DNA from: Escherichia coli
GTDB taxonomy: Bacteria > Pseudomonadota > Gammaproteobacteria > Enterobacterales > Enterobacteriaceae
Direction: 5' to 3' (one strand)
Assembly: GCF_044324785.1 (NCBI RefSeq)
Contig: NZ_CP172127.1
Length of the DNA stretch: 64,000 bases
The notes under the pieces are model-generated. The model was not told the DNA's origin. It searched no databases and saw only the letters and a list, made by a program, of their open reading frames with translations. How positions within the stretch are numbered: position 1 is the stretch's first letter; each line of letters opens with the position of its first letter. Both the position numbers and the translations under genes were made by a program. Positions 1 to 64,000 of this stretch are shown in pieces.

Positions 1-327
1 GAGGACACCGCGCATACGATTAATAAAAAAGTGGGCTGGTTGCTGCATGGGCAGGAGTCGATTCTGGTGCCAGATTTCAACACCAAATGTCAGTGCCAGA
101 TTTTAGGTGAAGGAATTGGTTTTTTGCCGGATTACATGGTCCGTGAGGCGATGGCGCAATCCCTGCTGGTTACCCGACAAATCCATAATCCGCGCCAGGA
201 TTCACGCATGTTACTCGCAACTCAGCATTCTGCTACGGGTCAGGTGACGCAGTGGATTAAAAAACAATTTTCGCCAAATGGCATATTAACGGGGATCTAT
301 CAGGATTTACTGCATCGGGAGAATTAA
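1..327 (+). CDS. yahB: LysR-family regulator, C-terminal part (gene begins upstream of the window)
   Basis: Frame 1 is open from base 1 to the stop at 325-327. It sits beside pdeL/betT as in the recalled K-12 gene order. Confidence 0.6.
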   Translation, partial: EDTAHTINKKVGWLLHGQESILVPDFNTKCQCQILGEGIGFLPDYMVREAMAQSLLVTRQIHNPRQDSRMLLATQHSATGQVTQWIKKQFSPNGILTGIYQDLLHREN

Positions 328-368
328 TCGCTGCCAACCTCCCGATGCGCTGTGAATAGCGGTTTACA

Positions 369-1457
369 TCAACCACCAGCTTTCATTACCCATTCAGAAA
401 CAAATTTATTACCTGGTACTGGCGGAGAGTACAAATAGCCCTGCAAAAAGTGAACGCCTTTACCGATCATTAAATCCGCCTGCTCCTGGGTTTCTACCCC
501 TTCCGCCACGATACTCAGACCAGGCTTACGCGCCAGTTCGACAATATTGTCCACAATATGACCGGATATTTCGTCCACGCTCGCCATTTGCACAAACGAC
601 TTATCGATCTTAATAAAATCGACCGGAAACGCCTGCAAATAACGATAGGTCGCATAACCCGTACCAAAATCATCCAGCGCAAAGGTAATGTTGTGCTGAT
701 GAAGGCTGTCAAATATCGCTCTGGCTTCTGGCGTTACCGGAATAGGGTTACGTTCCGTTAGCTCGAGAACCAGTTTGATTTTATCGTTTCCTAATTTCTT
801 GACCAGGTTCAGGCATTCTTTTTCAAATCCCGCGGCCAAAAAACAACCCGCCGAGACGTTGATGCCAATATGGAAATTATCCGGCAGCAAATGTTTTACC
901 GGCATCAGAATATCCGCAGTCTGTTTCATCAACTGGCGAGTCATTATGACGATAAGACCAGATGACTCCGCCAGAGGAATAAACTGATCCGGTGGGATAA
1001 TTCCCGTTTGTGGATGTTCCCAGCGGACAAGCACCTCACAGCCCGTCAGTACCCCAGTCTGCGCGCAGAAAACCGGTTGGATCCACGGTTTAAATTCATG
1101 GTTTTCCAACGCCAGACTGATGGCTTCAGGCGTGACGATATGGTGATAGTGATTATCATTAATATATTTGTGACTATTATTACCCGTGGCGGATATGATC
1201 TCCGGATTGTACTGAAAGAAAATATCCCGCCAGAAAGTAATATCGCTCTGAATCCCCAGTTTCTCAAAGAGCTGTTTCTTTTGATGTGAAATGGTCTTTG
1301 CACTGCGATTTCTGTACTGTGATATTTCTGTTACAGACATTCCCTGCATCAGCAGCTTGAGTAGCAGTCGTTCTTTCTCGGATACGCTACCAGGCAATGA
1401 CAAATGAACCGTTGTACCGAACTCTTGCAGAAAAACACGAAAATCACATGAATTCAT
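369..1457 (-). CDS. pdeL: c-di-GMP phosphodiesterase / transcriptional regulator PdeL (LuxR-type HTH + EAL domain)
   Basis: N-terminal HTH (LLKLLMQGMSVTEISQYRNRSAKTISHQKK) and C-terminal EAL-domain motifs (EVLVRWEHP, ELTE, DDFGTGYA). Start set at the ATG giving MNSCDFRV, as recalled for YahA/PdeL. Confidence 0.9.
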   Translation of the reverse strand: MNSCDFRVFLQEFGTTVHLSLPGSVSEKERLLLKLLMQGMSVTEISQYRNRSAKTISHQKKQLFEKLGIQSDITFWRDIFFQYNPEIISATGNNSHKYINDNHYHHIVTPEAISLALENHEFKPWIQPVFCAQTGVLTGCEVLVRWEHPQTGIIPPDQFIPLAESSGLIVIMTRQLMKQTADILMPVKHLLPDNFHIGINVSAGCFLAAGFEKECLNLVKKLGNDKIKLVLELTERNPIPVTPEARAIFDSLHQHNITFALDDFGTGYATYRYLQAFPVDFIKIDKSFVQMASVDEISGHIVDNIVELARKPGLSIVAEGVETQEQADLMIGKGVHFLQGYLYSPPVPGNKFVSEWVMKAGG

Positions 1458-2290
1458 GAACACACCTTTATCTTTTATCGCTGTTCAGTATGAGTGATTA
1501 CCTGTGGATTCCTGAGCACACATAAGGGGTAACCATAAACATCAGCGATGCCATACGCATAACATCCCACATCACTATCAAAAAGATTATCTTTACCTCT
1601 GATGCTCGCTCAAAAACAGTTACGCTAAATACCTTAAAAAGGTAATCACAAGTCAAACTCAGGAGATAATCACGCAAGAATGCAATATTAAAATTCAGAT
1701 ACTCATTTTTGGTAATAAAGAAGTAGTTGGACTATTTCAATATTTATAATTTCCCACTACGTATTGACGCCCATTCATGAGTAAAGGCGCATTATATGAA
1801 TTTAACAATCCAGATCAACTGAAAATACCTCAACCTCATAAACACATAGCGTCAACATTCAATGACATAATGAGTAAAGATGTTGGTTATGCATACACGT
1901 CATTACTCTATGCCTATCCCTTAACAACCTGCTTTTTAAGGCTGAATCCATTCAGCAATAGATAGCCAACATTATAACAATGACAATAAAAACAATATTT
2001 AAAACAATCAATAAAATATCAGACACAGACAATTAAACCTTAAACAACAAACAGTTACATTGATTTTAGTTGATTTGCGCTACGCGTTTCCCATGAATAA
2101 AGCGTCATTTCAAATTAGCACCAATATTTACATTAAATAAGACTAAGCTTATTGAACATTCACAACAGTCCAAGCGTAGGTTTTGGGCTTCAATAGTTCT
2201 TTTCTTTTTTATTATCTGTTGCCTGGCAATCATCAATCGATACTAAGGGCTTAACTGTACACAGATATAACGTATCAAGAGGTAAGAGAA

Positions 2291-2318
2291 ACCGCGCCAT
2301 ATGCAGACATGGCGCGGT
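2291..2318 (-). terminator. hairpin terminator downstream of betT
   Basis: A perfect 10-bp stem, accgcgccat / atggcgcggt, with an 8-nt loop lies just 3' of the betT stop. T-rich tracts are present on both strands. Confidence 0.5.
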
Positions 2319-2333
2319 TTTATGCAATAACAA

Positions 2334-4367
2334 TCACGCGTCCGGGAACATCACGCTATGGCCCGGCGCTTCACGATGGAGATGGATAAAGTTAAGGTGC
2401 CGCTCGTACTGGTCGAGAATATCGGTGATCACCTGCTCTTTGCTGTAGTCCATCAGGTCGTTGCCCTGGCTGCCTTCTAACAGGAAAGTTTCCAGCCGGT
2501 AGTAGGTCGATTTACCGCTACGTGCGCGGTAGGTAAAGCCCGGCACCGAATATTGCTGCGGCCAAATCTGATAGACAAAGTTTTGCTCTTCGCCCATATG
2601 CACCAACAAATCCAGATGCCCCAACTGTTGTCCCTCTTCCGGCGGCAGGCTTTTTAGCTCCACGTACGCGCCGCGCAACCGCAGCTCCTGCGCCACTTCT
2701 TCCATTGCCGGGTAACAGACCGTCTCCATCATCTGTTTAGTGTAACGCGTGCCCGGATAATTCATCAGGCGCGAGAGACGTTTTTTCCAGCTCAGGCGAT
2801 CCTGAAGCCCCAGCGGTCGCGGCGCGGTATCACGGTTGGCACTTTCACGGCGGTAATCTTCTACCTTCAGAGATTTATACAACCCCGCCATCACGAAGAA
2901 AATCACAAAGCTGAACGGCAGCCCCATGATTACCGTGGTGTTTTGCAGCGCGGATATCCCGTTGGTCATCAGCATGCCAAGCGTCAGCAGACCAATCGCC
3001 ACCGACCAGAAGACGCGCAGCCAGCCGGGGGCGTCGCTGTTGATATCTTTAAGCTGCGAGGTGAAATTCCCCAGCACCAGCGCGCCGGAGTCCGCCGAGG
3101 TCACATAAAACAGCAGGCCAGTAATGGTGGCGACGGAGGCGCTAAAGGTAAACGCCGGATACTGCGCCAGCAGGCTGTAGAAGCCGCGCTCCGGATGGAC
3201 CATCGCTTCCTCGGCAAATGCCGCGCCGCCGTGGATGATTTCATACAGCGCGCTATTGCCGAACACCGAGAGCCATAACAGCGTGAAGGTAAACGGAATA
3301 ATCAACGTGCCCAGCACGAACTGGCGAATGGTACGCCCACGCGAGATACGCGCCAGGAACAGGCCGACAAACGGCGACCATGCCACCCACCATGCCCAGA
3401 AGAAGAGCGTCCAGTTATTCATCCACTCAACCGGACGGTCGAAGGCAAAACTGTTGAGCGTCATTCCCATAAAGCGATTCACATAGTCGCCAACGTTCAG
3501 CACCAGCGCATTAAGCAGGAACGAGGTGTCGCCCATAAACAGCACGAACAGGATCAGCCCCAGCGCCAGCGCAACGTTGAGTTCCGATAACACACGAATG
3601 CCCTTATCGACACCGGAGGTGACAGAGATCGTTGCGATGATCACCGACAAGGCGATCAGTGCCGCTTTTGCCGCCATCGAATCAGGAATATCAAACAGTA
3701 CGCTCAAGCCATAGTTAAGCTGCACCACACCGATACCGAGCGTAGTGGCAATACCGAAGATGGTGCCGATCACTGCTGCAATATCCACTGAGTGACCTAT
3801 CGGCCCGTTAATCCGTTTACCGAAGATCGGGTACAGCGCTGAGCGGATGGTGAGCGGCAAATTATAACGATAGCTAAAGTATCCGAGCGCCATGCCCATC
3901 AGCGCATACATCGACCAGCCGGTTAAGCCGTAGTGAAACAGCGTCCAGACCATCGCCTGACGCGCGGCCTCAATCGTCTGACCCGCGCCTTCCGGCGGCT
4001 GCATATACTGCGTTACCGGTTCGGCTACGGAGAAGAACATCAGGTCGATACCGATCCCGGCAGCAAACAGCATCGCCGCCCAACTCAGCAGACTGAACTC
4101 CGGTTTGGATTGTTCTGGCCCGAGCTTCACCGAACCAAAACGCGAACAAGCGATACAGACCACAAAGACAATATAGAGCGTTGCCGCCAGCAGATAGTAC
4201 CAACCGAAGGTTTTAGAGACCCAGTCCAGCGTGCGTCCAATCCACAGGGCCGAGAAGTCGCGAAACAGGATCGTTGTCAGGGAAAACAACAAAATCAGTC
4301 CGGCGGAAGTGTAAAACACCACCGGATTGATTTTGTCCTTTTCCCTGCTGTGTGAAAGGTCTGTCAT
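2334..4367 (-). CDS. betT: choline transporter BetT (BCCT family)
   Basis: 677-aa polytopic membrane ORF starting MTDLSHSREKDK. It is divergent from betI, the classic bet locus arrangement. Confidence 0.95.
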   Translation of the reverse strand: MTDLSHSREKDKINPVVFYTSAGLILLFSLTTILFRDFSALWIGRTLDWVSKTFGWYYLLAATLYIVFVVCIACSRFGSVKLGPEQSKPEFSLLSWAAMLFAAGIGIDLMFFSVAEPVTQYMQPPEGAGQTIEAARQAMVWTLFHYGLTGWSMYALMGMALGYFSYRYNLPLTIRSALYPIFGKRINGPIGHSVDIAAVIGTIFGIATTLGIGVVQLNYGLSVLFDIPDSMAAKAALIALSVIIATISVTSGVDKGIRVLSELNVALALGLILFVLFMGDTSFLLNALVLNVGDYVNRFMGMTLNSFAFDRPVEWMNNWTLFFWAWWVAWSPFVGLFLARISRGRTIRQFVLGTLIIPFTFTLLWLSVFGNSALYEIIHGGAAFAEEAMVHPERGFYSLLAQYPAFTFSASVATITGLLFYVTSADSGALVLGNFTSQLKDINSDAPGWLRVFWSVAIGLLTLGMLMTNGISALQNTTVIMGLPFSFVIFFVMAGLYKSLKVEDYRRESANRDTAPRPLGLQDRLSWKKRLSRLMNYPGTRYTKQMMETVCYPAMEEVAQELRLRGAYVELKSLPPEEGQQLGHLDLLVHMGEEQNFVYQIWPQQYSVPGFTYRARSGKSTYYRLETFLLEGSQGNDLMDYSKEQVITDILDQYERHLNFIHLHREAPGHSVMFPDA

Positions 4368-4431
4368 CCAGTATCCCCACTGTTATTGTTACCATTTAAA
4401 ATCAAATTCGTAACAATTAAGACACATTTTA

Positions 4432-4451
4432 TATTGAACGTCCAATCAATA
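4432..4451. promoter_or_regulatory. candidate BetI operator palindrome in the betT-betI divergent promoter region
   Basis: TATTGA-N8-TCAATA inverted repeat in the 128-bp intergenic region. TetR-family repressors bind such palindromes; the assignment is inferred. Confidence 0.4.
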
Positions 4452-4495
4452 ACCGCTTTAATAGATAAACAACGCTGATGAATGGAGTGGCGAAA

Positions 4496-5083
4496 ATGCC
4501 CAAATTGGGGATGCAGTCGATCCGGCGCAGACAACTGATCGACGCCACGCTGGAAGCAATAAATGAAGTGGGCATGCACGATGCAACGATCGCGCAGATC
4601 GCCCGCCGTGCAGGCGTTTCTACGGGGATCATCAGCCACTATTTCAGGGACAAAAATGGTCTGCTGGAAGCAACCATGCGCGATATCACCAGTCAGCTGC
4701 GTGACGCGGTTTTGAATCGATTACATGCACTTCCGCAGGGCAGTGCAGAGCAGCGATTACAGGCGATTGTTGACGGGAATTTCGATGAATCGCAGGTCAG
4801 TAATGCTGCGATGAAAGCCTGGTTGGCGTTTTGGGCCAGCAGTATGCATCAGCCGATGCTTTACCGTTTGCAGCAGGTGAGCAGCCGCCGCTTGTTGTCG
4901 AATCTGGTGAGCGAATTTCACCGCGAGTTACCGCGCCAACAGGCACAGGAAGCGGGCTACGGCCTTGCCGCGCTGATTGACGGATTATGGCTGCGCGCGG
5001 CACTGAGCGGCAAACCGCTGGATAAACCTCTCGCACACTCGCTGACCCGTCACTTTATTACTCAGCATTTACCCACCGATTAA
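4496..5083 (+). CDS. betI: TetR-family repressor BetI
   Basis: [23 protein letters not shown]. Start taken at MPKLGMQS (ATG 4496), giving 195 aa, rather than at the upstream in-frame ATG 4478. Confidence 0.9.
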
Positions 5084-5096
5084 CCGAGGAGACGTG

Positions 5097-6569
5097 ATGT
5101 CCCGAATGGCAGAACAGCAGCTTTATATACATGGTGGTTATACCTCCGCCACCAGCGGTCGCACCTTCGAGACCATTAACCCGGCCAACGGTAACGTGCT
5201 GGCGACCGTGCAGGCCGCCGGGCGTGAGGATGTCGATCGCGCCGTGAAGAGTGCCCAACAGGGGCAAAAAATCTGGGCGGCGATGACCGCTATGGAACGC
5301 TCGCGTATTCTGCGTCGGGCCGTTGATATTCTGCGTGAACGCAATGACGAACTCGCAAAACTGGAAACCCTCGACACCGGAAAAGCGTATTCGGAAACCT
5401 CAACCGTCGATATCGTTACCGGCGCGGACGTGCTCGAGTACTACGCCGGGCTGATCCCGTCGCTGGAAGGCAGCCAGATCCCATTGCGTGAGACGTCATT
5501 TGTCTATACCCGCCGCGAACCGCTGGGCGTAGTGGCAGGGATTGGCGCATGGAACTACCCGATCCAGATTGCCCTGTGGAAATCCGCCCCGGCGCTGGCG
5601 GCAGGCAATGCAATGATTTTCAAACCGAGTGAAGTCACCCCGCTTACCGCGTTAAAGCTGGCCGAAATTTACAGCGAAGCGGGCCTGCCGGACGGTGTAT
5701 TTAACGTGCTGCCGGGCGTAGGTGCGGAAACCGGGCAGTATCTGACCGAGCATCCGGGCATTGCCAAAGTGTCATTTACCGGCGGTGTCGCCAGCGGCAA
5801 AAAAGTGATGGCTAACTCGGCGGCCTCTTCCCTGAAAGAAGTGACCATGGAGCTGGGCGGTAAATCACCGCTGATCGTTTTCGACGATACAGACCTCGAT
5901 CTCGCCGCTGATATCGCCATGATGGCGAACTTCTTCAGCTCCGGTCAGGTGTGTACCAACGGCACCCGCGTCTTCGTTCCGGCGAAATGCAAAGCCGCAT
6001 TTGAACAAAAGATTCTGGCTCGCGTTGAGCGCATTCGCGCGGGCGACGTTTTCGATCCGCAAACTAACTTTGGCCCGCTGGTCAGCTTCCCGCATCGCGA
6101 TAACGTGCTGCGTTACATCGCCAAAGGCAAAGAGGAAGGCGCGCGCGTACTGTGCGGCGGCGATGTACTGAAAGGCGATGGCTTCGATAACGGCGCATGG
6201 GTTGCACCGACCGTGTTCACCGATTGCCGCGACGAAATGACCATCGTGCGCGAAGAGATCTTCGGTCCGGTGATGTCGCTTCTCACTTATGAATCTGAGG
6301 ACGAAGTGATTCGCCGCGCCAATGATACCGACTACGGCCTGGCGGCGGGCATCGTGACGGCGGACCTGAACCGCGCGCATCGCGTCATTCATCAGCTGGA
6401 AGCGGGTATTTGCTGGATCAACACCTGGGGCGAATCCCCTGCTGAGATGCCCGTTGGCGGCTACAAACACTCCGGCATTGGTCGCGAGAACGGCGTGATG
6501 ACGCTCCAGAGTTACACCCAGGTGAAGTCCATCCAGGTTGAGATGGCTAAATTCCAGTCCATATTCTAA
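5097..6569 (+). CDS. betB: betaine aldehyde dehydrogenase BetB
   Basis: Aldehyde dehydrogenase motifs ELGGKSP and [11 protein letters not shown]. 490 aa starting [14 protein letters not shown]. Confidence 0.95.
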
Positions 6570-6582
6570 CCAGGAGGTTTAT

Positions 6583-8271
6583 TTGCAATTTGACTACATC
6601 ATTATTGGTGCCGGCTCAGCTGGCAACGTTCTCGCTACCCGTCTGACTGAAGATCCGAACACAACCGTGCTGCTGCTTGAAGCAGGCGGCCCGGACTATC
6701 GCTTTGACTTCCGCACCCAGATGCCCGCCGCGCTGGCATTCCCGCTGCAGGGTAAACGCTACAACTGGGCCTATGAAACGGAGCCCGAACCGTTTATGAA
6801 TAACCGCCGCATGGAGTGCGGACGCGGTAAAGGTCTGGGCGGATCGTCACTGATCAACGGCATGTGCTACATCCGTGGCAATGCGCTGGATCTCGATAAC
6901 TGGGCGCAAGAACCCGGTCTGGAGAACTGGAGCTACCTCGACTGCCTGCCCTACTACCGCAAGGCCGAGACTCGCGATGTGGGCGAGAACGACTACCACG
7001 GCGGTGATGGCCCGGTGAGCGTCACCACCTCCAAACCCGGCGTCAATCCGCTGTTTGAAGCGATGATTGAAGCGGGCGTGCAGGCGGGCTACCCGCGCAC
7101 GGAGGATCTCAACGGTTATCAGCAGGAAGGTTTTGGCCCGATGGATCGCACCGTCACGCCGCATGGCCGTCGCGCCAGCACCGCGCGTGGCTATCTCGAT
7201 CAGGCCAAATCGCGCCCTAACCTGACCATTCGTACTCACGCCATGACCGATCACATCATTTTTGACGGCAAACGCGCGGTGGGCGTCGAGTGGCTGGAAG
7301 GCGACAGCACCATTCCGACCCGCGCGGCGGCGAATAAAGAAGTGCTGTTATGTGCAGGCGCGATTGCTTCACCGCAGATCCTGCAACGCTCCGGCGTCGG
7401 CAACGCTGAACTGCTGGCGGAGTTTGATATTCCGCTGGTGCATGAATTACCTGGCGTCGGCGAAAATCTTCAGGATCACCTGGAGATGTATCTGCAATAT
7501 GAGTGCAAAGAACCGGTTTCCCTCTACCCTGCCCTGCAGTGGTGGAATCAGCCGAAAATCGGTGCGGAGTGGCTGTTTGGCGGCACCGGCGTTGGTGCCA
7601 GCAACCACTTTGAAGCTGGCGGATTTATTCGCAGCCGTGAGGAATTTACGTGGCCGAATATTCAGTACCATTTCCTGCCAGTGGCGATTAACTATAACGG
7701 CTCGAACGCAGTGAAAGAGCACGGCTTCCAGTGCCACGTCGGATCGATGCGCTCGCCAAGCCGTGGGCATGTGCGGATTAAATCCCGCGACCCGCACCAG
7801 CATCCGGGAATTCTGTTTAACTACATGTCGCACGAGCAGGACTGGCAGGAGTTCCGCGACGCAATTCGCATCACCCGCGAGATCATGCATCAACCGGCGC
7901 TGGATCAGTATCGTGGCCGCGAAATCAGCCCCGGTGTCGAATGCCAGACGGATGAGCAGCTCGATGAGTTCGTGCGTAACCACGCCGAAACCGCGTTTCA
8001 TCCGTGCGGTACCTGCAAAATGGGTTATGACGAGATGGCTGTGGTTGACGGCGAAGGCCGCGTACACGGGCTGGAAGGCCTGCGCGTGGTGGATGCGTCA
8101 ATTATGCCGCAAATTATCACCGGCAATTTGAACGCCACGACGATTATGATTGGCGAGAAAATAGCGGATATGATTCGTGGGAAGGAAGCGTTGCCGAGGA
8201 GCACGGCAAGATATTTTGTGGCAAATGGGATGCCAGTAAGAGCGAAAAAAATGAGTCGTGATTTGAACTAA
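6583..8271 (+). CDS. betA: choline dehydrogenase BetA (GMC oxidoreductase)
   Basis: FAD fold [15 protein letters not shown] at the N-terminus. TTG at 6583 lies 5 nt after AGGAGG (6572-6577). The longer ORF from 6538 would overlap betB and lacks an SD. Confidence 0.9.
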
Positions 8272-8464
8272 CTCAGGAACCTATCAGATTGAGAGTTACC
8301 GTTCTACTATGAGGACCGAATCCTTATATAAAACACTGAGGTAACTCTCATGCTTCATATCCAGTATTCATGATGCTGGTTTTTTGCTGATATTTAACCC
8401 GAACACTCCTGATACAGACTATTAATTCATTTATCTGCGACAGATTTCATTTTCTGGATATATT

Positions 8465-9133
8465 ATGAGTGAACAAATCAAACAGGATATCGATCTGATT
8501 GAGATTTTATTTTATCTGAAGAAAAAGATTCGTGTTATCCTTTTTATTATAGCCATCTGTATGGCAATGGTGCTTTTATTTCTGTATATCAATAAAGATA
8601 ATATAAAAGTGAGTTACAGCCTAAAAATAAACCAGACAACACCAGGCATACTTGTTAACTGTGATAGCAATAATAACTTTGCCTGTCAGACCACAATGAC
8701 TGAAGATGTTATTCAGCGAATTACTACATTTTTTCACACCAGCCCAGATGTCAAGAACAGAGAAATAAAGCTGGAATGGTCAGGAGATAAGAGAGATTTA
8801 CCAACTGCTGAAGCGGAAATATCTCGCGTGCAGGCGTCTATTATCAAATGGTATGCGTCAGAATATCATAATGGCAGGCAAGTTCTCGATGAGATACAAA
8901 CACCTTCAGCAATTAACAGTGAGCTTTATACAAAAATGATATACCTGACCAGGAACTGGTCATTGTATCCGAACGGTGATGGCTGTGTAACTATAAGCTC
9001 ACCAGAAATAAAAAATAAATACCCTGCTGCCATTTGCCTGGCTCTGGGATTTTTTATAAGCATTGTAATTTCTGTAATGTTTTGCCTTGTCAAAAAAATG
9101 GTAGATGAATACCAACAAAACTCTGGGCAGTAA
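8465..9133 (+). CDS. ykgH: inner-membrane protein YkgH (N- and C-terminal TM segments)
   Basis: 222-aa low-GC ORF with hydrophobic segments near both ends. Its position between betA and ykgG matches the K-12 order. Confidence 0.75.
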   Translation: MSEQIKQDIDLIEILFYLKKKIRVILFIIAICMAMVLLFLYINKDNIKVSYSLKINQTTPGILVNCDSNNNFACQTTMTEDVIQRITTFFHTSPDVKNREIKLEWSGDKRDLPTAEAEISRVQASIIKWYASEYHNGRQVLDEIQTPSAINSELYTKMIYLTRNWSLYPNGDGCVTISSPEIKNKYPAAICLALGFFISIVISVMFCLVKKMVDEYQQNSGQ

Positions 9134-9375
9134 TAAACAGCATTCTGACAGAGAGTGCCTGTATAAAACTATAGTGACAATGACCGGGAAGGGAGCCCGT
9201 CTTCAGGAATGGATTCCTGTCTTTTTCACTGTAAATATCCTGGCATTATTAATGTCAGGATATTTACAGAAGAGCAGCATAACCATGACGGAACGGGGTT
9301 AAGTCAGGTTGTCCTTAACGCTATTCACAACCTCGTATGCCGCCTTCAGGTTTATGTCCAGACTTCATATCTCTC

Positions 9376-10071
9376 TCAGCAATCCTCAATAATCAGATAC
9401 ACCGCTTTCACCGGGCCATGAACCCCGACGACTTTGATAAGCTCAATATCCGCCGTTGAACTAGGGCCGCTAATGATGTTAATGCAGGACGGCATTCGTT
9501 CACCGGCCTGCGCTTTCTGATGCAATTTTTCTGCGAGTTGCGCTACACGCGGCAGGATAGTGCTTTTACGCAGGATAAAAAGAGAAGATTCCGGGAGCAG
9601 GCTCAATGAACGCCCGCGCCCGGCGGCGGAAAAAAGAACCACGCCTCCCGATTCGGTTAAACCATATTCAGCATACACTACGCCAACTTTAGCCTGCTCT
9701 GCCTGCGAGATATTCTCGGCACCTTTCGCCGGATCCCAAACAACGGCATTGCATTCCTGCTGCAAACGTTCGCTAATCCCCAATTCCTCCAGCCTCGTGT
9801 CACCGCTAATCACGATCGACTGATCTCCCAGCTCTTTACACAGACGTATTGCAGCTTCTGCGGCCTGCGCCTCGCTGGTCAGTTCACAGCGCGTCAACAT
9901 AACATCGCTGGCAAACTGGATAAACGCGTCACAGCGCTGCTGTTGGTTAAGTTCGGTAAGCCGCTCGTTAGCATAGTTGTTAAGCGGCGCATCTTCTGCT
10001 TGCGGTTCAAGTCGCAGCGGGCGACCCAGTGCCTGAGCAACGTTATTCAAAAATTCGCTCCGATTATCCAT
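9376..10071 (-). CDS. ykgG: LutC-like lactate-utilisation protein YkgG
   Basis: Start at the ATG giving MDNRSEF, which overlaps the ykgF stop by 8 nt. It is the third gene of the ykgEFG operon. Confidence 0.85.
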   Translation of the reverse strand: MDNRSEFLNNVAQALGRPLRLEPQAEDAPLNNYANERLTELNQQQRCDAFIQFASDVMLTRCELTSEAQAAEAAIRLCKELGDQSIVISGDTRLEELGISERLQQECNAVVWDPAKGAENISQAEQAKVGVVYAEYGLTESGGVVLFSAAGRGRSLSLLPESSLFILRKSTILPRVAQLAEKLHQKAQAGERMPSCINIISGPSSTADIELIKVVGVHGPVKAVYLIIEDC

Positions 10072-11491
10072 TCTTTTTCTCCTGCGCCTGATGTTTCTTA
10101 AACCAACTACGGAAACTCTCTCCGTCAGCTTCAGGAAGATCGCGTGCTTCCATCCAGTCGCTAATCGCGCCAAATTTGAGTGGTGTTTTGCCGCCATTGA
10201 TAAACCAGCTTGCCGCATGAGCACCGGCCATCATCCCGACTTTCCACAATCCTGGATGACTATTGGCATAAGCGAACATTTTTATCGCCCGTTGCTCTGC
10301 TTTTGCGGTGATCCCTTTTTCAGCCATCACCCGACGATGACGCAAAATCAGTTTTGACAGCGGAATACGCACCGGACACACGCTGTCACAAGCAGTGCAT
10401 AAAGAGCAGGCGTAGGGTAAATCTTTAAAATCTTTATAGCCGCCAAGTAGCGGAGAAATCACCGCACCAATTGGCCCTGGATAAATAGAGCCATATCCAT
10501 GACCGCCAATGTGGCGATATGCCGGACAAGTATTCATACAAGCCCCGCAGCGAATACAGCGCAGCACATCCCGAAATTCAGAGGCCAGCACCTCAGAACG
10601 CCCGTTATCGACAATAACCAGATGAAACTCTTCAGGACCATCAACGTGCCCCGCTTCGCGCGGTCCTGTCAGCCAGGTGTTGTATCCCGTCAAACGTGCA
10701 CCAACGGCACTGCGCGCCAGCATGGTGATCAATACATCTACCTCGGCAAACGTGGGGGCAATACGCTCCATTCCCATCACTGCAATATGCGTTTTAGGCA
10801 GCGTGGTACACATTCGCGCATTACCTTCATTGGTCACCAGGCATACCGAACCGGTCTCTGCCACCGCGAAATTACAGCCGGTAATACCTATTTCAGCACT
10901 GAGGAAATCTTCGCGGATTTTTTGCCGGATGAATAAGGTCATTGCTTCAGGCGTTTCCGACCCCTCATAGCCCAGACGTTCGTGTAGCACCCGACGGATC
11001 TGATGGCGATCTTTATGAATTGCCGGGACCACAACATGAGAGGGCGGATCTTGATCCAGCTGGAGAATGTATTCACCCAGATCGGTTTCAATCACCTGAA
11101 TGCCAGCATCCTGCAACACATGATTGACACCAATCTCTTCGGTCACCATCGATTTAGATTTCACCACCTTCCGGGCATTTTTGCGTTGGGCAACCTGTAA
11201 AATGTAGCGGGTAGCGTCTTCTTTGGTTTTTGCAAAATAGACGTGACCGCCGTTTTGCGTCACTTTTTCTGAGAGCTGGTACAGATAAGCGTCGAGATTA
11301 CTCAGAACATGATCACGTATCTGGGCGGCCCGATCGCGCCACTCCTCCCAGTGCCCCAATTCATCGACCATTTTTTGCCGATTTGCCCCGATACGCTGCT
11401 GCGCGTTTGCCACCGCTTTGCGCATGATCGGATCTTCAATTTGCTGACGGATGCGTGTCTTAAAATCTGTATTACTGGTTTTGATCGACAT
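10064..11491 (-). CDS. ykgF: LutB-like iron-sulfur oxidoreductase YkgF
   Basis: Two ferredoxin-type cysteine clusters (CIRCGACMNTCP, CSLCTACDSVCP). 475 aa. Confidence 0.9.
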   Translation of the reverse strand: MSIKTSNTDFKTRIRQQIEDPIMRKAVANAQQRIGANRQKMVDELGHWEEWRDRAAQIRDHVLSNLDAYLYQLSEKVTQNGGHVYFAKTKEDATRYILQVAQRKNARKVVKSKSMVTEEIGVNHVLQDAGIQVIETDLGEYILQLDQDPPSHVVVPAIHKDRHQIRRVLHERLGYEGSETPEAMTLFIRQKIREDFLSAEIGITGCNFAVAETGSVCLVTNEGNARMCTTLPKTHIAVMGMERIAPTFAEVDVLITMLARSAVGARLTGYNTWLTGPREAGHVDGPEEFHLVIVDNGRSEVLASEFRDVLRCIRCGACMNTCPAYRHIGGHGYGSIYPGPIGAVISPLLGGYKDFKDLPYACSLCTACDSVCPVRIPLSKLILRHRRVMAEKGITAKAEQRAIKMFAYANSHPGLWKVGMMAGAHAASWFINGGKTPLKFGAISDWMEARDLPEADGESFRSWFKKHQAQEKKNG

Positions 11492-11501
11492 CTTTATATC
11501 C

Positions 11502-12221
11502 TCAGCGGCTCATCAACACTTCAGCAATATGCATCACTTTGACTTTCTGCCCTTCCCGTTGTAATCGCCCACTGATGTTCAGCAGGCAACTCACGTCAGC
11601 ACCAATTAAATACTCAGGGCGGACTTCCATCAGGTGCGCAACCTTTTCTTTCACCATCTCGCCGGATATTTCGGCCATTTTGACCGAGAACGTGCCGCCA
11701 AATCCGCAGCAGGTATCCTGTTCAGCAAAGGTCAACAGCTCCAGTCCACGCACATTTTTCAGCAGCGTAAGTGGCTCGTCCTTCACCCCCAGCTTACGGG
11801 CCAGGCTACAAGATGGGTGATACACCGCTCTCCCTTGCAAACTGGCACCTACATCGACTACCCCTAATGTATTAACAATAAAAGAGGTGAGATCCTGCAT
11901 ACGCGCGGCAACCTTTTCGGCACGTGATGCCCATTCAGGTTCATCCGCCAGATACGTCGGGTAACTTTTTACGGCATAGGTGCAAGAGCCAGCCGGTGAA
12001 ATAATGGGATCGTCGTTATCCTCCAGTGCGGCGATCAGATTTTTCATCCCTGGAATCGCTTCTTTGATATAACCACTATTGATCGCAGGCTGACCGCAGC
12101 ATCCCTGTTTCTCCGGGAAATTTACGCGACAGCCGAGTTTTTCCAGTAGCAGCACGGAGTCTCGTGCCATTCTTGATTTCAGGGCGTCACCAATACAGGT
12201 GACAAAGAAATTGACATTCAC
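11502..12221 (-). CDS. ykgE: LutA-like cysteine-rich (CCG-domain) oxidoreductase YkgE
   Basis: CCGQP and CCGFGG motifs. 239 aa, the first gene of the operon. Confidence 0.9.
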   Translation of the reverse strand: MNVNFFVTCIGDALKSRMARDSVLLLEKLGCRVNFPEKQGCCGQPAINSGYIKEAIPGMKNLIAALEDNDDPIISPAGSCTYAVKSYPTYLADEPEWASRAEKVAARMQDLTSFIVNTLGVVDVGASLQGRAVYHPSCSLARKLGVKDEPLTLLKNVRGLELLTFAEQDTCCGFGGTFSVKMAEISGEMVKEKVAHLMEVRPEYLIGADVSCLLNISGRLQREGQKVKVMHIAEVLMSR

Positions 12222-12747
12222 AACTAATACTCCATTACTTCATGCCCATTTATGCCCGATGGTTCCCCCCTTCCGGGGGATCAATCATCAATAAATATGG
12301 CGTTCTTTTTTAATTGGCTAGCAACATACCACCCCTCATTTGTATGACAAATGATAATCTTTCATCCAAACTTCAAATGCAATAACTAATTTTATTTCTT
12401 TCGGCATCGCTCACATTTTATAGGGAAATCGACGATCATTTTTGGCATAAGAAATCCATTTAAAAAGGCTACATCCCTTATACCTATTCAGTGCTACTTA
12501 TTCAGGGGTTATTGAGATATACACTGATGGTGTACAAACAAAATCACCAACAATAATTACGTATCAAGTAATAATCGGCATTTTATTTAATTGAAGCAAT
12601 TTAGTTTGCATTTTTATTTAAAAACTGAGCTAGAGTCCATCAGAAAAAATATATAAAGCCCAAACCACCGTTGGAAATAGAAATAGTTGAAAGGCTCACA
12701 ACTCCCGGAATGCGGATTATCTTTGCCCTGATTTCTGGCGGTTTTAT

Positions 12748-13602
12748 TCAGGGTGCAAGCTGTCTGACCCTTTCCCGATATTCTCCCGGAGTACAACCAA
12801 ACTCGCGGACAAACGCCTTGTGAAAAGAGGATTCACTGGCATAGCCTACTGACTCAGCGATCACCGCAACAGGGAGCGTTTCCCGGGAAAACATCTGGGC
12901 CGCTATTTGTAGACGCAACTTTGTTAATACAGACAGCGGCGTGGTTCCGGAAACATCACGGAAAAGCAGGGCAAAACTTGCCCGGGACATGTGGGCGATG
13001 CTGGCCAGCGATTCGACGGTCCAGGCGTGTCCTGGCATTTCCAGCATTTGCTGTATTACCGCACCAAGACGTGGATGCAGAAGCAAACTGAGAATGTTTT
13101 TCTCAGTATTAACCTGTGCAATCCACTCACGCACCGCGAGGATAAAGAATGTAGCGCAGATCTGGCTACACAGTGCATCCACTCCCGGCATTGCCGATCT
13201 GGATTCCTGTTGTAAAAACGGGATCGCCTCCCTCAGCCAGTTATATTCCACGCTGTGGTTAACCGGTGCTAAAAACAGCGTTTCCGGCAAAGACGTTAAA
13301 AAATAACGCGCCGAATGTTGCAGCCGAAGAGTGCCGCAGACAATACAGGTCGATTCATTATCGACATGACTCAGGCGATGAGCTGAATTTTGTGGTAGCA
13401 GGACCACATTTCCCGGGCGTAATGTAAAAATCTCCCCCGTCGGCATTTCCAGCTTCGCCGCTCCTTGCGTTAACGCATGCCAACGAATAACCGATAATTC
13501 CCCGGCACCATGTGGAAGCTGCCAGTCACTTCCTAACACGCAATTCTTATCGATCGTTCCTTGTGGAGCGTTAAGCATCAACAAACGGCTAAGGGCATCC
13601 AT
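12748..13602 (-). CDS. rclR: AraC-family reactive-chlorine-responsive activator RclR
   Basis: C-terminal AraC HTH (SIAHMSRASFALLFRDVSG...ESVGYASESSFHKAF). It is divergent from rclABC. Confidence 0.9.
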   Translation of the reverse strand: MDALSRLLMLNAPQGTIDKNCVLGSDWQLPHGAGELSVIRWHALTQGAAKLEMPTGEIFTLRPGNVVLLPQNSAHRLSHVDNESTCIVCGTLRLQHSARYFLTSLPETLFLAPVNHSVEYNWLREAIPFLQQESRSAMPGVDALCSQICATFFILAVREWIAQVNTEKNILSLLLHPRLGAVIQQMLEMPGHAWTVESLASIAHMSRASFALLFRDVSGTTPLSVLTKLRLQIAAQMFSRETLPVAVIAESVGYASESSFHKAFVREFGCTPGEYRERVRQLAP

Positions 13603-13827
13603 ATCAGACTCCTGAGTGGTTTTTGATTACAAACACCAACAATCTTACACAATAATTAATCTAATACCATCAAATGGTTAATCATGGTTATTGTTTTTTG
13701 ACTCTGATTAAGAAAAAGAAAATACCAGACGATAAGACAAAATATCAAGCGTTGTGAAGAAATGTTATTTGCTCTTTTGCGTCTATAGTCATGATGTCAA
13801 ATGAACGCGTTTCGACAGGAAATCATC

Positions 13828-15153
13828 ATGAATAAATATCAGGCAGTGATTATTGGTTTTGGCAAGGCTGGAAAAACATTAGCCGTCACGCTGGCAAAAG
13901 CAGGTTGGCGAGTGGCTCTCATCGAACAATCAAATGCAATGTATGGCGGGACCTGTATTAATATCGGCTGCATCCCAACCAAAACATTGGTTCATGACGC
14001 ACAGCAGCACACAGATTTTGTCCGTGCCATACAGCGTAAAAATGAAGTGGTTAATTTTTTACGTAATAAGAATTTTCATAATCTTGCGGATATGCCCAAT
14101 ATCGACGTGATCGACGGCCAGGCGGAGTTTATCAATAATCATAGCCTGCGTGTTCATCGGCCTGGGGGAAATCTGGAGATTCATGGCGAGAAAATTTTTA
14201 TTAATACCGGTGCACAAGCCGTGGTTCCGCCAATTCCTGGAATTACCACCACGCCTGGTGTATATGACAGCACCGGATTACTTAATCTAAAAGAATTGCC
14301 TGGGCATTTAGGTATTTTGGGCGGCGGATATATTGGCGTTGAGTTCGCCTCTATGTTCGCTAATTTTGGCAGCAAAGTAACCATTTTAGAAGCAGCTTCG
14401 CTGTTTTTGCCTCGGGAAGATCGGGATATTGCTGATAATATCGCGACGATTTTACGCGATCAGGGCGTCGATATTATCCTCAATGCCCATGTGGAGCGAA
14501 TCAGTCACCATGAAAATCAAGTGCAAGTGCATAGCGAGCACGCCCAACTGGCGGTGGATGCACTGTTAATAGCTTCCGGTCGTCAACCGGCTACCGCTTC
14601 GTTACATCCAGAAAATGCCGGTATCGCAGTAAACGAGCGCGGGGCAATTGTCGTTGACAAGCGATTACATACCACCGCAGACAATATTTGGGCGATGGGA
14701 GATGTTACCGGCGGGCTGCAATTTACTTACATATCACTGGATGATTACCGCATTGTACGTGATGAGTTACTGGGTGAAGGCAAACGTAGTACTGATGATC
14801 GGAAAAATGTGCCTTATTCCGTATTTATGACACCGCCCCTGTCCAGGGTTGGTATGACAGAAGAACAAGCCAGAGAGAGTGGTGCTGATATTCAGGTGGT
14901 GACATTGCCTGTAGCTGCAATTCCCCGCGCCAGAGTGATGAACGATACCCGTGGGGTATTAAAAGCGATTGTTGATAATAAAACCCAACGTATATTAGGG
15001 GCATCACTGCTGTGTGTTGACTCCCACGAGATGATTAATATAGTGAAAATGGTGATGGATGCCGGACTGCCTTATAGCATATTACGCGATCAGATATTTA
15101 CTCATCCGTCGATGAGCGAATCACTCAATGATCTATTTTCATTAGTCAAATAA
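13828..15153 (+). CDS. rclA: pyridine nucleotide-disulfide oxidoreductase RclA
   Basis: GFGKAGK dinucleotide fold and redox-active GGTCINIGCIPTK. Start at MNKYQAVIIGFG gives 441 aa. Confidence 0.9.
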   Translation: MNKYQAVIIGFGKAGKTLAVTLAKAGWRVALIEQSNAMYGGTCINIGCIPTKTLVHDAQQHTDFVRAIQRKNEVVNFLRNKNFHNLADMPNIDVIDGQAEFINNHSLRVHRPGGNLEIHGEKIFINTGAQAVVPPIPGITTTPGVYDSTGLLNLKELPGHLGILGGGYIGVEFASMFANFGSKVTILEAASLFLPREDRDIADNIATILRDQGVDIILNAHVERISHHENQVQVHSEHAQLAVDALLIASGRQPATASLHPENAGIAVNERGAIVVDKRLHTTADNIWAMGDVTGGLQFTYISLDDYRIVRDELLGEGKRSTDDRKNVPYSVFMTPPLSRVGMTEEQARESGADIQVVTLPVAAIPRARVMNDTRGVLKAIVDNKTQRILGASLLCVDSHEMINIVKMVMDAGLPYSILRDQIFTHPSMSESLNDLFSLVK

Positions 15154-15261
15154 ACTCAAAATCAGACGCCAGAACAAATATTCTGGCGTCTCAGAGAAAA
15201 GAATCTTATTAATTCTCTGTTACTCTATAAATTCTTAATCACTTCATTGATGGTATTTTAT

Positions 15262-15498
15262 ATGTTTAAAAAATCCGTTTTATTTGCAACACTATTATCT
15301 GGCGTTATGGCATTTTCCACCAATGCAGATGATAAAATAATTCTGAAACATATCAGCGTCTCGTCAGTATCAGCATCACCGACAGTTCTGGAGGATACCA
15401 TTGCTGATATAGCCAGAAAATATAATGCTTCATCCTGGAAAGTCACATCGATGCGAATTGATAATAATTCAACCGCAACAGCAGTATTGTATAAATAA
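15262..15498 (+). CDS. rclB: small periplasmic protein RclB
   Basis: 78 aa with a signal peptide, MFKKSVLFATLLSGVMAFSTNA. It lies between rclA and rclC. Confidence 0.85.
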   Translation: MFKKSVLFATLLSGVMAFSTNADDKIILKHISVSSVSASPTVLEDTIADIARKYNASSWKVTSMRIDNNSTATAVLYK

Positions 15499-15509
15499 GG
15501 ATGTTCACA

Positions 15510-16103
15510 ATGGAAAAATACCTGCACCTGTTAAGTCGGGGAGATAAAATTGGCCTGACATTGATTCGTCTGAGTATTGCGATTGTTTTTATGTGGATTG
15601 GGTTATTAAAGTTTGTCCCTTACGAGGCAGACAGCATTACACCATTCGTCGCAAACAGTCCACTAATGTCGTTCTTTTATGAACACCCGGAAGACTATAA
15701 ACAGTATCTGACTCACGAAGGCGAATACAAACCAGAAGCAAGGGCATGGCAATCGGCCAATAATACCTATGGTTTTTCCAACGGTCTTGGCGTCGTGGAG
15801 GTGATTATTGCTCTGCTGGTTTTGGCTAATCCTGTCAATCGCTGGTTAGGTTTATTGGGAGGGCTGATGGCATTTACCACACCGTTGGTAACACTCTCAT
15901 TTTTAATCACCACCCCGGAGGCATGGGTACCCGCATTGGGTGACGCTCATCATGGTTTCCCTTATTTATCCGGTGCTGGTCGCCTGGTATTGAAAGATAC
16001 TCTGATGCTGGCAGGTGCTGTCATGATAATGGCAGATTCGGCGCGGGACATTCTTAAACAACGCAGTAATGAATCCAGTTCAACGTTAAAAACTGAATAT
16101 TGA
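15510..16103 (+). CDS. rclC: inner-membrane protein RclC
   Basis: 197-aa multi-TM ORF starting MEKYLHLLSRGDK. It is the last gene of rclABC. Confidence 0.85.
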   Translation: MEKYLHLLSRGDKIGLTLIRLSIAIVFMWIGLLKFVPYEADSITPFVANSPLMSFFYEHPEDYKQYLTHEGEYKPEARAWQSANNTYGFSNGLGVVEVIIALLVLANPVNRWLGLLGGLMAFTTPLVTLSFLITTPEAWVPALGDAHHGFPYLSGAGRLVLKDTLMLAGAVMIMADSARDILKQRSNESSSTLKTEY

Positions 16104-16262
16104 TAATCCGAACACTGTCTGTTGTTCACTTTTTCAGGCGTCAGGCCCCCTTTCTGATGATGAAGCCTGACGCCATATTACTGGAGATATGACAGAGTGA
16201 AGATCAATATCACTCCCCTGTTAAAAGATTCTTGTCGTCTCAGGTAAAATACATGATTAATA

Positions 16263-17132
16263 TCAATCATGTATTTTTACAGCAAGACAACCACGAACAA
16301 ATTCAGGATTAAAATGTTTTACCGACTCCCCAACATAACCCAAATCAAGCGAACTAATTTGTGCCATTTCTTTCTCTGTCAGTGAGAAATCCCAGATAGC
16401 AAAATTTTCTTCGATACGCTGTTGATGTGTCGATTTCGGAATAACGACCACTCCCCGTTGAATATTCCAACGCAGAATGACTTGAGAAATCGATTTTTGA
16501 TGGGCATCTGCAATACTCTGAAGCAGATTATTTTCAAAGGGTTTATGTCGTCCACCACCTAACGGAGCCCATGCTTCAGGCTGCACGTTATAATACTTCA
16601 TGGTTGCCAGCGCCTCTGGTTGGGCAAAATAGGGATGCAACTCGACCTGGTTGACCATCGGTTTAACTCTTACCGTTTCACAAAAGTTCGCCAGAACATG
16701 AGGATAGAAATTGGAAACCCCAATTGCTTTTAATTTGCCCTCTTCATAGGCATCTTCGAGTGCACGCCACGCACTGAAATAATCGCGCATAGCCTGGTGC
16801 AATAAATAGAGGTCGAAGTATTCTAGTCCCGATTTTTTTAATGACGCTTCAATACCTGCTTTTGCCGTATCCTGATTCAACATATCCTGCACCCACAATT
16901 TAGACGTTATAAATAACTCATCTCGGGTACATAAACCTTCAGATATAGCTTCACGAACGGCTTCACCGACGGCATCTTCATTACCGTATACCGCTGCAGT
17001 GTCGATGAGTCGATAACCCGTGCGGATAGCGTTCAACACTGACTGTTTGCACACGTTTTTATCGGTAACCTGAAAAACACCAAATCCCATCATCGGCATT
17101 TTCAGATTGTTACTTAATACGGAAAATTCCAC
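16263..17132 (-). CDS. aldo-keto reductase (intact; occupies the position of the K-12 ykgQ remnant)
   Basis: AKR motifs GFGVFQ, IDTAAVYGNE, LHQ, GVSNF. Start proposed at GTG 17132, 7 nt after GGAGGG; ATG 17147 is the alternative. Confidence 0.8.
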   Translation of the reverse strand: MEFSVLSNNLKMPMMGFGVFQVTDKNVCKQSVLNAIRTGYRLIDTAAVYGNEDAVGEAVREAISEGLCTRDELFITSKLWVQDMLNQDTAKAGIEASLKKSGLEYFDLYLLHQAMRDYFSAWRALEDAYEEGKLKAIGVSNFYPHVLANFCETVRVKPMVNQVELHPYFAQPEALATMKYYNVQPEAWAPLGGGRHKPFENNLLQSIADAHQKSISQVILRWNIQRGVVVIPKSTHQQRIEENFAIWDFSLTEKEMAQISSLDLGYVGESVKHFNPEFVRGCLAVKIHD

Positions 17133-17380
17133 TGTCAGTCCCTCCATTAGGCATGAACAATGAGTCTACGTTAAAACGTAACCTCAAATTAGTATGTGGA
17201 TTTTGATATCACTTATGCAAAAAATTCATTAATAATGTAGGGTTGAAACCTCTCTATTTTCGGGGACAACGAAGCAGACGCTATCAGTGCTTTTGCCTTG
17301 CGCCTTGCTGTTTTTGATACACTTAGGGCCCAGGACATAACGAAAATGTGCGATATGACAAAGAATTAACGGAGAATGTG

Positions 17381-18238
17381 ATGATCAGGCAGAAGATTCT
17401 ACAGCAGCTCCTGGAGTGGATTGAGTGCAATCTTGAGCACCCTATTTCAATCGAAGATATCGCACAGAAATCTGGCTACAGCAGACGCAACATCCAGCTT
17501 CTGTTCCGAAATTTCATGCATGTGCCTTTGGGAGAATACATTCGCAAACGAAGGCTTTGTCGTGCCGCCATTCTTGTCCGGCTCACCGCGAAATCTATGC
17601 TTGATATTGCACTTTCTTTGCATTTTGATTCACAGCAGTCATTCAGCCGCGAATTTAAAAAGTTATTCGGCTGCTCTCCCCGTGAATACCGCCACCGTGA
17701 TTATTGGGATCTCGCAAATATCTTCCCTTCTTTTTTAATACGTCAACAACAAAAGACGGAGTGTAGATTAGTCAACTTTCCTGAGACACCTATTTTTGGC
17801 AACTCATTTAAATATGACATTGAAGTGTCGAATAAATCACCGGATGAAGAAGTCAAACTGCGACGTCATCATTTATCCAGATGTATGAATAATTTTAAGA
17901 CGGATATCTATTTCGTCTCCACGTTTGAACCGTCAACAAAATCGGTCGATTTGCTCACGGTTGAAACTTTTGCCGGTACGGTATGCAAACAAACCGATTC
18001 AGAGATGCCGAAAGAGTGGACAATTAACCGAGGACTGTATGCCTCTTTCCGCTATGAAGGTGAGTGGGAGCACTACCCTGAATGGGCGCGAAACCTCTAT
18101 CTGATGGAATTACCTGCCAGGGGGTTAGCCAGAGTGAACGGCAGTGATATTGAGCGGTTTTATTACAATGAAAACTTCGTCGAAATTGATAGCAATAACA
18201 TTGTTTGCGAAATTTTTATCCCCGTTCGTCCGGTTTAG
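17381..18238 (+). CDS. ykgA: AraC/Rob-like regulator with a C-terminal GyrI-like effector domain
   Basis: N-terminal double HTH (IEDIAQKSGYSRRNIQLLF ... ALSLHFDSQQSFSREFKKLFG). Start at ATG 17381 (MIRQKILQQLLEWIE). The symbol is assigned from synteny only. Confidence 0.7.
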   Translation: MIRQKILQQLLEWIECNLEHPISIEDIAQKSGYSRRNIQLLFRNFMHVPLGEYIRKRRLCRAAILVRLTAKSMLDIALSLHFDSQQSFSREFKKLFGCSPREYRHRDYWDLANIFPSFLIRQQQKTECRLVNFPETPIFGNSFKYDIEVSNKSPDEEVKLRRHHLSRCMNNFKTDIYFVSTFEPSTKSVDLLTVETFAGTVCKQTDSEMPKEWTINRGLYASFRYEGEWEHYPEWARNLYLMELPARGLARVNGSDIERFYYNENFVEIDSNNIVCEIFIPVRPV

Positions 18239-18358
18239 TTGTCGCTAAATCTAAGTGAATATATAACGAGACTACTGTCAGGAAATTCAATAAATAATGG
18301 CGTTGAATATGTCAACGCCATTAATGTTTATTAGAATGCTACTTTCATATTCTTAAAA

Positions 18359-21300
18359 TTATTTCATCGCCTCCTCGTCCTTTGCCGTATCGGCATCCAC
18401 CGCGGTAATGGTCACCGTCACTGGCTTCATTTCGTACCCGCCATACGTCAGGGCGTTAAATGTGAACGTATAGACACCAGGCTTGCTGGTACTAAATTTA
18501 CGCGTGATTTTTCCGCTCACGAAATGGTCATTTTTCGACGGCAGGAATTGATAATCCTTCTCCGTCACTCCTTCCGGAGCCTCAATGTCGACCCACACAT
18601 TCCCGCCAACAGGGTTATTTGCCGAGAACAGGGTCACCTCCAGCTTCGCAGTCGATTTCCCATCCGCCACCAGCGATTGCACATCAGATGATGCGGTGAG
18701 CTCCGCGTTTTTATCATCCGCGACGAATTTAGATTCGGCAGTTTTCGTTGATACCTGACCGTTGGTCTGACTCACTTGCGCCTTGAGTGTGTATGTCGCC
18801 GCAACAGTAGTGGTAGCGGTGAAAATAGCCTGCCCTTGCTCATTCGTTGTCGCAGTGCCATTCGGTTCCAGGTTTAACGAAGCCGGGCTGGCAGTCAGCG
18901 TCACGTCGCTATCTTTCAACAGGTTGTTATTGGCATCAGTCACCGTAACTTTATACGTCTGTTTGGCTTTGCCGTCCGCCAGCGCATAGTTGCCAATCAC
19001 CTCAATACCGGAGACGGTTGCGGTAGTCTTATCGGCTACAAACGTTATAGTCTGCGTATTCGAAGGCTGGCTATTCCCTGCCGATGCCGTGATCTCATAC
19101 GTTCCGGCAGTCACTGAAACCACCTGCAACTCTGCTTTCCCCTCATCGTTGGCTTTCACCCAGACATTATCGCCAGTAAGCGGCTTGACACCCCGGGGCA
19201 GATTAAAGGTCACCAGAGTTCCTGGAACAGGGTTACCGTTTTTATCCTCAACGGTCGCCGTCAGCGTAAAGGCATCTTTGCCGTTTGCCACTTTTTGAAC
19301 GGCGGTGTCTACCTGCAGGTTTGCCTGACCGGTGCTGGCATCCGCGTTGAATTTCACCGTGACCGTCTTCTGAGAGTTTTTCACCACGGCCGCGATTTCA
19401 AGTTCCCCTGCAACGGTTGATATCAACTCAATATCCGCTTTCCCTGCCGCATTGGTTGTTACTGTATTCCCCGTCTTGCTGGTCACACCCTGCGGTAAAG
19501 TCAGCGTAACTTCTTGCCCCTGCAACGGGTTACCATAGCTGTCCACGACGGTCAGGGTTACCTGGTTAGCAGACTGTCCATTTGCCAGTTGGTTATTCAC
19601 CTTCACCGCCATATCACTGATCACTGCCCGGGAAGCGTCGCCTGCAACATTCAGCACCAGTGGCTGAGCAACGGCATTTTGGCCGTTCACGCGCGGCATG
19701 ACTGATAGCTGACCTGCAGCCGATCCCAGCGTTAAGGTCGCCACGTAGACCCCATTACTTTGCTCTGTCCAGCTTCCTGCTGAAGGTCGCGCTGATCCCG
19801 TGCTGGCGGCACCGCTAAACACTGGTGCATCTGGCTTCAGCCCGGTGACCGGGTTCCCGTACGCATCCTTCACGGTGAAGGTGAGTTCCGTCGTCGTTTT
19901 AACCGTTGGAGTCTTATTGTCCGCAACAAGCGTAGAGTTCGCTGATGACATCTCCCCGGCGATGACCGTCAACTGCGCGGCTTCGGTGGCTGCTGGCTGG
20001 CCGTTGAAGAGAGGCATGACACGAAGCTCGCCCGTCTTTCCGCCTGTGGTCAACGTAGCAACATAGTAACCGTCACCTTTTTCGGTCCAACTGGAAATAG
20101 TCGCCCCTTCAGAGGCGGTCCCCGTCAAACTTGCCGACAACGAAAGACCACTGATAGCGTTGCCATGCGCATCTTTCGCCACCAGCGTCACGGTTGTGCT
20201 TTCGCCTGCTTTTACGCGATCTGCGGCTACAGACACTGTCGACTGGCCTGAAGATAACGCATCAGCCACCACGGTTACTTTTGCCGCGTTTGCTGCCGCA
20301 TCCTGTCCATTTAGCTTCGGCATAACTTCTAATTCACCCGCCGTAGAGCCGAGAGTAATCTGCGCAGTCCACGTCCCATCACCATTATTTGTCCAGCCAG
20401 ATGCCGTAGAACCTACAGCAGCGGCACCCGCTAATGACGGCGCTTCCGGCGTGAGGCTGGTCACAGGGTTGTCATTGGCATCTTTTGTCGACCAGATTGC
20501 CGTAAGCGTACCGCCGACCACCGGTTTATCAGGATTCAGGGTGATGGACGAATGTGCTGCATCAAGCGGCCCGGCAACAAACTTCAGCGTTTGTTGTAAT
20601 GTGCCCAGCTGATACTGCTCGCTGAAGGCACGCACAACAACGTTTCCGGCACGGGTCGAAGAAACCGTGGCGCTGTAAACCCCAGGTTTTATTTCCGAAA
20701 TGGCACCAACGGTAACACCATTAGTGTCTTGCGGAACAAGTCGCAGGCGGCTGGCTTCTCCCGTCACCGGATTACCCTCGGAGTCCACCGCAGTCAGCGT
20801 CAGCGTGTAGGCTTGCTGACCATCAGCAACCACGTCACCTGACGGCTCGTTAGCGCTCAGGGTGGAGTTTGCCACATCCATCATCGTGGCCCGCAGTTCT
20901 GCAGTGACGGTTTTGCTCATGCCATCAACGCTAACAGTAATCGTTGCCTCACCTGACTGCGTTCCGGTCGTAAAGACAGACTGGTACACCCCTGCTTCAG
21001 TTTCGGTGAACTCACCCAGTGTGGGCTGTGCCTGTGATTTAGTGGCCTTCAGGGTACGAGTCACAATATTTCCAGCCGGTTTGAAGGTTAGTTCAGTCTT
21101 GATCTGCTCCTTCATGCCCGTGACTGGCTGGCCCTCGGCGTCGCGCAGAGACAGCACCAGCGGCTTTTGCTCATTACCGTTAGCAAGCATTTGAATACGG
21201 CTCTGACCGTCAAGCGTTAACGCCGTGCGATCGGCGCTCATACCAGCTCCGGTAATAACCACTTCTGTCTGCACACGTTTCGAGGCATTACCTTTCTTAT

Positions 21301-22612
21301 CGTAGGCAACTGCTGAAATCGCATAATAATTGTCTTTGCCTGGACGGTAAGCCGGGAGCGTTACTTGCCACTGACTACCCTGACCGGTAATTTTGCCACC
21401 TTCAGCCAGTAATGACGGCGCTTCCCACTGCACATTTTTCAGTCCGTGAGTTGCTTTGCTCACCACAAGTCCCAGGGAAAGTGTCTGACCGCCCTTGCCT
21501 TCAATACGCTCAGGCAGAGCAATACGAATCACTTCAGATTTGCGGTACTCAAGAACGATGTTGTTATTACGCTCAACCAGGTCATAGCGGCTGCCTGCCA
21601 GCATTCGACGCTCGCGAATGCTGTCTGTATCGAGTTGTTTTTCCAGAGGTTCGCCAATTCGGTAGTTAACTTCCAGGCCAAAGCGAGTGTCATTCTCACC
21701 ACTCTTGCCCTGCTTATGCCCGGCGCTCAGTGTCAGAAGAGGCACTGGTGTATAGGTTACCTCGGCAGAAATAGCATGCGGGTCTTTCTGGCGTTTATCT
21801 TTACCAAACAGCCCGACTTCATCGCCATAATACTGCTCATACATCAGGCTTGCGCCAAGCTGCGGCCAGGCAGGTAAATAGCCCTCAGCACGAATATCCC
21901 AGCCATTCGCCGGGCGTTCCTGATAATCCTCAACATCCGGCGATTTTTTCCAGCCAGAAGCCCGGATATAACCATTGGCGCTCAGTTTCAAATAATCACG
22001 CCAGTATTCCGCACCAACACCAATGCGGGTATGACTACGGGATAAATCATGATCGATAAAAGTGTTCACCCCCGCCATCCAGTCATTTCCTGAAAAATGA
22101 CGCCAGCCAAAACCAATATTTGACTGAGTACGATCGTCGGTACGATGTATTGCCCCCTGAGTGAACAACATATTTGTCGGCGTGTCATAAATCGGATAAA
22201 GCATTTCCAGCGAAGAGTCCTTCAGCGAGAAATCTTTATCGACATTCAGTTTGACGCGCGCAGTACCATATTTCCCGAGCCACTCCTGTATTTCCTGGTT
22301 AGCTTTAGCTGTGGCCATTCCGGTAATAAAGTTACGTGTCGCATCGCTATCTGGCTGACTGCTTAAAAATGTCCCGGCATTTGCGGCAAACGACGCGACA
22401 TTTTTCTCCACGTTATTATCAGCAGTTACCGTAGTATTTCCCATGCTCAACCGTGGCTGAACCGCATGCTGCGCACGTGCCGCCATTACTGGGGTAAAGG
22501 TGACAGCGAGTGGAAAAAGAACCTGAACAGAGATATTTGCCCACGCCACGCAGCGGGCCAGAACTGAATAACGAAATCGTGGTTGTTTATGACCTGTTTT
22601 ATAACGTGACAT
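18359..22612 (-). CDS. eaeH: intimin/invasin-like outer-membrane adhesin with tandem bacterial Ig-like repeats (EaeH/FdeC)
   Basis: 1417-aa ORF. An N-terminal beta-barrel region is followed by more than 10 repeats of the pattern ...TLT..D..GNPV.G.... Confidence 0.9.
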   Translation of the reverse strand: MSRYKTGHKQPRFRYSVLARCVAWANISVQVLFPLAVTFTPVMAARAQHAVQPRLSMGNTTVTADNNVEKNVASFAANAGTFLSSQPDSDATRNFITGMATAKANQEIQEWLGKYGTARVKLNVDKDFSLKDSSLEMLYPIYDTPTNMLFTQGAIHRTDDRTQSNIGFGWRHFSGNDWMAGVNTFIDHDLSRSHTRIGVGAEYWRDYLKLSANGYIRASGWKKSPDVEDYQERPANGWDIRAEGYLPAWPQLGASLMYEQYYGDEVGLFGKDKRQKDPHAISAEVTYTPVPLLTLSAGHKQGKSGENDTRFGLEVNYRIGEPLEKQLDTDSIRERRMLAGSRYDLVERNNNIVLEYRKSEVIRIALPERIEGKGGQTLSLGLVVSKATHGLKNVQWEAPSLLAEGGKITGQGSQWQVTLPAYRPGKDNYYAISAVAYDKKGNASKRVQTEVVITGAGMSADRTALTLDGQSRIQMLANGNEQKPLVLSLRDAEGQPVTGMKEQIKTELTFKPAGNIVTRTLKATKSQAQPTLGEFTETEAGVYQSVFTTGTQSGEATITVSVDGMSKTVTAELRATMMDVANSTLSANEPSGDVVADGQQAYTLTLTAVDSEGNPVTGEASRLRLVPQDTNGVTVGAISEIKPGVYSATVSSTRAGNVVVRAFSEQYQLGTLQQTLKFVAGPLDAAHSSITLNPDKPVVGGTLTAIWSTKDANDNPVTSLTPEAPSLAGAAAVGSTASGWTNNGDGTWTAQITLGSTAGELEVMPKLNGQDAAANAAKVTVVADALSSGQSTVSVAADRVKAGESTTVTLVAKDAHGNAISGLSLSASLTGTASEGATISSWTEKGDGYYVATLTTGGKTGELRVMPLFNGQPAATEAAQLTVIAGEMSSANSTLVADNKTPTVKTTTELTFTVKDAYGNPVTGLKPDAPVFSGAASTGSARPSAGSWTEQSNGVYVATLTLGSAAGQLSVMPRVNGQNAVAQPLVLNVAGDASRAVISDMAVKVNNQLANGQSANQVTLTVVDSYGNPLQGQEVTLTLPQGVTSKTGNTVTTNAAGKADIELISTVAGELEIAAVVKNSQKTVTVKFNADASTGQANLQVDTAVQKVANGKDAFTLTATVEDKNGNPVPGTLVTFNLPRGVKPLTGDNVWVKANDEGKAELQVVSVTAGTYEITASAGNSQPSNTQTITFVADKTTATVSGIEVIGNYALADGKAKQTYKVTVTDANNNLLKDSDVTLTASPASLNLEPNGTATTNEQGQAIFTATTTVAATYTLKAQVSQTNGQVSTKTAESKFVADDKNAELTASSDVQSLVADGKSTAKLEVTLFSANNPVGGNVWVDIEAPEGVTEKDYQFLPSKNDHFVSGKITRKFSTSKPGVYTFTFNALTYGGYEMKPVTVTITAVDADTAKDEEAMK

Positions 22613-23162
22613 TGAGATAATTTCCTGATGAACGAATTAACGAACATAGGCAGACACAAATAGTGGCGTCTGCTTGTCAGAAAAACCGGGAAATCCCCGA
22701 TTTCCTTTTCCGCAGAAAAGGAAATACCTTTATGTAAGAAAGTACACCGCCACCTAATATATCCAGTGTCTGTAGCCACTCATCAGGTGGTTGGGCGCGG
22801 GATTATATTTTTATTTATGGGTAAAAATTTAGCTTTTTGTGCAAGTTATTAAATAGATACTTAAGTTATATTTCTTACTCTGCGGGCAGTGAATAATTCA
22901 TTATTAAGAGTGAATAATAATGACCTGTCTTTAATTAATCGCTATTGGGAATACGTCGAAGTAGGTATATACACCAGGATAAACCAATATATTTTTTATG
23001 GATATTCATTTTCCTTCATCAGACTGTGAATTGCAGGGATATCGAACTTGCACGACTCATCGCAACACTCAAACAGATTTATGAATTTCGTTCATAACCC
23101 CTGACAAATCCTGCCGTCTAATCGAGCTTTTCCCTTTACGTTATGCTTCTCATGAACGATAA

Positions 23163-25154
<1,992 letters not shown>

Positions 25155-25433
25155 CTAAACTTTCAGGAGATTTATTATGAATAAACGTACCCTCACGATT
25201 GTGCCATTCTTCTTACCGATATTCTGACACACATCATTAACTTTCTATTTTTACTCTTTTCTCCACCATAAAATCAATAAAAGCACTAACAGTAATTATA
25301 AATAAAAACAAAGCCAAAAATCTTGGTTCCAAAGCTGGTAACAACTAACCAGTTTAAATATACGCATCAAAATCAGATAAATATTTGAGGTATTGTCATA
25401 ACAAATAAACACCTATCACTGTTTTCTCCTTTT

Positions 25434-25640
25434 ATGCTGACAGAAAAAATAAAGCCATGTAATCGTATCGTTATGGCTCCTATGACGACCTGGTCAGCTA
25501 ATCCTGATGGAACCATCTCTGAGCAAGAACTCGAATATTATAAACGTCGCTCACAAAATATTGGTTTAGTAATTACAGGATATACCTATGTCACGCCAAG
25601 GAAATTCAGACATCTAGAGGAACTGGCTGGTTTCCGTTAA
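25434..25640 (+). pseudogene. N-terminal fragment of an Old-Yellow-Enzyme-type NADH:flavin oxidoreductase
   Basis: The first ~55 residues fit the OYE N-terminus (NRIVMAPMTTW...YYKRRSQNIGLVITG.TYV.P), then the frame ends. Full-length enzymes are about 340-370 aa. Confidence 0.6.
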
Positions 25641-26121
25641 TGGATTAAATATCTATTACTCTCCCGAGAGTAAAACTATCAAATCAATGAGTAACCGATA
25701 CAGTCTCACAAATTCTTTCAGATAATTAACCCGTCACTGCGGCACGTTCTCTCATAAGGCGTGCCTGCAGTGTAATCCAGTATGTATCCGGCATAGTTGA
25801 CGGTTTAATAAAGCTCAATTCCTCGCCCAGGTTACCAACAACGATATCTTGTATAACACCCCAGGAGATACGACATTATGATGAGATGCGATATGCTCCT
25901 CAGCGCCAATCAACTCGAGGACTGGGCCAGTCTTGAGATCAGACTCATTCCCGGAACTGACTTTAGGCGACATATATCAATGACGTTGGGGCAATAAAAG
26001 ATAGTCGATGTAATACATCTATTCAAATTTGTGATACATGTCAAAAAATTGGTTGACCAAACTCGTTATTTATATAAGGGCACTTACGAAGTGCGCTCTT
26101 TTTTAAAGCGAGGAAGTACCA

Positions 26122-26223
26122 ATGAAAGAGAATAAAGTACAACAAATCAGTCATAAACTGATTAATATCGTTGTTTTTGTCGCAATTGTAGAATACGCCT
26201 ATTTATTTCTCCATTTCTATTAA
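26122..26223 (+). CDS. ykgR: 33-aa small membrane protein YkgR
   Basis: ATG 26122 follows an AGGAAG SD and encodes MKENKVQQISHKLINIVVFVAIVEYAYLFLHFY, which matches the recalled K-12 YkgR. Confidence 0.75.
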   Translation: MKENKVQQISHKLINIVVFVAIVEYAYLFLHFY

Positions 26224-26561
26224 TAACGGCAATAAACTGTTCACTGCAGTGATATTTAAAATATGCATCCTCTCCCTTTTTTGTAAGTAATTATTATATC
26301 CGTGGGAGAGGAATACACGCTGTCAGGTAATCAATCATACTACGATAAATCATCGGCCAGTAAAGTGGAGATAACCTCCATTCTCGAAAAATCCATACTC
26401 TCAGCAAAACCATCATCAATCACTCATCCAGGCGTTTATGGGAGCGTCACCAATGGCTGCTAACAATGCCAGAGTTCCCCGTTGCCGAAATTCCACATCC
26501 ACAAAGGGTCACAGGGATTGGGTGTTGAAATGATCCGGATGAGCATGTATCCTTACGGTTA

Positions 26562-26576
26562 TGTTATAACATAACA
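26562..26576. promoter_or_regulatory. Zur box upstream of rpmE2-rpmJ2
   Basis: TGTTAT-AAC-ATAACA palindrome lies 11 nt upstream of the rpmE2 ATG. ykgM-ykgO are known zinc-repressed paralogs. Confidence 0.75.
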
Positions 26577-26586
26577 GGCGAAAATA

Positions 26587-26850
26587 ATGAAACCCAATAT
26601 CCATCCTGAGTATCGTACTGTGGTGTTCCACGACACCAGTGTTGATGAGTACTTTAAAATCGGCTCGACTATCAAAACAGACCGTGAGATTGAGCTGGAT
26701 GGCGTAACGTATCCGTACGTAACAATTGATGTCTCTTCGAAATCGCACCCGTTCTATACAGGGAAGCTGAGAACAGTGGCATCAGAAGGAAATGTTGCAC
26801 GGTTCACCCAACGTTTTGGTCGTTTTGTTAGCACGAAAAAGGGGGCATGA
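26587..26850 (+). CDS. rpmE2: ribosomal protein L31 type B (zinc-independent paralog)
   Basis: [18 protein letters not shown]..., 87 aa, lacking the CxxC zinc motif. Confidence 0.95.
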
Positions 26851-26990
26851 TGAAAGTCCTTAACTCTCTGCGTACCGCAAAAGAACGCCATCCAGACTGT
26901 CAGATTGTGAAGCGAAAAGGACGGCTGTATGTGATTTGTAAATCTAATCCACGTTTTAAGGCCGTTCAGGGTCGTAAGAAAAAACGTTGA
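26850..26990 (+). CDS. rpmJ2: ribosomal protein L36 paralog
   Basis: Its ATG overlaps the rpmE2 stop (ATGA). It encodes [46 protein letters not shown] (46 aa). It is below the ORF-track size cutoff. Confidence 0.9.
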
Positions 26991-27041
26991 GTTAAAATTC
27001 GACGAATTAACGATATTTGTCTGATTAATAATCAGACCGGA

Positions 27042-27080
27042 TTAATGTTGGTGTATTTATTACACCAGCATTAATTTTCC
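27042..27080 (+). terminator. rho-independent terminator after rpmJ2
   Basis: 14-bp stem ttaatgttggtgta / tacaccagcattaa with a 5-nt loop, followed by TTTT. Confidence 0.8.
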
Positions 27081-28004
27081 TGGGGATGTATCTTCCTGTT
27101 CATTTAAGGTCAACTGCCTGACGTTTCTCTCCGAATATTCCATTATATTAATGTTGACTTGTTGACCAGCTTCGCCCTGTATGCTGGCATCAACTCTATT
27201 TTAGACTGAACACGCCACTCAGTTTCCTCCCTTTGCGACGCAGCCTGCATTTACACTCAAACTGTTAAGATGATAAATGTGGTAAATCTGTTGGTACTGA
27301 CATAAAAACGTTTACGCCACAGGAACGACCTGATCCATCGGTAACCCCATCGCCGACGTTCGAGTGCCAGTTAGAGTAACGCGCACAGATGACTGAATGC
27401 AGTGCCCTGGCAAAGAGGCCATCGTTCCTGTGACAACTGGCAGTCTTCGTTTAACTTCACTTAATTTGGCTCTTAGGGGGCTTACCGGACAGATGACGTA
27501 CTTACGCCTGTTTAATTTTTCATCACTTATTGGGATGAACACCCATAACCATTTTGTGCGGCATGTTAATCCATTAAAACACCTTACTGATTGGCAAATC
27601 ATCTTTAATTATGACTTATGATAGTTTTATATTCTATTTCTTATCATTTAAACTTGTTTTTTTACTAGTCCATTACACAACACATTAAGACTATTCCTAA
27701 CACCTCAGGGCAAAGTTCCTGGCTAATATAAAATGCAAGTAAGAATTGAACGTTATATTGCCAATAACCTTATGAAACTGAATGTCTTTTTCTTCTTATC
27801 AAAAAAGCAATATTTTCATTTTTTGTAAATATTGACTTAACCATGGAATTCATTTTCTGTTCACATATTGACACTCATCAGGAAAAAAACATAAATTTAA
27901 ACCTAATCGAAATAATTAAAACTTAATCTCGTTTAACCTATATTGATATGTGCTACGTATCTTATTTACTTCCGATTTACTAAAGAAACTGAATGTACCT
28001 GTAA

Positions 28005-28616
<612 letters not shown>

Positions 28617-28690
28617 ACTCCAGGCAAGTTAGTTTTAAAAAATGACTCACAGGGACATCACGTCCTCAATTCAACTCGGGAAGAAATGCA

Positions 28691-29278
28691 ATGAAAAAAA
28701 AGGTTCTGGCAATAGCTCTGGTAACGGTGTTTACCGGCATGGGTGTGGCGCAGGCTGCTGACGTAACAGCTCAGGCTGTAGCGACCTGGTCAGCAACAGC
28801 CAAAAAAGACACCACCAGTAAGCTGGTTGTGACGCCACTCGGTAGCCTGGCGTTCCAGTATGCCGAAGGCATTAAAGGTTTTAACTCACAGAAAGGTCTA
28901 TTTGACGTGGCTATCGAGGGTGACTCAACGGCTACCGCCTTTAAACTGACCTCACGTCTTATCACCAACACCTTAACCCAGTTGGATACCTCAGGTTCCA
29001 CACTGAATGTGGGCGTGGATTATAACGGCGCGGCAGTCGAAAAAACTGGCGATACCGTGATGATCGATACCGCCAACGGCGTACTGGGCGGCAACCTTAG
29101 CCCACTGGCTAACGGTTACAATGCCAGCAATCGTACCACCGCACAGGATGGTTTCACTTTCTCCATCATCAGCGGCACCACCAATGGTACCACCGCAGTA
29201 ACCGATTACAGCACTCTACCGGAAGGCATCTGGAGCGGCGACGTTAGCGTACAGTTCGACGCTACCTGGACCAGTTAA
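28691..29278 (+). CDS. ecpA: common pilus major subunit EcpA/MatB
   Basis: 195 aa with a signal peptide. It is Thr/Gly-rich and pilin-like, and is the first structural gene of the operon. Confidence 0.9.
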
Positions 29279-29293
29279 TCTCTCTGATGTACC

Positions 29294-29320
29294 AGCAGGG
29301 GTACCCCCCTGCTTTATTCC
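29294..29320 (+). terminator. intra-operon hairpin (attenuator-type) after ecpA
   Basis: 8-bp GC-rich stem agcagggg / cccctgct with a 4-nt loop and a T-rich tail, between ecpA and ecpB. Confidence 0.45.
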
Positions 29321-29334
29321 TGGACGGAATTGTT

Positions 29335-30003
29335 ATGAAAAAGCACCTTCTGCCTCTCACTCTGCTGTTTTCCGGAATATCTCCGGCCCAGGCGCTGGAT
29401 GTCGGCGATATATCATCGTTTATGAACAGTGACAGCAGCACGCTGAGCAAAACGATCCAAAACAGTACCGACAGTGGCCGCCTCATCAATATCCGTCTCG
29501 AACGGCTCTCTTCACCGCTTGACGACGGGCAGGTTATCGCAATGGACAAGCCGGATGAGTTGCTACTCACTCCCGCCAGCTTGCTGCTACCCGCCCAAGC
29601 CAGCGAAGTGATCCGCTTCTTCTATAAGGGACCCGCAGATGAAAAAGAGCGCTACTACCGCGTTGTCTGGTTTGATCAGGCCCTCAGTGATGCGCAGCGC
29701 GATAATGCCAACCGCAGCGCTGTGGCCACTGCTTCCGCCCGCATCGGCACCATTCTGGTCGTCGCACCCCGCCAGGCGAACTACCACTTTCAGTACGCCA
29801 ACAGCTCCCTGACAAATACAGGAAATGCGACGCTGCGGATCCTCGCCTACGGCCCCTGCCTGAAAGCCGCCAATGGTAAAGAGTGTAAAGAGAATTACTA
29901 CCTGATGCCGGGTAAGTCGCGTCGTTTTACCCGCGTGGATACGGCGGATAACAAAGGACGGGTTGCACTTTGGCAGGGTGATAAGTTCATTCCCGTGAAA
30001 TAG
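29335..30003 (+). CDS. ecpB: pilus chaperone EcpB
   Basis: Start at [20 protein letters not shown] (signal peptide), 222 aa. It is paralogous to EcpE (shared ERYYRV motif). Confidence 0.85.
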
Positions 30004-30028
30004 ATAGCTGTGCAGATGGATAACGACA

Positions 30029-32554
30029 ATGCCTTTACGACGGTTCTCCCCAGGACTGAAAGCCCAGTTTGCCTTCGGCATGGTCTTTTTGTTCGTTCAG
30101 CCCGATGCCAGCGCTGCTGACATAAGTGCGCAGCAAATAGGTGGGGTGATTATTCCGCAGGCCTTCAGTCAGGCGCTCCAGGACGGCATGAGCGTCCCGC
30201 TTTATATTCATCTCGCCGGTAGCCAGGGTCGCCAGGACGATCAGCGAATCGGCAGCGCTTTTATCTGGCTGGATGATGGACAGCTACGCATCCGGAAAAT
30301 ACAGCTGGAAGAGAGTGAAGATAACGCCAGTGTCAGCGAACAAACTCGACAGCAGCTGATGGCTCTGGCGAACGCCCCGTTCAATGAGGCCCTTACCATC
30401 CCCCTGACTGACAACGCGCAGCTGGATCTCAGCTTGCGCCAACTGCTGCTGCAGCTGGTGGTCAAGCGCGAAGCGCTGGGCACCGTACTACGCTCACGTA
30501 GCGAAGACATCGGGCAGTCCAGTGTTAACACCCTCAGCAGTAATCTGAGCTATAACTTCGGCGTCTATAACAACCAGTTGCGTAACGGCGGGAGCAACAC
30601 ATCCAGCTATCTGTCGCTGAATAACGTTACTGCACTGCGCGAACATCATGTGGTGCTCGACGGCTCGCTGTACGGGATCGGTAGCGGTCAACAGGACAGT
30701 GAATTATATAAAGCGATGTATGAACGCGATTTTGCCGGTCACCGATTTGCCGGTGGAATGCTCGACACCTGGAACTTGCAGTCCTTAGGGCCGATGACCG
30801 CCATTTCAGCAGGGAAGATTTACGGCCTTTCCTGGGGAAACCAGGCCAGCTCCACCATCTTCGACAGCAGCCAGTCAGCCACGCCAGTGATCGCCTTTTT
30901 ACCGGCGGCGGGCGAAGTACATCTCACCCGTGATGGGCGGCTACTAAGCGTTCAGAACTTCACCATGGGCAATCATGAAGTGGATACCCGGGGTCTACCG
31001 TACGGTATTTACGATGTGGAAGTTGAGGTGATCGTTAACGGTCGCGTGATCAGCAAACGCACTCAACGGGTCAATAAGCTGTTTAGCCGGGGGCGCGGCG
31101 TCGGTGCACCACTGGCGTGGCAGATATGGGGCGGTAGCTTTCATATGGATCGCTGGTCGGAAAACGGGAAAAAGACGCGACCAGCTAAAGAGAGTTGGCT
31201 GGCAGGTGCCTCGACCTCCGGCTCACTGAGTACGCTTAGCTGGGCGGCAACGGGATATGGATACGATAATCAGGCGGTGGGTGAAACCCGTCTGACGCTG
31301 CCGCTTGGGGGAGCGATCAACGTTAACCTGCAAAATATGCTGGCCAGTGACAGCTCATGGAGCAACATCGCCAGCATCAGCGCCACTCTACCGGGAGGCT
31401 TTAGTTCGCTGTGGGTTAACCAGGAAAAAACCCGCATTGGCAATCAATTGCGACGTAGCGATGCCGACAACCGTGCAATCGGCGGCACACTCAACCTGAA
31501 CTCACTGTGGTCGAAGCTGGGCACATTCAGCATCAGCTACAATGATGACCGCCGTTACAACAGCCATTATTACACGGCAGATTACTATCAAAGTGTCTAC
31601 AGCGGTACCTTTGGTTCGCTTGGCCTGCGGGCCGGTATTCAGCGCTATAACAACGGCGACAGCAGCGCCAATACAGGGAAATATATCGCTCTCGATCTCT
31701 CGCTACCACTGGGCAACTGGTTTAGCGCAGGGATGACCCATCAAAACGGCTACACCATGGCAAACCTGTCAGCACGCAAACAGTTTGATGAAGGAACCAT
31801 TCGCACTGTTGGTGCCAATCTGTCACGAGCCATCTCCGGCGATACCGGTGATGACAAAACCCTCAGCGGTGGGGCGTATGCACAGTTCGACGCTCGTTAC
31901 GCCAGCGGAACGCTGAACGTCAATAGCGCGGCGGACGGCTACATCAATACCAATTTGACCGCCAACGGCAGCGTCGGCTGGCAAGGTAAAAACATCGCTG
32001 CCAGCGGGCGGACCGATGGCAATGCTGGGGTGATATTCGACACTGGCCTGGAGAACGATGGTCAGATCAGCGCCAAAATCAACGGGCGGATTTTCCCGCT
32101 TAACGGCAAGCGTAACTATCTCCCGCTCTCTCCCTATGGAAGATATGAGGTGGAGTTACAGAACAGCAAAAACTCACTCGACAGTTACGATATCGTCAGC
32201 GGTCGCAAAAGCCATCTGACTCTCTATCCAGGCAATGTCGCTGTCATTGAGCCAGAAGTGAAGCAGATGGTTACCGTCTCCGGTCGTATCCGTGCGGAAG
32301 ACGGCACACTGCTGGCTAACGCACGGATTAACAACCATATCGGCCGAACCCGAACCGATGAAAACGGCGAGTTTGTCATGGACGTGGATAAGAAATACCC
32401 CACTATCGATTTTCGCTACAGTGGCAATAAAACCTGCGAAGTGGCACTGGAACTCAACCAGGCGCGCGGTGCCGTCTGGGTCGGTGATGTGGTCTGCAGC
32501 GGCCTCTCATCGTGGGCGGCGGTGACGCAGACAGGAGAAGAGAATGAGAGTTAA
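30029..32554 (+). CDS. ecpC: pilus usher EcpC
   Basis: 841-aa secreted beta-rich protein located between the chaperone and the tip adhesin. Confidence 0.85.
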
Positions 32555-34187
32555 CCTACTGATAGCGATGATAATCGTTGCGCTAATCTGGCCTGCAACC
32601 GCGCTCAGAGCGGCAGTGAGCAAAACAACCTGGGCGGATGCACCGGCACGCGAGTTTGTGTTTGTCGAAAACAACTCAGACGACAACTTTTTCGTCACTC
32701 CTGGCGGGGCGCTGGATCCGCGCCTGACCGGTGCCAACCGCTGGACCGGTTTAAAATACAATGGTTCAGGAACCATCTATCAGCAAAGTCTCGGCTACAT
32801 TGATAACGGTTACAACACCGGCCTTTATACCAACTGGAAGTTTGATATGTGGCTGGAAAATTCACCAGTTTCATCTCCTTTAACTGGCTTGCGCTGCATC
32901 AACTGGTACGCAGGGTGTAATATGACCACCAGTCTTATCCTGCCGCAAACCACCGACGCCAGTGGATTTTATGGCGCGACGGTGACCAGCGGCGGCGCGA
33001 AGTGGATGCACGGCATGTTGTCAGACGCGTTTTACCAGTATCTGCAACAAATGCCCGTCGGCAGCAGCTTTACAATGACCATCAATGCCTGCCAGACCTC
33101 TGTGAACTATGACGCCAGCAGCGGCGCACGCTGTAAGGATCAGGCCTCCGGCAACTGGTATGTTCGCAACGTCACCCATACGAAAGCAGCAAATCTGCGG
33201 TTGATAAATACCCACTCGCTGGCGGAAGTATTTATCAACAGCGACGGAGTACCGACTCTGGGCGAAGGGAACGCCGACTGCCGGACGCAAACCATCGGCA
33301 GCCGTTCAGGATTAAGTTGTAAGATGGTTAACTATACCCTGCAAACAAACGGACTCAGCAACACCTCAATCCATATATTCCCGGCGATCGCCAACTCGTC
33401 GTTAGCCTCGGCCGTCGGGGCGTACGATATGCAGTTCAGTCTGAATGGCAGTTCATGGAAACCGGTGAGCAATACCGCCTATTACTACACCTTCAACGAG
33501 ATGAAGAGCGCAGACTCGATCTATGTTTTCTTCTCGAGCAACTTCTTTAAGCAGATGGTGAACCTCGGGATCAGCGATATCAACACCAAAGATCTATTCA
33601 ACTTTCGCTTTCAGAACACCACATCACCGGAGTCTGGCTGGTATGAATTTTCTACCTCCAACACGCTGATTATCAAACCCCGTGATTTCAGCATCAGTAT
33701 TATCTCCGATGAATATACTCAGACACCGTCGCGGGAGGGATATGTCGGCAGCGGCGAGTCGGCACTCGATTTCGGCTATATCGTAACCACCAGCGGTAAA
33801 ACAGCTGCCGACGAAGTGCTGATCAAGGTGACCGGACCAGCGCAGGTGATTGGCGGACGCTCCTATTGTGTCTTCAGCTCCGATGACGGTAAGGCGAAAG
33901 TACCGTTCCCGGCGACGCTTTCCTTTATTACCCGCAACGGAGCTACAAAAACCTACGATGCCGGGTGCGATGATAGCTGGCGGGATATGACCGATGCGCT
34001 GTGGCTGACCACACCGTGGACTGATATCTCTGGCGAAGTGGGGCAGATGGATAAGACCACAGTCAAATTTTCGATTCCAATGGATAACGCCATTTCGCTG
34101 CGTACGGTAGATGATAACGGCTGGTTTGGCGAAGTCAGCGCTTCAGGAGAAATTCATGTTCAGGCGACGTGGCGTAACATTAACTAA
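32544..34187 (+). CDS. ecpD: pilus tip adhesin / polymerised minor subunit EcpD
   Basis: 547 aa with a signal peptide. It overlaps the ecpC stop by 11 nt. Confidence 0.85.
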
Positions 34188-34866
34188 GGCCCTGCTGACA
34201 GCGGTCTGTATGCTGGCGGCACCTTTGACACAGGCGATTTCGGTCGGCAATCTGACATTTTCGCTGCCGTCCGAGACTGACTTTGTCAGCAAACGTGTAG
34301 TGAATAACAACAAAAGCGCACGGATATACCGTATTGCCATCAGTGCTATCGATAGCCCGGGCAGCAGTGAATTGCGCACCCGACCGGTGGATGGTGAACT
34401 GCTTTTCGCCCCCCGCCAGCTGGCGTTGCAGGCTGGTGAGAGCGAGTATTTTAAATTTTACTATCATGGTCCACAGGATAACCGCGAGCGCTACTACCGG
34501 GTCTCATTTCGCGAGGTCCCCACTCGCAACCAGACAAGACGCAGCCCAACCGGCGGCGAGGTCAGCACGGAGCCGGTGGTGGTGATGGATACCATTCTGG
34601 TAGTACGACCTCGTCAGGTTCAGTTTAAATGGTCCTTCGACCAGGTGACAGGAACGGTAAGTAACACCGGCAACACGTGGTTTAAGCTACTGATTAAACC
34701 AGGATGTGATTCGACCGAAGAGGAAGGCGACGCCTGGTATCTACGTCCGGGAGACGTAGTTCATCAGCCTGAGTTACGTCAGCCGGGGAATCATTATCTG
34801 GTCTATAACGACAAATTCATTAAGATTAGCGATTCCTGTCCTGCTAAGCCCCCTTCGGCGGACTAA
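34156..34866 (+). CDS. ecpE: pilus chaperone EcpE
   Basis: ATG 34156 follows AGGAG (34145-34149). It starts [27 protein letters not shown] and is 236 aa. Confidence 0.85.
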
Positions 34867-35179
34867 GACTTATCCATCGGACGAGGGAAGAACTCCACCT
34901 CAGAGACTCAAATAATCGTTTAAATGATGTGGACGCGATCGTCAATGTCACCTGTAATGATGGGCTTTCTCATATGTACACCATAGTGTTCAGGAGACAC
35001 GGAAAGGTGCCAGGCAGCCTGCTAACGAGTGGTTTATTCACGAATTAGTACGTAAAATCGGTAACGGCTGGAAATCATTCAATACTTACACTATCGAAAG
35101 TTCCCCAGCCAACCGTGGTACGTTCTTACATACGATGTACCGCTGTTCTCTTTACGATTTATAGCTGTACTGGTGAATT

Positions 35180-35509
35180 ATGAGCAATCTGAATCCATGC
35201 ATGACGTGTGGTGCCTGTTGTGCATTTTTCCGCGTCTCTTTTTACTGGGCCGAAGCCGACGATGCTGGCGGTACCATTCCCGCCAGGCTCACTGAACAAA
35301 TATCCCCTTTTCACCGATGCATGAGCGGTACCAATCAGAAAAACCCCCGATGTATTGCCCTTGCAGGAACACCGGGCAAAAATGCCTGCTGCACGATATA
35401 TAAAAATCGATCGTCCACGTGCAGAGAATTCGCCATGTCTGGTGAGAACGGAGTCGTCAATGAGGCTTGCAATCGTGCAAGAGCTAAATACGGGCTGACA
35501 CCGTTATAA
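35180..35509 (+). CDS. ykgJ: cysteine-rich YkgJ-family (putative Zn/Fe-binding) protein
   Basis: 109 aa starting with a CxxCGACC motif ([12 protein letters not shown]). Confidence 0.85.
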
Positions 35510-35531
35510 ATATGCAATAATTAATTGCACT

Positions 35532-35565
35532 GCCCCGCCAGCTATAATCGCGGGGCTTCGTTTTT
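35532..35565 (+). terminator. rho-independent terminator after ykgJ
   Basis: Stem gccccgc / gcggggc followed by ttcgttttt. Confidence 0.7.
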
Positions 35566-35715
35566 CAGGGATCACAAAACCCGAAACTTCTTCCATCTGC
35601 CAGCAACAATGCCTCTTCCTTTATAGTGTTCTCCGGATCTACAGCATCCTGAAGTAGCGCGATGTACTCACTGGCTATCTGCATCAGAAAGTTAAAAACA
35701 ATGTTTTTAACCTAT

Positions 35716-35744
35716 AAAAATGGCGCTGTATTTGCGCCATTTTT
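35716..35744. terminator. bidirectional terminator downstream of yagU
   Basis: aaaaATGGCGC-tgtattt-GCGCCATtttt: a stem flanked by an A-run and a T-run. Confidence 0.7.
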
Positions 35745-35757
35745 ATCATTCAATGCA

Positions 35758-36372
35758 TTATCTGTTTGAGCCTAAAGGGATCTCAGGGTCTGGCTCATGA
35801 GTAATTCTGTTTCGTAAATCTCTGCGAATAATTTCAATGGACCAGAACCAGACTAAATGTCCAAAAATTTCAGAAACATTCTCATACCACGGGAGATCAA
35901 ACAGAGGTGGCGTCAGTCCCATGAGAGGGAATGAAATCATATGAACAAAAAGTTGGGCTAAAGCACCTGCCAGTAAGCCCTGCCAGAGTTTAATTTTTGG
36001 AAATACTTCAGCGACCACACAATAACCGACAGCAAACACTATCGAAAAGATAATGTGCGTAACACCAACCCAGTTAAAGACATGCCCGGCAAAGGTATAA
36101 ACAGCCGCATTGGGATCTGTCAGCCCCAGCCAGTCTCGAAGAAAAATATACGGAGGATTGAGAAAATTACGGGAGCAATCAATTTGCCCAGCAGCCCTGA
36201 TTAATGATTCCGGGCCACACGCTGCATTAAACATATCCACCGGGCTACGTGGCGGCAATGGAACTTCAGCCCCCCACTTCACAAATGCGGAAACAACGCC
36301 AGCAATCAGCCCAATGAATGCAGCAAGACCATAACGTCTGCGGTTCGGTGGAGTTTGTTCAAATATATTCAT
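35758..36372 (-). CDS. yagU: inner-membrane protein YagU (DUF1440 family)
   Basis: 204-aa multi-TM ORF starting [22 protein letters not shown]. Synteny with ykgJ and pao. Confidence 0.85.
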
Positions 36373-36777
36373 ATCTACCCTGCTTGTACCATTATGTTAT
36401 ACACCTCTTCAGGAGTATTCATAAAACAAGACAAATGTAAAGAACTGTATTGTTTTGTATAATGCAATGGTGACTAATCGCCAATTAATATAAGCATCAT
36501 CATTTCTCCATATTTTTATATTAAAAGTGACAACGATTTACAGGATGATGCTGAGCTGACAATCACAGGTTTCCTTATCGTTTTTTGCATCGCACAACTA
36601 AAGCAATAAACTAGCTCCCGTCATCGGCGAATATGAATTAATTAACCGGGCTCATAGCTGCATTCGCGTTTTAAGAATAATCCTCCTGCTCTCACCGACT
36701 ATGCTTAACGTTTAAAAAAGCATCAGCACTCTCGCAACGCACTCTTATTTTCCCCTTTAGAATACCGGAGGCCTGGT

Positions 36778-37467
36778 ATGAGCAACCAAGGCGAATACCC
36801 CGAAGATAATCGGGTTGGGAAGCACGAGCCGCACGATTTTAGTTTGACCCGGCGCGATCTGATTAAAGTGAGCGCCGCAACGGCGGCGACCGCCGTGGTT
36901 TATCCTCATTCTACACTTGCGGCAAGCGTTCCGGCAGCTACACCCGCGCCAGAGATAATGCCCCTGACACTGAAGGTGAACGGCAAAACCGAGCAGCTTG
37001 AGGTGGATACCCGAACCACGCTACTGGACGCTTTGCGTGAAAATCTGCATCTGATCGGTACCAAGAAAGGTTGCGATCACGGACAGTGCGGAGCCTGTAC
37101 CGTGCTGGTCAATGGTCGCAGGCTTAATGCCTGCCTGACGCTTGCAGTCATGCATCAGGGGGCCGAGATCACCACCATTGAAGGCCTGGGTTCACCAGAT
37201 AATCTTCACCCCATGCAGGCGGCCTTTATCAAGCATGATGGCTTCCAGTGCGGCTACTGCACCTCCGGGCAAATTTGCTCATCAGTAGCGGTGCTAAAAG
37301 AGATTCAGGACGGCATTCCCAGTCACGTCACGGTCGATTTGGTTTCCCCTCCAGAAAGAACGGCCGATGAGATCCGTGAACGTATGAGCGGCAACATCTG
37401 TCGCTGTGGTGCATACGCTAACATCCTTGCCGCCATTGAAGACGCTGCGGGGGAGATAAAATCATGA
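36778..37467 (+). CDS. paoA: periplasmic aldehyde oxidoreductase, 2Fe-2S subunit PaoA
   Basis: Tat signal ([14 protein letters not shown]) and two [2Fe-2S] cysteine clusters ([24 protein letters not shown]). Confidence 0.9.
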
Positions 37468-38420
37468 AGGCGTTTACCTATGAACGAGTGAACACCCCGG
37501 CCGAGGCGGCACTTAGCGCTCAGCGTGTACCCGGCGCAAAATTTATCGCTGGCGGGACCAATCTGCTGGACCTGATGAAGCTGGAAATTGAAACGCCAAC
37601 CCACCTTATCGATGTGAACGGGCTCGGGCTCGATAAGATTGAAGTGACCGACGCGGGTGGGCTGCGCATCGGCGCACTGGTACGGAACACCGACCTGGCG
37701 GCTCACGAGCGCGTGCGTCGTGATTATGCGGTACTCTCCCGCGCCTTGCTCGCGGGCGCGTCTGGTCAGTTACGTAATCAGGCAACCACCGCAGGTAATC
37801 TGCTCCAGCGCACGCGCTGCCCCTATTTTTACGACACCAATCAGCCCTGCAATAAGCGCCTGCCCGGGAGTGGCTGCGCGGCGCTTGAAGGCTTTAGCCG
37901 TCAGCACGCGGTGGTAGGCGTAAGCGAAGCCTGCATTGCCACCCATCCGAGCGATATGGCGGTCGCAATGCGGTTGCTGGATGCGGTGGTGGAAACCATC
38001 ACGCCGGAGGGAAAGACTCGCAGTATCACACTGGCTGATTTTTATCACCCACCGGGGAAAACGCCGCACATTGAAACCGCCCTGCTTCCCGGTGAGCTTA
38101 TCGTTGCGGTGACGTTACCTCCGCCGCTCGGCGGAAAACATATCTACCGTAAGGTGCGCGATCGCGCCTCCTACGCCTTTGCCCTGGTATCGGTCGCGGC
38201 GATTATTCAGCCTGACGGCAGCGGGCGCGTCGCGCTGGGCGGAGTAGCACATAAGCCCTGGCGCATTGAAGCTGCGGATGCTCAGCTATCCCTGGGGGCG
38301 CAGGCCGTATATGACGCGCTGTTCGCCAGCGCCCATCCCACCGCTGAAAACACCTTTAAACTCCTGTTGGCGAAGCGAACGCTTGCCTCCGTACTGGCTG
38401 AAGCGAGGGCACAGGCATGA
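37464..38420 (+). CDS. paoB: aldehyde oxidoreductase FAD-binding subunit PaoB
   Basis: 318 aa, CO-dehydrogenase flavoprotein-like ([13 protein letters not shown]). Its start overlaps the paoA stop. Confidence 0.9.
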
Positions 38421-40615
38421 AATTTGATAAACCCGCAGGGGAAAACCCGATCGATCAGCTGAAGGTTGTCGGTCGTCCCCATGACCGCATCGACGGACCG
38501 CTGAAAACTACCGGCACGGCACGCTACGCCTACGAATGGTTTGAAGAAGCTCCCAACGCCGCCTATGGCTATATCGTCGGTTCCGCCATTGCCAAAGGAC
38601 GCCTCACCGCCCTCGATACGGACGCCGCGCAAAAAGCGCCGGGCGTACTGGCTGTCATTACCGCCAGTAACGCCGGGGCACTCGGCAAAGGCGACAAAAA
38701 CACCGCCAGCCTGTTAGGCGGCCCCACTATTGAGCACTATCATCAGGCCATTGCGCTGGTAGTGGCCGAGACCTTCGAACAGGCGCGAGCGGCGGCCTCG
38801 CTGGTGCAGGCGCACTATCGCCGTAATAAAGGAGCTTACTCCCTGGCGGACGAGAAACAGGCCGTCAGTCAGCCGCCGGAAGACACGCCCGATAAAAATG
38901 TTGGTGACTTTGACGGGGCTTTCACCTCCGCTGCGGTGAAGATTGATGCTACCTACACGACCCCGGACCAGAGCCATATGGCGATGGAGCCGCATGCCTC
39001 GATGGCCGTCTGGGATGGAAATAAGCTTACCCTCTGGACCTCAAACCAGATGATTGACTGGTGCCGCACCGATCTGGCAAAAACGCTGAAAGTGCCTGTG
39101 GAGAATGTGCGTATTATCTCCCCGTATATCGGCGGAGGGTTTGGCGGCAAGCTGTTCCTGAGAAGCGATGCACTGCTGGCGGCCCTCGCCGCCCGAGCGG
39201 TGAAACGTCCGGTTAAAGTGATGCTCCCCCGTCCCACTATTCCCAATAACACCACGCACCGCCCCGCCACCCTTCAGCACTTGCGTATCGGTGCCGACCA
39301 GAGCGGGAAAATCACTGCTATCTCACATGAAAGCTGGTCCGGAAACCTGCCCGGTGGCACGCCGGAAACGGCGGTACAGCAAAGCGAATTTCTTTACGCA
39401 GGGGCGAATCGTCATACCGGCCTGCGGCTCGCCACGCTTGATTTGCCGGAAGGGAACGCCATGCGTGCGCCCGGCGAAGCCCCCGGTCTGATGGCGCTCG
39501 AAATCGCGATCGATGAACTGGCGGAAAAAGCGGGCATCGATCCCGTCGAGTTTCGCATCCTGAATGACACTCAGGTTGACCCCGCCGATCCGACGCGCCG
39601 CTTCTCTCGCCGTCAGCTTATCGAGTGCTTGCGCACCGGAGCGGATAAATTTGGCTGGAAGCAGCGCAACGCCACACCCGGACAGGTACGCGACGGGGAG
39701 TGGCTAGTCGGCCACGGTGTTGCGGCGGGCTTTCGCAATAATCTGCTGGAAAAATCGGGTGCGCGGGTTCACCTGGAGCAAAACGGCACCGTTACCGTGG
39801 AAACGGACATGACCGATATTGGCACTGGCAGCTACACCATTCTGGCCCAGACGGCAGCGGAAATGCTTGGCGTACCGCTGGAGCAGGTTGCGGTTCACCT
39901 CGGCGATTCCAGTTTCCCGGTTTCTGCGGGGTCTGGTGGACAATGGGGCGCGAATACCTCCACCTCCGGCGTTTACGCCGCCTGTGTGAAGCTTCGCGAA
40001 ATGATTGCCTCGGCAGTCGGGTTTGATCCTGAGCAGTCGCAGTTTGCCGACGGCAAGATTACCAACGGTACCCGAAGCGCCATGCTACATGAGGCCACCG
40101 CAGGCGGCAGACTGACAGCGGAAGAGAGCATTGAATTCGGAACACTGAGCAAGGAGTACCAGCAGTCGACCTTTGCCGGGCATTATGTGGAGGTCGGCGT
40201 GCATAGCGCGACGGGAGAAGTTCGGGTCCGGCGTATGCTCGCTGTGTGTGCTGCAGGACGCATCCTGAATCCGAAAACTGCACGCAGCCAGGTCATTGGC
40301 GCAATGACTATGGGCATGGGCGCGGCACTGATGGAGGAGCTGGCGGTAGATGACCGTTTGGGCTACTTCGTTAATCACGATATGGCGGGGTATGAGGTGC
40401 CGGTCCATGCGGATATCCCAAAACAGGAGGTGATTTTCCTGGATGATACCGACCCCATCTCCTCCCCGATGAAGGCCAAAGGTGTCGGTGAGCTGGGCCT
40501 GTGCGGCGTGAGCGCGGCTATCGCCAACGCGGTGTATAACGCCACCGGTATTCGGGTACGGGATTATCCCATCACTCTGGATAAGCTGCTCGATAAGCTG
40601 CCGGATGTGGTTTAA
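38417..40615 (+). CDS. paoC: aldehyde oxidoreductase molybdopterin subunit PaoC
   Basis: 732 aa, xanthine-dehydrogenase-family Moco subunit (GGGFGGK motif). Confidence 0.9.
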
Positions 40616-40624
40616 GGAGGAACA

Positions 40625-41581
40625 ATGTCATACCCACTTTTTGACAAAGACGAGCACTGGCATAAGCCAGAGCAGGCGTTTCTCACCGATGACCACCGGG
40701 CCATTCTGCGCTTCGCCGTAGAGGCGCTAATGTCCGGTAAAGGAGCGGTGCTGGTGACGCTGGTGGAAATACGCGGCGGCGCGGCGCGCCCGCTCGGTGC
40801 GCAGATGGTGGTGCGCGAAGATGGTCGTTACTGCGGTTTTGTCTCTGGCGGCTGCGTGGAGGCCGCTGCCGCTTTTGAAGCGCTGGAGATGATGGGCTCA
40901 GGCCGCGATCGCGAAATTCGCTATGGCGAAGGTTCGCCGTGGTTTGACATCGTTCTGCCCTGCGGCGGTGGGATCACGCTGACGCTCCATAAACTACGCT
41001 CGGCACAGCCTCTGCTCGCCGTGCTGAACCGCCTGGAACAGAGAAAACCGTCGGGTCTGCGCTACGATCCGCAAGCTCAATCGCTGGTGTGCCTGCCCAC
41101 GCAAACCCGGACGGGCTGGAATCTCAATGGCTTTGAGGTGGGGTTCAGGCCATGCGTCAGGCTGATGATTTACGGACGTTCTCTTGAGGCGCAGGCAACC
41201 GCGAGTCTTGCAGCAGCCACAGGCTATGACAGCCATATCTTCGATCTTTTTCCGGCCTCAGCCAGCGCTCAGATCGATACCGATACGGCGGTCATTTTGC
41301 TGTGCCATGATCTCAACCGGGAGCTGCCAGTGTTGCAGGCCGCGCGAGAAGCAAAACCCTTTTATCTCGGCGCATTGGGCAGCTATCGAACCCACACTTT
41401 ACGTCTGCAAAAGCTCCACGAGCTGGGATGGTCCAGGGAGGAGACAGCGCAAATCCGGGCACCCGTCGGGATATTCCCCAAAGCCCGGGATGCGCATACT
41501 CTGGCACTCTCCGTGCTGGCAGAAGTCGCCTCTGTACGTCTCCATCAGGAGGAGGATTCATGCCTGCCCCCGTCGTCCTGA
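40625..41581 (+). CDS. paoD: XdhC-like molybdenum cofactor insertion chaperone PaoD
   Basis: 318 aa. It is the last gene of paoABCD and carries XdhC/CoxI-like motifs. Confidence 0.85.
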   Translation: MSYPLFDKDEHWHKPEQAFLTDDHRAILRFAVEALMSGKGAVLVTLVEIRGGAARPLGAQMVVREDGRYCGFVSGGCVEAAAAFEALEMMGSGRDREIRYGEGSPWFDIVLPCGGGITLTLHKLRSAQPLLAVLNRLEQRKPSGLRYDPQAQSLVCLPTQTRTGWNLNGFEVGFRPCVRLMIYGRSLEAQATASLAAATGYDSHIFDLFPASASAQIDTDTAVILLCHDLNRELPVLQAAREAKPFYLGALGSYRTHTLRLQKLHELGWSREETAQIRAPVGIFPKARDAHTLALSVLAEVASVRLHQEEDSCLPPSS

Positions 41582-41640
41582 TCCTTGCGGCCGGGCGTGG
41601 GAAGCGCTTTCTCGCCTCCGGGGGAAATACCCATAAATTA
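41560..41640 (+). pseudogene. N-terminal stub of a MobA/MocA-like nucleotidyltransferase
   Basis: ATG 41560 follows GGAGGA and encodes MPAPVVLILAAGRGKRFLASGGNTHKL. This is the typical (L)AAGxGxRF...KL signature, after which similarity stops. It overlaps the paoD 3' end by 22 nt. Confidence 0.5.
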
Positions 41641-41692
41641 AGAGAAAAATCTGCAGTAGCCGTTTTAGAAAATCACCTAAATCGTTTAAAAG

Positions 41693-41716
41693 AGCGCCCA
41701 ACCCATAGTGGGCGCT
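41693..41716 (-). terminator. terminator of the MFS transporter gene
   Basis: Stem agcgccca / tgggcgct. On the minus strand it is followed by a T-run (ctctttt), 45 nt after the stop at 41761. Confidence 0.6.
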
Positions 41717-41760
41717 TATCGCCTTGTGTAACTTATTCAGCAACGCGCGCCCTCGCCGGA

Positions 41761-42954
41761 CTAAAGCGCACCGGCCTTCTGGCGTGCGGTAACAAAGGTC
41801 AGTACGCCAGCGCAAAGGAGCAGCACGCTACTCATAGCAAACGTGCTCTGCCAGCCAAGGCGGTCAAATACGATGCCTCCTGCTGTTGATCCAAGGGCGA
41901 TGGCGAGCTGAATCACCGCGACCATGAGCCCGCCTCCGGCTTCGGCGTTGTCAGGCAACGTACGCGCAATCCATGTCCACCATCCGGTTGGCGCGGCGGT
42001 GGCCAGCATGCCCCAGAGTCCTAACAGCAGCGAGACCGTCCAGACGTGATGCCCGGTAAGCATCAGACCGATAGCAATGACGGCCATCAGTCCGGGTATG
42101 GCCATCAGCGTGGGGTAGAATTTTCTGTTGAGAAATGCCGAAACAACCAGCGTGCCAATAAAACCGGCCACGCCGATAATCAGCAAAATCAACGACAAGC
42201 CTAAGGAATTAACCCGTGTCACCGACTCCAGAAACGGGCGCACATAGGTGAATAGCGCAAACTGCCCCATGAAAAACAGGCCACAAGCTATCATGCCGAC
42301 CACAACCATGCGGCGGCTAAATAAGCGGAATACCGCGCCAAGTGACGTGTGGCTTTTATTCGCATCCATACTGGGCAGGCTGATGCACTGCCAGATAAAG
42401 GCGACAACCGCGATGGGCACCAGGCACAAGAAAGCGCCTCGCCATCCGACCGTAGCCCCCAGATAGCTTCCCAGCGGTGCGGCCACGACCGTCGCCAGCG
42501 CATTACCGGCGTTGAAAATTGCCAGCGCACGCGTGACCTGATGCTGCGGCACCAGACGAATCGCCGTTGCCGCTGACATCGACCAGAATCCGCCAATAGC
42601 CACACCAATCATCGCACGACCGACCATATACATCAGATAACTGGAAGCCAGCGCAATAATAAGCCCCGATACGGCCATCAGAACCGTCATCCCCAGCAGC
42701 AGGAACTTACGATTCATCTTTCCAGCTAGCGTTGAAAGCGTCAGGCTGGTCAGAACCGCCAGCGCGCCGGAGATAGCAATCCCCTGCCCTGCCAGCCCCT
42801 CCGTCACGCCTAAATCGCGGGTAATCGGCGTGAGCAGGCTGACGGGCATAAATTCAGAAGCAATCAGCACAAACACGCACAGGGTCATGGCAAAAATACC
42901 GCCCCAGTATGCGTGCTGATGATGAGGTGATGGTGTTTGGCTTAGTGTCGACAT
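41761..42954 (-). CDS. MFS transporter (DHA1/AraJ-like, 12 TM)
   Basis: 397-aa polytopic ORF with an MFS-like loop motif. No specific substrate can be inferred. Confidence 0.8.
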   Translation of the reverse strand: MSTLSQTPSPHHQHAYWGGIFAMTLCVFVLIASEFMPVSLLTPITRDLGVTEGLAGQGIAISGALAVLTSLTLSTLAGKMNRKFLLLGMTVLMAVSGLIIALASSYLMYMVGRAMIGVAIGGFWSMSAATAIRLVPQHQVTRALAIFNAGNALATVVAAPLGSYLGATVGWRGAFLCLVPIAVVAFIWQCISLPSMDANKSHTSLGAVFRLFSRRMVVVGMIACGLFFMGQFALFTYVRPFLESVTRVNSLGLSLILLIIGVAGFIGTLVVSAFLNRKFYPTLMAIPGLMAVIAIGLMLTGHHVWTVSLLLGLWGMLATAAPTGWWTWIARTLPDNAEAGGGLMVAVIQLAIALGSTAGGIVFDRLGWQSTFAMSSVLLLCAGVLTFVTARQKAGAL

Positions 42955-43029
42955 AGTGAAATTTCACAAAGATCAGGATAAAAGCCACCTGCCATAGACC
43001 GGTGGCTTTGCATCAATTCAGGAGAGGTT

Positions 43030-44166
43030 TTATTTCAGTTTGGTCTGGAAAAATTGCTCGAACTTCGCGAAAGGTATTTTTCCGGCCACGTTATCGTACA
43101 GGTCCACGTGATTTGCCCCTGTTACCACCACCAACTCTTTGTCTTTACTGCCAACCGCCTTGTAAGCATCTTCAGCAAAATAGCGTGAATGTGCTTTCTC
43201 ACCGGTCACAATCAGCGTCGGAATGGTGATTTCACTGGCGTAGCTCAACAGCGGCATATTCATAAATGACAGCGGCATCGTTGCCGTCCACGCCCCGGTA
43301 GAGTTAACGGAACGTTCGTGGAAGCCGCGCGGCATGCGATAGTAGTCAAAGAACTCTTTCAGTACCGGATGAGGATTTGCCGGCAGCGTTTCTGGCAGAA
43401 TACGCTCGCCCGCACTGACCTTGCCGTTGCTGTCGACATTAATATCATGACCACCGTGAGCGAACGTTCCGCTCTGCGCATCCTTCCAGCGCTGTTCATT
43501 CAGATATTGCAGAACAGCACGACGGTCGGCGGTAGAATAACGGTCTTTGCCATCCCCCACACCATGGCCCATCGCCCGGCTCATGTCATACATCACGCTG
43601 GTAGCTACCGCTTTAACGCGGGTATCCATCGCCGCGTCGTTCAGCGCCATGCCGCCCCAGCCACAAATACCGAGCAGCCCGATACGGTTGCGATCTACCT
43701 CTTTTTGCAGCCCTAAGAAATCCACCGCCGCGCTGAAATCTTCAGTGTTGATATCCGGTGAGGCGACGTTTCGCGGATAGCCGCCACTTTCCCCGGTGTA
43801 AGAAGGATCGAACGCCAGGGTAACAAACCCTCGTTCCGCCAGCGTCTGCGCATACAAGCCGCTGGATTGCTCTTTCACCGCGCCAAATGGCCCACTGACC
43901 GCAATCGCCGCCAGCTTGCGATCGCCACGGTCTTTAGGCAGGTAAAGATCGCCCACTAAGGTGATGCCATATCGGTTCGGGAACGAGACTTTACGGTGAT
44001 CGACTTTCTGGCTCTCGGCGAACGTTTTATCCCATTTATCTGTCATGGACACAGGGGCATTAGGATTGGTTGAATCAGCATAACTCATTGTCGTGACTCC
44101 ACTTAATGATGCGAAAAGCAGCATGGTCGGCATCGCGGTTTTTAGCGTTCGGGTGAAGGCTTTCAT
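43030..44166 (-). CDS. secreted alpha/beta-hydrolase-fold protein
   Basis: ATG 44166 follows GGGGA. Signal peptide MKAFTRTLKTAMPTMLLFASLSGVTTMSYA and a nucleophile-elbow-like GICGWGG. Confidence 0.75.
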   Translation of the reverse strand: MKAFTRTLKTAMPTMLLFASLSGVTTMSYADSTNPNAPVSMTDKWDKTFAESQKVDHRKVSFPNRYGITLVGDLYLPKDRGDRKLAAIAVSGPFGAVKEQSSGLYAQTLAERGFVTLAFDPSYTGESGGYPRNVASPDINTEDFSAAVDFLGLQKEVDRNRIGLLGICGWGGMALNDAAMDTRVKAVATSVMYDMSRAMGHGVGDGKDRYSTADRRAVLQYLNEQRWKDAQSGTFAHGGHDINVDSNGKVSAGERILPETLPANPHPVLKEFFDYYRMPRGFHERSVNSTGAWTATMPLSFMNMPLLSYASEITIPTLIVTGEKAHSRYFAEDAYKAVGSKDKELVVVTGANHVDLYDNVAGKIPFAKFEQFFQTKLK

Positions 44167-44352
44167 AAAAATCCCCATAAAAAACAACAGAGAGATACAG
44201 GTTTCCGACGGACAACGCTGCGGTGCTTTACTTTGATGGGGTCATTATAGTGAGCAGAATTAGTGCTGATTAGGGGGCGATTAATGCTAAGATTAATACC
44301 ATATTGTTATAAATTAATGCGGAGATTGCCGGCATGAAGGAGGGATGTTTCA

Positions 44353-45237
44353 ATGGCGAAAAGGGAGAACTATAACGAGCTGTACCTGTTTATGCAGGTG
44401 GTGCGAGAAGGCAGCTTTACCGCAGCGGCTCAGCGGCTGGGTCTTGCTCAGTCAGGAGTCAGCCGTTCTGTTCGCGAGCTTGAAGAAAGGCTGGGCGTCC
44501 AGCTGCTAGTGCGCACCACGCGTAAACTGTCGCTGACACAAGCAGGCGAGCAGCTCTACCAGAAGACGGCATCTGGATTTGAAATGTTAGATCTTGGGCT
44601 TGCCACGCTGGCGCACTATCGAGAGACGCCCTCCGGCACTGTGCGTATCAATGCCAGCCAGCACGCGATTGATAAATGCCTGCTGCCAAAGCTGGCGGTA
44701 TTTAAACAGCGATATCCTGATATCCGGCTTGAACTGATAAATGAGAGCCGGTTCGTCGATATCATCGAGGAAAGATTCGATGCAGGTGTCCGCCTGGGGC
44801 CTGAAGTCGGCCAGGGTATGGTCGCGGTACGCATCACGCCCGATATGGAGATGGCAATTGTGGGGACTCCGGAACATTTTCGTCGCTATGGTTTTCCGCA
44901 AACCCCGGCGGATTTAAAGGCGCATCCCTGTATCGCCTATCAGTTTGCCGACGGCAGCGTATACCAGTGGGAACTCAATCAGGATGATAAAAAAATCACT
45001 CATCGCCCTGAAGGGCAATGGGCCTTATCCGACAGCTATATGGAAGCAGAAGCAGCCCGGCTGGGCCTCGGATTGGCCTATGTTCCTGTTGAACTGGTCG
45101 CGGATGATTTAGAACACGGTAAGCTTATCAGGGTGTTGCAGCGTTACAGCCTGCGAATGGAGGGATTGTTTCTCTATTACCCTCATCGCAACGTCTCCCC
45201 CGCCCTGCGGATGGTCATTGATACATTGAAAATCTGA
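44353..45237 (+). CDS. yagP: LysR-family regulator (full-length counterpart of the K-12 yagP remnant, by position)
   Basis: HTH FTAAAQRLGLAQSGVSRSVRELEERL, 294 aa. It is divergent from the hydrolase/MFS pair. The symbol comes from synteny only. Confidence 0.7.
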   Translation: MAKRENYNELYLFMQVVREGSFTAAAQRLGLAQSGVSRSVRELEERLGVQLLVRTTRKLSLTQAGEQLYQKTASGFEMLDLGLATLAHYRETPSGTVRINASQHAIDKCLLPKLAVFKQRYPDIRLELINESRFVDIIEERFDAGVRLGPEVGQGMVAVRITPDMEMAIVGTPEHFRRYGFPQTPADLKAHPCIAYQFADGSVYQWELNQDDKKITHRPEGQWALSDSYMEAEAARLGLGLAYVPVELVADDLEHGKLIRVLQRYSLRMEGLFLYYPHRNVSPALRMVIDTLKI

Positions 45238-45453
45238 ACGTTAACAACGACCGACTCTTCACTGTGCAAAATTGTGTCAGGTAGTCCCTCTGCGTTCAAT
45301 TCCAGGGTCTGTACACCCTGCTTTGAGCGAGAAAGAGGGGACTATCCAGCAATGGAGATCACCCAAAAGAAAAAACCACCAGGCTCCCTCGACAACCTTC
45401 ATCCGGGCATTTAGCCTCAATCAACATTTTTATATCTGTCAGGTTACTTCATT

Positions 45454-45690
45454 ATGAAAACTGATCATCATCGTTGTTTTTGTTGCAATAGTAGAATACG
45501 CGTATTTATTCCTCCATCTCTATTAATAACGGCAATAAACTGTTCACTTCACTGATATTTAAAATATACATCCTTTTCAAGCTGTTCAGCGGCGTAAGAA
45601 AAAGTATTAATTATGAATTCGACGATTTAACCATTTCTGGCTGATTGGTAATCATCTGTGATTAATGCTGGTCTATTGATTACGCCAGCA
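45454..45690 (+). pseudogene. degenerate paralogous copy of the ykgR ... rpmJ2 3' end ... terminator locus
   Basis: 45457-45573 aligns with 26155-26270 (about 90 percent identity by eye). 45581-45690 aligns with 26961-27070 (about 70-75 percent). The ykgR-like frame has lost 29 nt after ATGAAA. Confidence 0.7.
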
Positions 45691-46600
45691 CCCTCTCTAG
45701 CTTATTCACCGCCGCCACATACTTCGCCGGATTTTTATCTTTCAGCACCGCCAGATTACGTTGCTTCCAGCGAATAGCCGGAAGATGCTGAATTTCAGGA
45801 TAGCGATACCGCGACCAGTCAGGGCTGTTTTGCTTAAAACTGAGCAAGAACTCGCGATCCAGATCCGTAAGATGTGACTTCAACGCCTGCGGCAGCAAAG
45901 TCGTTACTGACAGCAGCGATTCCAGCGACGTTTCCTGCTGAGTCATCCCCGAAAATTCCTGAGCATACAGCGTCGTGATCCGCTCTGTATCCCAGTTTGG
46001 GGCCAGCAACTCGGCAATGGGGCGGGGATGGCCTGCCAGATAACAAAGAAAACCGTCAAAGATCTCCCGCATCAGTCCCGGTTTCTCCAGCATATTCAGC
46101 ACATCAAACAGATCGCGCGGGTGCTGACGATCAAGCGCTGCGCAGATTTTACCGCCATAAAGATCCGCCAGCGAGACGACACTCATGGTGGTGAAGCCAT
46201 ACTCCATTTCCACACGTTCGCACACAGGCATTTCTGCCGGAGGCAACAACAGCCCGCGCCAGACCGGGCTAACCTCGATCTTAATCTTTGCATCAGCGGT
46301 ATTCACAATGATGCGCTTTTCATCCGCTTTATTTTCCTGCCGAATCGCGGTGATCCCCGGTCTGCCGTTCAGCGATGCAGTAATCCTCTTCAAAGCGTCG
46401 TTGATAGCCGCCAGATCAGTATCGCGATCCGCAAAGCTCTTATACGCCAGATCAATATCCACCGACAGACGGGGAAAATCCTGCACAAACAAATTGATTG
46501 CCGTGCCGCCTTTCAACGCGAAACAGGACTCCTTCGCCACATGCGGCAGAGCAGCCATCAACAGCTTAACCTGCCGGGCATAACTATCACGCAGATCCAT
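45680..46600 (-). CDS. AbiEii/AbiGii-family nucleotidyltransferase toxin (type IV TA / abortive infection)
   Basis: Typical DUF1814 N-terminus FALKGGTAINLFVQDFPRLSVDIDLAY. 306 aa. It overlaps the upstream partner by 14 nt. Confidence 0.85.
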   Translation of the reverse strand: MDLRDSYARQVKLLMAALPHVAKESCFALKGGTAINLFVQDFPRLSVDIDLAYKSFADRDTDLAAINDALKRITASLNGRPGITAIRQENKADEKRIIVNTADAKIKIEVSPVWRGLLLPPAEMPVCERVEMEYGFTTMSVVSLADLYGGKICAALDRQHPRDLFDVLNMLEKPGLMREIFDGFLCYLAGHPRPIAELLAPNWDTERITTLYAQEFSGMTQQETSLESLLSVTTLLPQALKSHLTDLDREFLLSFKQNSPDWSRYRYPEIQHLPAIRWKQRNLAVLKDKNPAKYVAAVNKLERVLA

Positions 46601-47390
46601 CTTCGACTCCTTCCGGTTTAAATGCGCGTGGAACAGTAATTTGATAATCCGGCTCCAGCCAGCCGCCGGGTATGATTTGCCGCTTTCCCGTACCTGTTTC
46701 TATACCGCTTTGATCAATATACTGAAAATAAGGGTGTCCATTACGCCGGGCAAGGTAAAGCATCACCCGGTTGGTTTTAACCGAATGACTGGCGCAGAGT
46801 AACGCCTGCAATTTACGCGGGCTGAGAAGATTCATCCCCTGAAACAGAGCATCGGCATGTTCGAACGATATCAACGAAGGAACGCCGCAGGCGATCTCAT
46901 ACGCGGCCAGTTCCGGGGCACTGCCTGCTAACTGCCGGTCGCCAATTTTCAGTTCCGTAGTCAATGACGTTACATCTACGGTAAGCCCCGATGTATACAG
47001 CGTGATAAATGTTGCAGATTGTTCGAAGGCAGCAAACCATCCCGGCAGCTTAACGTAAGCCGGAAGCGCGAGCCAGACCTGCGGCTTACCCGGTTCGGTA
47101 TAGTGCGCATGGCCCTGAAACGCAAGGCTGGTTAGCCCCGCCACCCGAACAGGCTTTTCCCACTGTGTTTGAAGGCAGTAAACCGCGTCTACCCAATCCG
47201 GCTCACGGCCCGTCCGGCAGTACACGCCGTGAGCGATGCGCCTGAGCCAGCCATTTTGAACATAGAGATAAGAAAGCTTACGATCTACGCCGTTGCGGGT
47301 AAGCCATGACTGGAGCAGCACCTGACCGGGTAGCGTATTTTGCATCAACCAGTTTAGATAGTTTGGCAAATGTCGCTCCTGAATAGACAT
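46587..47390 (-). CDS. AbiEi-family antitoxin / transcriptional regulator
   Basis: 267 aa with an N-terminal winged-helix region containing WLRRIAHGVYCRTG. It lies upstream of, and is translationally coupled to, the nucleotidyltransferase. Confidence 0.8.
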   Translation of the reverse strand: MSIQERHLPNYLNWLMQNTLPGQVLLQSWLTRNGVDRKLSYLYVQNGWLRRIAHGVYCRTGREPDWVDAVYCLQTQWEKPVRVAGLTSLAFQGHAHYTEPGKPQVWLALPAYVKLPGWFAAFEQSATFITLYTSGLTVDVTSLTTELKIGDRQLAGSAPELAAYEIACGVPSLISFEHADALFQGMNLLSPRKLQALLCASHSVKTNRVMLYLARRNGHPYFQYIDQSGIETGTGKRQIIPGGWLEPDYQITVPRAFKPEGVEDGSA

Positions 47391-47652
47391 TAGTAGAAAT
47401 ATTTAAACCAGTGTAGGTTCAGGGATACGCCACAGCAAGAAATAGTTTACTTATTCCTCATTTTGTCTACTTAAAATTGACATTGAGAAAAAAATACAAA
47501 CTTACCTACATTCAGGCAAAGTGCGACAAATAGACTCGGTCGGTTTAAAGAGAACGTGTAACATAGATGCAAATCGAATAGACATTGTTGCCAGCCGTTC
47601 CAAGGTTGTGGGGCGCTGCATGGCCTGAGACGTGATAAATACAGGGAACACA

Positions 47653-50600
47653 ATGAAATTCACTGAAGATACCCGAGTAAAAATCCCCGTCATCCTCCAC
47701 CTGATACGGCTGGGCTACCACTACCTGTCCCTTAAAGAACAACGCTGGGACAAAGAAACCAATATCTTCCCTGACCTCTTCACCGCTGCGATTGGCAGAA
47801 TAAATCCCGGACTTGTGCCAGACGACATCGGACGCCTGTTAAAAGACCTCACGCTGCTTCTCGACAACGATGATCTGGGCCGCGCCTTCTTCGAAAAACT
47901 CAGTGACCGTTCCGGTATCAAACTGATCGACTTTGATAACTTCAACAACAACAGTTTCCATGTCGTCACCGAACTGACCTGCGAAAACGGTGATGAAGAA
48001 TTCCGCCCGGACATCACGCTGCTGATCAACGGCATGCCGCTAATCTTTATCGAAGTGAAAAAACCCAACAATCGGGAAGGCATCGTCGCAGAACGCAACC
48101 GCATCAACGAACGCTTTAAAAACCCCAAATTCAAACGCTTCGCCAACATCACCCAGTTCATGATCTTCTCCAATAACATGGAGTATGACGACAGCGACCC
48201 GGAGCCGATTCAAGGGGCATTCTACGCCAGCAGCTCTTACAGCAACCCGGTATTCAACTACTTCCGCGAAGAAGAACTCTTCAACCTGACCAACTTACTG
48301 AAACCGCTGTCAGAAGAAACCGAAATCGCCGTCCTGAAAGACAACAACCTGGAAGTGATCCGCACCAACCCGGAATTTCAGACCAACAAAGATCACAACC
48401 GCCCGACAAACCGCCTCTGCACCGCGCTGTTGAGCCGGGATCGGCTGGCATTTATCCTGCGCTATGCGCTGGTGTATGTAGCCGAACCGGGCGGCATCCA
48501 AAAACACATCATGCGCTACCCGCAGCTCTTCGCCACCAAAGCGATTGAGCGCAAACTGAACGCTGGCGTGAAAAAAGGCATTATCTGGCACACCCAGGGC
48601 AGTGGGAAAACCGCATTGGCATACTACAACGTGCGCTTCCTGACAGATTACTTCCAGAATCAGCAGGTGATCCCGAAATTCTACTTTATTGTCGATCGTC
48701 TTGATCTGCTCCAGCAGGCGCAGCGTGAATTCACCGCCCGTGGCTTAATCGTTCACCTTATCGACTCCCGCGAAGCCTTCACCCGCGATATCAAAGCGAC
48801 GCAGGCGCTGCACAACCACCACGGCAAAGCGGAAATCACCGTCGTCAACATCCAGAAATTCCGCGATGACCCGGATGTCGTCACCACCAAAGACTACGAC
48901 ATCAACATCCAACGCGTGTACTTCCTCGATGAAGTCCACCGCAGCTACAACCCCAAAGGGAGCTTCCTGGCGAATTTAAGCCAGTCGGACACCAACGCCA
49001 TCAAAATTGGCCTGACCGGTACGCCTCTGCTGGGCACAGACTACAACTCCCGCGACCTCTTCGGCGACTACATCCACAAATACTACTACAACGCCTCCAT
49101 TGCCGACGGCTACACGCTGCGCCTGATCCGTGAAGAGATCGCCACCAACTACCGGATGATCCTGCAACAGGCGCTAAAAGACGTAGAAGTCAGAATGGGC
49201 GATGTGGATCGCAAAGACATCTACGCCCATCCCAGTTTCGTCAAACCGATGCTGAACTACATCGTCACCGACTTTGCCAAAAGCCGGGGCGCACTGAATG
49301 ATGACACCATCGGCGGCATGGTGATTTGCGACAGCTCAGAACAGGCCAAGCAGATGTTTGAGATATTCAACACTGACTACGCCGAATCGCCCACCGCTGC
49401 CGATGACGTCGCCGAAGAAATGCCGGTATTACAGGCCGCAGAGCCTGCCGCCGTTTACCAGATCCACGCCAAAGAAACGCGGAAAATCAAACGCGCCGCC
49501 CTGATCCTGCACGACGTCGGCAGCAAGCAGGAGCGCAAAGAATGGGTGGATCAATTCAAAGCGGGCGAGATTGACCTGCTGTTCGTCTACAACATGTTGC
49601 TCACGGGCTTTGACGCCAAACGGCTAAAAAAACTCTACCTCGGGCGGGTGATCAGAAAGCACAACCTGCTCCAGGCGCTGACCCGCGTCAACCGAACCTA
49701 CAACCACTTCCGCTACGGCTATGTGGTGGACTTCGCCGACATCCGCCAGGAATTTGACGCCACCAACAAAGCCTACTTCGAAGAGCTACAGGCTGAACTG
49801 GGCGATGAAATGGAGCATTACTCCCGCCTGTTCAAATCAGCGGATGAGATTCGCGAAGAAATCGAACATATCAAAGACGTTCTGTTTAGCTTCGATACCG
49901 AAAACGCGGAAATCTTCACTGACCAGATAAACCAGATCCATGACCGGGAAACCGCGCTGGTACTGAAAAACGCGCTGGCCGACGCCCGCAGCCTGTACAA
50001 CCTGATTCGCCTCCAGGGCAACACTGAGTTTCTCCAGGCGCTGGATTTCAACAAACTCAACATCCTTTACCGCGAAGCCAGCCGCCGCCTCGACTTACTC
50101 AACCTGAAGGCGGATCTGGAACAGGGTGTTGACCTCTCCGGCCTGCTGAACCGGGCGCTGGAAGAGGTGATCTTTGAATTCCACAAAGTGGGCGAAGAAG
50201 AGCTGGTACTGGCCGACGAGCTGAAAGAGACGCTGCGCCGCACCCGCGAAGCGCTGGCCGCCAACTTCGACCAGCAGGACCCGCAGTTCGTCAGCCTGAA
50301 AGACGAACTGGAGCGTCTGTTTAAGAAAAAGAAACTCAGCGAAGTCACCCAGCAAGAAATGGTTGCGAATATCGGCACACTCAATAAAATTCATGGCCGC
50401 ATCAAAGAGCTAAACCGCCAAAATAACCTGCTGCGCCAGAAATACCGTGGCGACGTGAAATACGCGCGTACCCACAAACGCCTGCGCGAGCGCGGCGGCC
50501 TGAGCGAGCCGGAGCGTAAAATCTTCGAAGCACTGCTTGGCGTTAAGCTGGATGCGGATGAAAAAGTGCTGAATAACAGCCAGATACTGAACAACGAAAG

Positions 50601-50751
50601 CTATTTTGAGCGGCAGATTGTGTCATGTGTACTCGATCACTTTGAACAACAGCAGCACATCACCCTGAGTGCGAAAGCGGCTGGCGACATCAACCGCCTG
50701 ATTGTGGCGGAATACCTGAACGAATTTAATACCGGAGCACGTACGTGGTAG
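47653..50751 (+). CDS. hsdR: type I restriction enzyme R subunit HsdR
   Basis: N-terminal PD-(D/E)xK nuclease motif (RPDITLLINGMPLIFIEVKK), and helicase motifs GSGKT and DEVH. Start at ATG 47653 (MKFTEDT). Confidence 0.9.
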   Translation: MKFTEDTRVKIPVILHLIRLGYHYLSLKEQRWDKETNIFPDLFTAAIGRINPGLVPDDIGRLLKDLTLLLDNDDLGRAFFEKLSDRSGIKLIDFDNFNNNSFHVVTELTCENGDEEFRPDITLLINGMPLIFIEVKKPNNREGIVAERNRINERFKNPKFKRFANITQFMIFSNNMEYDDSDPEPIQGAFYASSSYSNPVFNYFREEELFNLTNLLKPLSEETEIAVLKDNNLEVIRTNPEFQTNKDHNRPTNRLCTALLSRDRLAFILRYALVYVAEPGGIQKHIMRYPQLFATKAIERKLNAGVKKGIIWHTQGSGKTALAYYNVRFLTDYFQNQQVIPKFYFIVDRLDLLQQAQREFTARGLIVHLIDSREAFTRDIKATQALHNHHGKAEITVVNIQKFRDDPDVVTTKDYDINIQRVYFLDEVHRSYNPKGSFLANLSQSDTNAIKIGLTGTPLLGTDYNSRDLFGDYIHKYYYNASIADGYTLRLIREEIATNYRMILQQALKDVEVRMGDVDRKDIYAHPSFVKPMLNYIVTDFAKSRGALNDDTIGGMVICDSSEQAKQMFEIFNTDYAESPTAADDVAEEMPVLQAAEPAAVYQIHAKETRKIKRAALILHDVGSKQERKEWVDQFKAGEIDLLFVYNMLLTGFDAKRLKKLYLGRVIRKHNLLQALTRVNRTYNHFRYGYVVDFADIRQEFDATNKAYFEELQAELGDEMEHYSRLFKSADEIREEIEHIKDVLFSFDTENAEIFTDQINQIHDRETALVLKNALADARSLYNLIRLQGNTEFLQALDFNKLNILYREASRRLDLLNLKADLEQGVDLSGLLNRALEEVIFEFHKVGEEELVLADELKETLRRTREALAANFDQQDPQFVSLKDELERLFKKKKLSEVTQQEMVANIGTLNKIHGRIKELNRQNNLLRQKYRGDVKYARTHKRLRERGGLSEPERKIFEALLGVKLDADEKVLNNSQILNNESYFERQIVSCVLDHFEQQQHITLSAKAAGDINRLIVAEYLNEFNTGARTW

Positions 50752-50909
50752 AACTGTAATTTAGAGATAAAACCAAAACCCTGATCGACAGCCTGAAAAG
50801 CATCTGTGCGAACTACGGCCTGGGCAACGACGGTAACGAATTCAAAATTATCACTCAGGCATTCCTGTACAAATTCCTGAACGACAAATTCGCCTTTGAA
50901 GCCAAAAAG

Positions 50910-52382
50910 GTGGATAAAAGCATCGCCAGCGCCGAAAAATGGGAAGTCGCGCTCAATCAGATGAGCGAAGAACAGCGGGATAAACTGCAACTGAAGATGA
51001 GCGCCGACACTGCGCGTCTGAAGCCGCATCACTTCATTCAGTATTTATACAACCGTCAAAATGAGGCCAATTTCGCCACCACCTTTGACGACACCCTGAT
51101 GGACATCGCCGCCACCAACAACGACGTCTTCGCGGTCAAAACTGACGGCGGCGCGAAAGTGGTGCTGTTTGAGCGCCTCAGCCAGTACATCGCCGACGAA
51201 TCAAGGCGCGACGACTTCTGCCGCGCCATTATCAACAAACTGGCCGATTTCAGCTTCGAGCGCATCTTCACGCAGAAATTCGACTTCTACGCCACTATCT
51301 TTGAATACCTGATCAAAGACTACAACAGCAACTCCGGCGGCAAATACGCGGAATACTATACGCCCCACGCCGTGGCGCGCATCATGGCGGAAATCCTGGT
51401 GCCGAAAGCACAACAGGGCGTAGTGCGCAACGTAAGCTGTTACGACCCGTCCGCCGGTTCCGGCACCTTACTGATGAACGTGGCGCACGCCATCGGGGAA
51501 GATCGTTGCAGCATCTTCGCGCAGGACATCTCGCAGAAATCCTCCAGCCTGCTGCGCCTGAACCTGATCCTCAACAATCTGGTGCATTCGATCCCCAACG
51601 TGATTCAGGGCAACACCATTCTGCACCCGTTCCACAAGGACGGCAGCGCGCTGAAACGCTTTGACTATATCGTCTCTAACCCGCCGTTTAAGATGGATTT
51701 CAGCGATTTCCGCGACGATTTGGATAGCAAGGAAAACCAGCAACGTTTCTTTGCCGGGATACCAAAAATCAAAGCCAAAGCCAGGGACAAAATGGAAATT
51801 TACCAGTTGTTCCTGCAACACATCATTTTCTCGCTGAAACCGGATGGTAAGGCGGCGGTCGTGGTGCCGACCGGGTTTATCACCGCGCAGTCGGGCATTG
51901 ATAAAGGGATTCGCGAACATCTGGTGAAAAACAAGATGCTGGCGGGTGTGGTTTCCATGCCGTCGAATATCTTCGCCACCACCGGCACTAACGTATCGAT
52001 CCTGTTTATTGACGCCAGCAACAAAGAGAAAGTGGTGCTGATCGACGCCTCGAATTTAGGTGAAAAGGTCAAAGACGGCAAAAACCAGAAAACGGTGCTG
52101 ACCGAAGAAGAAGAGCAGCGCATCTGCGAAGTGTTCAACAACAAGTGGAGCGAAGAGGATTTCTCGGTGGTGGTCAGCTATGACGAGATCGCCGGGAAAA
52201 ATTACTCGTTCAGCGCCGGGCAGTATTTCGATGTGAAAATTGAATACACCGATATGACGCCGGAACAGTTTGCCGCGAAGATGAACGGGTTTACGGAGAA
52301 TCTGGAGAGTTTGTTTAGCCAGTCGCGCGAGCTGGAGGTGGAGATTAAAAAGCAGATGGCGGGGCTGAATTTCCATGGTTAA
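50910..52382 (+). CDS. hsdM: type I R-M methyltransferase subunit HsdM (start codon problematic, see findings)
   Basis: AdoMet motif DPSAGSGTLL and catalytic NPPF. The reading frame is open and HsdM-N-like from 50760, but the first canonical start is GTG 50910. Confidence 0.8.
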   Translation: MDKSIASAEKWEVALNQMSEEQRDKLQLKMSADTARLKPHHFIQYLYNRQNEANFATTFDDTLMDIAATNNDVFAVKTDGGAKVVLFERLSQYIADESRRDDFCRAIINKLADFSFERIFTQKFDFYATIFEYLIKDYNSNSGGKYAEYYTPHAVARIMAEILVPKAQQGVVRNVSCYDPSAGSGTLLMNVAHAIGEDRCSIFAQDISQKSSSLLRLNLILNNLVHSIPNVIQGNTILHPFHKDGSALKRFDYIVSNPPFKMDFSDFRDDLDSKENQQRFFAGIPKIKAKARDKMEIYQLFLQHIIFSLKPDGKAAVVVPTGFITAQSGIDKGIREHLVKNKMLAGVVSMPSNIFATTGTNVSILFIDASNKEKVVLIDASNLGEKVKDGKNQKTVLTEEEEQRICEVFNNKWSEEDFSVVVSYDEIAGKNYSFSAGQYFDVKIEYTDMTPEQFAAKMNGFTENLESLFSQSRELEVEIKKQMAGLNFHG

Positions 52383-53493
52383 AACTATTGGTGATGCTTG
52401 TAATATTAGTACAGGTAAACTTGATGCAAACCAGGCTGTAAAAGGTGGTGATTATCCGTTTTTTACGTGCGCAGAGTTCCCTGAACAAATCGATCATTAT
52501 GCATTTGACGGCGATGTGGTTCTTATTGCTGGCAATAATGCAAGAGGAAACTTTCACGTAAGCAGGTATCAAGGGAAATTTAATGCTTACCAGCGAACCT
52601 ATGTGCTTACAGCCAAACATGGTTATGATATTGATTATATTTACTATGCCTTAAGACTTGAATTAAAGCGATTGCGAGAAAAATCTCAAGGCTCGCAAAC
52701 AAAGTTTCTGACAATGCCGATTTTGACCAGTATATCGCTAGGAAACCTAGTCGAGACTGAACAATCGACAGTTTCAAGAGTATTAAAAATACTGGATAAA
52801 AAAATCGCTCTCAACAATCGTATCAACGCCGAGCTGGAAGCGATGGCGAAAACACTGTATGACTACTGGTTTGTACAGTTTGATTTCCCTGATGCCAACG
52901 GAAAACCGTATAAAACCTCCGGCGGGAAGATGGTGTACAACGCCACGCTGAAACGGGAAATTCCGGCGGGGTGGAATATTAAAAATCTTGGCGATATAGC
53001 GGAACTATATCAGCCTAAGACCATTTCAGGTAACGATTTTATTGATGATGGTGAATATCTTGTATATGGAGCCAACGGTATTGTAGGAAGATTCAATAAA
53101 TATAACCATGAAGAACCTGTCGTTACAATCACCTGCCGTGGAAATACGTGCGGCAATATAAACGTCACACGACCATATTCATGGATTACAGGGAATGCAA
53201 TGGTGGTTAAGCCAAAGTTTAACTATATTTCACCTTATTATATTTATAATTTATTGTCGATATCGGAAGTTGATAAAGTCATTACTGGCTCTGCTCAACC
53301 TCAAATTACGCGAGCAAACCTAGCTCCACTTAAGGTTGTTGAACCAGCAGAGGACATTACGCAAAAATACTCAAAGTCTGTTGATGCTTTTTTTAAAAAG
53401 CATATCTCAATATTAGATGAAAATGATAATTTATTAAAACTCCGCGACTGGCTCCTCCCCCTGCTTATGAACGGACAGGTCACGGTCAAATAA
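52375..53493 (+). CDS. hsdS: type I R-M specificity subunit HsdS (two target-recognition domains)
   Basis: Its ATG overlaps the hsdM stop. It has two low-GC TRDs separated by the conserved spacer LDKKIALNNRINAELEAMAKTLYDYWFVQFDFP, and a conserved C-terminal LRDWLLPLLMNGQV. Confidence 0.85.
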   Translation: MVKTIGDACNISTGKLDANQAVKGGDYPFFTCAEFPEQIDHYAFDGDVVLIAGNNARGNFHVSRYQGKFNAYQRTYVLTAKHGYDIDYIYYALRLELKRLREKSQGSQTKFLTMPILTSISLGNLVETEQSTVSRVLKILDKKIALNNRINAELEAMAKTLYDYWFVQFDFPDANGKPYKTSGGKMVYNATLKREIPAGWNIKNLGDIAELYQPKTISGNDFIDDGEYLVYGANGIVGRFNKYNHEEPVVTITCRGNTCGNINVTRPYSWITGNAMVVKPKFNYISPYYIYNLLSISEVDKVITGSAQPQITRANLAPLKVVEPAEDITQKYSKSVDAFFKKHISILDENDNLLKLRDWLLPLLMNGQVTVK

Positions 53494-53632
53494 TCCCCGC
53501 CGTGTTTTGCGAGGCGCATTCCAGATCCACATTGCGCCGCGCTCACCGCTGTAAAACCGCTTGCCGTTCATAACCGATCGAAGTATCTTTCTCCCGCGCC
53601 TGCAAAATCAGGCGTCGGGATTAGCCTCCTGA

Positions 53633-53645
53633 AAACCGTTACAGG
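53633..53645 (+). promoter_or_regulatory. upstream target repeat (seqA-like) of the antisense RNA
   Basis: AAACCGTTACAGG; its CGTTACAGG is complementary to RNA loop nt 53739-53747. A GATTAGCCTC repeat (53619-53628) precedes it. Confidence 0.55.
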
Positions 53646-53700
53646 CGACACTTGACGCACCAGCGTCTTTTTTGTGTCGTGCGTTCGGCTACACCTCAAT

Positions 53701-53782
53701 GGCGGGCCGGGCGGGGGCGTCGCAAGACGCGCCGGTTTCCTGTAACGCCGGTAAGGCTAACCCCGTCCGGTTCCGCCACCCA
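53701..53782 (+). ncRNA. tRNA-like antisense regulatory RNA of the phage P1 C4 / P4 CI type
   Basis: Hand-folded structure. The long terminal stem pairs 53701-53716 with 53761-53777 (one bulge). A GCAA-tetraloop hairpin spans 53717-53730. A second hairpin (53731-53752) has a 12-nt loop, UUUCCUGUAACG. The 3' tail is ACCCA. The loop is complementary to both flanking repeats. Confidence 0.6.
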
Positions 53783-53813
53783 TGAGATTAGCCTCTCTAG
53801 TGGCGGACATAAT

Positions 53814-53829
53814 AAACCGTTACAGGAGA
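53814..53829 (+). promoter_or_regulatory. downstream target repeat (seqC-like) overlapping the SD of the 156-aa ORF
   Basis: CGTTACAGGAGA (53818-53829) can pair with all 12 loop nucleotides (one G-U pair). It contains AGGAG (53824-53828), 7 nt before ATG 53836. Confidence 0.55.
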
Positions 53830-53835
53830 TGCCCT

Positions 53836-54306
53836 ATGGCTACAATCCTCACCCCTGACTGCGATTTACTCGATCTGTTATCCGTTCCCTTCAATGCCAC
53901 CACGGATTTTACTGTCCTTGCCGATTACTGCACCCGCTTCGCCGAAACCCTGATAGAAACCGACGATCCCGCGCTGCGGCTGGCGCTGAGCGGACGGCTT
54001 CACGCGGCTCTTGCGCTACTGCAACCCACACTGCATGACCCCATCCCGCCGCATCTTACCGAAAGCCTGACCGTTAATACCCTTCCCGCCACACCAGAGC
54101 ACTTTATTTCCGAACCCGATTCCTTGTGCGAATACTGCCTCGCACTGCTCCAGCTTCTGCTGGAACGCCCGGCGGAGCCAAAAATGGAGCAAACCCTGAC
54201 CGGGCTGCTGTGTGAGCTGGTCTGGAATTTCACGGAAGGACTCAAATCCCCGCGCTGGCTGCGTACCGCCGACGGCGTAAAATTTATCAGTGAGGTGGCC
54301 GCATGA
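53836..54306 (+). CDS. hypothetical acidic Leu-rich protein, 156 aa, no recognisable domain
   Basis: ATG with a good SD. It starts [15 protein letters not shown]... No TM segment or signal peptide. Its stop overlaps the start of the next (broken) gene. Confidence 0.6.
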
Positions 54307-54449
54307 TGCAACAGGACTGGCATTCCACCGACATTATCGCCACGCTGAAAAAGCGGGGAACGTCTCTGGCGGCGCAGAGAAAAACTCATTGCGGACGCGC
54401 TGTAAATATCGTCAGAAATCATCTGGCCTTCAAGGTACTTTGATAGCAA
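54303..54449 (+). pseudogene. Ner/Nlp-like small DNA-binding protein, internally deleted and interrupted
   Basis: The N-terminus [24 protein letters not shown] resembles Ner/Nlp. The characteristic C-terminus (S)EI(I)WPSRYF appears only in another frame, after a stop. Confidence 0.55.
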
Positions 54450-54451
54450 AG

Positions 54452-54655
54452 GCAAGCAGGCTGGTTCAGTCCCGTGTTTCTCTTCTTGCATTTTCAGAAA
54501 TGGGAGGCTGGGAGTCTATCGAAATGGTTCGTCGATATGCTCACCTCGCACCTAATCACCTTACCGAACACGCACGGCAAATAGACTCGATCCTGAACCC
54601 ATCGGTCCCAAATTTGTCCCAGTCAAAAAATAAGGAAGGTACTAATGATGTGTAA
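54452..54655 (+). pseudogene. C-terminal ~67 codons of a lambdoid (P22-type) tyrosine integrase
   Basis: [37 protein letters not shown] contains the catalytic-Tyr box (RYAHL). There is no N-terminal or core domain upstream. It ends 14 nt before the att core. Confidence 0.75.
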
Positions 54656-54669
54656 CTTATTGATTTAAA

Positions 54670-54715
54670 TGGTGCCGATAATAGGAGTCGAACCTACGAC
54701 CTTCGCATTACGAAT
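54670..54715 (-). other. 46-nt 3' fragment of tRNA-Thr (thrW): attachment-site core, not a functional tRNA
   Basis: The reverse complement reads ATTCGTAATGCGAAGGTCGTAGGTTCGACTCCTATTATCGGCACCA, which is the anticodon loop, T-arm, acceptor 3' strand and CCA as I recall thrW. The 5' half is absent. Confidence 0.75.
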
Positions 54716-55044
54716 CTGTAGAACCAATCATAACTATCTGTTTTAGCAAGCATTAACCGCATTCACCAAGCAATAGTTGATGGCACAAACAGAAAGTTGA
54801 TGCATGATGTTGTCATGTGTATGTCACAAATACGGCACAACGATCTTCAAACATGTAGCCACCCAGCATAGAAGAGCACAAATCCTTGCAATCCAGTGCA
54901 AAGCTTTGTGTACCTTAGTTTTGTCTCATAGGTAATTCTGCTTTAACTGCGATGCAGGAATCTGTCACCAGACGCACGTCTCGTTGTTTTATGGTTTTCC
55001 GTTCATGATTAATATGTTAGCTTGTCAAAGTTTGTGTTTAAGAT

Positions 55045-55716
55045 ATGGTGATTGATGCAATGTTAAGCGTTCAGATGACTCCACAAGCAAAAGTTAGCTT
55101 CGAGGAGCAATGTTTTTTTCATGCTTCATGTCTTGTTGTTGCCCCAATAAATGTTGGAGCATTCTCCTACTTTGGCGCTAATTGTATGCTCGGCGGCTTT
55201 ACGATGGGTAGATTTTGTTCAGTTGCTCCAGGAGTAAAAATTGGCCTTGGCGAGCATGAAACTGGGTATTTTTCTACGCATCCTTTTTTCTTTGGCTCAA
55301 AAAATGGTTTTAAAATCCCTGATGGTATAGGAATGCAACGCGACCTCTCTCAACAGAAGCATGGTATACCAAGAATTGGTCATGACGTATGGATAGGTGC
55401 AAATGCGGTTATCAGGCGAGGTATAACTATTGGTACTGGCGCTGTTATTGCTGCTGGCGCTATTGTCACCAAAAATGTCGATCCATATTCAATCGTAGGT
55501 GGCGTTTCTGCAAAACACCTAGGGTACAGATTTGAGGAATCAATCATCAAAGAGTTACTGGATAGCCAATGGTGGGAATATGATTTAAGCTCATTTATTG
55601 GGATTGATACAAGGACACCGACGACTTTTTTAGAGCAGTTTAATGCTGTAAAAGATAAAAAGAAGGCATCTTATAAGAGATTTACAATTCTTCCATCCGG
55701 TGAAATTGTTGAATAG
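55045..55716 (+). CDS. XAT-class hexapeptide-repeat acetyltransferase (CatB/Vat-like)
   Basis: [66 protein letters not shown] and the C-terminal [11 protein letters not shown] fit the xenobiotic acetyltransferase pattern. The start codon is uncertain (weak SD). Confidence 0.75.
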
Positions 55717-55735
55717 CGCATCCCTGCGCTATATT

Positions 55736-58105
55736 TTAAATAAACATAAGAATAAACATCAGAAGTTCTTCGTATCTGATACCATACTGATAGCCAGCAG
55801 GTTTAATAATAACCTGCCTTCCTGTGTAATATTCCTCGTCGTACCACTCTCCTGTTTCATTGTTTTTAACACTCCTAATCAATACCTCTGGAGCATAAAT
55901 ATCATCCCATTCATCATAACACCAGAACGCATAGTTATTAGGGTCAAGACCGTATTTTCTGAGAATATTACCTACAGTTTGTGCACCAACGCCGAAATGA
56001 ATCCGAGCGCCATCACTCTTGATCTTTACTGCATCTTTAAATTTAAACCTCCAGATATTTTCCTTTATTTCAAGCGCAGCAAGACGCTCTGATTCTGTTG
56101 TTTTCTCGTCAGCCTCAATACGCAATTTCAGCTCTTCATTCGACGTGTTGATACTGCCAGTACCAGCGTATACCTGTGACCATCGAAATGCTGATGTTCC
56201 GTTTGAGTTAACATTATCAACAGTTGGTTTTATAAGGCCAGAAAAATGAGTTTCAGGTGTATTAATATATGTATATGCACCTGCTGTACTACGAGTCCTT
56301 AACTCAAAGCTGTCTATATCAACACCAGTCCTACGAATTATAAGGAAGTTATTTCCTGCGGAACCAGTATCGGTTTGAGTGCTAACAGACAATCCGTTTC
56401 GTGTATCAATACGTATATTCTTCCCGTTCTCCAGCGAAGCAGAATTATGTAGATACAGCGAGTTGTCAGTGTAGAGATTGTGTTTACCTACATTGCTAAA
56501 TGTATAAGTATTGCTTGTGTTATCACTGTTCCTATGGAATTGCTGAAGAGTGTAGGCAGAAGATGCTCCGTATCCATCACAATGGAAATTTCTGCACAGC
56601 TGCAAATCGAATAACAATACGGTGTCAGCATTAATGCTCACATTATTAAAGCATGTTGCAAAGTTGGCACCATACTGTGAATTGGAATCGCCAATCTGTG
56701 CGCACACATCAAGCAAACCAAAAGTTACATTGGTAAAGTTATTTGCATCACCGGCGTCAAGAACAATCCCTTTCTTAGTCCCTGAATACCCTCTGGCAGT
56801 GCCGATCTCAACTCCCTGGAATGAACACACGCGAGCACGACTAAGCTTAAGACCAACCCATTCCAGACCATGATCGTAACCTTTTGCTGCGCGGTGAATA
56901 AACATACCATTCATGATGAGAAGGAATCTGTTATCAAGCCGTACTGGTTCAAGTTGGGCATTAATACCAACATTTGTGCATATACATTCACCATAAGCAT
57001 AACGATTCGTTTCAAATATACGATCATCAGCGTCGTAAATGCCTCGTAATGCCTTGGCGGCATCAATATTAAGCAATGTAAAATATGTCTTCTGCTTAAT
57101 TTCAAAAAAATTTGCAACATTATGCGTTGTGATATCACTCACACGCATTGATAAAATCCCCTCTTCTGGAGCGGTGCGAATGAATCCATCAAGGAACTGT
57201 TCATTATAACTTTTGGCTATCTGATAACATCCAACAGCATCAATGCGTTCGATTGTGAACTGCCAACTATCACCACAGTTAAAAGACCATCTCCAGCCGT
57301 ATTTCTGAGCGAATTCATCATATTCAACATTTGCAGGTTCAGAACAGAAAGATAAAAATCTAAATGTTGGTTTTGGCCTTAGATGGTTAATCCCGGAACC
57401 TCTTGGGGTATATATGGCATTATCTCCATTCCCACCTTTTGTTTTAACTGTAAGGTGACTTAAACCAAATTCAATATCATATTTAGTTGGTGCGGCGAAA
57501 ACAAAGCCGTCTTTTGGTGATGTGGTATTGTCAAACACAATAACCGTTTCACCCTGCCCATCACCGCACATATTTACTGGTGGTATATTAACGGGGCCAG
57601 TCAAACTATATGTTCCAGTTGGCACATATAGTTTTCCACCCTCTCCAATAGCATTTGCCGCTGCAATAAATGCCGCCGTATCATCGTTAACACCGTCACC
57701 TTTCGCCCCATAATGCTGTGGCGTAATTAACAGCATACGGTCAGAAAAAATCTCTGTCCTAAGTTGATCAGGATCGTATTTTAATACATTTGGAAAATAA
57801 AACTGCTGAGTGCCATATGCATCATATACAGCCATAGAATGGCCTTGCACGGTAACGAATTTGGCAATCTGTCCGTTATATACCGGATAACCAGCAGCGT
57901 TAATAATGATTGGTTGAGAAACAGGAACGTGAGAACCGTCTTCGTTCTCTACATAAACCGGAATCTGGTTTTCAGGATTTACCGGGTCAGTGTCAATTTT
58001 ACCGATATAAATTTTTCCATTAGCATTTGCTTTAAACGAGCGAGCTAAAGTGAATAACTGACTTGGTTGTGAAACAACAACATTGGCATTTATTGAATCT
58101 GTCAT
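55736..58105 (-). CDS. tailspike: P22 gp9-type head-binding domain + pectate-lyase-like beta-helix depolymerase + C-terminal intramolecular chaperone (peptidase S74-like) domain
   Basis: The N-terminus [18 protein letters not shown]...[26 protein letters not shown]...[13 protein letters not shown] is nearly the P22 gp9 N-domain. [19 protein letters not shown] is a beta-helix signature. The C-terminal part has NTSNEELK (Ser-x4-Lys) and a chaperone-like tail. Confidence 0.9.
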
Positions 58106-58163
58106 TTAATTTACTCCAGATACAAGGAATCGCCGCAGCATGGCTACGGTGAATTTTGGGCAT

Positions 58164-58186
58164 AAAAAACCCAGCCGAAGCTGGGT
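58164..58186 (-). terminator. rho-independent terminator between ant and the tailspike gene
   Basis: On the minus strand: ACCCAGC-TTCG-GCTGGGT followed by TTTTTT. Confidence 0.8.
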
Positions 58187-58204
58187 CGTTGCGTTGGTTA
58201 TCTG

Positions 58205-59083
58205 TCAGTAGTTATGTACTGAAGGAGGTAATTCTTTATTCTTAAGTCTCATCCATGCGGAAATATTCGTTGGTCCGTCTGGCTCATTAATATCAACATC
58301 TCGTGTGTGATTGATTAAAACGTCTCTCGCCATTCCGATAACATACGAGAATTCATGACCGTAGTCGTAGCATCTGCCGGAATAGTTCGATTGAATTTGT
58401 TTCAGCGCCGGATACAGTTCGCGGAATAATGCCTGTGAGCGGTTGGCATAATCCCATAACCATACAAGGCTGTTTGCTTCTTTTGCAGAAAGCTCGTTGG
58501 TTTTCTTCTCTTGTTTGCCAATGAACTCACCTTCAAGCACTACCCTGTGGATGTACTCTACGGCCAGCGGGATTTGTTCAATTGAAAGTTCATCAATGCT
58601 GTCAATACCAAAACGCTGATGAACCATATTGTATGCATCGTCATAGCGAAGTCCTTTCTTTCCTACCAGCATGTTTACTGCATCGCGTAGCGGTGTTCTT
58701 TCCTCAACAGTGGTTTTCTTTCCTTTTACATACTCGCCATGTTTGCGAATTGAAGGCAGAACTTCTGCTGTTACCCACTTGCGGAATTTGTGCGGGACTG
58801 AACCTTTATTGACTGCATCGCGGCAGCGCAGAACCAATGTATACATACCTGATTCGCTCACAATGCTTAGATTCTGCTCACCACCAAGGGTGTAACTTAA
58901 AGTTACTCCCTTTTCATCGTCATCAAGTGCAGTAAGCGCCTTGCGTGAGTTAGTCAAATCTAAAGCATCACAAACATCTTTAGCTACAAACCACGGCTCA
59001 CCGCACTTGTTGATGACGCGGATTTCACTGTCGCCGAATTTGAAGATGGTGAAATCGTTTTGTGCCTTTGCTATACTTTTCAT
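58205..59083 (-). CDS. ant: antirepressor Ant (Bro-N + KilA-C type)
   Basis: [28 protein letters not shown]...[11 protein letters not shown] is a Bro-N domain. It is immediately downstream of arc, as in P22 immI. Confidence 0.9.
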
Positions 59084-59151
59084 GTCAATATTTCCTAATC
59101 CGATTTGTTGATGCCGAAGCCCTGACTGTTACAGCAGTTGGGGCTTCAACT
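59084..59151 (+). ncRNA. possible sar-type antisense RNA covering the arc-ant intercistronic region
   Basis: The 68-nt arc-ant spacer is the size recalled for P22 sar RNA. It contains a hairpin, gaagccc...gggcttc. Promoter and ends were not verified. Confidence 0.3.
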
Positions 59152-59313
59152 TTACGCACCAATGCGCCCTTCCTTCTTAAAGCTTTCCATTACTCGCTGA
59201 TAAATCTCAGAATTAACAGACCGACCATTTTCTTCCGCCACCTTGCGTACCAAATCCAATACTTCTTTAGGCCACCGCAAATTGAACTGTGGCATTTTGC
59301 TCATTCCTTTCAT
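59152..59313 (-). CDS. arc: Arc repressor
   Basis: MKGMSKMPQFNLRWPKEVLDLVRKVAEENGRSVNSEIYQRVMESFKKEGRIGA (53 aa). It is essentially P22 Arc as I recall it. Confidence 0.95.
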   Translation of the reverse strand: MKGMSKMPQFNLRWPKEVLDLVRKVAEENGRSVNSEIYQRVMESFKKEGRIGA

Positions 59314-59329
59314 GTTCACCTCACAATAT

Positions 59330-59346
59330 AGGTCCACGGTGGACCT
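59330..59346. promoter_or_regulatory. Mnt operator
   Basis: Perfect 17-bp palindrome AGGTCCACGGTGGACCT between arc and mnt, identical to the recalled P22 Omnt. Confidence 0.85.
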
Positions 59347-59355
59347 ATTGAGAAT

Positions 59356-59376
59356 ATAGTAGAGTGCTTCTATCAT
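59356..59376. promoter_or_regulatory. Arc operator
   Basis: ATAGTAGAGTGCTTCTATCAT is the reverse complement of ATGATAGAAGCACTCTACTAT, the recalled 21-bp P22 Arc operator. Confidence 0.85.
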
Positions 59377-59403
59377 GTCAATACACTAACTTGGAGTGAT
59401 GGC

Positions 59404-59658
59404 ATGGCTAGAGATGATCCGCACTTTAACTTCCGTATGCCTTTGGAAGTAAGAGAAAAATTGAAATTAAGAGCCGAGGCTAACGGAAGGTCAATGAACT
59501 CTGAGTTATTACAAATCGTTCAGGATGCACTATCAAAACCATCACCGATTACAGGATATCGCGACGAAGCTGAACGCTTGGCTGATCAGCAGGCTGAGCA
59601 GTTCAAGGCTATAGTGTTTGAGACACTTAAAAAGATTTATGAAAAGGATTTGAAATGA
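59404..59658 (+). CDS. mnt: Mnt repressor
   Basis: MARDDPHFNFRMPLEVREKLKLRAEANGRSMNSELLQIVQDAL... is a ribbon-helix-helix protein close to P22 Mnt. It is divergent from arc. Confidence 0.95.
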   Translation: MARDDPHFNFRMPLEVREKLKLRAEANGRSMNSELLQIVQDALSKPSPITGYRDEAERLADQQAEQFKAIVFETLKKIYEKDLK

Positions 59659-59709
59659 GATTTCTATCACTGTTCTTGTTAGCAGTTGTCTCTTCTTCCA
59701 GTGCTGAGC

Positions 59710-60766
59710 GGCTTTGTTGAATAAATCGAACTTTTGCTGAGTTGAAGGATCAGATCACGTATCTTCCCGACAACGCAGACCGTTCCGTGGCAAAGCAAAA
59801 GTTCAAAATCACCAACTGGCCCACCTACAATAAAGCCCTCATCAACCGTGGCTCCATAACTTTCTGGCTGGATGATGAAGCTATTCAGGCCTGGTATGAG
59901 TCAGCAACACCTTCTTCACGAGGCAGACCTCAGCGCTATTCTGACCTTGCCATCACTACTGTGCTGGTCATTAAACGCGTATTCAGGCTGACCCTGCGGG
60001 CTGCGCAGGGCTTTATTGATTCCATTTTTTCTCTGATGAACGTTCCGCTACGCTGCCCGGATTACAGCTGTGTCAGCAGGCGGGCAAAGTCGGTTAATGT
60101 CAGTTTCAAAACGCCCACCCGGGGTGAAATCGCACACCTGGTAATTGATTCCACCGGGCTGAAGGTCTTCGGTGAAGGCGAGTGGAAAGTCAAAAAGCAT
60201 GGCCAGGAACGCCGCCGTATCTGGCGTAAGCTGCATCTCGCCGTTGACAGTAAAACACATGAAATCATCTGCGCTGACCTGTCGCTGAACAACGTTACGG
60301 ACTCAGAGGCCTTCCCCGGGTTAATCCGGCAAACCCACCGGAAAATCAGGTCAGCCGCCGCCGATGGCGCTTACGATACCCGGCTATGTCACGATGAACT
60401 GCGGCGTAAGAAAATCAGCGCGCTTATCCCTCCCCGAAAAGGTGCGGGTTACTGGCCCGGTGAATATGCAGACCGTAACCGTGCAGTGGCTAATCAGCGA
60501 ATGACCGGGAGTAATGCGCGGTGGAAATGGACAACAGATTACAACCGTCGCTCGATAGCGGAAACGGCGATGTACCGGGTAAAACAGCTGTTCGGGGGTT
60601 CACTGACGCTGCGTGACTACGATGGTCAGGTTGCGGAGGCTATGGCCCTGGTACGAGCGCTGAACAAAATGACGAAAGCAGGTATGCCTGAAAGCGTGCG
60701 TATTGCCTGAAAACACAACCCGCTACGGGGGAGACTTACCCGAAATCTGATTTATTCAACAAAGCC
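59710..60766 (+). mobile_element. IS903/IS102-type insertion sequence (IS5 family), 1057 bp
   Basis: Perfect 18-bp terminal inverted repeats GGCTTTGTTGAATAAATC, flanked by a 9-bp direct duplication GTGCTGAGC (59701-59709 and 60767-60775). Confidence 0.95.
59787..60710 (+). CDS. IS903-type transposase (DDE)
   Basis: A GTG start giving (M)AKQKFKITNWPTYNKALINRGS yields 307 aa, as recalled for IS903 Tnp. The track ORF begins 15 codons earlier at TTG. Confidence 0.9.
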   Translation: MAKQKFKITNWPTYNKALINRGSITFWLDDEAIQAWYESATPSSRGRPQRYSDLAITTVLVIKRVFRLTLRAAQGFIDSIFSLMNVPLRCPDYSCVSRRAKSVNVSFKTPTRGEIAHLVIDSTGLKVFGEGEWKVKKHGQERRRIWRKLHLAVDSKTHEIICADLSLNNVTDSEAFPGLIRQTHRKIRSAAADGAYDTRLCHDELRRKKISALIPPRKGAGYWPGEYADRNRAVANQRMTGSNARWKWTTDYNRRSIAETAMYRVKQLFGGSLTLRDYDGQVAEAMALVRALNKMTKAGMPESVRIA

Positions 60767-61071
60767 GTGCTGAGCTGCGCGAGCTTCAAACGGGTAATGA
60801 CCTTCTTTACAACATTCAACAAGGTAAAAAGGGTGATGATTTTTCATCGCTTTACATTACTGGATATTTGCGCGGAGTAACTGACTCATTGATACTAATT
60901 GGTTCTCTATGTCCTCCTGATGGCGTTGACATGTATCAATACACCGATATCGTTGAGAAATCTCTAAACAAAAACCCAGAATCAAGAAATGAGAGTGCAG
61001 TTATACTAACCGCCCTAGCAGTAGGAAAAACATTTCCGTGCAAAAAGAATCAATAACAATAAGGGCTTAAA

Positions 61072-61461
61072 ATGAAATTGATTATAGCAATGGCTTTCCT
61101 TGTCTTCTCGTTTTCTGTCTCAGCAGAGTGCTGGGTCGTTGGAGATATGCACGGAATAAGCTATTCAGAACGAAATAATTTTCAACCGGAAGAAGATGGT
61201 TTTAGTGGAACATTCATCATTAAGACAAACGGTGAAGATGCCAGTATCACATATTCTGGGACGGATGCGGGCGGCATGGCTTACAAAGCATTGTCTAAAA
61301 ACTCCATCCTAGGAATTGGCGCGAATGGAGAAACTCAACGCGTTATAGACTCATGGGTAATACATCCTACTGGAACAGTTTTAATGTCAAAAACCATTTC
61401 CGGTTATGGAAATATGGATTCAACCAAAGCTTTTGTTGGAAAAGTAAAAAGAAAATGTTAA
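61072..61461 (+). CDS. hypothetical secreted protein, 129 aa
   Basis: Signal peptide MKLIIAMAFLVFSFSVSA. Same strand as, and 15 nt downstream of, the interrupted gene. No recognisable domain. Confidence 0.6.
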   Translation: MKLIIAMAFLVFSFSVSAECWVVGDMHGISYSERNNFQPEEDGFSGTFIIKTNGEDASITYSGTDAGGMAYKALSKNSILGIGANGETQRVIDSWVIHPTGTVLMSKTISGYGNMDSTKAFVGKVKRKC

Positions 61462-61482
61462 CGATAGGATTATGGCCCTACA

Positions 61483-61668
61483 TCAACAGCTTCCGCGTCC
61501 CTGAGTAATTCTGTTGCGGATTTGCTTCTTGCGGTGGTTTAAGCTGGAGAGCTTGGCTTCTGCTTCTGATATTTGCGCATCAAGATCTTTAAGCTCAAGA
61601 TCTGAAAGTCGCTGGTCAAGCAGGGTTTGGTTCAACTCAATATTGTTCAGACGTTCTTCTATGGTCAT
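61483..61668 (-). CDS. hypothetical 61-aa coiled-coil protein
   Basis: ATG 61668 lies 8 nt after AGGA. It encodes MTIEERLNNIELNQTLLDQRLSDLELKDLDAQISEAEAKLSSLNHRKKQIRNRI, which has heptad character. Confidence 0.45.
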   Translation of the reverse strand: MTIEERLNNIELNQTLLDQRLSDLELKDLDAQISEAEAKLSSLNHRKKQIRNRITQGRGSC

Positions 61669-61699
61669 AACTTTCATCCTATAACTATTTGGAATCAAA

Positions 61700-61882
61700 A
61701 TGAAAAATATATTAATTGGTTTCGTTTTTGGTGCAGCCTGCGCTGCCAGCATTAGCGTTATCGCCGCCCAGATTGTTGGTGGTAACTCATATCTAATGGG
61801 CTATGACGTCATGATAGATGGAGAGGTTGTTTGCTCAGACCCTTATGTATGGACGTCGACAAAAGAAATAGAATGTGACTAA
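61700..61882 (+). CDS. hypothetical 60-aa protein with an N-terminal signal/anchor and conserved-looking Cys pair
   Basis: [23 protein letters not shown]... followed by a terminator. Weak SD. Confidence 0.45.
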
Positions 61883-61883
61883 T

Positions 61884-61908
61884 ACCAGCCTGATGGCTGG
61901 TTAATTTT
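61884..61908 (+). terminator. rho-independent terminator
   Basis: accagcc-tgat-ggctggt followed by taattttt. Confidence 0.7.
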
Positions 61909-61992
61909 TGCATTTACCTGGGCCATATTGACTACTTATAAAATGAGATCAATATTTAATCGCCCAATAACGGGTGTATGTTGAGGTATATC

Positions 61993-62172
61993 ATGGCGAA
62001 AAAACCAGGTGAAAATACAGGGAAAAACGGCGGAATATACCAGGAAGTTGGTCCACGCGGTGGTAAGAAGGACAATTTTGCCACCGTCAGGGACAACGAA
62101 AGACTTCCGCCAACAACAAAGCCAGGTCATGGCTGGGTATTGGATAAGCGAACTCCAGACAGCAAAAAGTAA
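61993..62172 (+). CDS. YjzC-like small protein (59 aa)
   Basis: MAKKPGENTGKNGGIYQEVGPRGG...LPPTTKPGHGW fits the YjzC-family pattern as recalled. GAGG SD lies 6 nt upstream. Confidence 0.6.
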   Translation: MAKKPGENTGKNGGIYQEVGPRGGKKDNFATVRDNERLPPTTKPGHGWVLDKRTPDSKK

Positions 62173-62177
62173 TAATC

Positions 62178-62200
62178 AAGCCGGGTCACTCCGGCTTTTT
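62178..62200. terminator. hairpin terminator shared by the convergent genes
   Basis: aagccgg-gtcact-ccggctt followed by ttt. It overlaps the last codons of the minus-strand gene. Confidence 0.6.
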
Positions 62201-62551
62201 GATATGTCGCTCGCAGAACTCAACAAGCCTGCTCATTAAGTAGCAGTAAGTCTCGTTGGCTCTTCCTGGTTCAACATCAACACCTACCCTTGAGCAGATA
62301 TCGAATGCCATGTGAGCGCACTCATGGGCAATAGTAGATAGTTTGCCATTGAACACGCCTATCACATGCAAAACACCATTCTCGCTACTCATTGTATGAG
62401 ACGCTCCGTTGGCGTCCGAGTCATGCACGTCAACGCCAAGTTTTTGATGCAGGCGTTGCCATTCTGGAAAGTCTCTACAAAACACAATGGTACCGCTCTC
62501 AAAGAGCGGTACGAGCATCTTTGGTACGTTTCCAATGTTAACTTTTTTCAT
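62186..62551 (-). CDS. small HExxH protein (121 aa), possible minimal ImmA/IrrE-like metallopeptidase
   Basis: TIAHECAHMAFD...EPGRANETYCYL: an HExxH motif plus a downstream E/AN segment reminiscent of COG2856 proteins. The family assignment is tentative. Confidence 0.55.
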   Translation of the reverse strand: MKKVNIGNVPKMLVPLFESGTIVFCRDFPEWQRLHQKLGVDVHDSDANGASHTMSSENGVLHVIGVFNGKLSTIAHECAHMAFDICSRVGVDVEPGRANETYCYLMSRLVEFCERHIKKPE

Positions 62552-62581
62552 GGTATCCTGCGCAAAACTAAGGAGGTTGGT

Positions 62582-62770
62582 GTGAAGAAAAAATTTGTAA
62601 ACGTTGCAAAGTGCGCAATTTTTATATTTTTTATGACCTTTTACGGATTTAGTGCCGGAGAAGGTTTCGATCGTGATGCCAATGCATTCAGTTTCTTTTG
62701 TCTGTCTATAGTGGTCATAATTGTATGGGTGGAATTAAAGCAAACATTGTTTCATGTGCTAGGGAAATAA
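62582..62770 (+). CDS. hypothetical 62-aa two-TM membrane peptide
   Basis: GTG 62582 lies 5 nt after AGGAGG. It encodes (M)KKKFVNVAKCAIFIFFMTFYGF...FSFFCLSIVVIIVWV. It is divergent from the HExxH gene, with 30 nt between the starts. Confidence 0.5.
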   Translation: MKKKFVNVAKCAIFIFFMTFYGFSAGEGFDRDANAFSFFCLSIVVIIVWVELKQTLFHVLGK

Positions 62771-62787
62771 CCATCCATGGCATTTAG

Positions 62788-63999
62788 TCACTGCTGTGTT
62801 GCCTCAGTGGCAAGCAGCGGTCTGATGGCATTCGCAGCGTTATTCAGCGCTCTTTCATAGGCTGGTGTTCCAGCTTTAGTGTTTGCCAGACGTAAGAGAG
62901 CATTCCTTGCTGCTTTGGACTCATACAAGCGCATGATTGCACCGAAACCAGCCTCAAGTCCCAGTGATACACCAAGGGTTGCAGTTGCGCCAATCGTTCT
63001 AATCCTGTTAGCTTGCGATTGTCCTGTCTGTGTTACTACATTTGCGGCGTCCGACCTTGCTGTTTGCTGTAGAACTTCATGAAGAGCATCAAGCTCTTTC
63101 ATGTGTCTCCCACTGAATATCGTGTTATAGATCTGACCGTCAGATTGCGACTTCAACTTATTTAACTCGGTAAGAAATTTTGTTGGCGAGTCTCCTGCTT
63201 TTTCTGCAATCTTGCTGATATAAGCAGCACGCATAGCGTTCTTTCCATCTTCACTAAGAGCTGGCCATATCCTCTTAATATCTGATGGTTTTCTGCTGAA
63301 TACAACGCTGTTTATTAGCTCTGGAGTAAACTCTTTTTTAGCTTTGTTGAGATTATTCGCAATCCTTTTATTAAGAACCTTATTGAAGACGTTGGAGTAG
63401 TCAGAGTTTGCTTTGACGTATCTGGCGGCCTCTCCAGCCCCCAAATACCGCGCTGCGTTATTCCTCAAATCCGCCCCCATTGCCCTCTCCACGGCATCAG
63501 TTGCGGCTTTCGCGCTATTAGGAAAAACCATGGCATCTCCCTGAATACTTTCCCTCAAGGCTGACCGCAACTCTCTCAATAGACCAAAATCTATATCTGG
63601 TTTAGCAAGTTCTTCTCGCAAATCGGATAACCCGCGAATCAAATCCTTATTTGCCACTTTCCCAAGCCTATTAGCTCTGGTAAGTACGTTGTCGATAACC
63701 TTAATAGATTTTGATGTGTCAACTGGTGTGTCTCCCATTTTGGCTGTAATGTCTTCAATAACGCTTCCGGCCGAATCCTTCCTTGACTTCAGAGAGCCAT
63801 ACAGATCGTCAACAACAACTGATGGGCTATATTCACCATATTTCTCAAGCTGTTTTTTAACTAGCTGACTTCTTTTTGCATACTGCTCAGCTCGCTTTGA
63901 GCCTGTTCCCAGCAAAGCCCCCTCAGCATCCTGAGTAAGACCACGAGTGAAAGCATTTTTCGGCGGGATTACATCAGATGTCATTGGTGTCACGCCCAT
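62788..63999 (-). CDS. phage DNA-ejection (injection) protein, gp16-position homolog; start at or near the window edge
   Basis: 403-aa Ala/Lys-rich ORF on the same strand as the tailspike, occupying the position of the last ejection gene in P22-like genomes. The start could be ATG 63999, ATG 63984, or outside the window. Confidence 0.6.
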
Positions 64000-64000
64000 C

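Follow-up and report, generated by a model that had tools for sequence, protein, structure and literature searches.

Two descriptions of the locus examined here are already in the literature, as GI-thrW of ST131 (EcoMIII) and as defence hotspot #33 of Hochhauser et al. 2023. GI-thrW encodes EcoMIII, for which RTACN4GTG methylation was shown by knockout (PMC4659465). Hotspot #33 is the yagP-proA interval with tRNA-Thr; 'integrase-only' islands occur there, and Hochhauser et al. left their mobilisation open (PMC10121019). A further described system is the defence hotspot of P4-like satellites, defined as the interval between psu and int, adjoining cos (Rousset et al. 2022).

We analysed a stretch of 64,000 nucleotides from Escherichia coli (NZ_CP172127.1, here called the window), in which the block at 45680-54669 represents, in decayed form, an anti-phage island that is common in E. 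coli and already catalogued; it is ordinary and not new. The block holds AbiEii/AbiEi on the minus strand, hsdR-hsdM-hsdS on the plus strand, an isrK/a1b1 and C4 RNA pair, orf156, a Ner-like pseudogene and an integrase tail. On its right the thrW 3' core (54670-54715) is adjoined by a P22-like prophage, the genes of which are seen there. All components named in an initial annotation of this DNA were recovered at the positions it had given; orf156, which separates the RNA from the Ner relic, is a gene that it had overlooked. PADLOC, which it had proposed to run, matched AbiEii, AbiEi, REase_I, MTase_I and Specificity_I. Its view of the block as a reduced mobile element at thrW without a working integrase, an accessory defence island, is likewise supported. 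Of 5426 complete E. coli genomes, 832 have AbiE, ~800 the RNA module, about 576-600 hsdRM and 261 the DRT cargo.

With GI-thrW of ST131 (EC958) the block shares the locus, AbiEii/AbiEi, hsdR-hsdM-hsdS, ash/C4, orf156, the int tail and thrW, and hsdRM are ~95% identical between the two. ST131 differs in having, at its left end, a pseudogene of a P4-type integrase together with part of the thrW core and in lacking the pao/LysR flank, whereas the window has a premature stop in hsdM and the P22-like prophage past the core. The two hsdS products also differ in length (415 aa there, 372 aa in the window) and in their TRDs, so that the recognition sequence differs. With hotspot #33 the block shares the chromosomal position; the islands published there have integrase genes and defence systems, other mobility genes being absent (PMC10121019), but the window copy has lost even the integrase. 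The c4-type RNA/orf156/Ner backbone described below is unmentioned in the text of that paper as searched (PMC10121019). Common to the block and the P4-like satellite hotspot are integration at a tRNA, a P4-family integrase (in the relatives of the block) and an exchangeable defence slot; the window differs in being without psu, cos or any other P4 marker, and its slot abuts the RNA-operon promoter. Since our analysis re-describes a catalogued locus built of well-known systems, the finding matters little in itself.

On the left, the block is preceded by a low-GC spacer (45238-45679, GC 0.41) that comes after a LysR gene and contains a ykgR-like fragment at ~45449-45517. The left edge, initially set at about 45690, is upheld at 45679-45688, where homology to ST131 starts (45679) and where RM9088 carries an insertion (45685-45688) of an additional 2.8 kb with SDR, LysR and an int C-terminal fragment. 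The junction had been termed thrW-yagP. We rejected the flanking LysR gene as the orthologue of yagP in K-12, blastn showing no similarity between the two.

AbiE pair, cargo slot and type I genes

The abiEii gene (45680-46600, minus strand) is intact and encodes a nucleotidyltransferase toxin of 306 aa of the type IV TA/abortive infection kind (PF08843, 6e-36; PADLOC AbiEii, 386 bits, 3e-116). It is unchanged across L012-L020 apart from a single silent-site variant at 45711. Its partner abiEi (46587-47369, minus strand), an antitoxin/transcriptional regulator, is also intact (PF17194 and PF11459; PADLOC AbiEi, 260 bits, 4e-78); it has 260 aa from the start used by relatives, and the longest ORF extends to 47390. 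The two ORFs overlap on the minus strand, as an AbiE gene pair. By homology, the AbiEii nucleotidyltransferase toxin would be restrained by AbiEi, which would repress its own operon too, in an abortive infection system.

Between abiEi and hsdR lies a divergent intergenic region (47370-47652), of which 47370-47596 is a conserved flank common to the DRT-carrying variant and 47597-47652 belongs with the hsd cargo. A promoter scan of 47370-47652 gave one promoter-like site, on the plus strand at 47483-47512, which is no more than chance expectation, and a search of the same interval for AbiEi operator repeats gave weak repeats only. The initial annotation had presumed both promoters and any AbiEi sites to lie in the 262 bp at 47391-47652, and neither search confirmed them. 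The cargo slot has its breakpoints at 47596, where homology to ES1 ends, and at 53560, which abuts the candidate promoter of the RNA operon. In E. coli the slot at thrW is biallelic, containing either type I R-M or a UG5-nitrilase DRT between the fixed AbiE and RNA flanks. With its two alleles, the slot lends itself well as a natural case of exchange between defence systems.

In the window the slot is occupied by hsdR, hsdM and hsdS with their diagnostic domains, in one operon and in the order R-M-S as in EcoMIII (Pfam, PADLOC). The restriction subunit gene hsdR (47653-50751, plus strand) is intact, with 1032 aa and HSDR_N, ResIII, SWI2_SNF2 and T1R_D3 domains (PADLOC REase_I), and is ~95% identical to EcoMIII hsdR in EC958. 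The specificity subunit gene hsdS (52375-53493, plus strand), of low GC, is intact as well (372 aa; PF01420 twice; PADLOC Specificity_I) and has two TRDs, which are unlike those of the ST131/ETEC relatives; its homology to other alleles is short and central. The methyltransferase gene hsdM (50745-52382, plus strand) is interrupted. Its codon 5 is TAA (50757-50759), through a G>T change at 50757, where relatives have GAA. All nine near-identical islands have G at this position, and the change, private to the window, is the sole shared difference between the window and these nine. The hsdR-hsdM-hsdS operon of the initial annotation is present; the stop at codon 5 of hsdM had been overlooked, and the operon is not in intact frame throughout.

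The next canonical start in hsdM is a GTG at 50910, the use of which would cost 55 conserved N-terminal residues, and the PADLOC MTase_I profile matches hsdM only from position 57 of 541. By homology, HsdR, HsdM and HsdS would assemble as a type I restriction-modification complex. Judged from the sequence, modification and restriction alike are most likely lost or sharply reduced in the window strain through the codon-5 nonsense change; reinitiation could still yield some HsdM. The type I system is probably dead through a single base change, which bears on predictions of the restriction barrier and the methylome for this strain.

C4-type RNA module and the thrW end

The RNA operon begins with a candidate promoter (53561-53589, plus strand; TTGCCG-17 nt-TATCTT), located 7 nt 5' of the start of the isrK model. 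Its hexamer cores are invariant across 10 homologous modules, yet fall below the threshold of a consensus scan. An isrK-like/c4-a1b1 element follows at 53596-53673 on the plus strand (Rfam RF01394, 68 bits, gathering-level). It contains box b1 (TTAGCCT, 53621-53627) and box a1 (CGTTACAGG, 53637-53645) and is closed by an intrinsic terminator (53654-53673). Downstream, a C4-type antisense RNA (53695-53783, plus strand) matches Rfam RF01695 over its full length, model positions 1-87, with 79.9 bits against a gathering score of 45, and has loops a' (CCTGTAACG, 53739-53747) and b' (AGGCTAA, 53754-53760). The immunity-RNA module of the initial annotation is borne out, C4 and isrK both being gathering-level hits in Rfam. 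A second set of boxes, the downstream targets, occupies 53788-53828 on the plus strand (b2, 53788-53794; a2, 53818-53826), and a2 overlaps the Shine-Dalgarno GGAG of orf156 (53825-53828).

Across the 10 modules, the a1b1 boxes pair with the C4 loops at 100%, with 10/16 pairs covarying, and for the a2b2 boxes 96% of cells are paired, with 9/16 pairs altered on both sides. In controls, slid alignments gave 22-46% pairing and 0/500 shuffles reached the observed score. This covariation shows, at the level of sequence, the pairing of loops and boxes, with repression of orf156 as its presumed regulatory outcome. We propose by analogy that the RNA operon behaves like P1 immI or P4 CI. The conserved promoter would give a leader with boxes b1/a1, and part of the transcripts would end at the terminator. 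Read-through would produce the C4 RNA. In pairing with b2/a2, its loops would cover the ribosome-binding site of orf156 and block translation, while the leader boxes b1/a1 would vie with b2/a2 for the same C4 loops.

P1/P7 immI (a1b1, a2b2, icd-ant) and P4 CI (seqA-seqB-seqC) share with the window the layout of a boxed leader, a two-loop C4-type RNA and boxes over the next ribosome-binding site, and P4 CI also matches the Rfam C4 and isrK/c4-a1b1 models, as does the window. Here the targets are orf156 and a Ner-type HTH gene and not icd/ant or kil/epsilon/alpha, and a defence island takes the place of the phage or capsid-hijacking satellite as host. Heteroimmunity in P1/P7 comes in specificity types, and the covariation seen here is consistent with such types. 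The c4-type module occurs in P1/P7 and, at ~72% identity, in Stx/SfV lambdoid phages. It is present in Gifsy-1 too (PMC4825925), so that with this range of carriers the module is not P4-specific. In the Gifsy-1 isrK-orf45-anrP locus (Hershko-Shalev et al. 2016), transcription likewise reads past an isrK-type leader and its terminator into a translationally silent cistron, but the downstream genes and the host element are others; the short IsrK of Gifsy-1 acts in trans, its target being the read-through transcript (PMC4825925). For our C4 RNA, we considered and rejected a trans action on phages that share its specificity: IMG/VR gave zero contigs with the window's box pair or loop pair and so lends it no support.

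The gene orf156 (53836-54306, plus strand) is intact and encodes a conserved protein of 156 aa, for which a four-helix bundle plus a beta-hairpin is predicted; it is the putative first gene under control of the RNA switch. Phage records contain it in a single 1.5-kb fragment and nothing else. Kinship with P4 ORF151 was rejected (BLASTP E = 9.9). Next comes the Ner-like (HTH_35) pseudogene (54303 to ~54455, plus strand), which is nearly full length and, compared with the intact Ner of two relatives (L007/L024), lacks ~57 nt internally and contains a frameshift and a stop.

The integrase tail (~54462-54655, plus strand) corresponds to the final ~64 codons of a tyrosine integrase of lambdoid/P22 type and converges on thrW. 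It has 89% amino-acid identity to an O157:H7 lambdoid int, and over the 219 nt at 54497-54715, which take in its end and the core, DNA identity to the 3' end of the integrase of the O157:H7 thrW lambdoid prophage is 99.5%. By these sequence matches, the tail is the scar of an earlier lambdoid prophage and not the island's own integrase. In ST131 the two repeats of 'int tail + core' were considered as a true att duplication and rejected, the two tails being different alleles. The thrW 3' portion in the window (54670-54715, minus strand) is 46 nt long and constitutes the att core from integration of the P22-like prophage; it is exact in relatives, which diverge at 54716. A full thrW gene in the window was rejected, as ARAGORN finds no complete tRNA there and the 46-nt core only, because the P22-like prophage has inserted in thrW on the right.

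Origin of the block

At a probability of about three in four, we assign the block, as a decayed copy situated at the thrW/proA - pao/LysR hotspot, to a family of small 'integrase-only' defence islands that integrate at tRNA genes in Enterobacterales. Intact relatives at tRNA-Phe/Asn carry a P4-family int, Integrase_1, Ner, orf156 and the C4/a1b1 RNA, then a variable defence slot. The full order from the tRNA is P4-family integrase, Integrase_1-domain gene, EFASI RNA motif, Ner-type HTH, orf156, c4-type RNA/a1b1 leader and slot. The slot lies directly 5' of the RNA-operon promoter and contains defence genes, often with an AbiE-type pair before them. One complete, core-bounded relative (L022, yghD to tRNA-Phe) consists of int, the RNA backbone and defence cargo and nothing more, a makeup repeated in >500 assembly blocks at pheV. 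The order isrK-C4-orf156-HTH_35-EFASI-Integrase_1-int-tRNA is conserved in five other species, and the cargo found at the RNA promoter of relatives includes GajA, Avs2, a HEPN protein, HipA, DRT and AAA_13. The backbone of c4-type RNA, orf156 and Ner offers a simple sequence marker for 'integrase-only' islands and their cargo slots in Enterobacterales.

In the window the a1b1-C4-orf156-Ner operon (53561-54455) has a defence slot, hsdRMS, directly upstream. Between Ner and the tRNA, the Integrase_1 gene and the P4-family integrase are absent and the lambdoid int scar is in their place, and for this reason we term the copy decayed. The loss here would amount to some ~3-4 kb of backbone, made up of the remainder of Ner together with EFASI, Integrase_1 and int, and not to the morphogenesis or replication genes of a satellite. 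In the simplest account, one deletion took the tRNA-proximal backbone together with most of a lambdoid prophage once in thrW, leaving the 3' end of the lambdoid integrase fused beside the Ner relic; the P22-like prophage would have integrated into thrW in a later step. Among relatives located at thrW, none was found with intact Ner, Integrase_1 and P4-family int beside thrW, and we infer the backbone deletion at thrW from the islands at pheV and tRNA-Asn/Phe.

ST131, GPEC172 and RM9088 have a different, thrW-type integrase or its fragment left of AbiEii, so that the thrW island may have used this integrase, or may represent two fused remnants. The latter would mean that at least two unrelated, decayed insertions at thrW, a left element with a thrW-type int and AbiE (perhaps also hsd) and a right element with RNA, orf156 and Ner, were fused by deletion, which we consider unlikely. 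The integrase left of AbiEii is indeed 69% identical to that of the CP4-6-like thrW islands and unlike the integrases of the RNA-module islands, and the lambdoid int scars differ between the two ends of ST131. thrW is also a recurrent target: near-identical backgrounds have, at one and the same core, CP4-6-like islands, another P4-int island, phages and a P22-like prophage. However, no copy of the att core was found between AbiE and the RNA module. The arrangement of an AbiE-type pair, slot and RNA operon recurs at pheV within one core-bounded island, and the tRNA-Phe islands repeat AbiEii, AbiEi-like, slot, a1b1/C4, orf156 and Ner with AbiE genes that are non-orthologous. The slot at thrW is exchanged while the AbiE and RNA flanks on either side stay conserved, and its alleles (576-596 hsdRM and 261 DRT) sum to the 832 AbiE-positive genomes, which counts against a composite origin. 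Order recurrence at tRNA-Phe and slot exchange between fixed flanks argue for AbiE, cargo slot and RNA module as parts of one unit. The grouping of AbiE/hsd and the RNA module into one element, made in the initial annotation, agrees with the same order in the pheV island.

It is quite improbable that the block descends from a P4-type capsid-hijacking element that lost psu/sid/delta, cos, epsilon/alpha and int and kept its hotspot cargo and the CI immunity RNA. P4 itself scores for isrK/c4-a1b1 and C4 in an identical layout, hotspot #33 does host P4-like satellites, and defective P4 elements that keep defence genes are documented (PMC13586616). The integrases of the intact pheV relatives are 50-57% identical to P4 Int, and the ST131 order of int, cargo, RNA operon and att is colinear with circular P4. 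Yet P4 Int and the left integrase of ST131 share only 26% identity, and beside the tRNA the window has a lambdoid-type int tail only and no P4-family integrase. In tblastn of all P4 proteins against 45000-55000 there was no match outside the RNA region, the 19-nt core of P2/P4 cos was unmatched in the whole window at up to 3 mismatches, and both searches agree with the earlier observation that the block contains no psu/sid/delta, primase or intact integrase. In four relatives (L022/L024/L007/L008) int was the only P4 protein matched, and GI-thrW of ST131 has no other trace of P4 genes. orf156 and Ner, downstream of the RNA, have no relationship to P4 kil/epsilon/ORF151. The cargo slot adjoins the RNA promoter and not cos/psu as Rousset defines it, and lambdoid phages carry c4-type modules as well. 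Of the initial proposal of a satellite or prophage reduced to its cargo and immunity RNA, the reduced mobile element and an RNA of P4 CI type stand, whereas a P4-satellite origin is unsupported, the complete, core-bounded relatives of the block being without psu, sid, delta, epsilon, alpha and cos. The more complete relatives it had called for were found with int, but alpha or psu was in none of them (L022, core-bounded, included).

For the decayed 'integrase-only' island, a role of the RNA operon can be suggested tentatively, and we lean against it on present evidence. The a1b1/C4-orf156-Ner(-EFASI-Integrase_1) operon may be the control circuit of such islands, a heteroimmune RNA switch with at least 6 specificity types among 10 modules that would silence an excision/transfer operon until signalled, for example by a helper phage or a conjugative element; on this view the copy at thrW would be a domesticated leftover in which the RNA is still made. 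The backbone of c4-type RNA, orf156 and Ner provides a testable lead on how 'integrase-only' islands are regulated. In composition the block is largely core-like, with a GC of 0.50-0.56, the exceptions being hsdS (0.38-0.42) and the left junction (0.41).

Content and surroundings of the thrW island

The accessory block begins at a left border placed at 45679-45688. By ORF listing, Pfam and PADLOC, abiEii (45680-46600) and abiEi (46587-47369; its longest ORF extends to 47390) lie on the minus strand, divergent from plus-strand hsdR (47653-50751), which is followed by hsdM (from 50745, +) and hsdS (52375-53493, +). Rfam identifies, at the gathering threshold, an isrK-type element (53596-53673) and a full-length C4 antisense RNA (53695-53783), and beyond them lies an intact 156-aa ORF, orf156 (53836-54306). 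The Ner-type (HTH_35) pseudogene (54303 to about 54455) is nearly full length but is disrupted by a frameshift and a stop codon, and about 57 nt are deleted internally. A tyrosine integrase follows with only its final ~64 codons (about 54462-54655), and the 46-nt 3′ part of tRNA-Thr (thrW, 54670-54715, −) completes the series; a tRNA search found no complete tRNA in the window. This agrees with the inventory of the initial annotation (AbiE, hsdRMS, a C4-type RNA, a Ner-like pseudogene, an integrase tail and the thrW core), whose observation is confirmed as a whole, and the PADLOC scan that it proposed recovered the AbiE pair and the type I R-M genes. GC content is core-like (0.50-0.56) in AbiE and hsdRM and low only in hsdS (0.38-0.42) and at the left junction.

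Alpha/beta-hydrolase and LysR genes (43030-45237) flank the island on the left; annotation in relatives assigns them to an MFS/hydrolase/LysR cluster, and blastn found no similarity between them and K-12 yagP. This pao/LysR flank is wholly absent in ST131, and the 'yagP' flank varies between lineages. A separate Rfam match, to the IS009 sRNA (35552-35752, −; 189.5 bits), is unrelated to the thrW locus.

On the right, 54716-64000 holds the end of a P22-like prophage that has inserted into thrW, with a CatB-type O-acetyltransferase (55045-55716), a tailspike (55736-58105, −), the sar antisense RNA (59085-59151) and antirepressor and Arc/Mnt genes. A full-length thrW and the integrase of the prophage must be located outside the window; in relatives lacking this prophage the block adjoins intact thrW and then proA. 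In nine backgrounds with near-identical islands (L012-L020) the thrW core, on its right side (locus position ~10880), is empty or is occupied by a CP4-6-like island (carrying CbtA/CbeA, RadC, antirestriction and Ag43 genes), an IntF-type island or a phage, and this variety of occupants shows very rapid turnover at the site.

The end of the integrase tail plus the thrW core (54497-54715) is 99.5% identical over 219 nt to the 3′ end of an O157:H7 lambdoid integrase (89% protein identity to the tail), which converges on thrW from a prophage remnant with cII, cro and cI/LexA-type genes. ST131 has two such tails, each beside a thrW core, with different alleles; these are scars left by separate lambdoid integrations. 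ST131, GPEC172 and RM9088 also keep, on the left side of AbiEii, a 439-aa-type integrase or a fragment of it, 69% identical to the CP4-6-like thrW-island integrase and about 22% to those of islands at pheV (tRNA-Phe); it may be the thrW island's own or part of a neighbouring relic.

The cargo slot and the hsdM nonsense codon

With the AbiE pair in only 832 of 5,426 complete E. coli genomes, the block is not universal and not part of the core, so the universal conservation that would have spoken against an accessory island is not seen. The RNA module with orf156 is present in about 800 of these genomes and hsdRM in 576-596, while in 261 a 1,069-aa reverse transcriptase, identified by PADLOC as an RT_UG5-nitrilase (DRT, 1034 bits), replaces hsdRMS. 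In E. coli ES1 (L005, 10724-13933), as in 260 other complete genomes, the AbiE and RNA segments on either side of the DRT are identical. The two versions cease to be homologous at 47596 and become so again at 53560, so that the interchangeable slot is bounded by the AbiE flank on one side and the RNA operon promoter on the other. The hsdRM and DRT counts together approximate the AbiE-positive count, and the thrW slot in E. coli is essentially biallelic, holding either type I R-M or the UG5-nitrilase DRT.

Codon 5 of hsdM is TAA in the window and GAA in ETEC4070 and GPEC172. We compared nine independent assemblies with almost identical islands across 9,516 bp. All nine have G at 50757, leaving TAA private to the window; three of the nine differ from it by this G>T alone, and no other difference is common to all nine comparisons. 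The stop, which the initial annotation did not mention, arose through one base substitution of very recent date. Translation from GTG at 50910, the nearest canonical start further along the frame, would drop 55 residues within the family profile, and the PADLOC profile match begins only at position 57 of 541. Because type I enzymes need HsdM for modification as well as restriction, in this strain the system has probably lost all or much of its activity, although leaky reinitiation may still yield HsdM.

The RNA switch

In the window the switch and orf156 are intact and the remaining operon is dead or missing. The C4 loops (a′, CCTGTAACG; b′, AGGCTAA) have complementary box pairs in two places: the isrK-like leader (b1, 53621-53627; a1, 53637-53645) and the stretch just upstream of orf156 (b2, 53788-53794; a2, 53818-53826, overlapping GGAG at 53825-53828). 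We analysed covariation in ten aligned modules (53556-53850 and nine homologues). Pairing was found in 96.2% of cells for the downstream boxes and 100% for the upstream boxes, against 22-46% and 25-45% in slid controls, and 9/16 and 10/16 pairs, respectively, were changed on both sides. The covariation scores (0.567 downstream, 0.621 upstream) exceeded the shuffled means (0.189 and 0.223) and were attained by none of 500 shuffles in either case. By our reading of the alignment the ten c4-type modules hold at least six box/loop specificity combinations, which suggests that heteroimmunity types exist among these islands.

A candidate promoter (TTGCCG-17-TATCTT, 53561-53589) has hexamer cores invariant in 10/10 modules, and the isrK-like leader ends in a terminator. 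The loop/box logic is that of P1/P7 c4. By analogy with P1 immI and with Gifsy-1 IsrK (PMC4825925), C4 RNA would block translation of orf156 and the leader boxes would compete for C4.

Comparison with P4 and with integrase-bearing islands

Defective P4/P2 elements that keep conserved defence genes have been reported (PMC13586616), and the initial annotation proposed a satellite or prophage reduced to its defence cargo and immunity RNA. This is partly supported. P4 has the same isrK/c4-a1b1 and C4 layout and matches the Rfam family for 'a1, b1 targets of C4', and its Int is 50-57% identical to the integrases of pheV-type islands; the island thus has two modules in common with P4, the RNA switch and, in relatives, the integrase family. 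However, tblastn with every P4 protein against the window island, the ST131 island and complete relatives found no trace of gop, beta, cII, alpha, ORF106, ORF151, epsilon, Vis, sid, delta or psu, bearing out the earlier remark that psu, sid and delta are missing, and no cos core was found in the window. The landmarks by which Rousset defined the P4 hotspot (psu, int and cos) are all absent, and the immunity regions of Stx and SfV lambdoid phages are also ~72% similar to the RNA module. The island is therefore not demonstrably a P4-like satellite. Kinship of orf156 with P4 ORF151 was rejected, the proteins being unrelated.

Both the locus and the concept have been published before. ST131 strains share the architecture of the window island, and their locus is named GI-thrW; its type I system, EcoMIII, methylates RTACN4GTG, as established by knockout and SMRT sequencing (PMC4659465; PMC4134206). 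Hochhauser et al. (2023, Table S1) list the yagP-proA interval with tRNA-Thr-CGT as hotspot #33, where 275 of 555 mapped genomes carry defence systems; they show 'integrase-only' mobile elements there, call their mobilisation unclear, and number pheV as hotspot #5 (PMC10121019). Of remaining interest are the knockout of hsdM private to this strain, the slot with its two alleles, and the c4-type backbone, which serves as a marker of 'integrase-only' defence islands and is possibly their control circuit.

Homologues of orf156 are spread over Enterobacterales (409 matches), and isrK, then C4, come ahead of them in each of the loci examined. Downstream follow HTH_35 (Ner), sometimes an AbrB/MazE-like gene, the EFASI RNA motif, an Integrase_1 gene, a P4-family integrase and a tRNA (Phe/Asn), an order seen in E. 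whittamii, S. arizonae, Citrobacter, Enterobacter, Acerihabitans and other E. coli loci. It is plainest in E. coli R32_14_1F: flanked by the core genes yghD and yqgA, the whole island is made up of defence-type genes (among them an AbiEii/DUF6088 pair and an OLD-type nuclease), then ash/C4, orf156, Ner, Integrase_1, int and tRNA-Phe, with no further content. Relatives carry, beside the RNA promoter, cargo such as GajA, Avs2, a HEPN protein, HipA and an AAA_13 ATPase. An 88%-identical orf156 tags the pheV island in >500 assembly blocks, with constant topology: AbiEii (−), AbiEi-like (−), slot (+), RNA operon.

These pheV islands (L022, 3000-24500; L024-L030; yghD-yqgA) are widespread, match the thrW island in topology and have the full backbone of Ner, Integrase_1 and P4-family int; their AbiE pair (353 aa plus DUF6088) is non-orthologous to the thrW pair, and further cargo includes TerB, BrxC-like and helicase genes. 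In intact relatives EFASI lies consistently between the Ner-type and Integrase_1 genes (L006, 10975-11103; L007, 12362-12490 and 18664-18791; L008, 11429-11557; L011, 12187-12316), and L007 also contains a STAXI motif.

Follow-up and report, generated by a model that had tools for sequence, protein, structure and literature searches.

Our analysis of the window (the whole 64-kb stretch of Escherichia coli DNA studied here) indicates that the 233 bp at 45458–45690 are very probably the remains, now without function, of a second version of the ykgR-ykgM-ykgO unit, both ends of which were made by microhomology joins. A blastn comparison of 45300–45900 with the rest of the window (the query region itself being masked) gives two significant matches, both of them direct repeats: 45458–45574 matches 26155–26271 with 106 of 117 nucleotides identical (91%, ungapped, E 7e-42), and 45574–45690 matches 26954–27070 with 88 of 117 identical (75%, ungapped, E 2e-17). 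The remaining hits in this self-comparison all have E values of 0.1 or more. The matching sequence belongs to the intact unit of this chromosome, here called copy 1, which lies 19,303 bp from the relic, and the relic pieces have the same order and orientation as in the ykgR-ykgM-ykgO unit of K-12. A sequence-only reading of this DNA had claimed a second, collapsed copy of the ykgR-(L31B/L36B) locus here and had proposed such a self-comparison; the similarity is significant, and the match coordinates, 11 mismatches and 70–75 percent identity that it gave by eye were essentially right. It placed the two segments 7 nt apart in the relic, where they are in fact contiguous, with the TTTT at 45574–45577 common to both; the gap of about 690 bp that it noted between them in copy 1 is real and measures 682 bp (26272–26953). 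The parts of copy 1 are as follows.

26122–27106, + strand: copy 1, the intact unit with ykgR, ykgM, ykgO and terminator (K-12 annotation and NCBIfam)
26122–26223, + strand: ykgR (NCBIfam NF041474, 78.1 bits, positions 1–33); its 3′ flank runs to about 26283
about 26560–26576: Zur-box-like palindrome, TGTTATAACATAACA
26587–26850, + strand: ykgM (NCBIfam type B L31, 123 bits)
26850–26990, + strand: ykgO (NCBIfam NF002021, type B L36, 91 bits, positions 1–41)
up to about 27106: double hairpin terminator and the 3′ end of ykgL (folding)

The K-12 counterparts of these three genes are b4671, b0296 and b4506; there YkgR, a small membrane protein, adjoins the Zur-regulated operon of the type B L31 and L36 paralogues, and we take the palindrome upstream of ykgM in copy 1 to be the Zur box. 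The relic and its immediate neighbours can be divided as follows.

44353–45237: LysR1, a LysR-type gene
45238–45453, + strand: spacer 3′ of LysR1, homologous to the LysR1–LysR2 spacer of Atlantibacter sp. RC6 (alignment)
45454–45457, + strand: ATG(A), putative start-codon remnant of a lost gene, LysR2′ (synteny with Atlantibacter L006)
45458–45465, + strand: left junction, microhomology AAACTGAT (alignments of the parental sequences)
45458–45526, + strand: ykgR′ pseudogene, codons 12–33 plus stop, KLIIIVVFVAIVEYAYLFLHLY, 91% identical to 26155–26223
45527–45574, + strand: homologue of the 48-nt ykgR 3′ flank at 26224–26271 (alignment)
45574–45577, + strand: collapse junction, TTTT (alignments)
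45575–45610, + strand: last 11 codons and stop of a ykgO-type (type B L36) gene, FQAVQRRKKKY (translation, compared with YkgO of four genera)
45611–45690, + strand: remnant of the ykgO-downstream spacer and terminator hairpins, with the 3′ end of ykgL on the other strand
45679–45690, no strand assigned: right junction, 12-nt microhomology ATTACGCCAGCA (three-way comparison of window, ST131 and O145)
45680–46600, − strand: abiEii, 306 aa, first gene of an island with AbiE and type I R-M genes

The ykgR′ piece lacks the start of its gene. A TGA at 45455–45457 stands directly upstream in the ykgR frame and no ATG, GTG or TTG follows it. Its peptide matches positions 12–33 only of the 33-position equivalog model NF041474, with 36.1 bits against a cut-off of 40, and is no member of the YkgR family, having neither a full-length match, nor an in-frame start, nor the N-terminal 11 polar residues. 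In E. coli 042 the same 69 nt (45458–45526) are the RefSeq pseudogene EC042_RS31720, annotated as 'missing N-terminus'. The sequence-only reading supposed that this ykgR-like gene keeps its ATGAAA and lacks 29 nt, a view not supported by the homology to Atlantibacter sp. RC6 (locus L006), which runs through the ATG; there the ATGAAAA starts another gene. The L006 spacer is identical to the window at 189 of 247 positions (E 1e-46) in an alignment that reaches 45470, and at the homologous place an identical TTCATTATGAAAA opens a 302-aa open reading frame whose product is, by NCBIfam, a full-length LysR-type regulator. Since the spacer homology leads into an ATG that opens LysR2 in L006, the ATG at 45454 most likely is not the ykgR start but what is left of a second LysR-type gene, now lost, and ykgR′ would be truncated at codon 12. 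The identification of the LysR2 start rests on this one genome: a scan at species level in GTDB found 80 LysR1 loci, of which L006 alone extends the spacer homology beyond LysR1, and LysR2 is absent within 8 kb of LysR1 at the other 79. Nearly all of the 80 (a few are cut or partial) carry the hydrolase-LysR1 pair and most also the MFS gene; none lies near pao and none has ykgR, ykgM or ykgO nearby. The two presumed parents of the left junction, LysR2 of L006 and ykgR of the S-type genomes described below, share AAA[A/C]TGAT, in which AAAATGAT of LysR2 codons 2–4 agrees with AAACTGAT of ykgR codons 12–14 at 7 of 8 positions. The simplest reading of these alignments is that ykgR′ was cut at codon 12 by an illegitimate join through this 7/8-nt microhomology.

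Between the two halves of the relic about 670–682 bp of copy 1 are missing, namely the Zur-box region, ykgM and ykgO codons 1–35. The relic does not constitute a Zur-regulated operon, as nothing in it corresponds to 26272–26953 with its TGTTATAACATAACA palindrome and ykgM, nor does it encode an L36B family member, as it keeps 11 codons and the stop of a gene whose model (NF002021) has 41 positions. These codons read in frame, their stop is homologous in position to the stop of copy 1 ykgO, and a YkgO tail ending in (K/R)R is conserved in Klebsiella, Salmonella and Enterobacter. To judge from this translation the tail must descend from a real L36B gene. The earlier reading had left it open whether a cassette of zinc-paralogue ribosomal genes was once present here or was inserted in copy 1; the in-frame FQAVQRRKKKY-stop and the conservation of this tail across genera settle the question: the cassette was formerly present and was deleted here, and was not an insertion in copy 1. 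The deletion can be followed in related genomes. MLI121 and the S-type genomes keep 8–9 extra nucleotides at the collapse junction (TTCCTGCT or TTTTCTGCT), which can be aligned with CTCCCTTTTTT of copy 1. This puts the original deletion at about 670 bp, with 9 nt more lost in this strain; in GF4-3 the 9-mer TTCAAGCTG stands three times at this junction. Downstream of the tail, YkgL residues 63–75 match 45686–45648, and one hairpin survives at about 45667–45689, its right arm cut at 45690. This spacer and hairpin (an example of the relic-type ykgO 3′ end and terminator sequence is TTCAAGCTGTTCAGCGGCGTAAGA) resemble the E. coli-type locus only, and not the ylaC-linked loci of other genera, whose ykgM-ykgO genes sit between an EAL-domain gene and ylaC.

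The right end of the relic coincides with the 3′ end of abiEii. In O157, O145 and others homology to copy 1 continues for about 36 bp more, to about 27106, whereas in the window it stops at 45690. The parental sequences are the hairpin arm of the O145 relic (...TATTGATTACGCCAGCATTAACC) and the abiEii 3′ end of ST131 (...AATATTACTCCAGCACCCTCT); these have ATTAC[G/T]CCAGCA in common, identical at 11 of 12 positions, and since the window carries the G of the relic, the crossover should lie within CCAGCA. The relic thereby supplies the stop (45680–45682) and the last codon (45683–45685) of abiEii, whose product ends in VLA in the window and in VLE in ST131 and has 306 aa in both, so that insertion of the island rewrote the last codon and stop of the toxin gene and left its length unchanged. 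This agrees with the proposal that the island junction runs through the abiEii 3′ end, and it answers the accompanying question of the C-terminal length of AbiEii. The neighbour is an AbiE type IV toxin-antitoxin system by its domains (AbiEii PF08843, 6e-36, and the adjacent AbiEi with PF11459/PF17194); the island consists of AbiE and a type I R-M system (HsdR/M/S) and ends in the window at a 46-nt thrW 3′ fragment (54671–54716). P22-like prophage genes are present beyond this thrW fragment. The window is 98–99% identical across the locus to E. coli 042, in which the order is ecpD-ecpE-ykgJ-yagU-paoABCD, MFS transporter, alpha/beta hydrolase, LysR1, ykgR pseudogene and abiEii-abiEi, and the 042 island continues to tRNA-Thr (thrW) and proA. 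The same relic-abiEii junction was found in 295 genomes. To call the relic the left edge of the island is thus correct for this strain and for those genomes, but elsewhere what comes after the relic is hyp-SDR-LysR-thrW or a different island.

LysR1 with the relic is present in 908 of 5426 complete E. coli genomes, and 83% do not have the segment. All the LysR1-relic places that were sampled span 480–501 bp and all are collapsed. The suggestion that some genomes might have an intact second ykgR-rpmE-rpmJ locus found no support next to LysR1: a synthetic restored locus, in which the 682 bp of copy 1 were spliced into the relic behind the end of LysR1, was searched in distant mode at a threshold of at least 80% in one place, and it found an intact LysR1-adjacent cassette in none of the 5426 genomes. 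Likewise all of 32 metagenome contigs with the relic-type tail are collapsed, and one of them has lost another 197 bp, and with these the LysR2′ ATG and ykgR′ codons 12–20. K-12 lacks the relic, owing to a deletion that runs from the end of paoD into LysR3, and its yagP is the 3′ remnant of LysR3. Some 650 genomes have additional ykgM-like places. These are probably unrelated, each consisting of a Zur-box-like palindrome and an L31B paralogue on ICE-like or urease-island elements, to judge from two examples in other assemblies; the extra L31B place that was compared (L100) lacks ykgR and does not resemble the relic.

We also looked for the genomes lacking the 19-kb interval whose existence the earlier reading had anticipated. 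A chimeric query, made of the sequence upstream of copy 1 and the 5′ part of its ykgR joined to the 3′ part of the relic, gives one continuous match in three of the 5426 genomes, 6EVA, wlxctx60 and GF4-3, which we call S-type. Their layout is betA-...-fdeC-ykgP′-ykgR, with ykgR intact, then the collapsed ykgO tail and hyp-SDR-LysR3, followed by stress, ferritin and Mn-catalase genes, an integrase remnant, thrW and proA. The S-type YkgR protein is identical to that of K-12, this is the only ykgR locus in the three genomes, and the 19-kb interval with ykgM-ykgO-ecp-ykgJ-yagU-pao-MFS-LysR is wholly absent. In 6EVA there is no ykgM-ykgO at the two sites checked, this one and the enterobacterial pdeB-ylaC site. 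From ykgR codon 12 through LysR3 the S-type sequence is colinear with that of O157/O145, at 96–97% identity.

The 117-bp ykgR segment has only six informative sites that bear on the origin of these genomes. The S-type ykgR and all relic copies share the synonymous states ATC/GTT/ATA where copy 1 has ATT, GTC and ATT, and S-type has the copy 1 states GCC, TTT and CAGTG. The derived TTC/TCC and CACTG are found in all five relic copies that were aligned and GCG in four of the five, none of them in S-type; the MLI121 relic is an intermediate which keeps GCC as well as the extra junction nucleotides. After a simple crossover between the present copy 1 and the relic, the 5′ sites should agree with copy 1 and the 3′ sites with the relic. 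As the reverse is seen, and as 6EVA and GF4-3 differ from one another by 2.1% (proAB) to 3.8% (betAB), much like their distance from the window or 042, S-type looks like an old haplotype and not like a recent repeat-mediated deletion. RecA-type recombination needs a perfect identity of roughly 25 nt or more, and copy 1 and the relic share up to 30 nt without a mismatch in the ykgR segment, which is enough, against 11 nt at most in the tail segment; no recent recombinant between the direct repeats was found among the 5426 genomes. The earlier idea that the repeats are a substrate for deletion therefore keeps its 30-nt match and the three genomes with the deleted topology, but the pattern of the nucleotide differences and the divergence of these genomes speak for an old haplotype instead.

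The two halves of the relic have not diverged from copy 1 to the same extent. The window relic differs from copy 1 at 11 of 117 positions in ykgR and its flank and at 29 of 117 in the ykgO tail (Fisher p 0.003), and for S-type (6EVA) the numbers are 4 and 28 of 117 (Fisher p 5e-6). Of the codons in which ykgR′ of the window differs, five are silent changes and two are replacements; in O157/O145 ykgR′ has the polar replacements L13P, I22T and F29S. Such unevenness fits a history in which ykgR stayed functional and under selection while the ykgO tail decayed, and gene conversion between the copies could be an alternative source of it. A copy that was born truncated would be expected to decay evenly, so the uneven decay favours descent from a unit like that of S-type, with an intact ykgR and a junk tail.

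We therefore infer that the two copies are two haplotypes of one locus that were put in tandem, rather than a duplication born in place. The second unit would have lost the Zur-box region, ykgM and most of ykgO (some 670–680 bp), giving a unit with an intact ykgR and an already collapsed ykgO tail that would survive in the S-type genomes. On its left, ykgR codon 12 would then have been fused just past the ATG of the lost LysR gene that followed an imported MFS-hydrolase-LysR module, and on its right the 3′ arm of the terminator to the abiEii 3′ end of a thrW-linked defence island. In these terms the relic would represent the right part of an S-type haplotype, which a microhomology join has attached to the end of a ykgR-ykgM-ykgO-ecp-pao-MFS-LysR1-LysR2 haplotype, and the other side of that join might be ordinary homology (fdeC-ykgR or thrW-proA). 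More tentatively, and as something that may be so rather than probably is, we suggest that the ancestral locus was S-type and that the relic is the stump on the recipient side of the event which installed the 19-kb ykgM-ykgO-ecp-ykgJ-yagU-pao-MFS-LysR segment.

A possible, though again not a probable, alternative is that the two units are ancient tandem paralogues whose ykgR genes were kept alike by gene conversion, the second having lost ykgM-ykgO and later been truncated by the LysR module, with the S-type genomes as old deletion products. The S-type topology is exactly what a crossover between the two ykgR genes would give, the 30-nt perfect stretch exists, and a ykgR that has diverged little beside a tail that has diverged much would be consistent with concerted evolution. 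On the other hand, within the present 117-bp homology S-type agrees with the relic at the 5′ informative sites and with copy 1 at the 3′ ones, the reverse of what a simple crossover would leave, recent recombinants are absent from the 5426 genomes, and S-type occurs in lineages about 2–4% apart. The two-haplotype model that we favour and this alternative agree on the corrections to the earlier reading set out above.

Improbable, by comparison, is a local duplication of ykgR-rpmE2-rpmJ2 that decayed where it stands, keeping its own ATGAAA and losing 29 nt and a 690-bp cassette. There is an ATGAAA at 45454, counting from it does give a shortfall of 29 nt, and the 682-bp gap is real; but the 216 bp upstream of 45454, together with the ATG, are homologous to the Atlantibacter LysR1-LysR2 region and do not align with the ykgR promoter region, and decay in place would be expected to be even, whereas the ykgR part has diverged by 9% and the tail by 25%.

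Very improbable, too, is a present function for the segment, whether as a chimeric 33-aa micro-protein (MKTDHHRCFCCNSRIRVFIPPSLLITAINCSLH), as a shortened YkgR or as a selected terminator of convergent genes. The join created an out-of-frame open reading frame of 33 codons (45454–45555) that starts at the LysR2′ ATG and is open in all five relic variants inspected, the hairpin persists at 45667–45689, and abiEii takes its stop codon from the relic. Against this, scans found nothing like a promoter, nor did they mark a terminator at the hairpin (the sole terminator-like hit in the relic region is on the other strand, at 45369–45390), there is no Rfam match for the relic and no NCBIfam match for the 33-aa open reading frame, and in the aligned sequences the substitutions in this frame between strains are about equally amino acid-changing and silent. 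The YkgR frame has the upstream TGA, no start and, in O157/O145, polar replacements; further deletions occur in nature, and 83% of genomes do without the segment. Truncation has also weakened the hairpin: folding gives −29.2 kcal/mol (z −6.0) for copy 1, −18.1 (z −1.9) for the window relic and −24.2 (z −3.4) for the untruncated O145 relic. The double hairpin of copy 1 is strong by this measure and the hairpin of the relic weakened, although a consensus terminator scan flags neither copy at this place. A 23-aa in-frame YkgR produced by a length variant of the A-run (ATGAAAACTG) was considered and rejected, as the same four A's are present in all five aligned relic variants; metagenome contigs that read through the A-run (ATGAAAACTG) have the same four A's. 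From its sequence, then, we see no sign of function in the relic; its incidental roles are the last codon and stop of abiEii and perhaps a residual hairpin between convergent genes. That the similarity to copy 1 is due to chance or to low-complexity sequence is excluded by the E values of 7e-42 and 2e-17, with the next best match at 0.1, and by the identical structure in 908 genomes.

Queries with LysR1, SDR, YkgM and EcpR did not find an outgroup Escherichia locus. The hyp-SDR-LysR3 genes were rejected as a marker of ancestry, being a mobile cassette that Klebsiella and Atlantibacter carry, at 83% nucleotide identity, in phage and plasmid surroundings. YkgM homologues were rejected as well: the matches at 92–93% are either ordinary E. 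coli alleles with indels or a distinct L31B paralogue carried by ICE-like or urease-island elements, and the one at 80% is a ylaC-linked locus in a sequencing-run assembly. EcpR homologues pointed to no other Escherichia species, and the ecp genes of Klebsiella and Enterobacter lie in unrelated contexts; the plasmid collection contained only copies derived from E. coli chromosomes or ylaC-type loci of other genera.

In practical terms the relic carries little weight. It is an ordinary genomic scar, whose value is as a marker of how this chromosome was assembled: the stretch from fdeC to thrW appears as a mosaic of modules, each mobile in its own right (ykgMO, ecp, pao, MFS-hydrolase-LysR, hyp-SDR-LysR and the defence islands), and both of the joins that can be read in this strain seem to have been made through microhomology. 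S-type is a rare E. coli haplotype without the L31B/L36B paralogues, ecp and pao at this site. If the import is true, most E. coli acquired the zinc-sparing ribosomal paralogues and the common-pilus operon of this place later, in an event that homology anchored at one end and an 8-nt microhomology at the other, and the S-type genomes are surviving pre-import haplotypes. The ATG at 45454 is also a warning for annotation, that an ATG before a gene fragment may belong to another gene.

Part of this feature is already known. RefSeq/PGAP lists a YkgR pseudogene between a LysR gene and the thrW-side genes (EC042_RS31720; D8Z67_RS29245; EW649_RS27375), which is the same feature, and the site is a known rearrangement hotspot; RefSeq covers the ykgR piece only, which in some genomes bears the name 'hypothetical protein'. 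It has no annotation for the ykgO tail or the collapse junction, for the LysR2′ start or for either microhomology join, and among the listed papers that mention ykgR we found none on the relic, judged by title and abstract. New here are the ykgO tail, both microhomology joins, the finding that the ATG had been misattributed, and the rare S-type haplotype.

Compared with the K-12 locus, the relic has the same ykgR codons 12–33 with their 3′ flank, the same ykgO 3′ end, terminator and ykgL end; it differs in that the start codon, the Zur-box region, ykgM and ykgO codons 1–35 are missing, and in a tail that has diverged by 25%. The thrW-proximal relics of K-12 (the ptwF thrW fragment and yagP, at the CP4-6 border) lie in the same hotspot and comprise a partial tRNA copy and truncated regulators, whereas here the remnant is that of a ribosomal-paralogue locus and not of an att site or a regulator. 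Homology-facilitated illegitimate recombination is known from the natural transformation of Acinetobacter, Pseudomonas stutzeri and pneumococcus. The 19-kb interval, with fdeC-ykgR homology on one side and a 7/8-nt microhomology on the other, resembles its products, and the island border is likewise a join through an 11/12-nt microhomology; the mechanism here is deduced from sequence, and a Campbell-type integration of a circle would give the same product.

The DNA to the left of the relic (the collapsed second ykgR-ykgM-ykgO unit) and to its right is a patchwork of modules:

41800-45237, genes for an MFS transporter, an alpha/beta hydrolase and the regulator LysR1
45691-54670, AbiE and type I restriction-modification (R-M) island
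54671-54716, att-type partial copy (46 nt) of the 3' part of thrW
55739-58105, P22-like prophage tailspike
58208-59083, P22-like prophage antirepressor
59742-60707, IS transposase

The MFS-hydrolase-LysR1 module is found in species of many Enterobacterales genera, in none of which does it lie beside pao. The E. coli hydrolase and LysR1 proteins are 97–98% identical to those of Citrobacter amalonaticus, Kluyvera, Atlantibacter and Klebsiella spallanzanii, and the MFS protein is 90–94% identical to its homologues in the same four; these identities suggest that the module was exchanged between genera recently. At the other end, the 46-nt thrW piece divides the AbiE and R-M island from the P22-like prophage genes and the IS transposase, so that at thrW one element follows another in tandem (ARAGORN finds no tRNA gene anywhere in the window).

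In O157 and O145 genomes the relic is followed by a different set of genes, a DUF1471-like hyp-SDR-LysR3 cassette (loci L087-L092; L002 8741-10906). The cassette also follows the collapsed tail in the S-type genomes (6EVA, wlxctx60 and GF4-3, which have an intact ykgR and a collapsed ykgO tail and do not have the 19-kb interval). It has about 83% nucleotide identity to Klebsiella and Atlantibacter copies that lie in P2-like prophage, plasmid and island contexts, and is itself mobile cargo. What K-12 keeps as yagP (locus L003 5382-5792) is the 3' part of this cassette's LysR gene, 98.5% identical to that of 6EVA, and the lack of the MFS module, the relic and the cassette in K-12 is accounted for by one deletion that ran from the end of paoD into the LysR gene. 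The relic is still eroding or varying: the 9-mer TTCAAGCTG is present in three tandem copies at the GF4-3 collapse junction, where ykgM and most of ykgO dropped out (locus L086, about 9270-9330), and one metagenome contig (locus L141) has an additional 197-bp deletion that removes the ATG of LysR2', the probable stump of a lost LysR gene, and codons 12–20 of the relic's ykgR piece.

One further gene overlaps the ykgO terminator of the intact unit on the opposite strand:

27028-27250, - strand, ykgL

K-12 YkgL is matched here only as three pieces in differing frames. Either the gene is broken in this strain or ykgL is not a genuine gene.

The ykgM-ykgO pair is flanked by an EAL-domain (pdeB-like) gene and ylaC in Salmonella, Klebsiella, Enterobacter and one sequencing-run assembly (loci L097-L099, L103-L105; L112 33867-36051), and in E. 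coli 6EVA pdeB and ylaC are adjacent with nothing between them; in E. coli, then, the operon either moved to its ykgR-linked position or was acquired there separately. Weaker second or third ykgM-like matches turn up in about 650 of 5426 E. coli genomes. The two examples fetched, both from other assemblies (L100 7900-8300; L107 10001-10333), have a Zur-box-like palindrome and encode a 92-aa L31B paralogue with a 15-nt tandem duplication, 77% nucleotide identity to ykgM and a degenerate ykgO start. Because one lies in an ICE-like element, with TraG_N and LysE genes on either side, and the other has a urease cluster next to it, along with IS66 and hok, mobile elements appear to carry a zinc-paralogue ribosomal gene. 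The ecp operon also behaves as a movable module, since ecpRABCDE lies among defence and mobile genes on a 213-kb replicon in Enterobacter mori and, in Klebsiella pneumoniae, whose EcpR is 93% identical to that of E. coli, at a chromosomal site with unrelated surroundings (loci L109 and L110).

What the first reader, a model, noticed from the sequence alone, without database searches (positions are those of the whole stretch)
53619..53838. tRNA-like antisense RNA (P1 C4 / P4 CI type) flanked by two copies of its own target, the second covering the SD of an unknown ORF
Between hsdS and a 156-aa ORF lies a ~80-nt GC-rich segment (53701-53782) that I can fold by hand.
- Terminal stem: 16 bp (53701-53716 with 53761-53777), with one bulged U.
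- Hairpin 1: 5 bp with a GCAA tetraloop (53717-53730).
- Hairpin 2: 5 bp (53731-53752) with the 12-nt loop UUUCCUGUAACG.
- 3' tail: ACCCA immediately after the terminal stem, resembling a tRNA acceptor end, the feature that makes C4/CI RNAs RNase P substrates.
The loop is complementary to CGTTACAGG, which occurs twice in direct repeats AAACCGTTACAGG (53633-53645 and 53814-53826). Each repeat is preceded by GATTAGCCTC (53619-53628 and 53786-53795). At the downstream copy all 12 loop nucleotides can pair (CGTTACAGGAGA), and this covers AGGAG, the SD for ATG 53836. This is the architecture of phage immunity RNAs: P4 seqA-CI-seqC, and P1 c4 upstream of icd-ant. Here the regulated gene is unknown and the module sits directly next to AbiE and type I R-M genes. 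A weak sigma70-like promoter candidate (TTGCCG-17-TATCTT, 53561-53589) lies upstream.
Basis: partly seen in the sequence, partly recalled or inferred. Interest (0 to 1): 0.78.

Follow-up and report, generated by a model that had tools for sequence, protein, structure and literature searches.

The report
C4-type antisense RNA immunity cassette
This is a complete copy of a well-known phage-type regulatory RNA (the P1 c4 / P4 CI family) with its promoter, decoy leader and target sites; it sits at the edge of an E. coli defence island and most likely keeps an uncharacterised 156-aa protein switched off.

Summary
Rfam's C4 antisense RNA model matches 53695-53783 at 79.9 bits (threshold 45). The isrK / c4-a1b1 leader model matches 53596-53673 directly upstream. 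Phage P4's own CI RNA and seqA region hit the same two models.

In 20 related loci the three C4 helices covary (99% paired, 16 of 28 pairs compensatory). The two single-stranded elements also co-vary with both flanking target copies. b2 covers the AGGAG Shine-Dalgarno sequence of ATG 53836.

The regulated gene belongs to an uncharacterised Enterobacterales family under purifying selection. In intact relatives it is translationally coupled to a Ner-like regulator, which is a pseudogene here. The locus is the GI-thrW island, found in about 1,000 complete E. coli genomes.

This is a new member of a known kind, of modest interest. Two side observations deserve follow-up: the same cassette drives unrelated, often toxic cargo (SymE, Icd, antirepressors), and it marks the fixed edge of variable defence cargo.

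The parts
53561..53589 (+). Sigma-70 promoter of the cassette: -35 TTGCCG (53561-53566), 17-nt spacer, -10 TATCTT (53584-53589). The inferred transcription start is about 53596.
   Evidence: -35 TTGCCG/TTGACG and -10 TATCTT/TATATT/TATTGT sit at the same distance from the isrK model start in all 20 loci, while the spacer and the upstream DNA diverge. The generic promoter scan did not list it (below its 9/12 cut-off).
53596..53673 (+). Leader RNA, a homologue of Salmonella IsrK, the Rfam c4-a1b1 motif and P4 seqA. It contains hairpin 1; hairpin 2 (53616-53631), which displays a1 (53621-53627) in its loop; single-stranded b1 (53637-53645); and an intrinsic terminator (stem 53654-53667 plus the U-run 53668-53673).
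   Evidence: isrK 68 bits (GA 50); c4-a1b1 43.8 bits (GA 46.7); terminator-like site; the T-run is invariant in 20 loci; a1-a' pairs in 100% of cells and b1-b' in 95.7%, with compensatory changes.
53695..53783 (+). C4-family antisense RNA; the mature species is probably about 53700-53782. P1 stem 53700-53716/53761-53778; P2 hairpin 53717-53730 (GCAA loop); P3 hairpin 53731-53752 carrying the b' loop 53736-53747; a' junction 53754-53760; 3' tail CCCA.
   Evidence: RF01695 79.9 bits, model positions 1-87 of 87; dG -51.7 kcal/mol, z = -4.0; 99.1% of cells paired, 16 of 28 pairs with changes on both sides, 0 of 500 shuffles as good.
53784..53797 (+). Small hairpin GAGA-UUAGCC-UCUC presenting target a2 (53788-53794) in its loop.
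   Evidence: a'-a2 pairs in 99.3% of cells, 5 of 7 pairs compensatory. helix 4: 3 of 4 stem pairs covary.
53800..53806 (+). GTGGCGG, complementary to the 3' strand of the C4 terminal stem (CCGCCAC, 53773-53779). This is an alternative pairing available in the unprocessed read-through transcript.
   Evidence: helix 3: 99.2% paired, 2 pairs compensatory; the MFE fold of the full 265-nt transcript uses this stem and pairs b' with b2 in cis.
53818..53829 (+). Target b2 (CGTTACAGGAGA), which includes the Shine-Dalgarno AGGAG (53824-53828) of ORF156.
   Evidence: I2: 10/10 complementary; 12 pairs with one G-U by inspection; duplex -19.1 kcal/mol, 0 of 1000 shuffled targets as good; 9 of 10 pairs have compensatory changes across loci.
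53836..54306 (+). Regulated ORF of 156 aa. It belongs to an uncharacterised Enterobacterales family predicted to form a helical bundle with a C-terminal beta-hairpin.
   Evidence: 409 homologues, all 'hypothetical'; no Pfam, PHROG, NCBIfam or PADLOC hit; dN/dS 0.12-0.38; model pLDDT 82.8, no informative fold match.
54303..54443 (+). Remnant of a Ner/SfsB-like HTH_35 gene. Its start overlaps the ORF156 stop (ATGA). It is disrupted by an internal deletion and frameshift.
   Evidence: only the first ~20-25 profile positions match; the 5' and 3' parts align to intact genes with about 60 nt missing. PGAP calls it a pseudogene in strain N3. Intact 73-84-aa genes are present.
54452..54655 (+). 3'-terminal fragment of an integrase gene, at the end of the island next to the thrW attachment site.
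   Evidence: Phage_integrase profile positions 137-171 only; annotated as a partial integrase directly before tRNA-Thr in E. coli O25b and N3.

Best explanation
The segment 53561-53835 is a complete immunity cassette of the P1 c4 / P4 CI type, placed in front of a 156-aa ORF.

1. A conserved sigma-70 promoter starts transcription near 53596.
2. Most transcripts should stop at the leader terminator (about 53673). This gives a roughly 77-nt IsrK-like RNA that carries decoy sites a1 and b1.
3. Read-through transcripts contain the tRNA-like C4 RNA, which is excised, by RNase P at its 5' end in P1/P7.
4. C4 uses its junction a' (AGGCUAA) and hairpin loop b' (UUUCCUGUAACG) to pair with a2 (a hairpin loop just downstream) and with b2.
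5. b2 contains the Shine-Dalgarno sequence of ATG 53836, so translation of ORF156 is blocked. By coupling and polarity, so is expression of the Ner-like gene that follows it in intact elements.
6. The short leader RNA competes for a'/b' and can relieve the block, so the ratio of leader to C4 sets the switch.

Shown here: family membership, the RNA structure, co-evolution of both pairing elements with all four target sites, overlap of b2 with the SD, conservation of the promoter and terminator, and that ORF156 is a real gene.

Inferred from P1/P7, P4 and Gifsy-1: processing, the trans action, the decoy role and the polarity.
For: - **Rfam:** hits above gathering score for C4 and isrK. The same pair of hits falls on P4 CI/seqA and on all 19 other loci examined.
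- **Structure covariation:** 99.1% of cells paired, 16 of 28 compensatory pairs, 0 of 500 shuffles as good; slid controls give 35-50% paired.
- **Intermolecular covariation:** there are 15 distinct b' loops and 7 distinct a' junctions. In 19 of 20 loci each finds a perfect complement of at least 7 nt at fixed positions in both flanks, against 18 of 370 (b') and 8 of 324 (a') for cross-locus combinations. Column counts give a'-a1 100%, a'-a2 99.3%, b'-b1 95.7% and b'-b2 84% paired, with 5-9 compensatory pairs each.
- **Specificity swap:** E. whittamii has identical stems but swapped a'/b' together with all four targets.
- **Duplex energy:** b'-b2 is -19.1 kcal/mol, 0 of 1000 shuffles as good.
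- **Conserved signals:** the SD GGAGG and the ATGGCTAC start are conserved. The promoter is conserved in position. The terminator T-run is invariant.
- **Experimental precedent:** in Gifsy-1 (PMC4825925), IsrK G28/G31 pair with C162/C159. These numbers fall in a1 (+24 to +33) and a' (+159 to +165) when counted from 53596. A stable ~80-nt processed RNA (STnc1160) lies downstream of IsrK, and short IsrK activates translation in trans.
- **Published model:** the a1b1/a2b2 competition model is stated in the Weinberg 2010 supplement.
Against: - There are no expression or processing data for this locus.
- The 3' tail is CCCA rather than CCA.
- The a'-a2 duplex is only 7 bp, and its energy alone is not exceptional (80 of 1000 shuffles as good); support for it comes from covariation only.
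- The operon is decayed after ORF156, so the switch may control little here.
- The Gifsy-1 authors read the homologous stretch as a translated orf45 coupled to the next gene. Here that ORF stops after 28 codons, 50 nt before ATG 53836, so that part of their model does not carry over.
- P4 CI acts through transcription termination. Translation block and termination cannot be told apart from sequence.
Confidence: 0.85

Rival explanations
1. The module is an evolutionary relic. It is structurally intact but no longer has a physiological role, because the element it belonged to has lost its Ner-like regulator and integrases.
For: The Ner-like gene is a pseudogene and only the last ~35-68 codons of an integrase remain. 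No tRNA or intact recombinase lies on this side of the island in the window.
Against: Promoter, terminator, all three helices, a'/b' and all four targets are intact. ORF156 is full length with dN/dS 0.12 against the E. coli O25b and E. whittamii alleles. The same truncated arrangement persists in about 1,000 complete E. coli genomes.
Confidence: 0.2
2. The region encodes a small protein rather than an RNA. This is the PGAP 'ash family protein' / Pfam Phage_ASH reading, or orf45 of Gifsy-1. Regulation would then work through translation of this upstream ORF coupled to the next gene.
For: PGAP annotates an 'ash family protein' CDS over the C4 gene in E. coli O25b. Pfam Phage_ASH positions 49-93 match translations that start at the conserved AUG at the 5' end of C4. 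An orf45-SPA fusion was detected in Salmonella (PMC4825925).
Against: - In the window this ORF is 28 codons long, scores below the Pfam cut-off (18.7 against 26) and ends 50 nt before ATG 53836 (sequence).
- C4 lengths in the 20 loci differ by non-multiples of 3 (83-89 nt), so no reading frame is conserved.
- Substitutions are compensatory for RNA helices.
- A single-base deletion creates the longer ORF in O25b.
Confidence: 0.05
3. The main job of the island-borne C4 RNA is in trans. It would silence antirepressor or other a2/b2-bearing genes of incoming or co-resident phages and elements that share its specificity, as a form of RNA-based cross-immunity that fits its position among defence genes.
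For: - c4 is the secondary immunity factor of P1/P7 and acts in trans (PMC12197685).
- a'/b' are hypervariable in a way typical of immunity specificities.
- The same b' core (CCUGUAAC) occurs in an E. kobei phage-plasmid and in other islands.
- The cassette is widespread in Stx, SfV and P1-like phages in front of antirepressor or icd genes.
Against: - No viral contig carries the window's combined a2 + b2 specificity. The 4 pattern matches lack any C4 or isrK hit and look like chance.
- No second target site exists in the window.
- The loci that share b' differ in a'.
Confidence: 0.1

Closest known systems
c4 antisense RNA of phages P1 and P7 (immI operon c4-icd-ant; Rfam RF01695 with the a1b1 motif RF03163)
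   Same: - The Rfam family is the same, and so is the three-helix tRNA-like fold.
- There are two single-stranded elements, a' and b'.
- Target copies a1/b1 lie upstream and a2/b2 downstream on the same transcript.
- b2 lies over the ribosome-binding site of the first downstream ORF.
- A P1-like plasmid copy aligns throughout, including the SD and start codon.
   Different: - The downstream genes are not icd-ant but an uncharacterised 156-aa ORF plus a (here defective) Ner-like gene.
- The host element is a decayed tRNA-associated island, not a plasmid prophage.
- No C1-type operator was looked for.
- RNase P processing is untested here.
CI RNA / seqA-seqB-seqC immunity of satellite phage P4
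   Same: P4 CI hits the C4 model (74.9 bits) and P4 seqA hits the isrK model (60.8 bits), in the same order and strand relation. Both are on elements that integrate with P4-type integrases at tRNA genes.
   Different: - In P4 about 107 nt separate the two hits, against 21 nt here.
- P4 CI is described as causing premature transcription termination of the replication operon.
- P4's downstream genes (epsilon, orf151, alpha) are unrelated to ORF156.
- The cassette is on the opposite strand relative to the integrase compared with P4.
IsrK - orf45 (STnc1160) - anrP of Salmonella prophage Gifsy-1 (PMC4825925)
   Same: - The leader family is the same (isrK model, 68 bits).
- The leader has its own terminator and partial read-through.
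- A stable processed RNA of about 80 nt lies directly downstream.
- The experimentally verified pairing between leader positions 28/31 and positions 162/159 corresponds to a1-a' here.
- The short leader acts in trans as an activator.
   Different: - The Gifsy-1 cargo is an antirepressor-like AnrP that turns on the antiterminator AntQ.
- The authors invoke translation of orf45 coupled by AUGA to anrP.
- Here the corresponding ORF is 28 codons and is not coupled to ORF156, which has its own SD inside b2.
sar RNA / ant of phage P22 (a copy lies in the same window at 59085-59151)
   Same: It is a small antisense RNA that restrains an antirepressor gene in a secondary immunity region.
   Different: sar is a true cis-antisense transcript from the opposite strand with full complementarity. 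C4 is encoded on the same strand as its target and pairs through two short elements.
Type I toxin-antitoxin systems such as SymR/SymE
   Same: A small RNA occludes the ribosome-binding site of an adjacent gene that is harmful when expressed. In a K. pneumoniae ICE the very same isrK-C4 cassette precedes a SymE_toxin-domain ORF.
   Different: Toxicity of ORF156 is not known. C4 is co-transcribed with its target rather than made from an overlapping antisense promoter.

Membership tests
C4 antisense RNA (Rfam RF01695; includes P1/P7 c4 and P4 CI) | The covariance-model score reaches the curated gathering threshold over the full model. | tested here: met
   79.9 bits against 45, model positions 1-87 of 87, E = 4.8e-14.
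C4 antisense RNA (Rfam RF01695; includes P1/P7 c4 and P4 CI) | A long terminal stem encloses two hairpins; the first hairpin is often capped by a stable tetraloop. | tested here: met
   The MFE fold matches the model. Across 20 loci 99.1% of cells are paired and 16 of 28 pairs are compensatory. The GCAA (GNRA) loop fits the Weinberg 2010 description.
C4 antisense RNA (Rfam RF01695; includes P1/P7 c4 and P4 CI) | Two single-stranded elements, a' and b', are complementary to a1/b1 upstream and a2/b2 downstream on the same strand. | tested here: met
   (19 of 20 loci match their own targets; cross-locus matches are rare). Searches give 84-100% pairing with compensatory changes.
C4 antisense RNA (Rfam RF01695; includes P1/P7 c4 and P4 CI) | b2 overlaps the ribosome-binding site of the first downstream ORF. 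| tested here: met
   AGGAG 53824-53828 lies inside b2 (53818-53829), 7 nt before ATG 53836. GGAGG plus ATG is conserved in the 20-locus alignment.
C4 antisense RNA (Rfam RF01695; includes P1/P7 c4 and P4 CI) | The RNA is excised from a longer precursor by RNase P, giving a stable species of about 77 nt. | not testable with these tools
   Only the tRNA-like stem and the 3' CC(C)A tail can be seen. The processing precedent is Hartmann et al. 1995, as cited in PMC4919922.
P1-type immI operon (c4-icd-ant) | The regulated genes are icd and an antirepressor. | tested here: not met
   ORF156 has no Pfam, PHROG, NCBIfam or PADLOC match and no informative fold match. The next gene is Ner-like.
isrK (RF01394) / c4-a1b1 (RF03163) leader | Two hairpins with a1 in the second loop, b1 just 3' of it, and a terminator; the model score is above threshold. 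| tested here: met
   isrK 68 bits against 50. c4-a1b1 43.8 bits against 46.7, just below threshold. Terminator-like site. The a1 hairpin is 93% paired.
P4-type immunity (CI-mediated premature transcription termination) | Antisense pairing causes termination of the downstream operon rather than only a block of translation. | not testable with these tools
   No intrinsic terminator was found between C4 and ORF156. Rho-dependent polarity cannot be assessed from sequence.
Ash protein family (Pfam PF10554), the PGAP annotation of the homologous stretch | A protein match above the Pfam gathering score, in a conserved reading frame. | tested here: not met
   The window ORF 53699-53785 scores 18.7 against 26. 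The frame is not conserved across loci, whose lengths range from 83 to 89 nt.
tRNA gene or pseudogene | A cloverleaf detected by a tRNA finder. | tested here: not met
   ARAGORN finds no tRNA or tmRNA in the window. Rfam gives no tRNA hit there.
Type I toxin-antitoxin system | The regulated protein is toxic and the RNA is required to tolerate the locus. | not testable with these tools
   The support is by analogy only: the same cassette precedes a SymE_toxin ORF in a K. pneumoniae ICE and icd in P1-like plasmids.

The most novel reading that the evidence does not exclude
The isrK-C4 unit may be a portable 'safety catch': a self-contained promoter, decoy, antisense RNA and SD/start cassette that recombines in front of unrelated, mostly harmful genes. 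The cargo seen here includes SymE toxin, Icd, antirepressors and the ORF156-Ner pair.

The recombination joint lies about 10 codons into the ORF. a'/b' diversify like immunity specificities.

On this reading ORF156 (with Ner) is a new growth-arresting or island-inducing effector. The cassette plus ORF156-Ner would be the conserved regulatory anchor of a family of small tRNA-associated islands whose adjacent slot collects defence systems: AbiE, type I R-M, DarTG, Thoeris, TacAT and others.
Probability: 0.25. Interest if true: 0.6.

Novelty: new member of a known kind. Interest (0 to 1): 0.33.

Why it matters
The RNA itself confirms known biology. C4/CI-type immunity RNAs are common outside intact phages, and a curated model finds them.

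The practical value lies in annotation. RefSeq records of about 1,000 E. coli genomes, including the pandemic ST131 clone, carry no RNA gene at this spot. Some instead carry an 'ash family protein' CDS that is most likely a translation of the RNA.

The biological value is a lead. The cassette points to an uncharacterised, conserved ORF156-Ner pair as the thing these defence-carrying islands keep under tight RNA control. It also shows that one cassette is reused in front of toxins and antirepressors, with rapidly diversifying specificity.

Tried and rejected
- **Function of ORF156.** Pfam, PHROGs, NCBIfam, PADLOC and PDB sequence searches gave nothing. An AlphaFold model (pLDDT 82.8) matched only generic helical bundles in the PDB and BFVD, none with E <= 0.001. 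The afdb50 library was unavailable. ORF156 shows no similarity to P4 orf151 or to the 159-aa ORF behind the cassette in an E. kobei phage-plasmid, apart from the first 10 residues.
- **A second ORF156 copy.** The 153-aa ORF at 41428-41889 is unrelated.
- **Alternative start ATG 53782 (174 aa, ATGA overlap with the small ORF).** Rejected, because that ATG is not conserved across loci whereas GGAGG-N7-ATGGCTAC is.
- **Trans targets.** There are no further CGTTACAGG or GATTAGCCTC sites in the window. A scan of viral contigs for a2-N-b2 of this specificity gave 4 hits with no C4 or isrK nearby, taken as chance.
- **The search for related loci with a single protein.** It returned only 5 genome loci, so further loci came from exact-protein look-ups.
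- **Primary papers.** Lobocka 2004 and Hartmann 1995 are not held. The EFASI/STAXI literature search was swamped by an unrelated acronym.
- **Duplex energy for a' and for b'-b1.** Taken alone these were not convincing, so the case for them rests on covariation.
Full report
**1. What is in the sequence**

- The 89 nt at 53695-53783 fold into a long terminal stem (53700-53716 with 53761-53778, one bulged U) that encloses two hairpins.
- Hairpin 1 is 53717-53730 with a GCAA loop. Hairpin 2 is 53731-53752 with the loop UUUCCUGUAACG.
- The fold energy is -51.7 kcal/mol, four standard deviations below dinucleotide shuffles.
- The direct repeats AAACCGTTACAGG (53633 and 53814) and GATTAGCCTC (53619 and 53786) exist.
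- The hairpin-2 loop is perfectly complementary to both copies of the first repeat: 9 nt upstream and 10 nt downstream.
- Both repeat words are far more frequent in the window than chance allows.
- The downstream copy contains AGGAG (53824-53828), 7 nt before ATG 53836.

It is complementary to AGGCTAA (53754-53760), the single-stranded junction between hairpin 2 and the terminal stem (pair I1).

**2. Which family it belongs to**

Rfam settles the family.
- The C4 antisense RNA model (RF01695) matches 53695-53783 over its whole length at 79.9 bits (gathering score 45).
- The isrK model (RF01394) matches 53596-53673 at 68 bits (gathering score 50).
- The 'a1, b1 targets of C4' model (RF03163) matches 53583-53635 at 43.8 bits, just under its threshold of 46.7.

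The supplement of Weinberg et al. 2010 (PMC2864571) describes exactly this anatomy.
- Elements a' and b' pair with a1/b1 upstream of the RNA and with a2/b2 downstream.
- One of the downstream sites lies over a ribosome-binding site.
- The authors repeat the proposal that a1/b1 compete with a2/b2.
- They note that the RNA occurs in many bacterial genomes.

**3. Comparative evidence**

I collected 19 further loci that carry the cassette.
- Source organisms and elements were E. coli, E. whittamii, Salmonella, Klebsiella, Citrobacter, Enterobacter, Raoultella, Dickeya, Pectobacterium, Brenneria, Acerihabitans, phage SfV, an Stx-type phage, a P1-like plasmid, an E. kobei phage-plasmid, a Vibrio plasmid and an Arsenophonus plasmid.
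- Every one has isrK and C4 in tandem.

The three helices covary.
- They are paired in 99.1% of cells, and 16 of 28 pairs show changes on both sides.
- No shuffle out of 500 reaches the observed values. Sliding the partner strand drops pairing to 35-50%.

The recognition elements covary with their targets.
- The loci have 15 different b' loops and 7 different a' junctions, in 18 combinations.
- In 19 of 20 loci each element finds a perfect complement of at least 7 nt at the same positions in both flanks. Combinations across loci do so in only 18 of 370 (b') and 8 of 324 (a') cases.
- Counted on a full-length alignment, a'-a1 is paired in 100% of cells, a'-a2 in 99.3%, b'-b1 in 95.7% and b'-b2 in 84%. 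The last figure is lowered by gap placement in the loop. Each has 5-9 compensatory pairs.
- The E. whittamii copy has stems identical to the window but different a' and b', with all four targets changed to match. This is a clean specificity swap like P1/P7 heteroimmunity.

**4. The flanking signals**

The flanks are conserved as part of the same unit.
The DNA upstream of -35 is unrelated between loci.
- The leader ends in a terminator hairpin followed by an invariant T-run.
- a1 and a2 are each displayed in the 6-nt loop of a small hairpin whose stem covaries.
- A further conserved stretch after a2 (GTGGCGG, 53800-53806) can pair with the 3' strand of the C4 terminal stem, and this pairing also covaries. 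The full 265-nt read-through transcript is predicted to use that stem and to pair b' with b2 in cis.
- The SD GGAGG and the start ATGGCTAC are conserved whatever the downstream gene is. An unrelated phage-plasmid ORF shares only its first ten residues (MATTPTQTHP) with the ORF156 family. The cassette therefore ends a few codons inside the regulated gene.

**5. Most likely mechanism**

The most likely mechanism is the P1/P4/Gifsy-1 one.
1. Transcription starts near 53596.
2. Most transcripts end at the leader terminator, giving an IsrK-like RNA with decoy sites.
3. Read-through yields the C4 RNA. In P1/P7 this is cut out by RNase P (Hartmann et al. 1995, cited in PMC4919922).
4. C4 binds a2 and b2 and occludes the SD of ORF156. 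The b'-b2 duplex is -19.1 kcal/mol, with 0 of 1000 shuffled targets as good.
5. The short leader can titrate C4 and relieve the block.

The Gifsy-1 study (PMC4825925) gives experimental support for the homologous RNAs.
- Compensatory mutations showed pairing of IsrK G28/G31 with C162/C159. Counted from 53596, those positions fall in a1 and a'.
- A stable ~80-nt processed RNA (STnc1160) lies just after IsrK.
- Short IsrK activates translation in trans.

That paper treats the C4 stretch as a translated orf45 coupled to the next gene. Here the equivalent ORF (53699-53785) is only 28 codons long and ends 50 nt before ATG 53836, so that feature does not apply.

Processing, trans action and polarity are inferred, not shown.

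**6. The regulated gene**

- ORF156 (53836-54306) is a real gene: dN/dS is 0.12-0.38 against eight homologues.
- It belongs to a family of about 400 clusters confined to Enterobacterales, all unnamed.
- It has no hit in Pfam, PHROGs, NCBIfam, PADLOC or the PDB.
- Its predicted fold, a helical bundle with a C-terminal beta-hairpin, has no informative match.
- In intact relatives its stop overlaps the start of a 73-84-aa Ner/SfsB-like HTH_35 gene.
- In the window that gene has an internal deletion and is followed only by the last part of an integrase gene.

**7. Genomic setting**

- The window is E. coli. The pao region is 99.1% identical to strain N3.
- The locus is the island at tRNA-Thr (thrW) next to proA. 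This is GI-thrW of ST131 (PMC4659465).
- The query stretch 53500-54450 has matches in 1,074 of 5,426 complete genomes, and 813 of them cover at least 80% of it. Two examined genomes, O25b:H4 and N3, show the same arrangement: AbiE, type I R-M, the cassette, ORF156, the HTH and integrase remnants, then tRNA-Thr.
- In the window a P22-like prophage follows instead of the tRNA: acetyltransferase, tailspike, Ant and sar RNA.
- RefSeq annotates no RNA at the cassette. In O25b an 'ash family protein' CDS lies over C4.
- Pfam Phage_ASH positions 49-93 correspond to translation of the C4 gene from its conserved AUG. The frame is not conserved between loci.

**8. Wider pattern**

The cassette plus ORF153/156-Ner recurs as a conserved block. 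In many relatives it is followed by STAXI/EFASI RNA motifs, a 294-aa Integrase_1 protein, a P4-type integrase and a tRNA. The DNA immediately upstream of the promoter is variable and mostly defensive:

| Host | Cargo upstream of the promoter |
|---|---|
| E. coli (this window) | AbiE + type I R-M |
| K. pneumoniae | TacAT + AbiE + DUF4747 |
| Dickeya | type I R-M + DarTG |
| Pectobacterium | Thoeris-like TIR proteins + Fic |
| Raoultella | helicase-PLD, or PemK |
| another E. coli island | Rhs/DUF2169 |

In a K. pneumoniae ICE the same cassette precedes a SymE_toxin ORF. In phages it precedes antirepressor, Rha or icd genes. This suggests, but does not show, that the cassette is a portable catch for harmful genes and that ORF156-Ner is the regulated core of these islands.

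**9. Verdict**

This is a new member of a known kind. Interest is modest for the RNA itself and somewhat higher for the uncharacterised cargo and the island pattern.

Noticed in passing
window 58205-59151: A second antisense-controlled antirepressor module lies in the same window. An Rfam sar RNA hit (59085-59151 +, 65.6 bits) sits directly upstream of a P22-type antirepressor gene (Bro-N + P22_AR_C, 58205-59083 -). This is next to a P22-like tailspike (55736-58105 -) and an acetyltransferase (55045-55716 +). A DDE transposase ORF (59742-60710 +) lies just beyond sar.
   Followed up: partly
window 35552-35752 (-): Full-length Rfam hit to IS009 RNA (189.5 bits against a gathering score of 117).
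   Followed up: no
window 53699-53785; L001 12200-12358; L022 5865-6023: The Pfam 'Ash protein family' (PF10554) and the PGAP 'ash family protein' CDSs correspond to translation of the C4 RNA gene from its conserved 5' AUG (profile positions 49-93). The frame is not conserved between loci, so the family probably describes an RNA gene. In E. coli O25b a 1-nt deletion in the C4 3' strand creates the 52-codon ORF.
   Followed up: partly
L009/L010, L013-L015, L022-L030, L002 (relatives); window 45680-54655: isrK-C4-ORF153/156-Ner forms a conserved block, often followed by STAXI/EFASI RNA motifs, a 294-aa Integrase_1, a P4-type integrase and a tRNA. The DNA directly upstream of its promoter is a variable slot filled with defence or toxin systems: AbiE, type I R-M, DarTG, TIR/Thoeris-like, TacAT, PemK, helicase-PLD, Rhs.
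   Followed up: partly
L003 8045-8578 (K. pneumoniae ICE): The same isrK-C4 cassette, with matching a2/b2 and the ATGGCTAC start, precedes a 97-aa SymE_toxin-domain ORF (PF08845, 63 bits). GenBank annotates one over-long SymE CDS that runs across both RNAs.
   Followed up: partly
L019 2341-2820 compared with the ORF156 family: An unrelated 159-aa ORF behind the cassette in an E. kobei phage-plasmid shares only its first ten residues (MATTPTQTHP) with the ORF153 family. The cassette's 3' recombination boundary therefore seems to lie about 10 codons inside the regulated gene.
   Followed up: partly
L004 5750-6010 (E. whittamii) compared with window 53586-53845: The C4 stems are identical, but a' (GGUCAA against GGCUAA) and b' (CGAUGAG against CCUGUAACG) differ, and all four target sites changed in step. 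This is a recent specificity swap between very close alleles.
   Followed up: yes
window 54303-54655: The Ner-like gene carries an internal deletion of about 60 nt and a frameshift, and only the 3' end of an integrase gene remains. The same scars are in E. coli N3 and O25b, so the decay predates the spread of this island. No tRNA is found in the window, because a P22-like prophage occupies the thrW side.
   Followed up: partly
window 53773-53806: The 3' strand of the C4 terminal stem (CCGCCAC) can alternatively pair with GTGGCGG downstream of a2. The pairing covaries across loci and is used in the MFE fold of the unprocessed transcript. No U-run follows it, so it is not an intrinsic terminator here.
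   Followed up: partly

Follow-up and report, generated by a model that had tools for sequence, protein, structure and literature searches.

O-antigen conversion is a classic trait of P22-like phages, and P22 itself carries gtrABC between the attachment site and the tailspike gene. For a capsule, the described case is that of CUS-3, a K1-specific P22-like prophage that encodes NeuO; in E. coli K1, O-acetylation by NeuO shields the cells from K1 phage (PMC13001214). In E. coli K13, K20 and K23 the Kdo-ribofuranose backbone is built by a single enzyme, KrkA, and the three types are distinguished by O-acetylation alone; region 2 of K13 consists of KrkA and an acetyltransferase named ‘vatD’ (PMC12887879). 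Maps of E. coli capsules published in 2026 record that some K serotypes differ by acetylation alone, and consider it probable that the causative genes are located outside the kps locus; a prophage candidate for these genes is not mentioned there (PMC13171606). The literature searched describes NeuO, the in-locus acetyltransferase of K13 and unidentified acetyltransferases ‘outside the locus’; we found in it no prophage-borne enzyme of the kind analysed here.

The window, a 64-kb stretch of an E. coli genome (contig NZ_CP172127.1), contains the gene of an XAT-fold hexapeptide O-acetyltransferase (AT, 55060..55716, + strand). Comparison of the gene, its relatives and its hosts suggests that the prophage probably uses AT to O-acetylate the K107 capsule in lysogenic conversion, and that AT is functionally similar to NeuO and from a different enzyme lineage. 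Homology to a prophage-free E. coli (ETEC4070) stops at about 54716, inside the tRNA-Thr gene thrW, and no intact tRNA was found in 53000-64000. The 3′ fragment of thrW (approximately 54671..54716, − strand; coordinates estimated from the alignment end) is the att junction, with the prophage to its right, and because chromosomal homology ends within thrW, a P22-like prophage opens with AT on this side. Convergent with AT is the gene of a P22-type tailspike of 789 aa (55736..58105, − strand; Pfam domains and PDB matches), beyond which lies an immI-type region (58205..59658, from Pfam and the annotation of matching prophages). This comprises an antirepressor with Bro-N and P22_AR_C domains (58205-59083, − strand; Pfam) and two Arc/Mnt-family genes (59152-59376, − strand, and 59404-59658, + strand). 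The thrW att end, the tailspike, ant, arc and mnt bear out the original prediction, made from the sequence alone, that the gene occupies the conversion slot of a P22-like prophage. The convergent arrangement with the tailspike that it described also stands, with a gap of 19 nt rather than the 20 nt claimed. In the gap is a GC-rich hairpin (55713..55732) that overlaps the AT stop codon and is likely to be a shared terminator of the two genes.

The tailspike has a head-binding domain (residues 1-120), a pectate-lyase-like β-helix and a C-terminal S74 intramolecular chaperone (all from Pfam); the β-helix is the predicted receptor-binding and depolymerase domain. Among sequenced phages, PSK1 is the only one with a tailspike resembling this receptor-binding domain (57% identity); no paper on PSK1 was found in the literature.

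The AT open reading frame (55045-55716, + strand) gives 223 aa when read from the ATG at 55045, but homologues and PGAP agree on the second ATG, at 55060, as the likely start, giving 218 aa. The frame is real, and the motifs quoted for it in the original prediction, FCSVAPGV...H included, are all found in the translation; its low GC content (about 0.40, as is that of the tailspike gene) also agrees. A weak sigma-70-like match just upstream of the 55060 start (TTGTCA, 16-nt spacer, TATGGT; 55022..55049, + strand) was considered as the AT promoter and rejected as no better than chance: it is the sole match in the region, whereas shuffled sequence averages 4.5, and because shuffled sequence yields more matches such a match alone is no evidence for a promoter.

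Pfam identifies Hexapep repeats only in AT (E = 8e-12). The AF2 model, made with 46 relatives in the alignment, has a pLDDT of 95.6 and consists of coiled short strands. The best sequence matches in the PDB are CatB, VatA, VatD and PaXAT (E = 1e-19 to 1e-26, over residues 53-182), and a Foldseek search of the PDB with the model returns CatB or VatA at each of the top 11 ranks and VatD at rank 16, with TM-scores of 0.5-0.6. H71 (in the numbering of the 223-aa reading) aligns with the histidine of the GNQGH motif in 6pu9, within an extended loop; the histidine matching the catalytic one of CatB and Vat is invariant in 16 and in 46 AT relatives. By analogy with PaXAT and VatD we take H71 to be the catalytic residue. 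With its Hexapep repeats and with CatB and Vat as nearest folds, AT is the soluble, left-handed β-helix acetyltransferase of the XAT class that had been predicted for the conversion slot.

The likeness to CatB and Vat is limited to residues 53-182 (identity about 29-36%); the acceptor loop of AT, in which the clade-invariant P92, I95, G96 and R99 are found, has an eight-residue insertion relative to CatB. HMM classification of AT, which the original prediction had proposed as a check, gives 96.3 bits with the type B chloramphenicol acetyltransferase model (NCBIfam NF000490, cut-off 350) and 100.3 bits with the Vat model (NCBIfam NF000311, cut-off 300), about one third of the curated cut-offs. 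The best-scoring model, TIGR03308, is also sub-threshold (120.1 bits, cut-off 201.65); there are no phn genes nearby, and an assignment of AT as the phosphonate-metabolism transferase that this model describes was rejected. The capsule-locus relatives of AT show the same sub-threshold profile with the CatB, Vat and TIGR03308 models.

Near the 5′ end of the gene is a T7 homopolymer (55113..55119, + strand), which had been pointed out in the original prediction. It falls in the codons Cys-Phe-Phe and is a possible slip site; a 7-nt homopolymer is not unusual in the window, which has 13 A/T runs of at least seven. The tract does vary between T7 and T6. In an alignment of ten AT alleles eight have T7 and two (GF4 and A10) have T6, and the latter two differ at other nearby sites; T6 is present in two independent backgrounds. 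In T6 alleles, reading from 55060 runs into a stop after 29 codons. An internal ATG (55110..55112, + strand), with GAGGAG (55102-55107) ahead of it, is out of frame in T7 and in frame in T6, where it yields a product of 201 aa without 17 N-terminal residues. PGAP places the start of the T6 alleles here, and we infer from the sequence that this ATG may serve them as start. Since 15 contigs of differing origin have the 201-aa form, and T6 is found in two allelic backgrounds, sequencing error is unlikely to account fully for T6. The tract may be a switch, a means of isoform change or a mark of decay.

A search of a protein collection with AT identifies a small clade of full-length relatives (44-66% identity), within which the close relatives have 54-62% identity over full or nearly full length. 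A scan of species-representative genomes found distant relatives only (≤ 43% identity) and none of the close clade; no member of a phage genome collection has AT, the best match there being 46% over part of the protein. We examined seven neighbourhoods from the protein collection (L004, L006, L009, L095, L096, L097 and L099) together with the E. coli K155 locus (L093). In the neighbourhoods sampled, close relatives occur in two settings only, in region 2 of a kps locus or beside phage tailspikes and tail fibres, L097 being on a contig without kps genes. In L004, L009, L096 and L099 the AT relative lies in kps region 2 and adjoins a polymerase of 1,141-1,210 aa; the gene arrangement of L009 is that of the K155 locus, and the capsule locus of L099 additionally has kdsA and kdsB. 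In L097 it adjoins a 1,192-aa protein without a family match. The phage settings are L006, where the relative is found at a myovirus tail fibre at a prophage end, and L095, a phage contig on which it is convergent with a tailspike gene. AT is 54-58% identical to the enzymes of L004, K155, L096, L097 and L099, with the K155 enzyme at 54% and the L004 enzyme, at 58%, the nearest chromosomal relative.

The polymerases adjoining the AT relatives match the ribofuranosyltransferase/phosphatase part of Bcs3 (KrkA/Bcs3 type), and the K155-type polymerase additionally matches the KpsC/KpsS Kdo-transferase family; judged by these matches, the partner polymerases have a KrkA-like architecture. A ribose-ribitol-phosphate capsule (as K18/K22/K100) was considered first, when the partner polymerase was read as Bcs3-like. 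It was rejected because the Bcs3 match covers the ribofuranosyltransferase/phosphatase part only, and because region 2 has no CDP-ribitol genes and the locus matches K107, of the KrkA-like Kdo/ribofuranose set. When 5,426 complete E. coli genomes were searched with the L004 polymerase gene, just 21 had a homologue (72.6% nucleotide identity). Their kps region 2 encodes a 1,169-aa polymerase and a 329-aa α/β-hydrolase plus TPR protein, and no hexapeptide acetyltransferase. By gene lengths, domain positions and cluster length this locus is kTYPr K107 (K107_10, 1,169 aa; K107_9, 329 aa), a K type newly defined in the KrkA-like set of the 2026 kTYPr catalogue and reported to be linked to invasive disease. 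The K107 polymerase is 70% identical to that of L004 over the full length. The L004 organism is another enterobacterium (its radA is 85.7% identical to that of E. coli), and its region 2 thus pairs an ortholog of the K107 polymerase (70%) with the nearest chromosomal relative of AT (58%). We predict that the K107 capsule is a Kdo/ribofuranose polymer made by the KrkA-like K107_10. K107_9 may itself modify the polymer, which counts against AT as the capsule modifier; a sequence search with K107_9 against solved structures gave TPR matches only.

The distribution of AT in E. coli points to the same capsule. At ≥ 99% nucleotide identity the gene is present in nine of the 5,426 complete genomes, all nine among the 21 that are K107 (hypergeometric P = 2.6e-23, or 2.4e-21 with duplicate assemblies collapsed). 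P22-like prophages with this tailspike are likewise in K107 hosts in 9/9 genome records (eight strains). These counts are of complete-genome carriers, on which the link to K107 rests; the kps locus of the strain from which the window comes lies outside the 64 kb. The AT prophages occupy at least five different sites, namely thrW (the window), torT/torS (GF4, A10 and AVS0578, plus a remnant in 2018-10-1CC), dacD (LSC52), ybhB/bio (AH21A060) and a position beside another integrase (TUM9803), which argues for several acquisitions. The phage genes neighbouring AT and the tailspike also differ among the carrier prophages, and the carrier hosts are from varied sources. Clonal descent was rejected as the source of the K107 association because there are at least five integration sites on different phage backbones. 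One K107 strain has two such prophages, an AT-bearing remnant and an intact one without AT. The neighbourhoods in kps loci and phages and the co-occurrence with K107 strongly support the prediction that AT is a polysaccharide O-acetyltransferase which alters a phage receptor. Its target had been given as capsule or O antigen; the K107 kps locus, and the pairing of the nearest chromosomal relative with an ortholog of the K107 polymerase, speak for the capsule and against the O antigen.

A second type of prophage, integrated at yfgI, has the same receptor-binding domain (97% nucleotide identity) on another N-terminal adaptor and is found in five genome records (four strains). In this type a degraded fragment of AT adjoins the receptor-binding domain. 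One carrier, NRZ14408, is K107 and the other three genomes are without K107: AR_0085 carries the neu locus of K1; in EC17CM13 the entire pheV-yghQ region is gone and there is no kps locus at pheV; and in Br_112_kylling the tailspike gene is interrupted by an IS4 element. The exceptions could stem from prophages acquired long ago by hosts whose capsule was afterwards replaced or lost. Given these carriers, the specificity of the tailspike for the K107 capsule is a prediction from host distribution that stops short of proof.

In our preferred reading AT would be expressed from the prophage as a cytoplasmic, acetyl-CoA-dependent and trimeric XAT-type left-handed β-helix, with H71 as general base as in XAT enzymes, and would O-acetylate the group 2 capsule of the host, K107 in type. 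Its presumed substrate is the nascent polymer on the cytoplasmic side of the membrane, ahead of export by KpsMT. The acetylated capsule should be a poorer substrate and receptor for the adjacent tailspike depolymerase and for phages of the same specificity, the lysogen would be shielded from superinfection, and the antigenicity of its capsule would be altered. The T6 frameshift alleles, and the one K107-type prophage without AT, indicate that AT is dispensable to the phage.

AT and the tailspike may have a longer common history. On the L095 phage contig the AT relative (56% identity) is paired with a receptor-binding domain 60% identical to that of the window; the two genes are convergent and the N-terminal adaptor of the tailspike differs. 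We propose from such comparisons that AT and the receptor-binding domain are transferred as a unit, a cassette of two genes. KrkA-like capsule loci also encode β-helix proteins homologous to the receptor-binding domain of the tailspike. That of L096 has 741 aa and an S74 chaperone (27% identity over 689 residues, E = 6e-50), and the K155 locus encodes a homologue of 609 aa whose gene is convergent with that of the acetyltransferase across a 16-nt gap, as in the prophage. This arrangement fits a shared origin of the pair in the kps locus and the pair in the prophage, though it is not proof of one. A fuller version, in which AT and the depolymerase were captured jointly from kps region 2 as a cassette, AT is the determinant of a K variant outside the locus, and T7/T6 changes switch between the full-length protein and a shortened or absent isoform, is tentative and, taken as a whole, rather unlikely.

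The same homologues in kps loci, convergent in K155, would also be expected if AT were a passenger that came with the receptor-binding domain from a capsule locus and is now neutral or decaying, with no role in the lysogen. The T6 frameshift in two alleles, the decayed AT remnant of the yfgI-type prophage, again adjacent to this receptor-binding domain, and the absence of AT from one K107-type prophage point the same way. We nevertheless consider it improbable that AT is such a passenger. In the window and in seven of the nine alleles from complete genomes, on different backbones, AT is intact and has kept the residues invariant in the family, and even the T6 alleles still encode 201 aa from an in-frame ATG. 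The pair of AT and receptor-binding domain has been kept in L095 at only 56-60% identity, which suggests that selection has long maintained the two together.

There is little likelihood, in our estimate, that AT acetylates another surface glycan (O antigen, LPS core or ECA) and is linked to K107 through the adjacent tailspike only. P22-like phages classically convert the O antigen, and XAT-like enzymes described as ‘CatB-related’ are present within the O127 and O88 O-antigen clusters. These enzymes are, however, the more distant ones, with 39-46% identity over part of the length, where members of the kps and phage clade reach 54-62% along the whole protein; the K107-polymerase ortholog has the nearest chromosomal relative as its partner, and the hosts are as varied in source as the prophages are in integration site.

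That AT is a CatB-/Vat-like xenobiotic acetyltransferase acting on chloramphenicol or streptogramin A, and hence a prophage-borne resistance gene, as the original prediction had offered for one of its two readings, is highly improbable: the closest solved structures and, TIGR03308 aside, the closest named HMMs are those of CatB and Vat, the histidine aligned with their catalytic one is kept, and some database records label an identical protein ‘chloramphenicol acetyltransferase’, but the CatB and Vat scores are far under the cut-offs, all eight of the additional neighbourhoods sampled lack a resistance context, insensitivity to streptogramins is intrinsic to E. coli, and the strict restriction of AT to K107 would be left unexplained.

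AT as a K107-capsule O-acetyltransferase is a concrete candidate for a capsule modifier outside the locus. If it is one, in silico K typing must read prophage cargo besides the kps locus, and tailspikes or phages directed at K107, as well as capsule vaccines, would face acetylated and non-acetylated forms. It would also provide, after NeuO and CUS-3, a second natural system in which temperate phages edit their own capsule receptor. Should the cassette reading be true, the phage would hold the key to the K107 capsule together with the means to change the lock, and similar modifiers on prophages would supply the missing determinants of K-serotype variants that differ by O-acetylation only. Because records name AT ‘chloramphenicol acetyltransferase’ or ‘CatB-related’, resistance screens could flag it wrongly.

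AT shares with CatB, PaXAT, VatA and VatD the fold, the catalytic histidine in an extended loop and a C-terminal helical segment with a WW motif; it differs from them in its N-terminal 50 or so residues and its acceptor loop, and in a context of capsule loci and phages rather than resistance elements. Among the genes of P22, Sf6 and related phages, AT resembles gtrABC and oac in its position between att and tailspike and in the logic of altering the phage's own receptor, whereas those genes encode membrane proteins that act on periplasmic O antigen and AT is soluble and cytoplasmic, with an ABC-exported capsule as its predicted target. The acetyltransferases of kps region 2 (K155 and the others sampled) are of the same XAT-like clade as AT, have the same HMM profile and are partnered by a KrkA-like protein of about 1,150 aa (PMC12887879). 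By its description the ‘vatD’ of K13, beside KrkA, may be of the same kind (PMC12887879). These enzymes are encoded within the kps locus, in contrast to AT, which is on a prophage beside a tailspike.

The likeness to NeuO and CUS-3 is one of system rather than sequence. The NeuO structure 3jqy matches AT residues 113-157 only (25 bits, E = 1e-4), in generic hexapeptide coils, and AT belongs to an XAT-like branch. AT is predicted to act on K107 (predicted Kdo/ribofuranose), and NeuO acts on polysialic acid; what varies is a homopolymer (T7/T6) in AT and a heptanucleotide VNTR in NeuO. In both, the 5′ coding region is variable in length. Both are soluble hexapeptide-repeat acetyltransferases carried by a P22-like prophage with a depolymerase tailspike in a host with a group 2 kps locus (PMC3046976, PMC13001214), the depolymerase role and the capsule specificity of the tailspike being predictions in the case of AT, the latter from the hosts. 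By analogy with NeuO, AT would be expected to bring about serological conversion and to protect the lysogen from capsule-specific phage (PMC3046976, PMC13001214).

Beta-helix proteins that resemble tailspikes and are homologous to the phage receptor-binding domain are encoded in kps loci with KrkA-like polymerases, both in one of the loci that carry a relative of the prophage acetyltransferase (L096 3896-6121) and in the E. coli K155 locus (L093 9527-11356). One of these two kps-encoded proteins has an S74 intramolecular chaperone. Such proteins could act as self-depolymerases within the capsule pathway, or else be the origin of the phage domains. The second gene of K107 region 2, K107_9 (L091 15629-16618), encodes a protein of 329 residues with an N-terminal alpha/beta-hydrolase part and C-terminal TPR repeats. 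A search for sequence relatives of K107_9 returned no informative ones; the protein may act in the K107 pathway as an enzyme that modifies the polymer.

The same receptor-binding domain, at 97% nucleotide identity, is found with another N-terminal adaptor in a second type of prophage, located at yfgI (stretches L010 and L106; tailspike at L106 5034-7616). There it is adjoined by a decayed fragment of the acetyltransferase gene (at about L106 4781-4868), and the hosts of this prophage include AR_0085, a K1 strain, and EC17CM13, a strain without the pheV-yghQ region. The K107 strain 2018-10-1CC has two P22-like prophages, both with a tailspike of the window type (L092 8016-9492 and L094 4083-6449). 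The first is a remnant at torT/torS with the acetyltransferase gene, a truncated tailspike and IS1; the second, at dacD, is intact and has no acetyltransferase gene.

Within the window, the P22-like prophage is preceded by a genomic island at thrW (45680-54655). The island carries an AbiEii/AbiEi toxin-antitoxin pair (45680-47390), the hsdR/M/S genes of a type I restriction-modification system (47632-53493) and what is left of an integrase gene (54290-54655). The same tRNA gene has therefore taken up two elements in tandem. Directly past the Arc/Mnt genes, the prophage carries an insertion-sequence transposase ORF of 322 residues (59742-60710) that is missing from the matching prophages of other genomes. 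Codon 29 of the 223-residue acetyltransferase ORF (window 55129) is Cys (TGT) in the window and Gly (GGT) in all nine complete-genome alleles; the Cys is a substitution private to the window allele, at a site that is variable across homologues.

Acetyltransferases annotated as ‘CatB-related’ are also located within E. coli O-antigen gene clusters, in the O127 cluster between wzx and wzy (L116 6611-7264) and in the O88 cluster (L117 6637-7230); the XAT-like fold is therefore routinely used for surface-polysaccharide acetylation in E. coli.

Follow-up and report, generated by a model that had tools for sequence, protein, structure and literature searches.

A tailspike gene beside the attachment site of a P22-like prophage

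A 64,000-nucleotide stretch of the Escherichia coli contig NZ_CP172127.1 (hereafter, the window) contains, toward one end, a single intact open reading frame for a protein of 789 amino acids, with a calculated mass of 87.9 kDa for the precursor. A preliminary description of this DNA had placed the gene on the wrong strand; the reading frame lies on the minus strand, with its ATG at 58105 and its TAA at 55736-55738, and the plus-strand frame over the same interval is riddled with stops. The protein matches the phrog_1171 family "tail spike protein" (E 9e-124), and complete E. coli genomes contain copies 96-98% identical to it under the annotation "phage tailspike protein." The gene and its surroundings present the following features:

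54670..54715, minus strand: displaced 3′ 46 nt of tRNA-Thr (thrW), recognized by identity to K-12 thrW; right-hand att site and end of the prophage
55045..55716, plus strand: hexapeptide-repeat O-acetyltransferase of the XAT/CatB/Vat class (PF00132, PF14602), convergent with the tailspike gene; candidate capsule-modifying conversion gene
55713..55732, plus strand: terminator-like hairpin and T-tract (-11 kcal/mol, z = -2.5) at the 19-nt gap between the convergent tailspike and acetyltransferase genes
55736..58105, minus strand: tailspike gene
58168..58187, minus strand: terminator-like hairpin (8-bp stem with 5 G-C pairs, then TTTTAT) located between the start of the tailspike gene and ant

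Directly upstream of the tailspike gene lie ant, arc, and mnt, with a gene for a DNA-transfer protein further on, all of them intact. P22-type spike genes likewise close the late region and follow immI (mnt-arc-ant), and the hairpin at 58168..58187 matches in position the terminator that precedes gene 9 of P22. At the other end, the att fragment aligns with 100% identity to positions 31 to 76 of K-12 thrW. ARAGORN found no complete tRNA in the window, and an Rfam search of the att region returned no match, because half a tRNA cannot score. We take the gene to encode the tailspike of a P22-like prophage of the Lederbergvirus type, which is integrated at thrW and continues beyond the window.

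A P22-type anchor joined to an unrelated beta-helix

From its letters, the protein had been described as a chimera of three parts, and domain assignment with Pfam, an AF2 model, and Foldseek supports all three. On the minus strand, the gene divides as follows:

57761..58105, minus strand: tail-anchor (head-binding) domain PF09008, aa 1-115, with the YDPDQ(L) hinge at its end
57716..57760, minus strand: recombination joint and linker, aa 116-130, lying between the end of the matches to other P22-like phages and the start, at nt 392 (aa 131), of those to epsilon15-type fusion proteins
56297..57715, minus strand: right-handed parallel beta-helix, aa 131-603; receptor-binding domain and presumed depolymerase
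56144..56296, minus strand: pre-cleavage stalk segment, aa 604-654, with D630, R641, and T654; aligns with the segment before the cleavage site in T5 pb1, endoNF, and 7y5s
55739..56143, minus strand: C-terminal intramolecular chaperone of the peptidase S74 type, aa 655-789 (16.0 kDa), with the codons of S655 at 56141-56143 and K660 at 56126-56128

As the preliminary description had it, the N terminus is a P22 gp9-like head-binding domain that ends at YDPDQ (aa 110-114). The Pfam profile Head_binding (PF09008) covers aa 4-114 at profile positions 3 to 113 of 113 (E 1.4e-64; 215.8 bits against a cut-off of 24), and aa 1-115 match Sf6 gp14 (7sg7) with E 7e-61 and P22 gp9 with E 1e-49. Over the N-terminal 115 to 121 aa, identity to the solved head-binding domains of these two proteins is 73-83%. 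Similarity to P22 gp9 ends at aa 119, and DNA similarity to HK620, CUS-3, Sf6, and Kapi1 ends at nt 317-355 of the gene. The O-antigen spikes of P22 (gp9), Sf6 (gp14), and HK620 share with the window protein the head-binding domain (73-83%), the hinge, the gene position, and the general beta-helix fold, but they have no sequence similarity to it beyond aa 119-121 and carry no self-cleaving chaperone.

The centre had been called a pectate-lyase-3-type beta-helix unrelated to the P22 endorhamnosidase. Both statements hold: PF12708 (the former Pectate_lyase_3) matches aa 131-200 (E 9.6e-11; 42.3 bits against a cut-off of 27), the AF2 model folds as a right-handed parallel beta-helix with pLDDT >90 for aa 130-510, and the similarity to gp9 has stopped by then. 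The 12-residue stretch quoted at the time is present at aa 126-137. Sequence searches with aa 131-603 matched no characterized tailspike, and among phage records the central domain occurs only in the T7-like phage PSK1 (57% identity), in agreement with the earlier expectation that the receptor differs from those of known P22-like phages.

In a fold search, the best structural neighbours of the beta-helix were at most 17% identical to it, the nearest solved folds being the K5 lyase KflA (2x3h) and the mannuronan epimerase AlgE4 (2pyg). An alignment of homologues shows eleven Asp/Glu residues of the helix still conserved at 32% identity, among them D279, D289, D306, E335, D348, D358, D361, E365, E373, and D411; since the fold neighbours mix hydrolases, lyases, and an epimerase, matching these acidic residues to an established active site was not possible. 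We predict that the beta-helix binds a polysaccharide of the host surface and, most likely, also cuts it.

A C-terminal chaperone with the residues for self-cleavage

For the last ~150 residues, an S74-type chaperone with a Ser-x4-Lys dyad had been proposed. The domain assignment stands, with the length to be corrected, as the chaperone proper comprises 135 aa (655-789). In phmmer searches, the C-terminal 170-190 aa matched 7y5s (E 2.9e-20), T5 pb1 (4uw8; 1.8e-14), endoNF (3gw6; 1.5e-10), and 3gud (2.5e-8), and Foldseek of the chaperone domain returned 3gw6 and 4uw8. The Pfam model Peptidase_S74 (PF13884) scores 19.5 bits on the window protein, just under the gathering score of 22; on relatives, it reaches 42.8 bits in the 57%-identical PSK1 homologue and 40.8 in CUS-3, and it is precomputed in many family members. 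Two features of the chaperone model, a long helix (667-682) and a long beta-hairpin (736-768), fit the published description of the domain (PMC4690869). The stalk before it has a partial PF12219 match at aa 615-654 and low pLDDT in the monomer model, as expected for an inter-chain triple beta-helix.

The dyad is found in the motif SNEELK at aa 655-660, where S655 and K660 fall into the catalytic Ser/Lys columns. The catalytic-site residues of T5 pb1 are Asp1239, Arg1250, Thr1263, Ser1264, and Lys1269 (PMC4690869), and they align with D630, R641, T654, S655, and K660 of the window protein. T654, S655, and K660 are invariant in all 23 homologues that have the domain; D630 and R641 are kept in 18 of the 23 and replaced in the other 5. 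In six homologues without a chaperone domain, the C terminus lies no more than a few residues from the cleavage column. More broadly, the chaperones of K1F endoNF, T5 pb1, and the GA-1 neck appendage align with the window protein over their full length, including the preceding stalk segment. The Ser and Lys columns coincide, at a spacing of five residues, and the Asp/Arg sensor is conserved. These chaperones differ in an identity of only 20-35%, in the receptor-binding domain, and in that cleavage of the window protein is a prediction.

The head-binding domain would dock the spike trimer on the tail hub, and the chaperone would nucleate trimer folding and then leave by self-cleavage between T654 and S655. 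S655 and K660 would form the catalytic dyad, with D630 and R641, the latter contributed by the neighbouring chain, sensing correct folding. The stalk (aa 604-654) would stay on the mature protein. Cleavage is predicted to yield a mature spike of 72.0 kDa and a fragment of 16.0 kDa.

The beta-helix, stalk, and chaperone form a mobile cassette

Residues 131-789 constitute a mobile cassette that is swapped between P22-like and epsilon15-like anchors and, more distantly, T7-like ones. Strains whose O-antigens are unrelated (O77-group, O154, O21) carry it in P22-like and epsilon15-like prophages at ~96-99% identity, and the anchors of its homologues belong to PF09008, PF18668, and PF03906. A Uetakevirus (epsilon15-like) spike, WP_315794409.1 from E. 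coli TUM9803, has the same cassette (96% amino acid identity over aa 120-789) on a different anchor that is 99% identical to that of phiv142-3 and 72% identical to epsilon15 gp20. The tail spike of PSK1 likewise has the cassette, at 57% identity over about 650 aa, behind a PF03906 plus PF18668 anchor. Unlike the window tailspike, neither is accompanied by an adjacent acetyltransferase.

Among carriers, the module was found at thrW, at torS/T, at sbcB/dacD, and at a Uetakevirus site, with two to three copies in some genomes. The different insertion sites and copies indicate that the carriers acquired the module independently.

The spike tracks a rare group 2 capsule locus, not an O-antigen

We assessed co-occurrence with chimeric BLAST queries, each joining the tailspike centre to a marker gene and read as places per record. 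The kps genes lie outside the window, and the capsule link is drawn from other carrier genomes. Walking to galF-gnd in four carriers identified O77-group loci in A10 and LSC52, O154 in 2018-10-1CC, and O21 in GF4, and at least five further carriers have neither an O77-group nor an O154 wzy. An initial reading in which all carriers belonged to the O77 group was rejected, since a wzy-only control and an O154 query traced the extra places to further copies of the spike module. With at least three unrelated O-loci among them, the carriers share no O-serogroup, in contrast to the hosts of P22-, Sf6-, and HK620-type spikes, and the spike shows no homology to known O-antigen spikes in its receptor-binding part. 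The receptor is therefore most likely not an O-antigen.

Colanic acid was considered as a target because of phrog_8280, "colanic acid degradation," and was rejected. This family matches only aa 2-196, that is, the anchor and cap; moreover, the wca cluster is present in all E. coli and so cannot explain a strain-specific distribution.

The capsule loci gave a different picture. Region 1 of kps is present in 8 of 9 strains with a close copy of the module, against a background of about 31%. Region 2 of A10, a rare group 2 capsule locus, occurs in 21 of 5,426 genomes, 10 of which carry the tailspike module and 11 of which do not; conversely, 10 of 13 carrier assemblies have this region 2, which we refer to as K107-type (see below). 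Fisher's exact test on these counts, which come from public genomes that are not phylogenetically independent and include two strains with two records each, gives a P value of 1.7e-23 when assemblies are counted and 3.9e-19 when strains are. A diverged spike (about 89%) is found in two strains, and both are K107-type as well. A10, LSC52, GF4, and the ST131 strain 2822 are among the K107-type strains. The three carriers without this region 2 are AR_0085, which has a kps locus as judged from place counts only; EC17CM13, which has no group 2 kps; and Br_112. In 2018-10-1CC, a region-2-only search and inspection of the locus placed the capsule genes at 4.06 Mb and not at pheV, and in A10 kpsC is annotated as frameshifted. 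This link to the host capsule is a statistical one, and comparative genomics of this kind points to one rare group 2 (kps) capsule as the most likely receptor.

The rare locus is probably K107. Region 2 of A10 consists of two genes in a 14.26-kb cluster, one for a 1169-aa protein with a HAD-like domain and one for a 329-aa protein with alpha/beta-hydrolase and TPR parts; these two agree in length and domain positions with ORFs K107_10 and K107_9 of the kTYPr entry for K107, whose cluster spans 14.25 kb (reference NZ_JAYMNE010000021.1, 75644-89898). The name is thus assigned from the size of the cluster and the lengths and domain positions of its ORFs, rather than from an alignment with the reference. 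The K107 capsule is predicted to be a ribofuranose/Kdo-type polymer. Its large region 2 protein resembles the Bcs3/KrkA-like polymerases that have been described (PMC12887879); the N-terminal 400 aa of this polymerase gave no PDB sequence match even at E 10, so that a KrkA/GT140 relationship could not be shown. K107 itself was defined only from genomes, in 2026, and is reported to be positively associated with invasive disease (PMC13171606).

An adjacent acetyltransferase may modify the capsule

The acetyltransferase gene that converges on the tailspike gene has its best PDB matches in CatB and Vat enzymes (E 4e-26), with matches to the NCBIfam Vat and CatB models below their equivalog cut-offs. 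At three integration sites it is conserved beside the tailspike gene; 2018-10-1CC has a deletion of it. No close relative was found in coliphage records. Nor is it a homologue of NeuO, to which the match has an E of only 1e-4, and we found no NeuO-like phase-variable repeats in the gene. The acetyltransferase of the K13/K23 capsule is assigned to LbH_XAT in CDD, the same class as the prophage gene. Like NeuO in CUS-3, the enzyme probably O-acetylates the capsule in lysogens. We tentatively suggest, as a possibility short of an even chance, that tailspike and XAT acetyltransferase together act as a capsule seroconversion cassette, in which a K107 receptor of the ribofuranose/Kdo type would be cut by the depolymerase and, after lysogeny, O-acetylated to block superinfection.

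The three-part layout of the spike is not new. Its characterized precedent is the K1 endosialidase tailspike of CUS-3 (siaK1), a K1-specific P22-like prophage of E. coli RS218, which has the same two end modules: a head-binding domain 70% identical over aa 1-120, and an S74 chaperone 31% identical over aa 604-785 with the Ser/Lys motif aligned. In CUS-3, this Head_binding plus Peptidase_S74 protein is followed by neuO, and CUS-3 and the window have in common a spike gene after ant/immI, an acetyltransferase locus between spike and att site, and an association with a group 2 capsule. They differ in the catalytic centre, which is a beta-propeller sialidase in CUS-3 and a beta-helix in the window spike; in the acetyltransferase, which is NeuO with phase-variable heptanucleotide repeats in CUS-3 and an XAT/CatB-class enzyme without repeats here; and in the capsule, K1 for CUS-3 and a predicted K107-type for the window spike.

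Discussion

The reading that we favour, and regard as likely to be right overall, is that of a P22-like tailspike with a self-removing chaperone, carried in a mobile cassette, with a K107-type capsule as its receptor and a capsule-acetylating enzyme encoded next door. An O-antigen-specific spike in the manner of P22, Sf6, and HK620, its link to the capsule locus being incidental, strikes us as improbable: modules 97-99% identical are found in the O154 and O21 strains, the carriers lacking both O77-group and O154 wzy add to this, TSP3 similarity is generic at 10% identity, and the capsule association is stronger by many orders of magnitude. Shared ancestry or co-transfer of the carriers could produce such an association even if the capsule were not the receptor, and the dependence among public genomes and the duplicate records of two strains speak for it. 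We nevertheless judge this explanation very improbable, as the carriers span at least three O-types, were sampled in different countries (wild bird, chicken meat, human urine, river water), and bear the module at four insertion sites in two phage backbones; the capsule locus itself sits at different chromosomal positions, P is still 4e-19 with duplicate strains removed, and the diverged spikes go with the K107 type as well.

As to function, a beta-helix that binds without depolymerizing, or a C-terminal domain retained as a distal binding knob, is in our view unlikely. Adhesins and nonhydrolytic enzymes (PfbA, Vag8, and the AlgE4 epimerase) are indeed among the fold neighbours, but the conservation of the eleven acidic residues in distant homologues argues against mere binding. 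A retained knob would agree with the subthreshold Pfam S74 score and with the replacement of D630 and R641 in some family members; against it stand the complete set of five catalytic-site residues in the window protein, the homologues without the domain that stop at the cleavage column, and the precedent of T5, in which only the cleaved protein binds the receptor (PMC4690869). We also doubt that the gene is a remnant of a defective prophage with no function in this strain. An IS element does lie in the immI region (59742-60710), the prophage extends past the window edge, and the Br_112 orthologue has been disrupted by IS4, yet the 789-codon reading frame is intact, as are the flanking DNA-transfer, ant, arc, and mnt genes, and the frame is 96-99% conserved across independently acquired, complete-looking prophages, such as those of GF4 and 2018-10-1CC with their full P22-like gene sets.

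The architecture of the capsule-directed spike favoured here is textbook modular phage biology; the value of the finding lies in its specific receptor prediction. We know of no structure, antiserum, or phage for K107, and a spike that tracks this type across unrelated strains is a candidate typing reagent as well as a candidate depolymerase. Phage enzymes that cleave Kdo linkages in the K13, K20, and K23 capsules were described biochemically in the 1980s, with no sequences, and to our knowledge the depolymerase class for such a ribofuranose/Kdo capsule has never been tied to a sequence; the family of the window spike may supply one. The adjacent acetyltransferase, in turn, offers a testable explanation of capsule acetylation variants that are not encoded in kps. 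If the seroconversion proposal is true, prophage acetyltransferases would be a general source of K-serotype variants with identical kps loci, of which K18 and K22 are such a pair and NeuO in K1 the known precedent, and the spike would provide a ready-made specific probe for a capsule type associated with invasive disease.

Domain organization of the tailspike

The tailspike gene of the P22-like prophage is one intact ORF of 789 aa at 55736-58105. The preliminary description had these coordinates right but not the strand: the gene runs along the minus strand, from an ATG at 58105 to a TAA at 55736-55738, and the plus-strand frame is full of stops. All of the protein motifs quoted there were recovered, namely YDPDQ (aa 110-114), a 12-residue stretch (aa 126-137) and SNEELK (aa 655-660). 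A 130-codon ORF overlapping the gene's 3′ end in antisense (55700-56092, plus strand) is almost certainly a chance reading frame rather than a gene.

The proposed P22-type head-binding N-terminus is well supported. Pfam Head_binding (PF09008) covers aa 4-114 (E 1.4e-64, exceeding the curated cut-off), and in a search of solved structures, aa 1-121 matched Sf6 gp14 (E 7e-61) and P22 gp9 (E about 1e-49), with the alignments to solved P22-type anchors all ending at aa 119-121. The central domain begins with a match to PF12708, the former Pectate_lyase_3 family (aa 131-200, E 9.6e-11, likewise exceeding the curated cut-off), and is all-beta in an AlphaFold2 model of the spike. Mean pLDDT of this model is 80, rising above 90 over aa 130-510; it is low over aa 618-655, which fits a stalk formed only between chains. 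At the DNA level the central domain has no match in any phage record; at the protein level its only phage match is in the T7-like phage PSK1 (57% identity over 98%).

The C-terminus was predicted to be an intramolecular chaperone, and this reading is borne out by three proteins solved with such a domain, all matched by the last 170-190 aa: 7y5s (E 2.9e-20), T5 pb1 (4uw8; E 1.8e-14) and the K1F endosialidase endoNF (3gw6; E 1.5e-10). Two Pfam matches fell below threshold, one at aa 615-654 to the final part of the endosialidase stalk and one at aa 655-719 to Peptidase_S74 (19.5 bits against a cut-off of 22). The last 160 aa of the spike recur in hundreds of phages. In the T5 protein, whose 4UW8 structure is that of the S1264A mutant, the catalytic site consists of Ser1264, Lys1269, the preceding Thr1263, Asp1239, and Arg1250 of a neighbouring chain (PMC4690869); cleavage thus needs correct trimer folding, because Arg1250 is supplied by another chain. 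These residues align with S655, K660, T654, D630 and R641 of the spike, so that the Ser/Lys dyad suspected in SNEELK falls exactly on the T5 catalytic pair. Across 29 aligned family members, the Thr, Ser and Lys are invariant in all 23 homologues bearing the domain and the Asp and Arg are kept in 18 of the 23; the six homologues that lack the domain stop no more than a few residues from the cleavage column. Cleavage is predicted from the sequence to yield products of 72.0 kDa (aa 1-654) and 16.0 kDa (aa 655-789). The model places a long helix at 667-682 and a long beta-hairpin at 736-768 in the chaperone, in agreement with its published description as a coiled-coil with "tentacles" (PMC4690869).

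This layout is not new: the K1 endosialidase spike of the P22-like phage CUS-3 has the same Head_binding and Peptidase_S74 (40.8 bits) domains around a sialidase, with the acetyltransferase gene neuO following it. The preliminary finding is real and its interpretation supported, and the spike is of an ordinary kind: it is a P22-family spike of modular build whose self-cleaving chaperone is of a known type.

A mobile receptor-binding cassette

At least 80% of the spike gene was found, at 96-98% identity, in 11 of 5,426 complete E. coli genomes. The protein falls in a 90%-identity cluster of 300 members, and NCBI records give it no annotation beyond "phage tailspike protein." Several genomes have nt 392-2370 (aa 131-789, 96% aa identity) joined to another N-terminus of 190 aa, which shows 99% identity to Uetakevirus phiv142-3 and 72% to epsilon15 gp20; remoter homologues bear T7-type or CBA120-type anchors. 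The same cassette on different anchors identifies aa 131-789 as a mobile receptor-binding cassette. Some strains carry the module repeatedly, in different prophages (three copies in GF4, two each in 2018-10-1CC and TUM9803). NRZ14408 has one chromosomal copy with a Uetakevirus anchor and a second, with a P22-type anchor, on a separate 41,305-bp record (NZ_LT599830.1), perhaps the genome of an excised or episomal phage.

The prophage end at thrW

The spike gene is flanked in the window by the following features:

47632-50751, candidate hsdR
50910-52382, candidate hsdM
52375-53493, candidate hsdS, followed by a 174-aa ORF
54290-54655, C-terminal integrase fragment (weak PF00589 match)
54670-54715, minus, 3′ 46 nt of thrW tRNA-Thr, 100% identical to K-12
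55045-55716, plus, XAT/CatB/Vat-class hexapeptide O-acetyltransferase gene (223 codons), convergent with the spike gene at 19 nt
55713-55732, plus, terminator-like hairpin at that convergent gap (-11 kcal/mol, z = -2.5)
58168-58187, minus, terminator-like hairpin separating ant from the spike start
58205-59083, minus, ant, upstream of the spike gene
59152-59376, minus, arc, beyond ant
59404-59658, minus, mnt, beyond arc
59742-60710, plus, IS element inserted in the immI region, immediately beyond mnt, encoding a 322-aa transposase (domains DDE_Tnp_1_5 and DDE_Tnp_1)

The P22 attachment site lies in thrW. The window holds no complete tRNA, and the displaced att fragment at 54670-54715 marks the right end of a P22-like prophage integrated at thrW. 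The large ORFs to its left (47632-54655) read, from size, order and the HsdS-like translation, as a candidate type I restriction-modification set; together with the integrase fragment, they suggest that another island arrived earlier at thrW. Beyond the IS element, which may affect prophage regulation or integrity, further phage genes follow, including one for a DNA-transfer protein that extends past the window end.

Receptor of the cassette

P22-like phages usually use O-antigen as their receptor. The carriers, however, belong to unrelated O-types (O77-group in LSC52 and A10, O154 in 2018-10-1CC, O21 in GF4) despite spikes that are 97-99% identical, and neither the O77-group wzy nor the O154 wzy was found in the remaining carriers, which argues against this receptor. 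The same situation has been described for other RBP subtypes, with K-antigen proposed as one explanation (PMC10408124).

A capsule receptor agrees with the distribution of kps loci. A chimeric query with the conserved kps region 1 detected a group 2 capsule locus in eight of nine strains carrying a close module, against a background of about 31%. The association sharpens for region 2 of A10, which comprises two serotype-specific genes (1169 and 329 aa). A region-2-only search recovered it in full, at 99.7% identity or more, from exactly 21 of the 5,426 genomes, 10 of which carry the spike module: A10, LSC52, GF4, TUM9803, NRZ14408 (two records), 2018-10-1CC (two records), AVS0578 and AH21A060, the last two with diverged spikes (about 89%). 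Fisher's exact test gives P = 1.7e-23 by assembly and P = 3.9e-19 with duplicate strains removed. Among carriers, the spike occurs in four different insertion contexts, in line with independent acquisitions. There is also evidence of horizontal movement of the capsule locus itself from 2018-10-1CC, where the complete K107-type locus lies not at pheV but in an island at 4.06 Mb (NZ_AP021894.1 4046946-4075563), between aga/yra genes and a tRNA-Leu, and carries a gspM fragment from the usual kps flank. Three carriers are exceptions to the association: AR_0085, in which place counts alone indicate a kps locus and the K107-type region 2 is absent; EC17CM13, in which the kps probe detected no group 2 locus; and Br_112, whose spike is broken by IS4.

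The A10 kpsC gene is annotated as frameshifted (A10, L015 23181-25212), so that this strain may not produce its capsule. The IS4-family element of Br_112 interrupts its spike orthologue (Br_112_kylling, NZ_CP182371.1 2182767-2185372). Both look like escape from, or decay of, a phage-capsule interaction.

As to which capsule this is, the 1169-aa protein is related over aa 425-787 (E 8e-28) to Bcs3, the Hib multi-enzyme polymerase, and the 329-aa protein gave weak, sub-threshold Pfam matches to alpha/beta-hydrolase and TPR families. A 2026 K-typing catalogue lists K107_10 (1169 aa, HAD-like domain 450-655) and K107_9 (329 aa, alpha/beta-hydrolase fold 21-144, TPR region 260-324) (PMC13171606), and the kpsM-kpsF interval of A10 (14,264 bp) is close in length to the K107 reference cluster (14,255 bp). 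By these ORF lengths, domains and cluster size, rather than by sequence alignment, the A10 locus is probably K107. This structurally uncharacterised type is newly defined and shows a positive association with invasive disease; it is grouped with K-types that share a large ORF (>1,100 aa), contain a Kdo-transferase plus a ribofuranosyltransferase-phosphatase module and make Ribf/Kdo polymers, K107_10 being 28% identical to K16_8 and 25% to K74_8 (PMC13171606). The specific prediction of a single rare group 2 capsule, probably K107, as the target of the cassette is strongly supported.

A candidate capsule-modifying partner

Lying between spike and att site, the prophage acetyltransferase gene occupies the lysogenic-conversion position taken by neuO in CUS-3, gtrABC in P22 and oac in Sf6. 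It is kept beside the spike at thrW in the window, at torS/T in A10 and GF4, and at sbcB/dacD in LSC52, and is deleted in 2018-10-1CC. It has no homologue in coliphage records and no NeuO-like repeats. K13, K20 and K23 are built on a common Ribf-Kdo backbone, with O-acetylation as the only difference between them (PMC12887879). The in-locus acetyltransferase of K13/K23 belongs to the same class as the prophage gene (CDD LbH_XAT). The two K107-specific ORFs in the catalogue are not hexapeptide acetyltransferases, and acetylation variants with identical kps loci do exist, for example K18/K22 (PMC13171606). From this reasoning, rather than as a result, we infer that the prophage enzyme may O-acetylate the capsule. 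What this analysis adds is a testable prediction of a rare-capsule target, probably K107, and a candidate partner gene for capsule modification.
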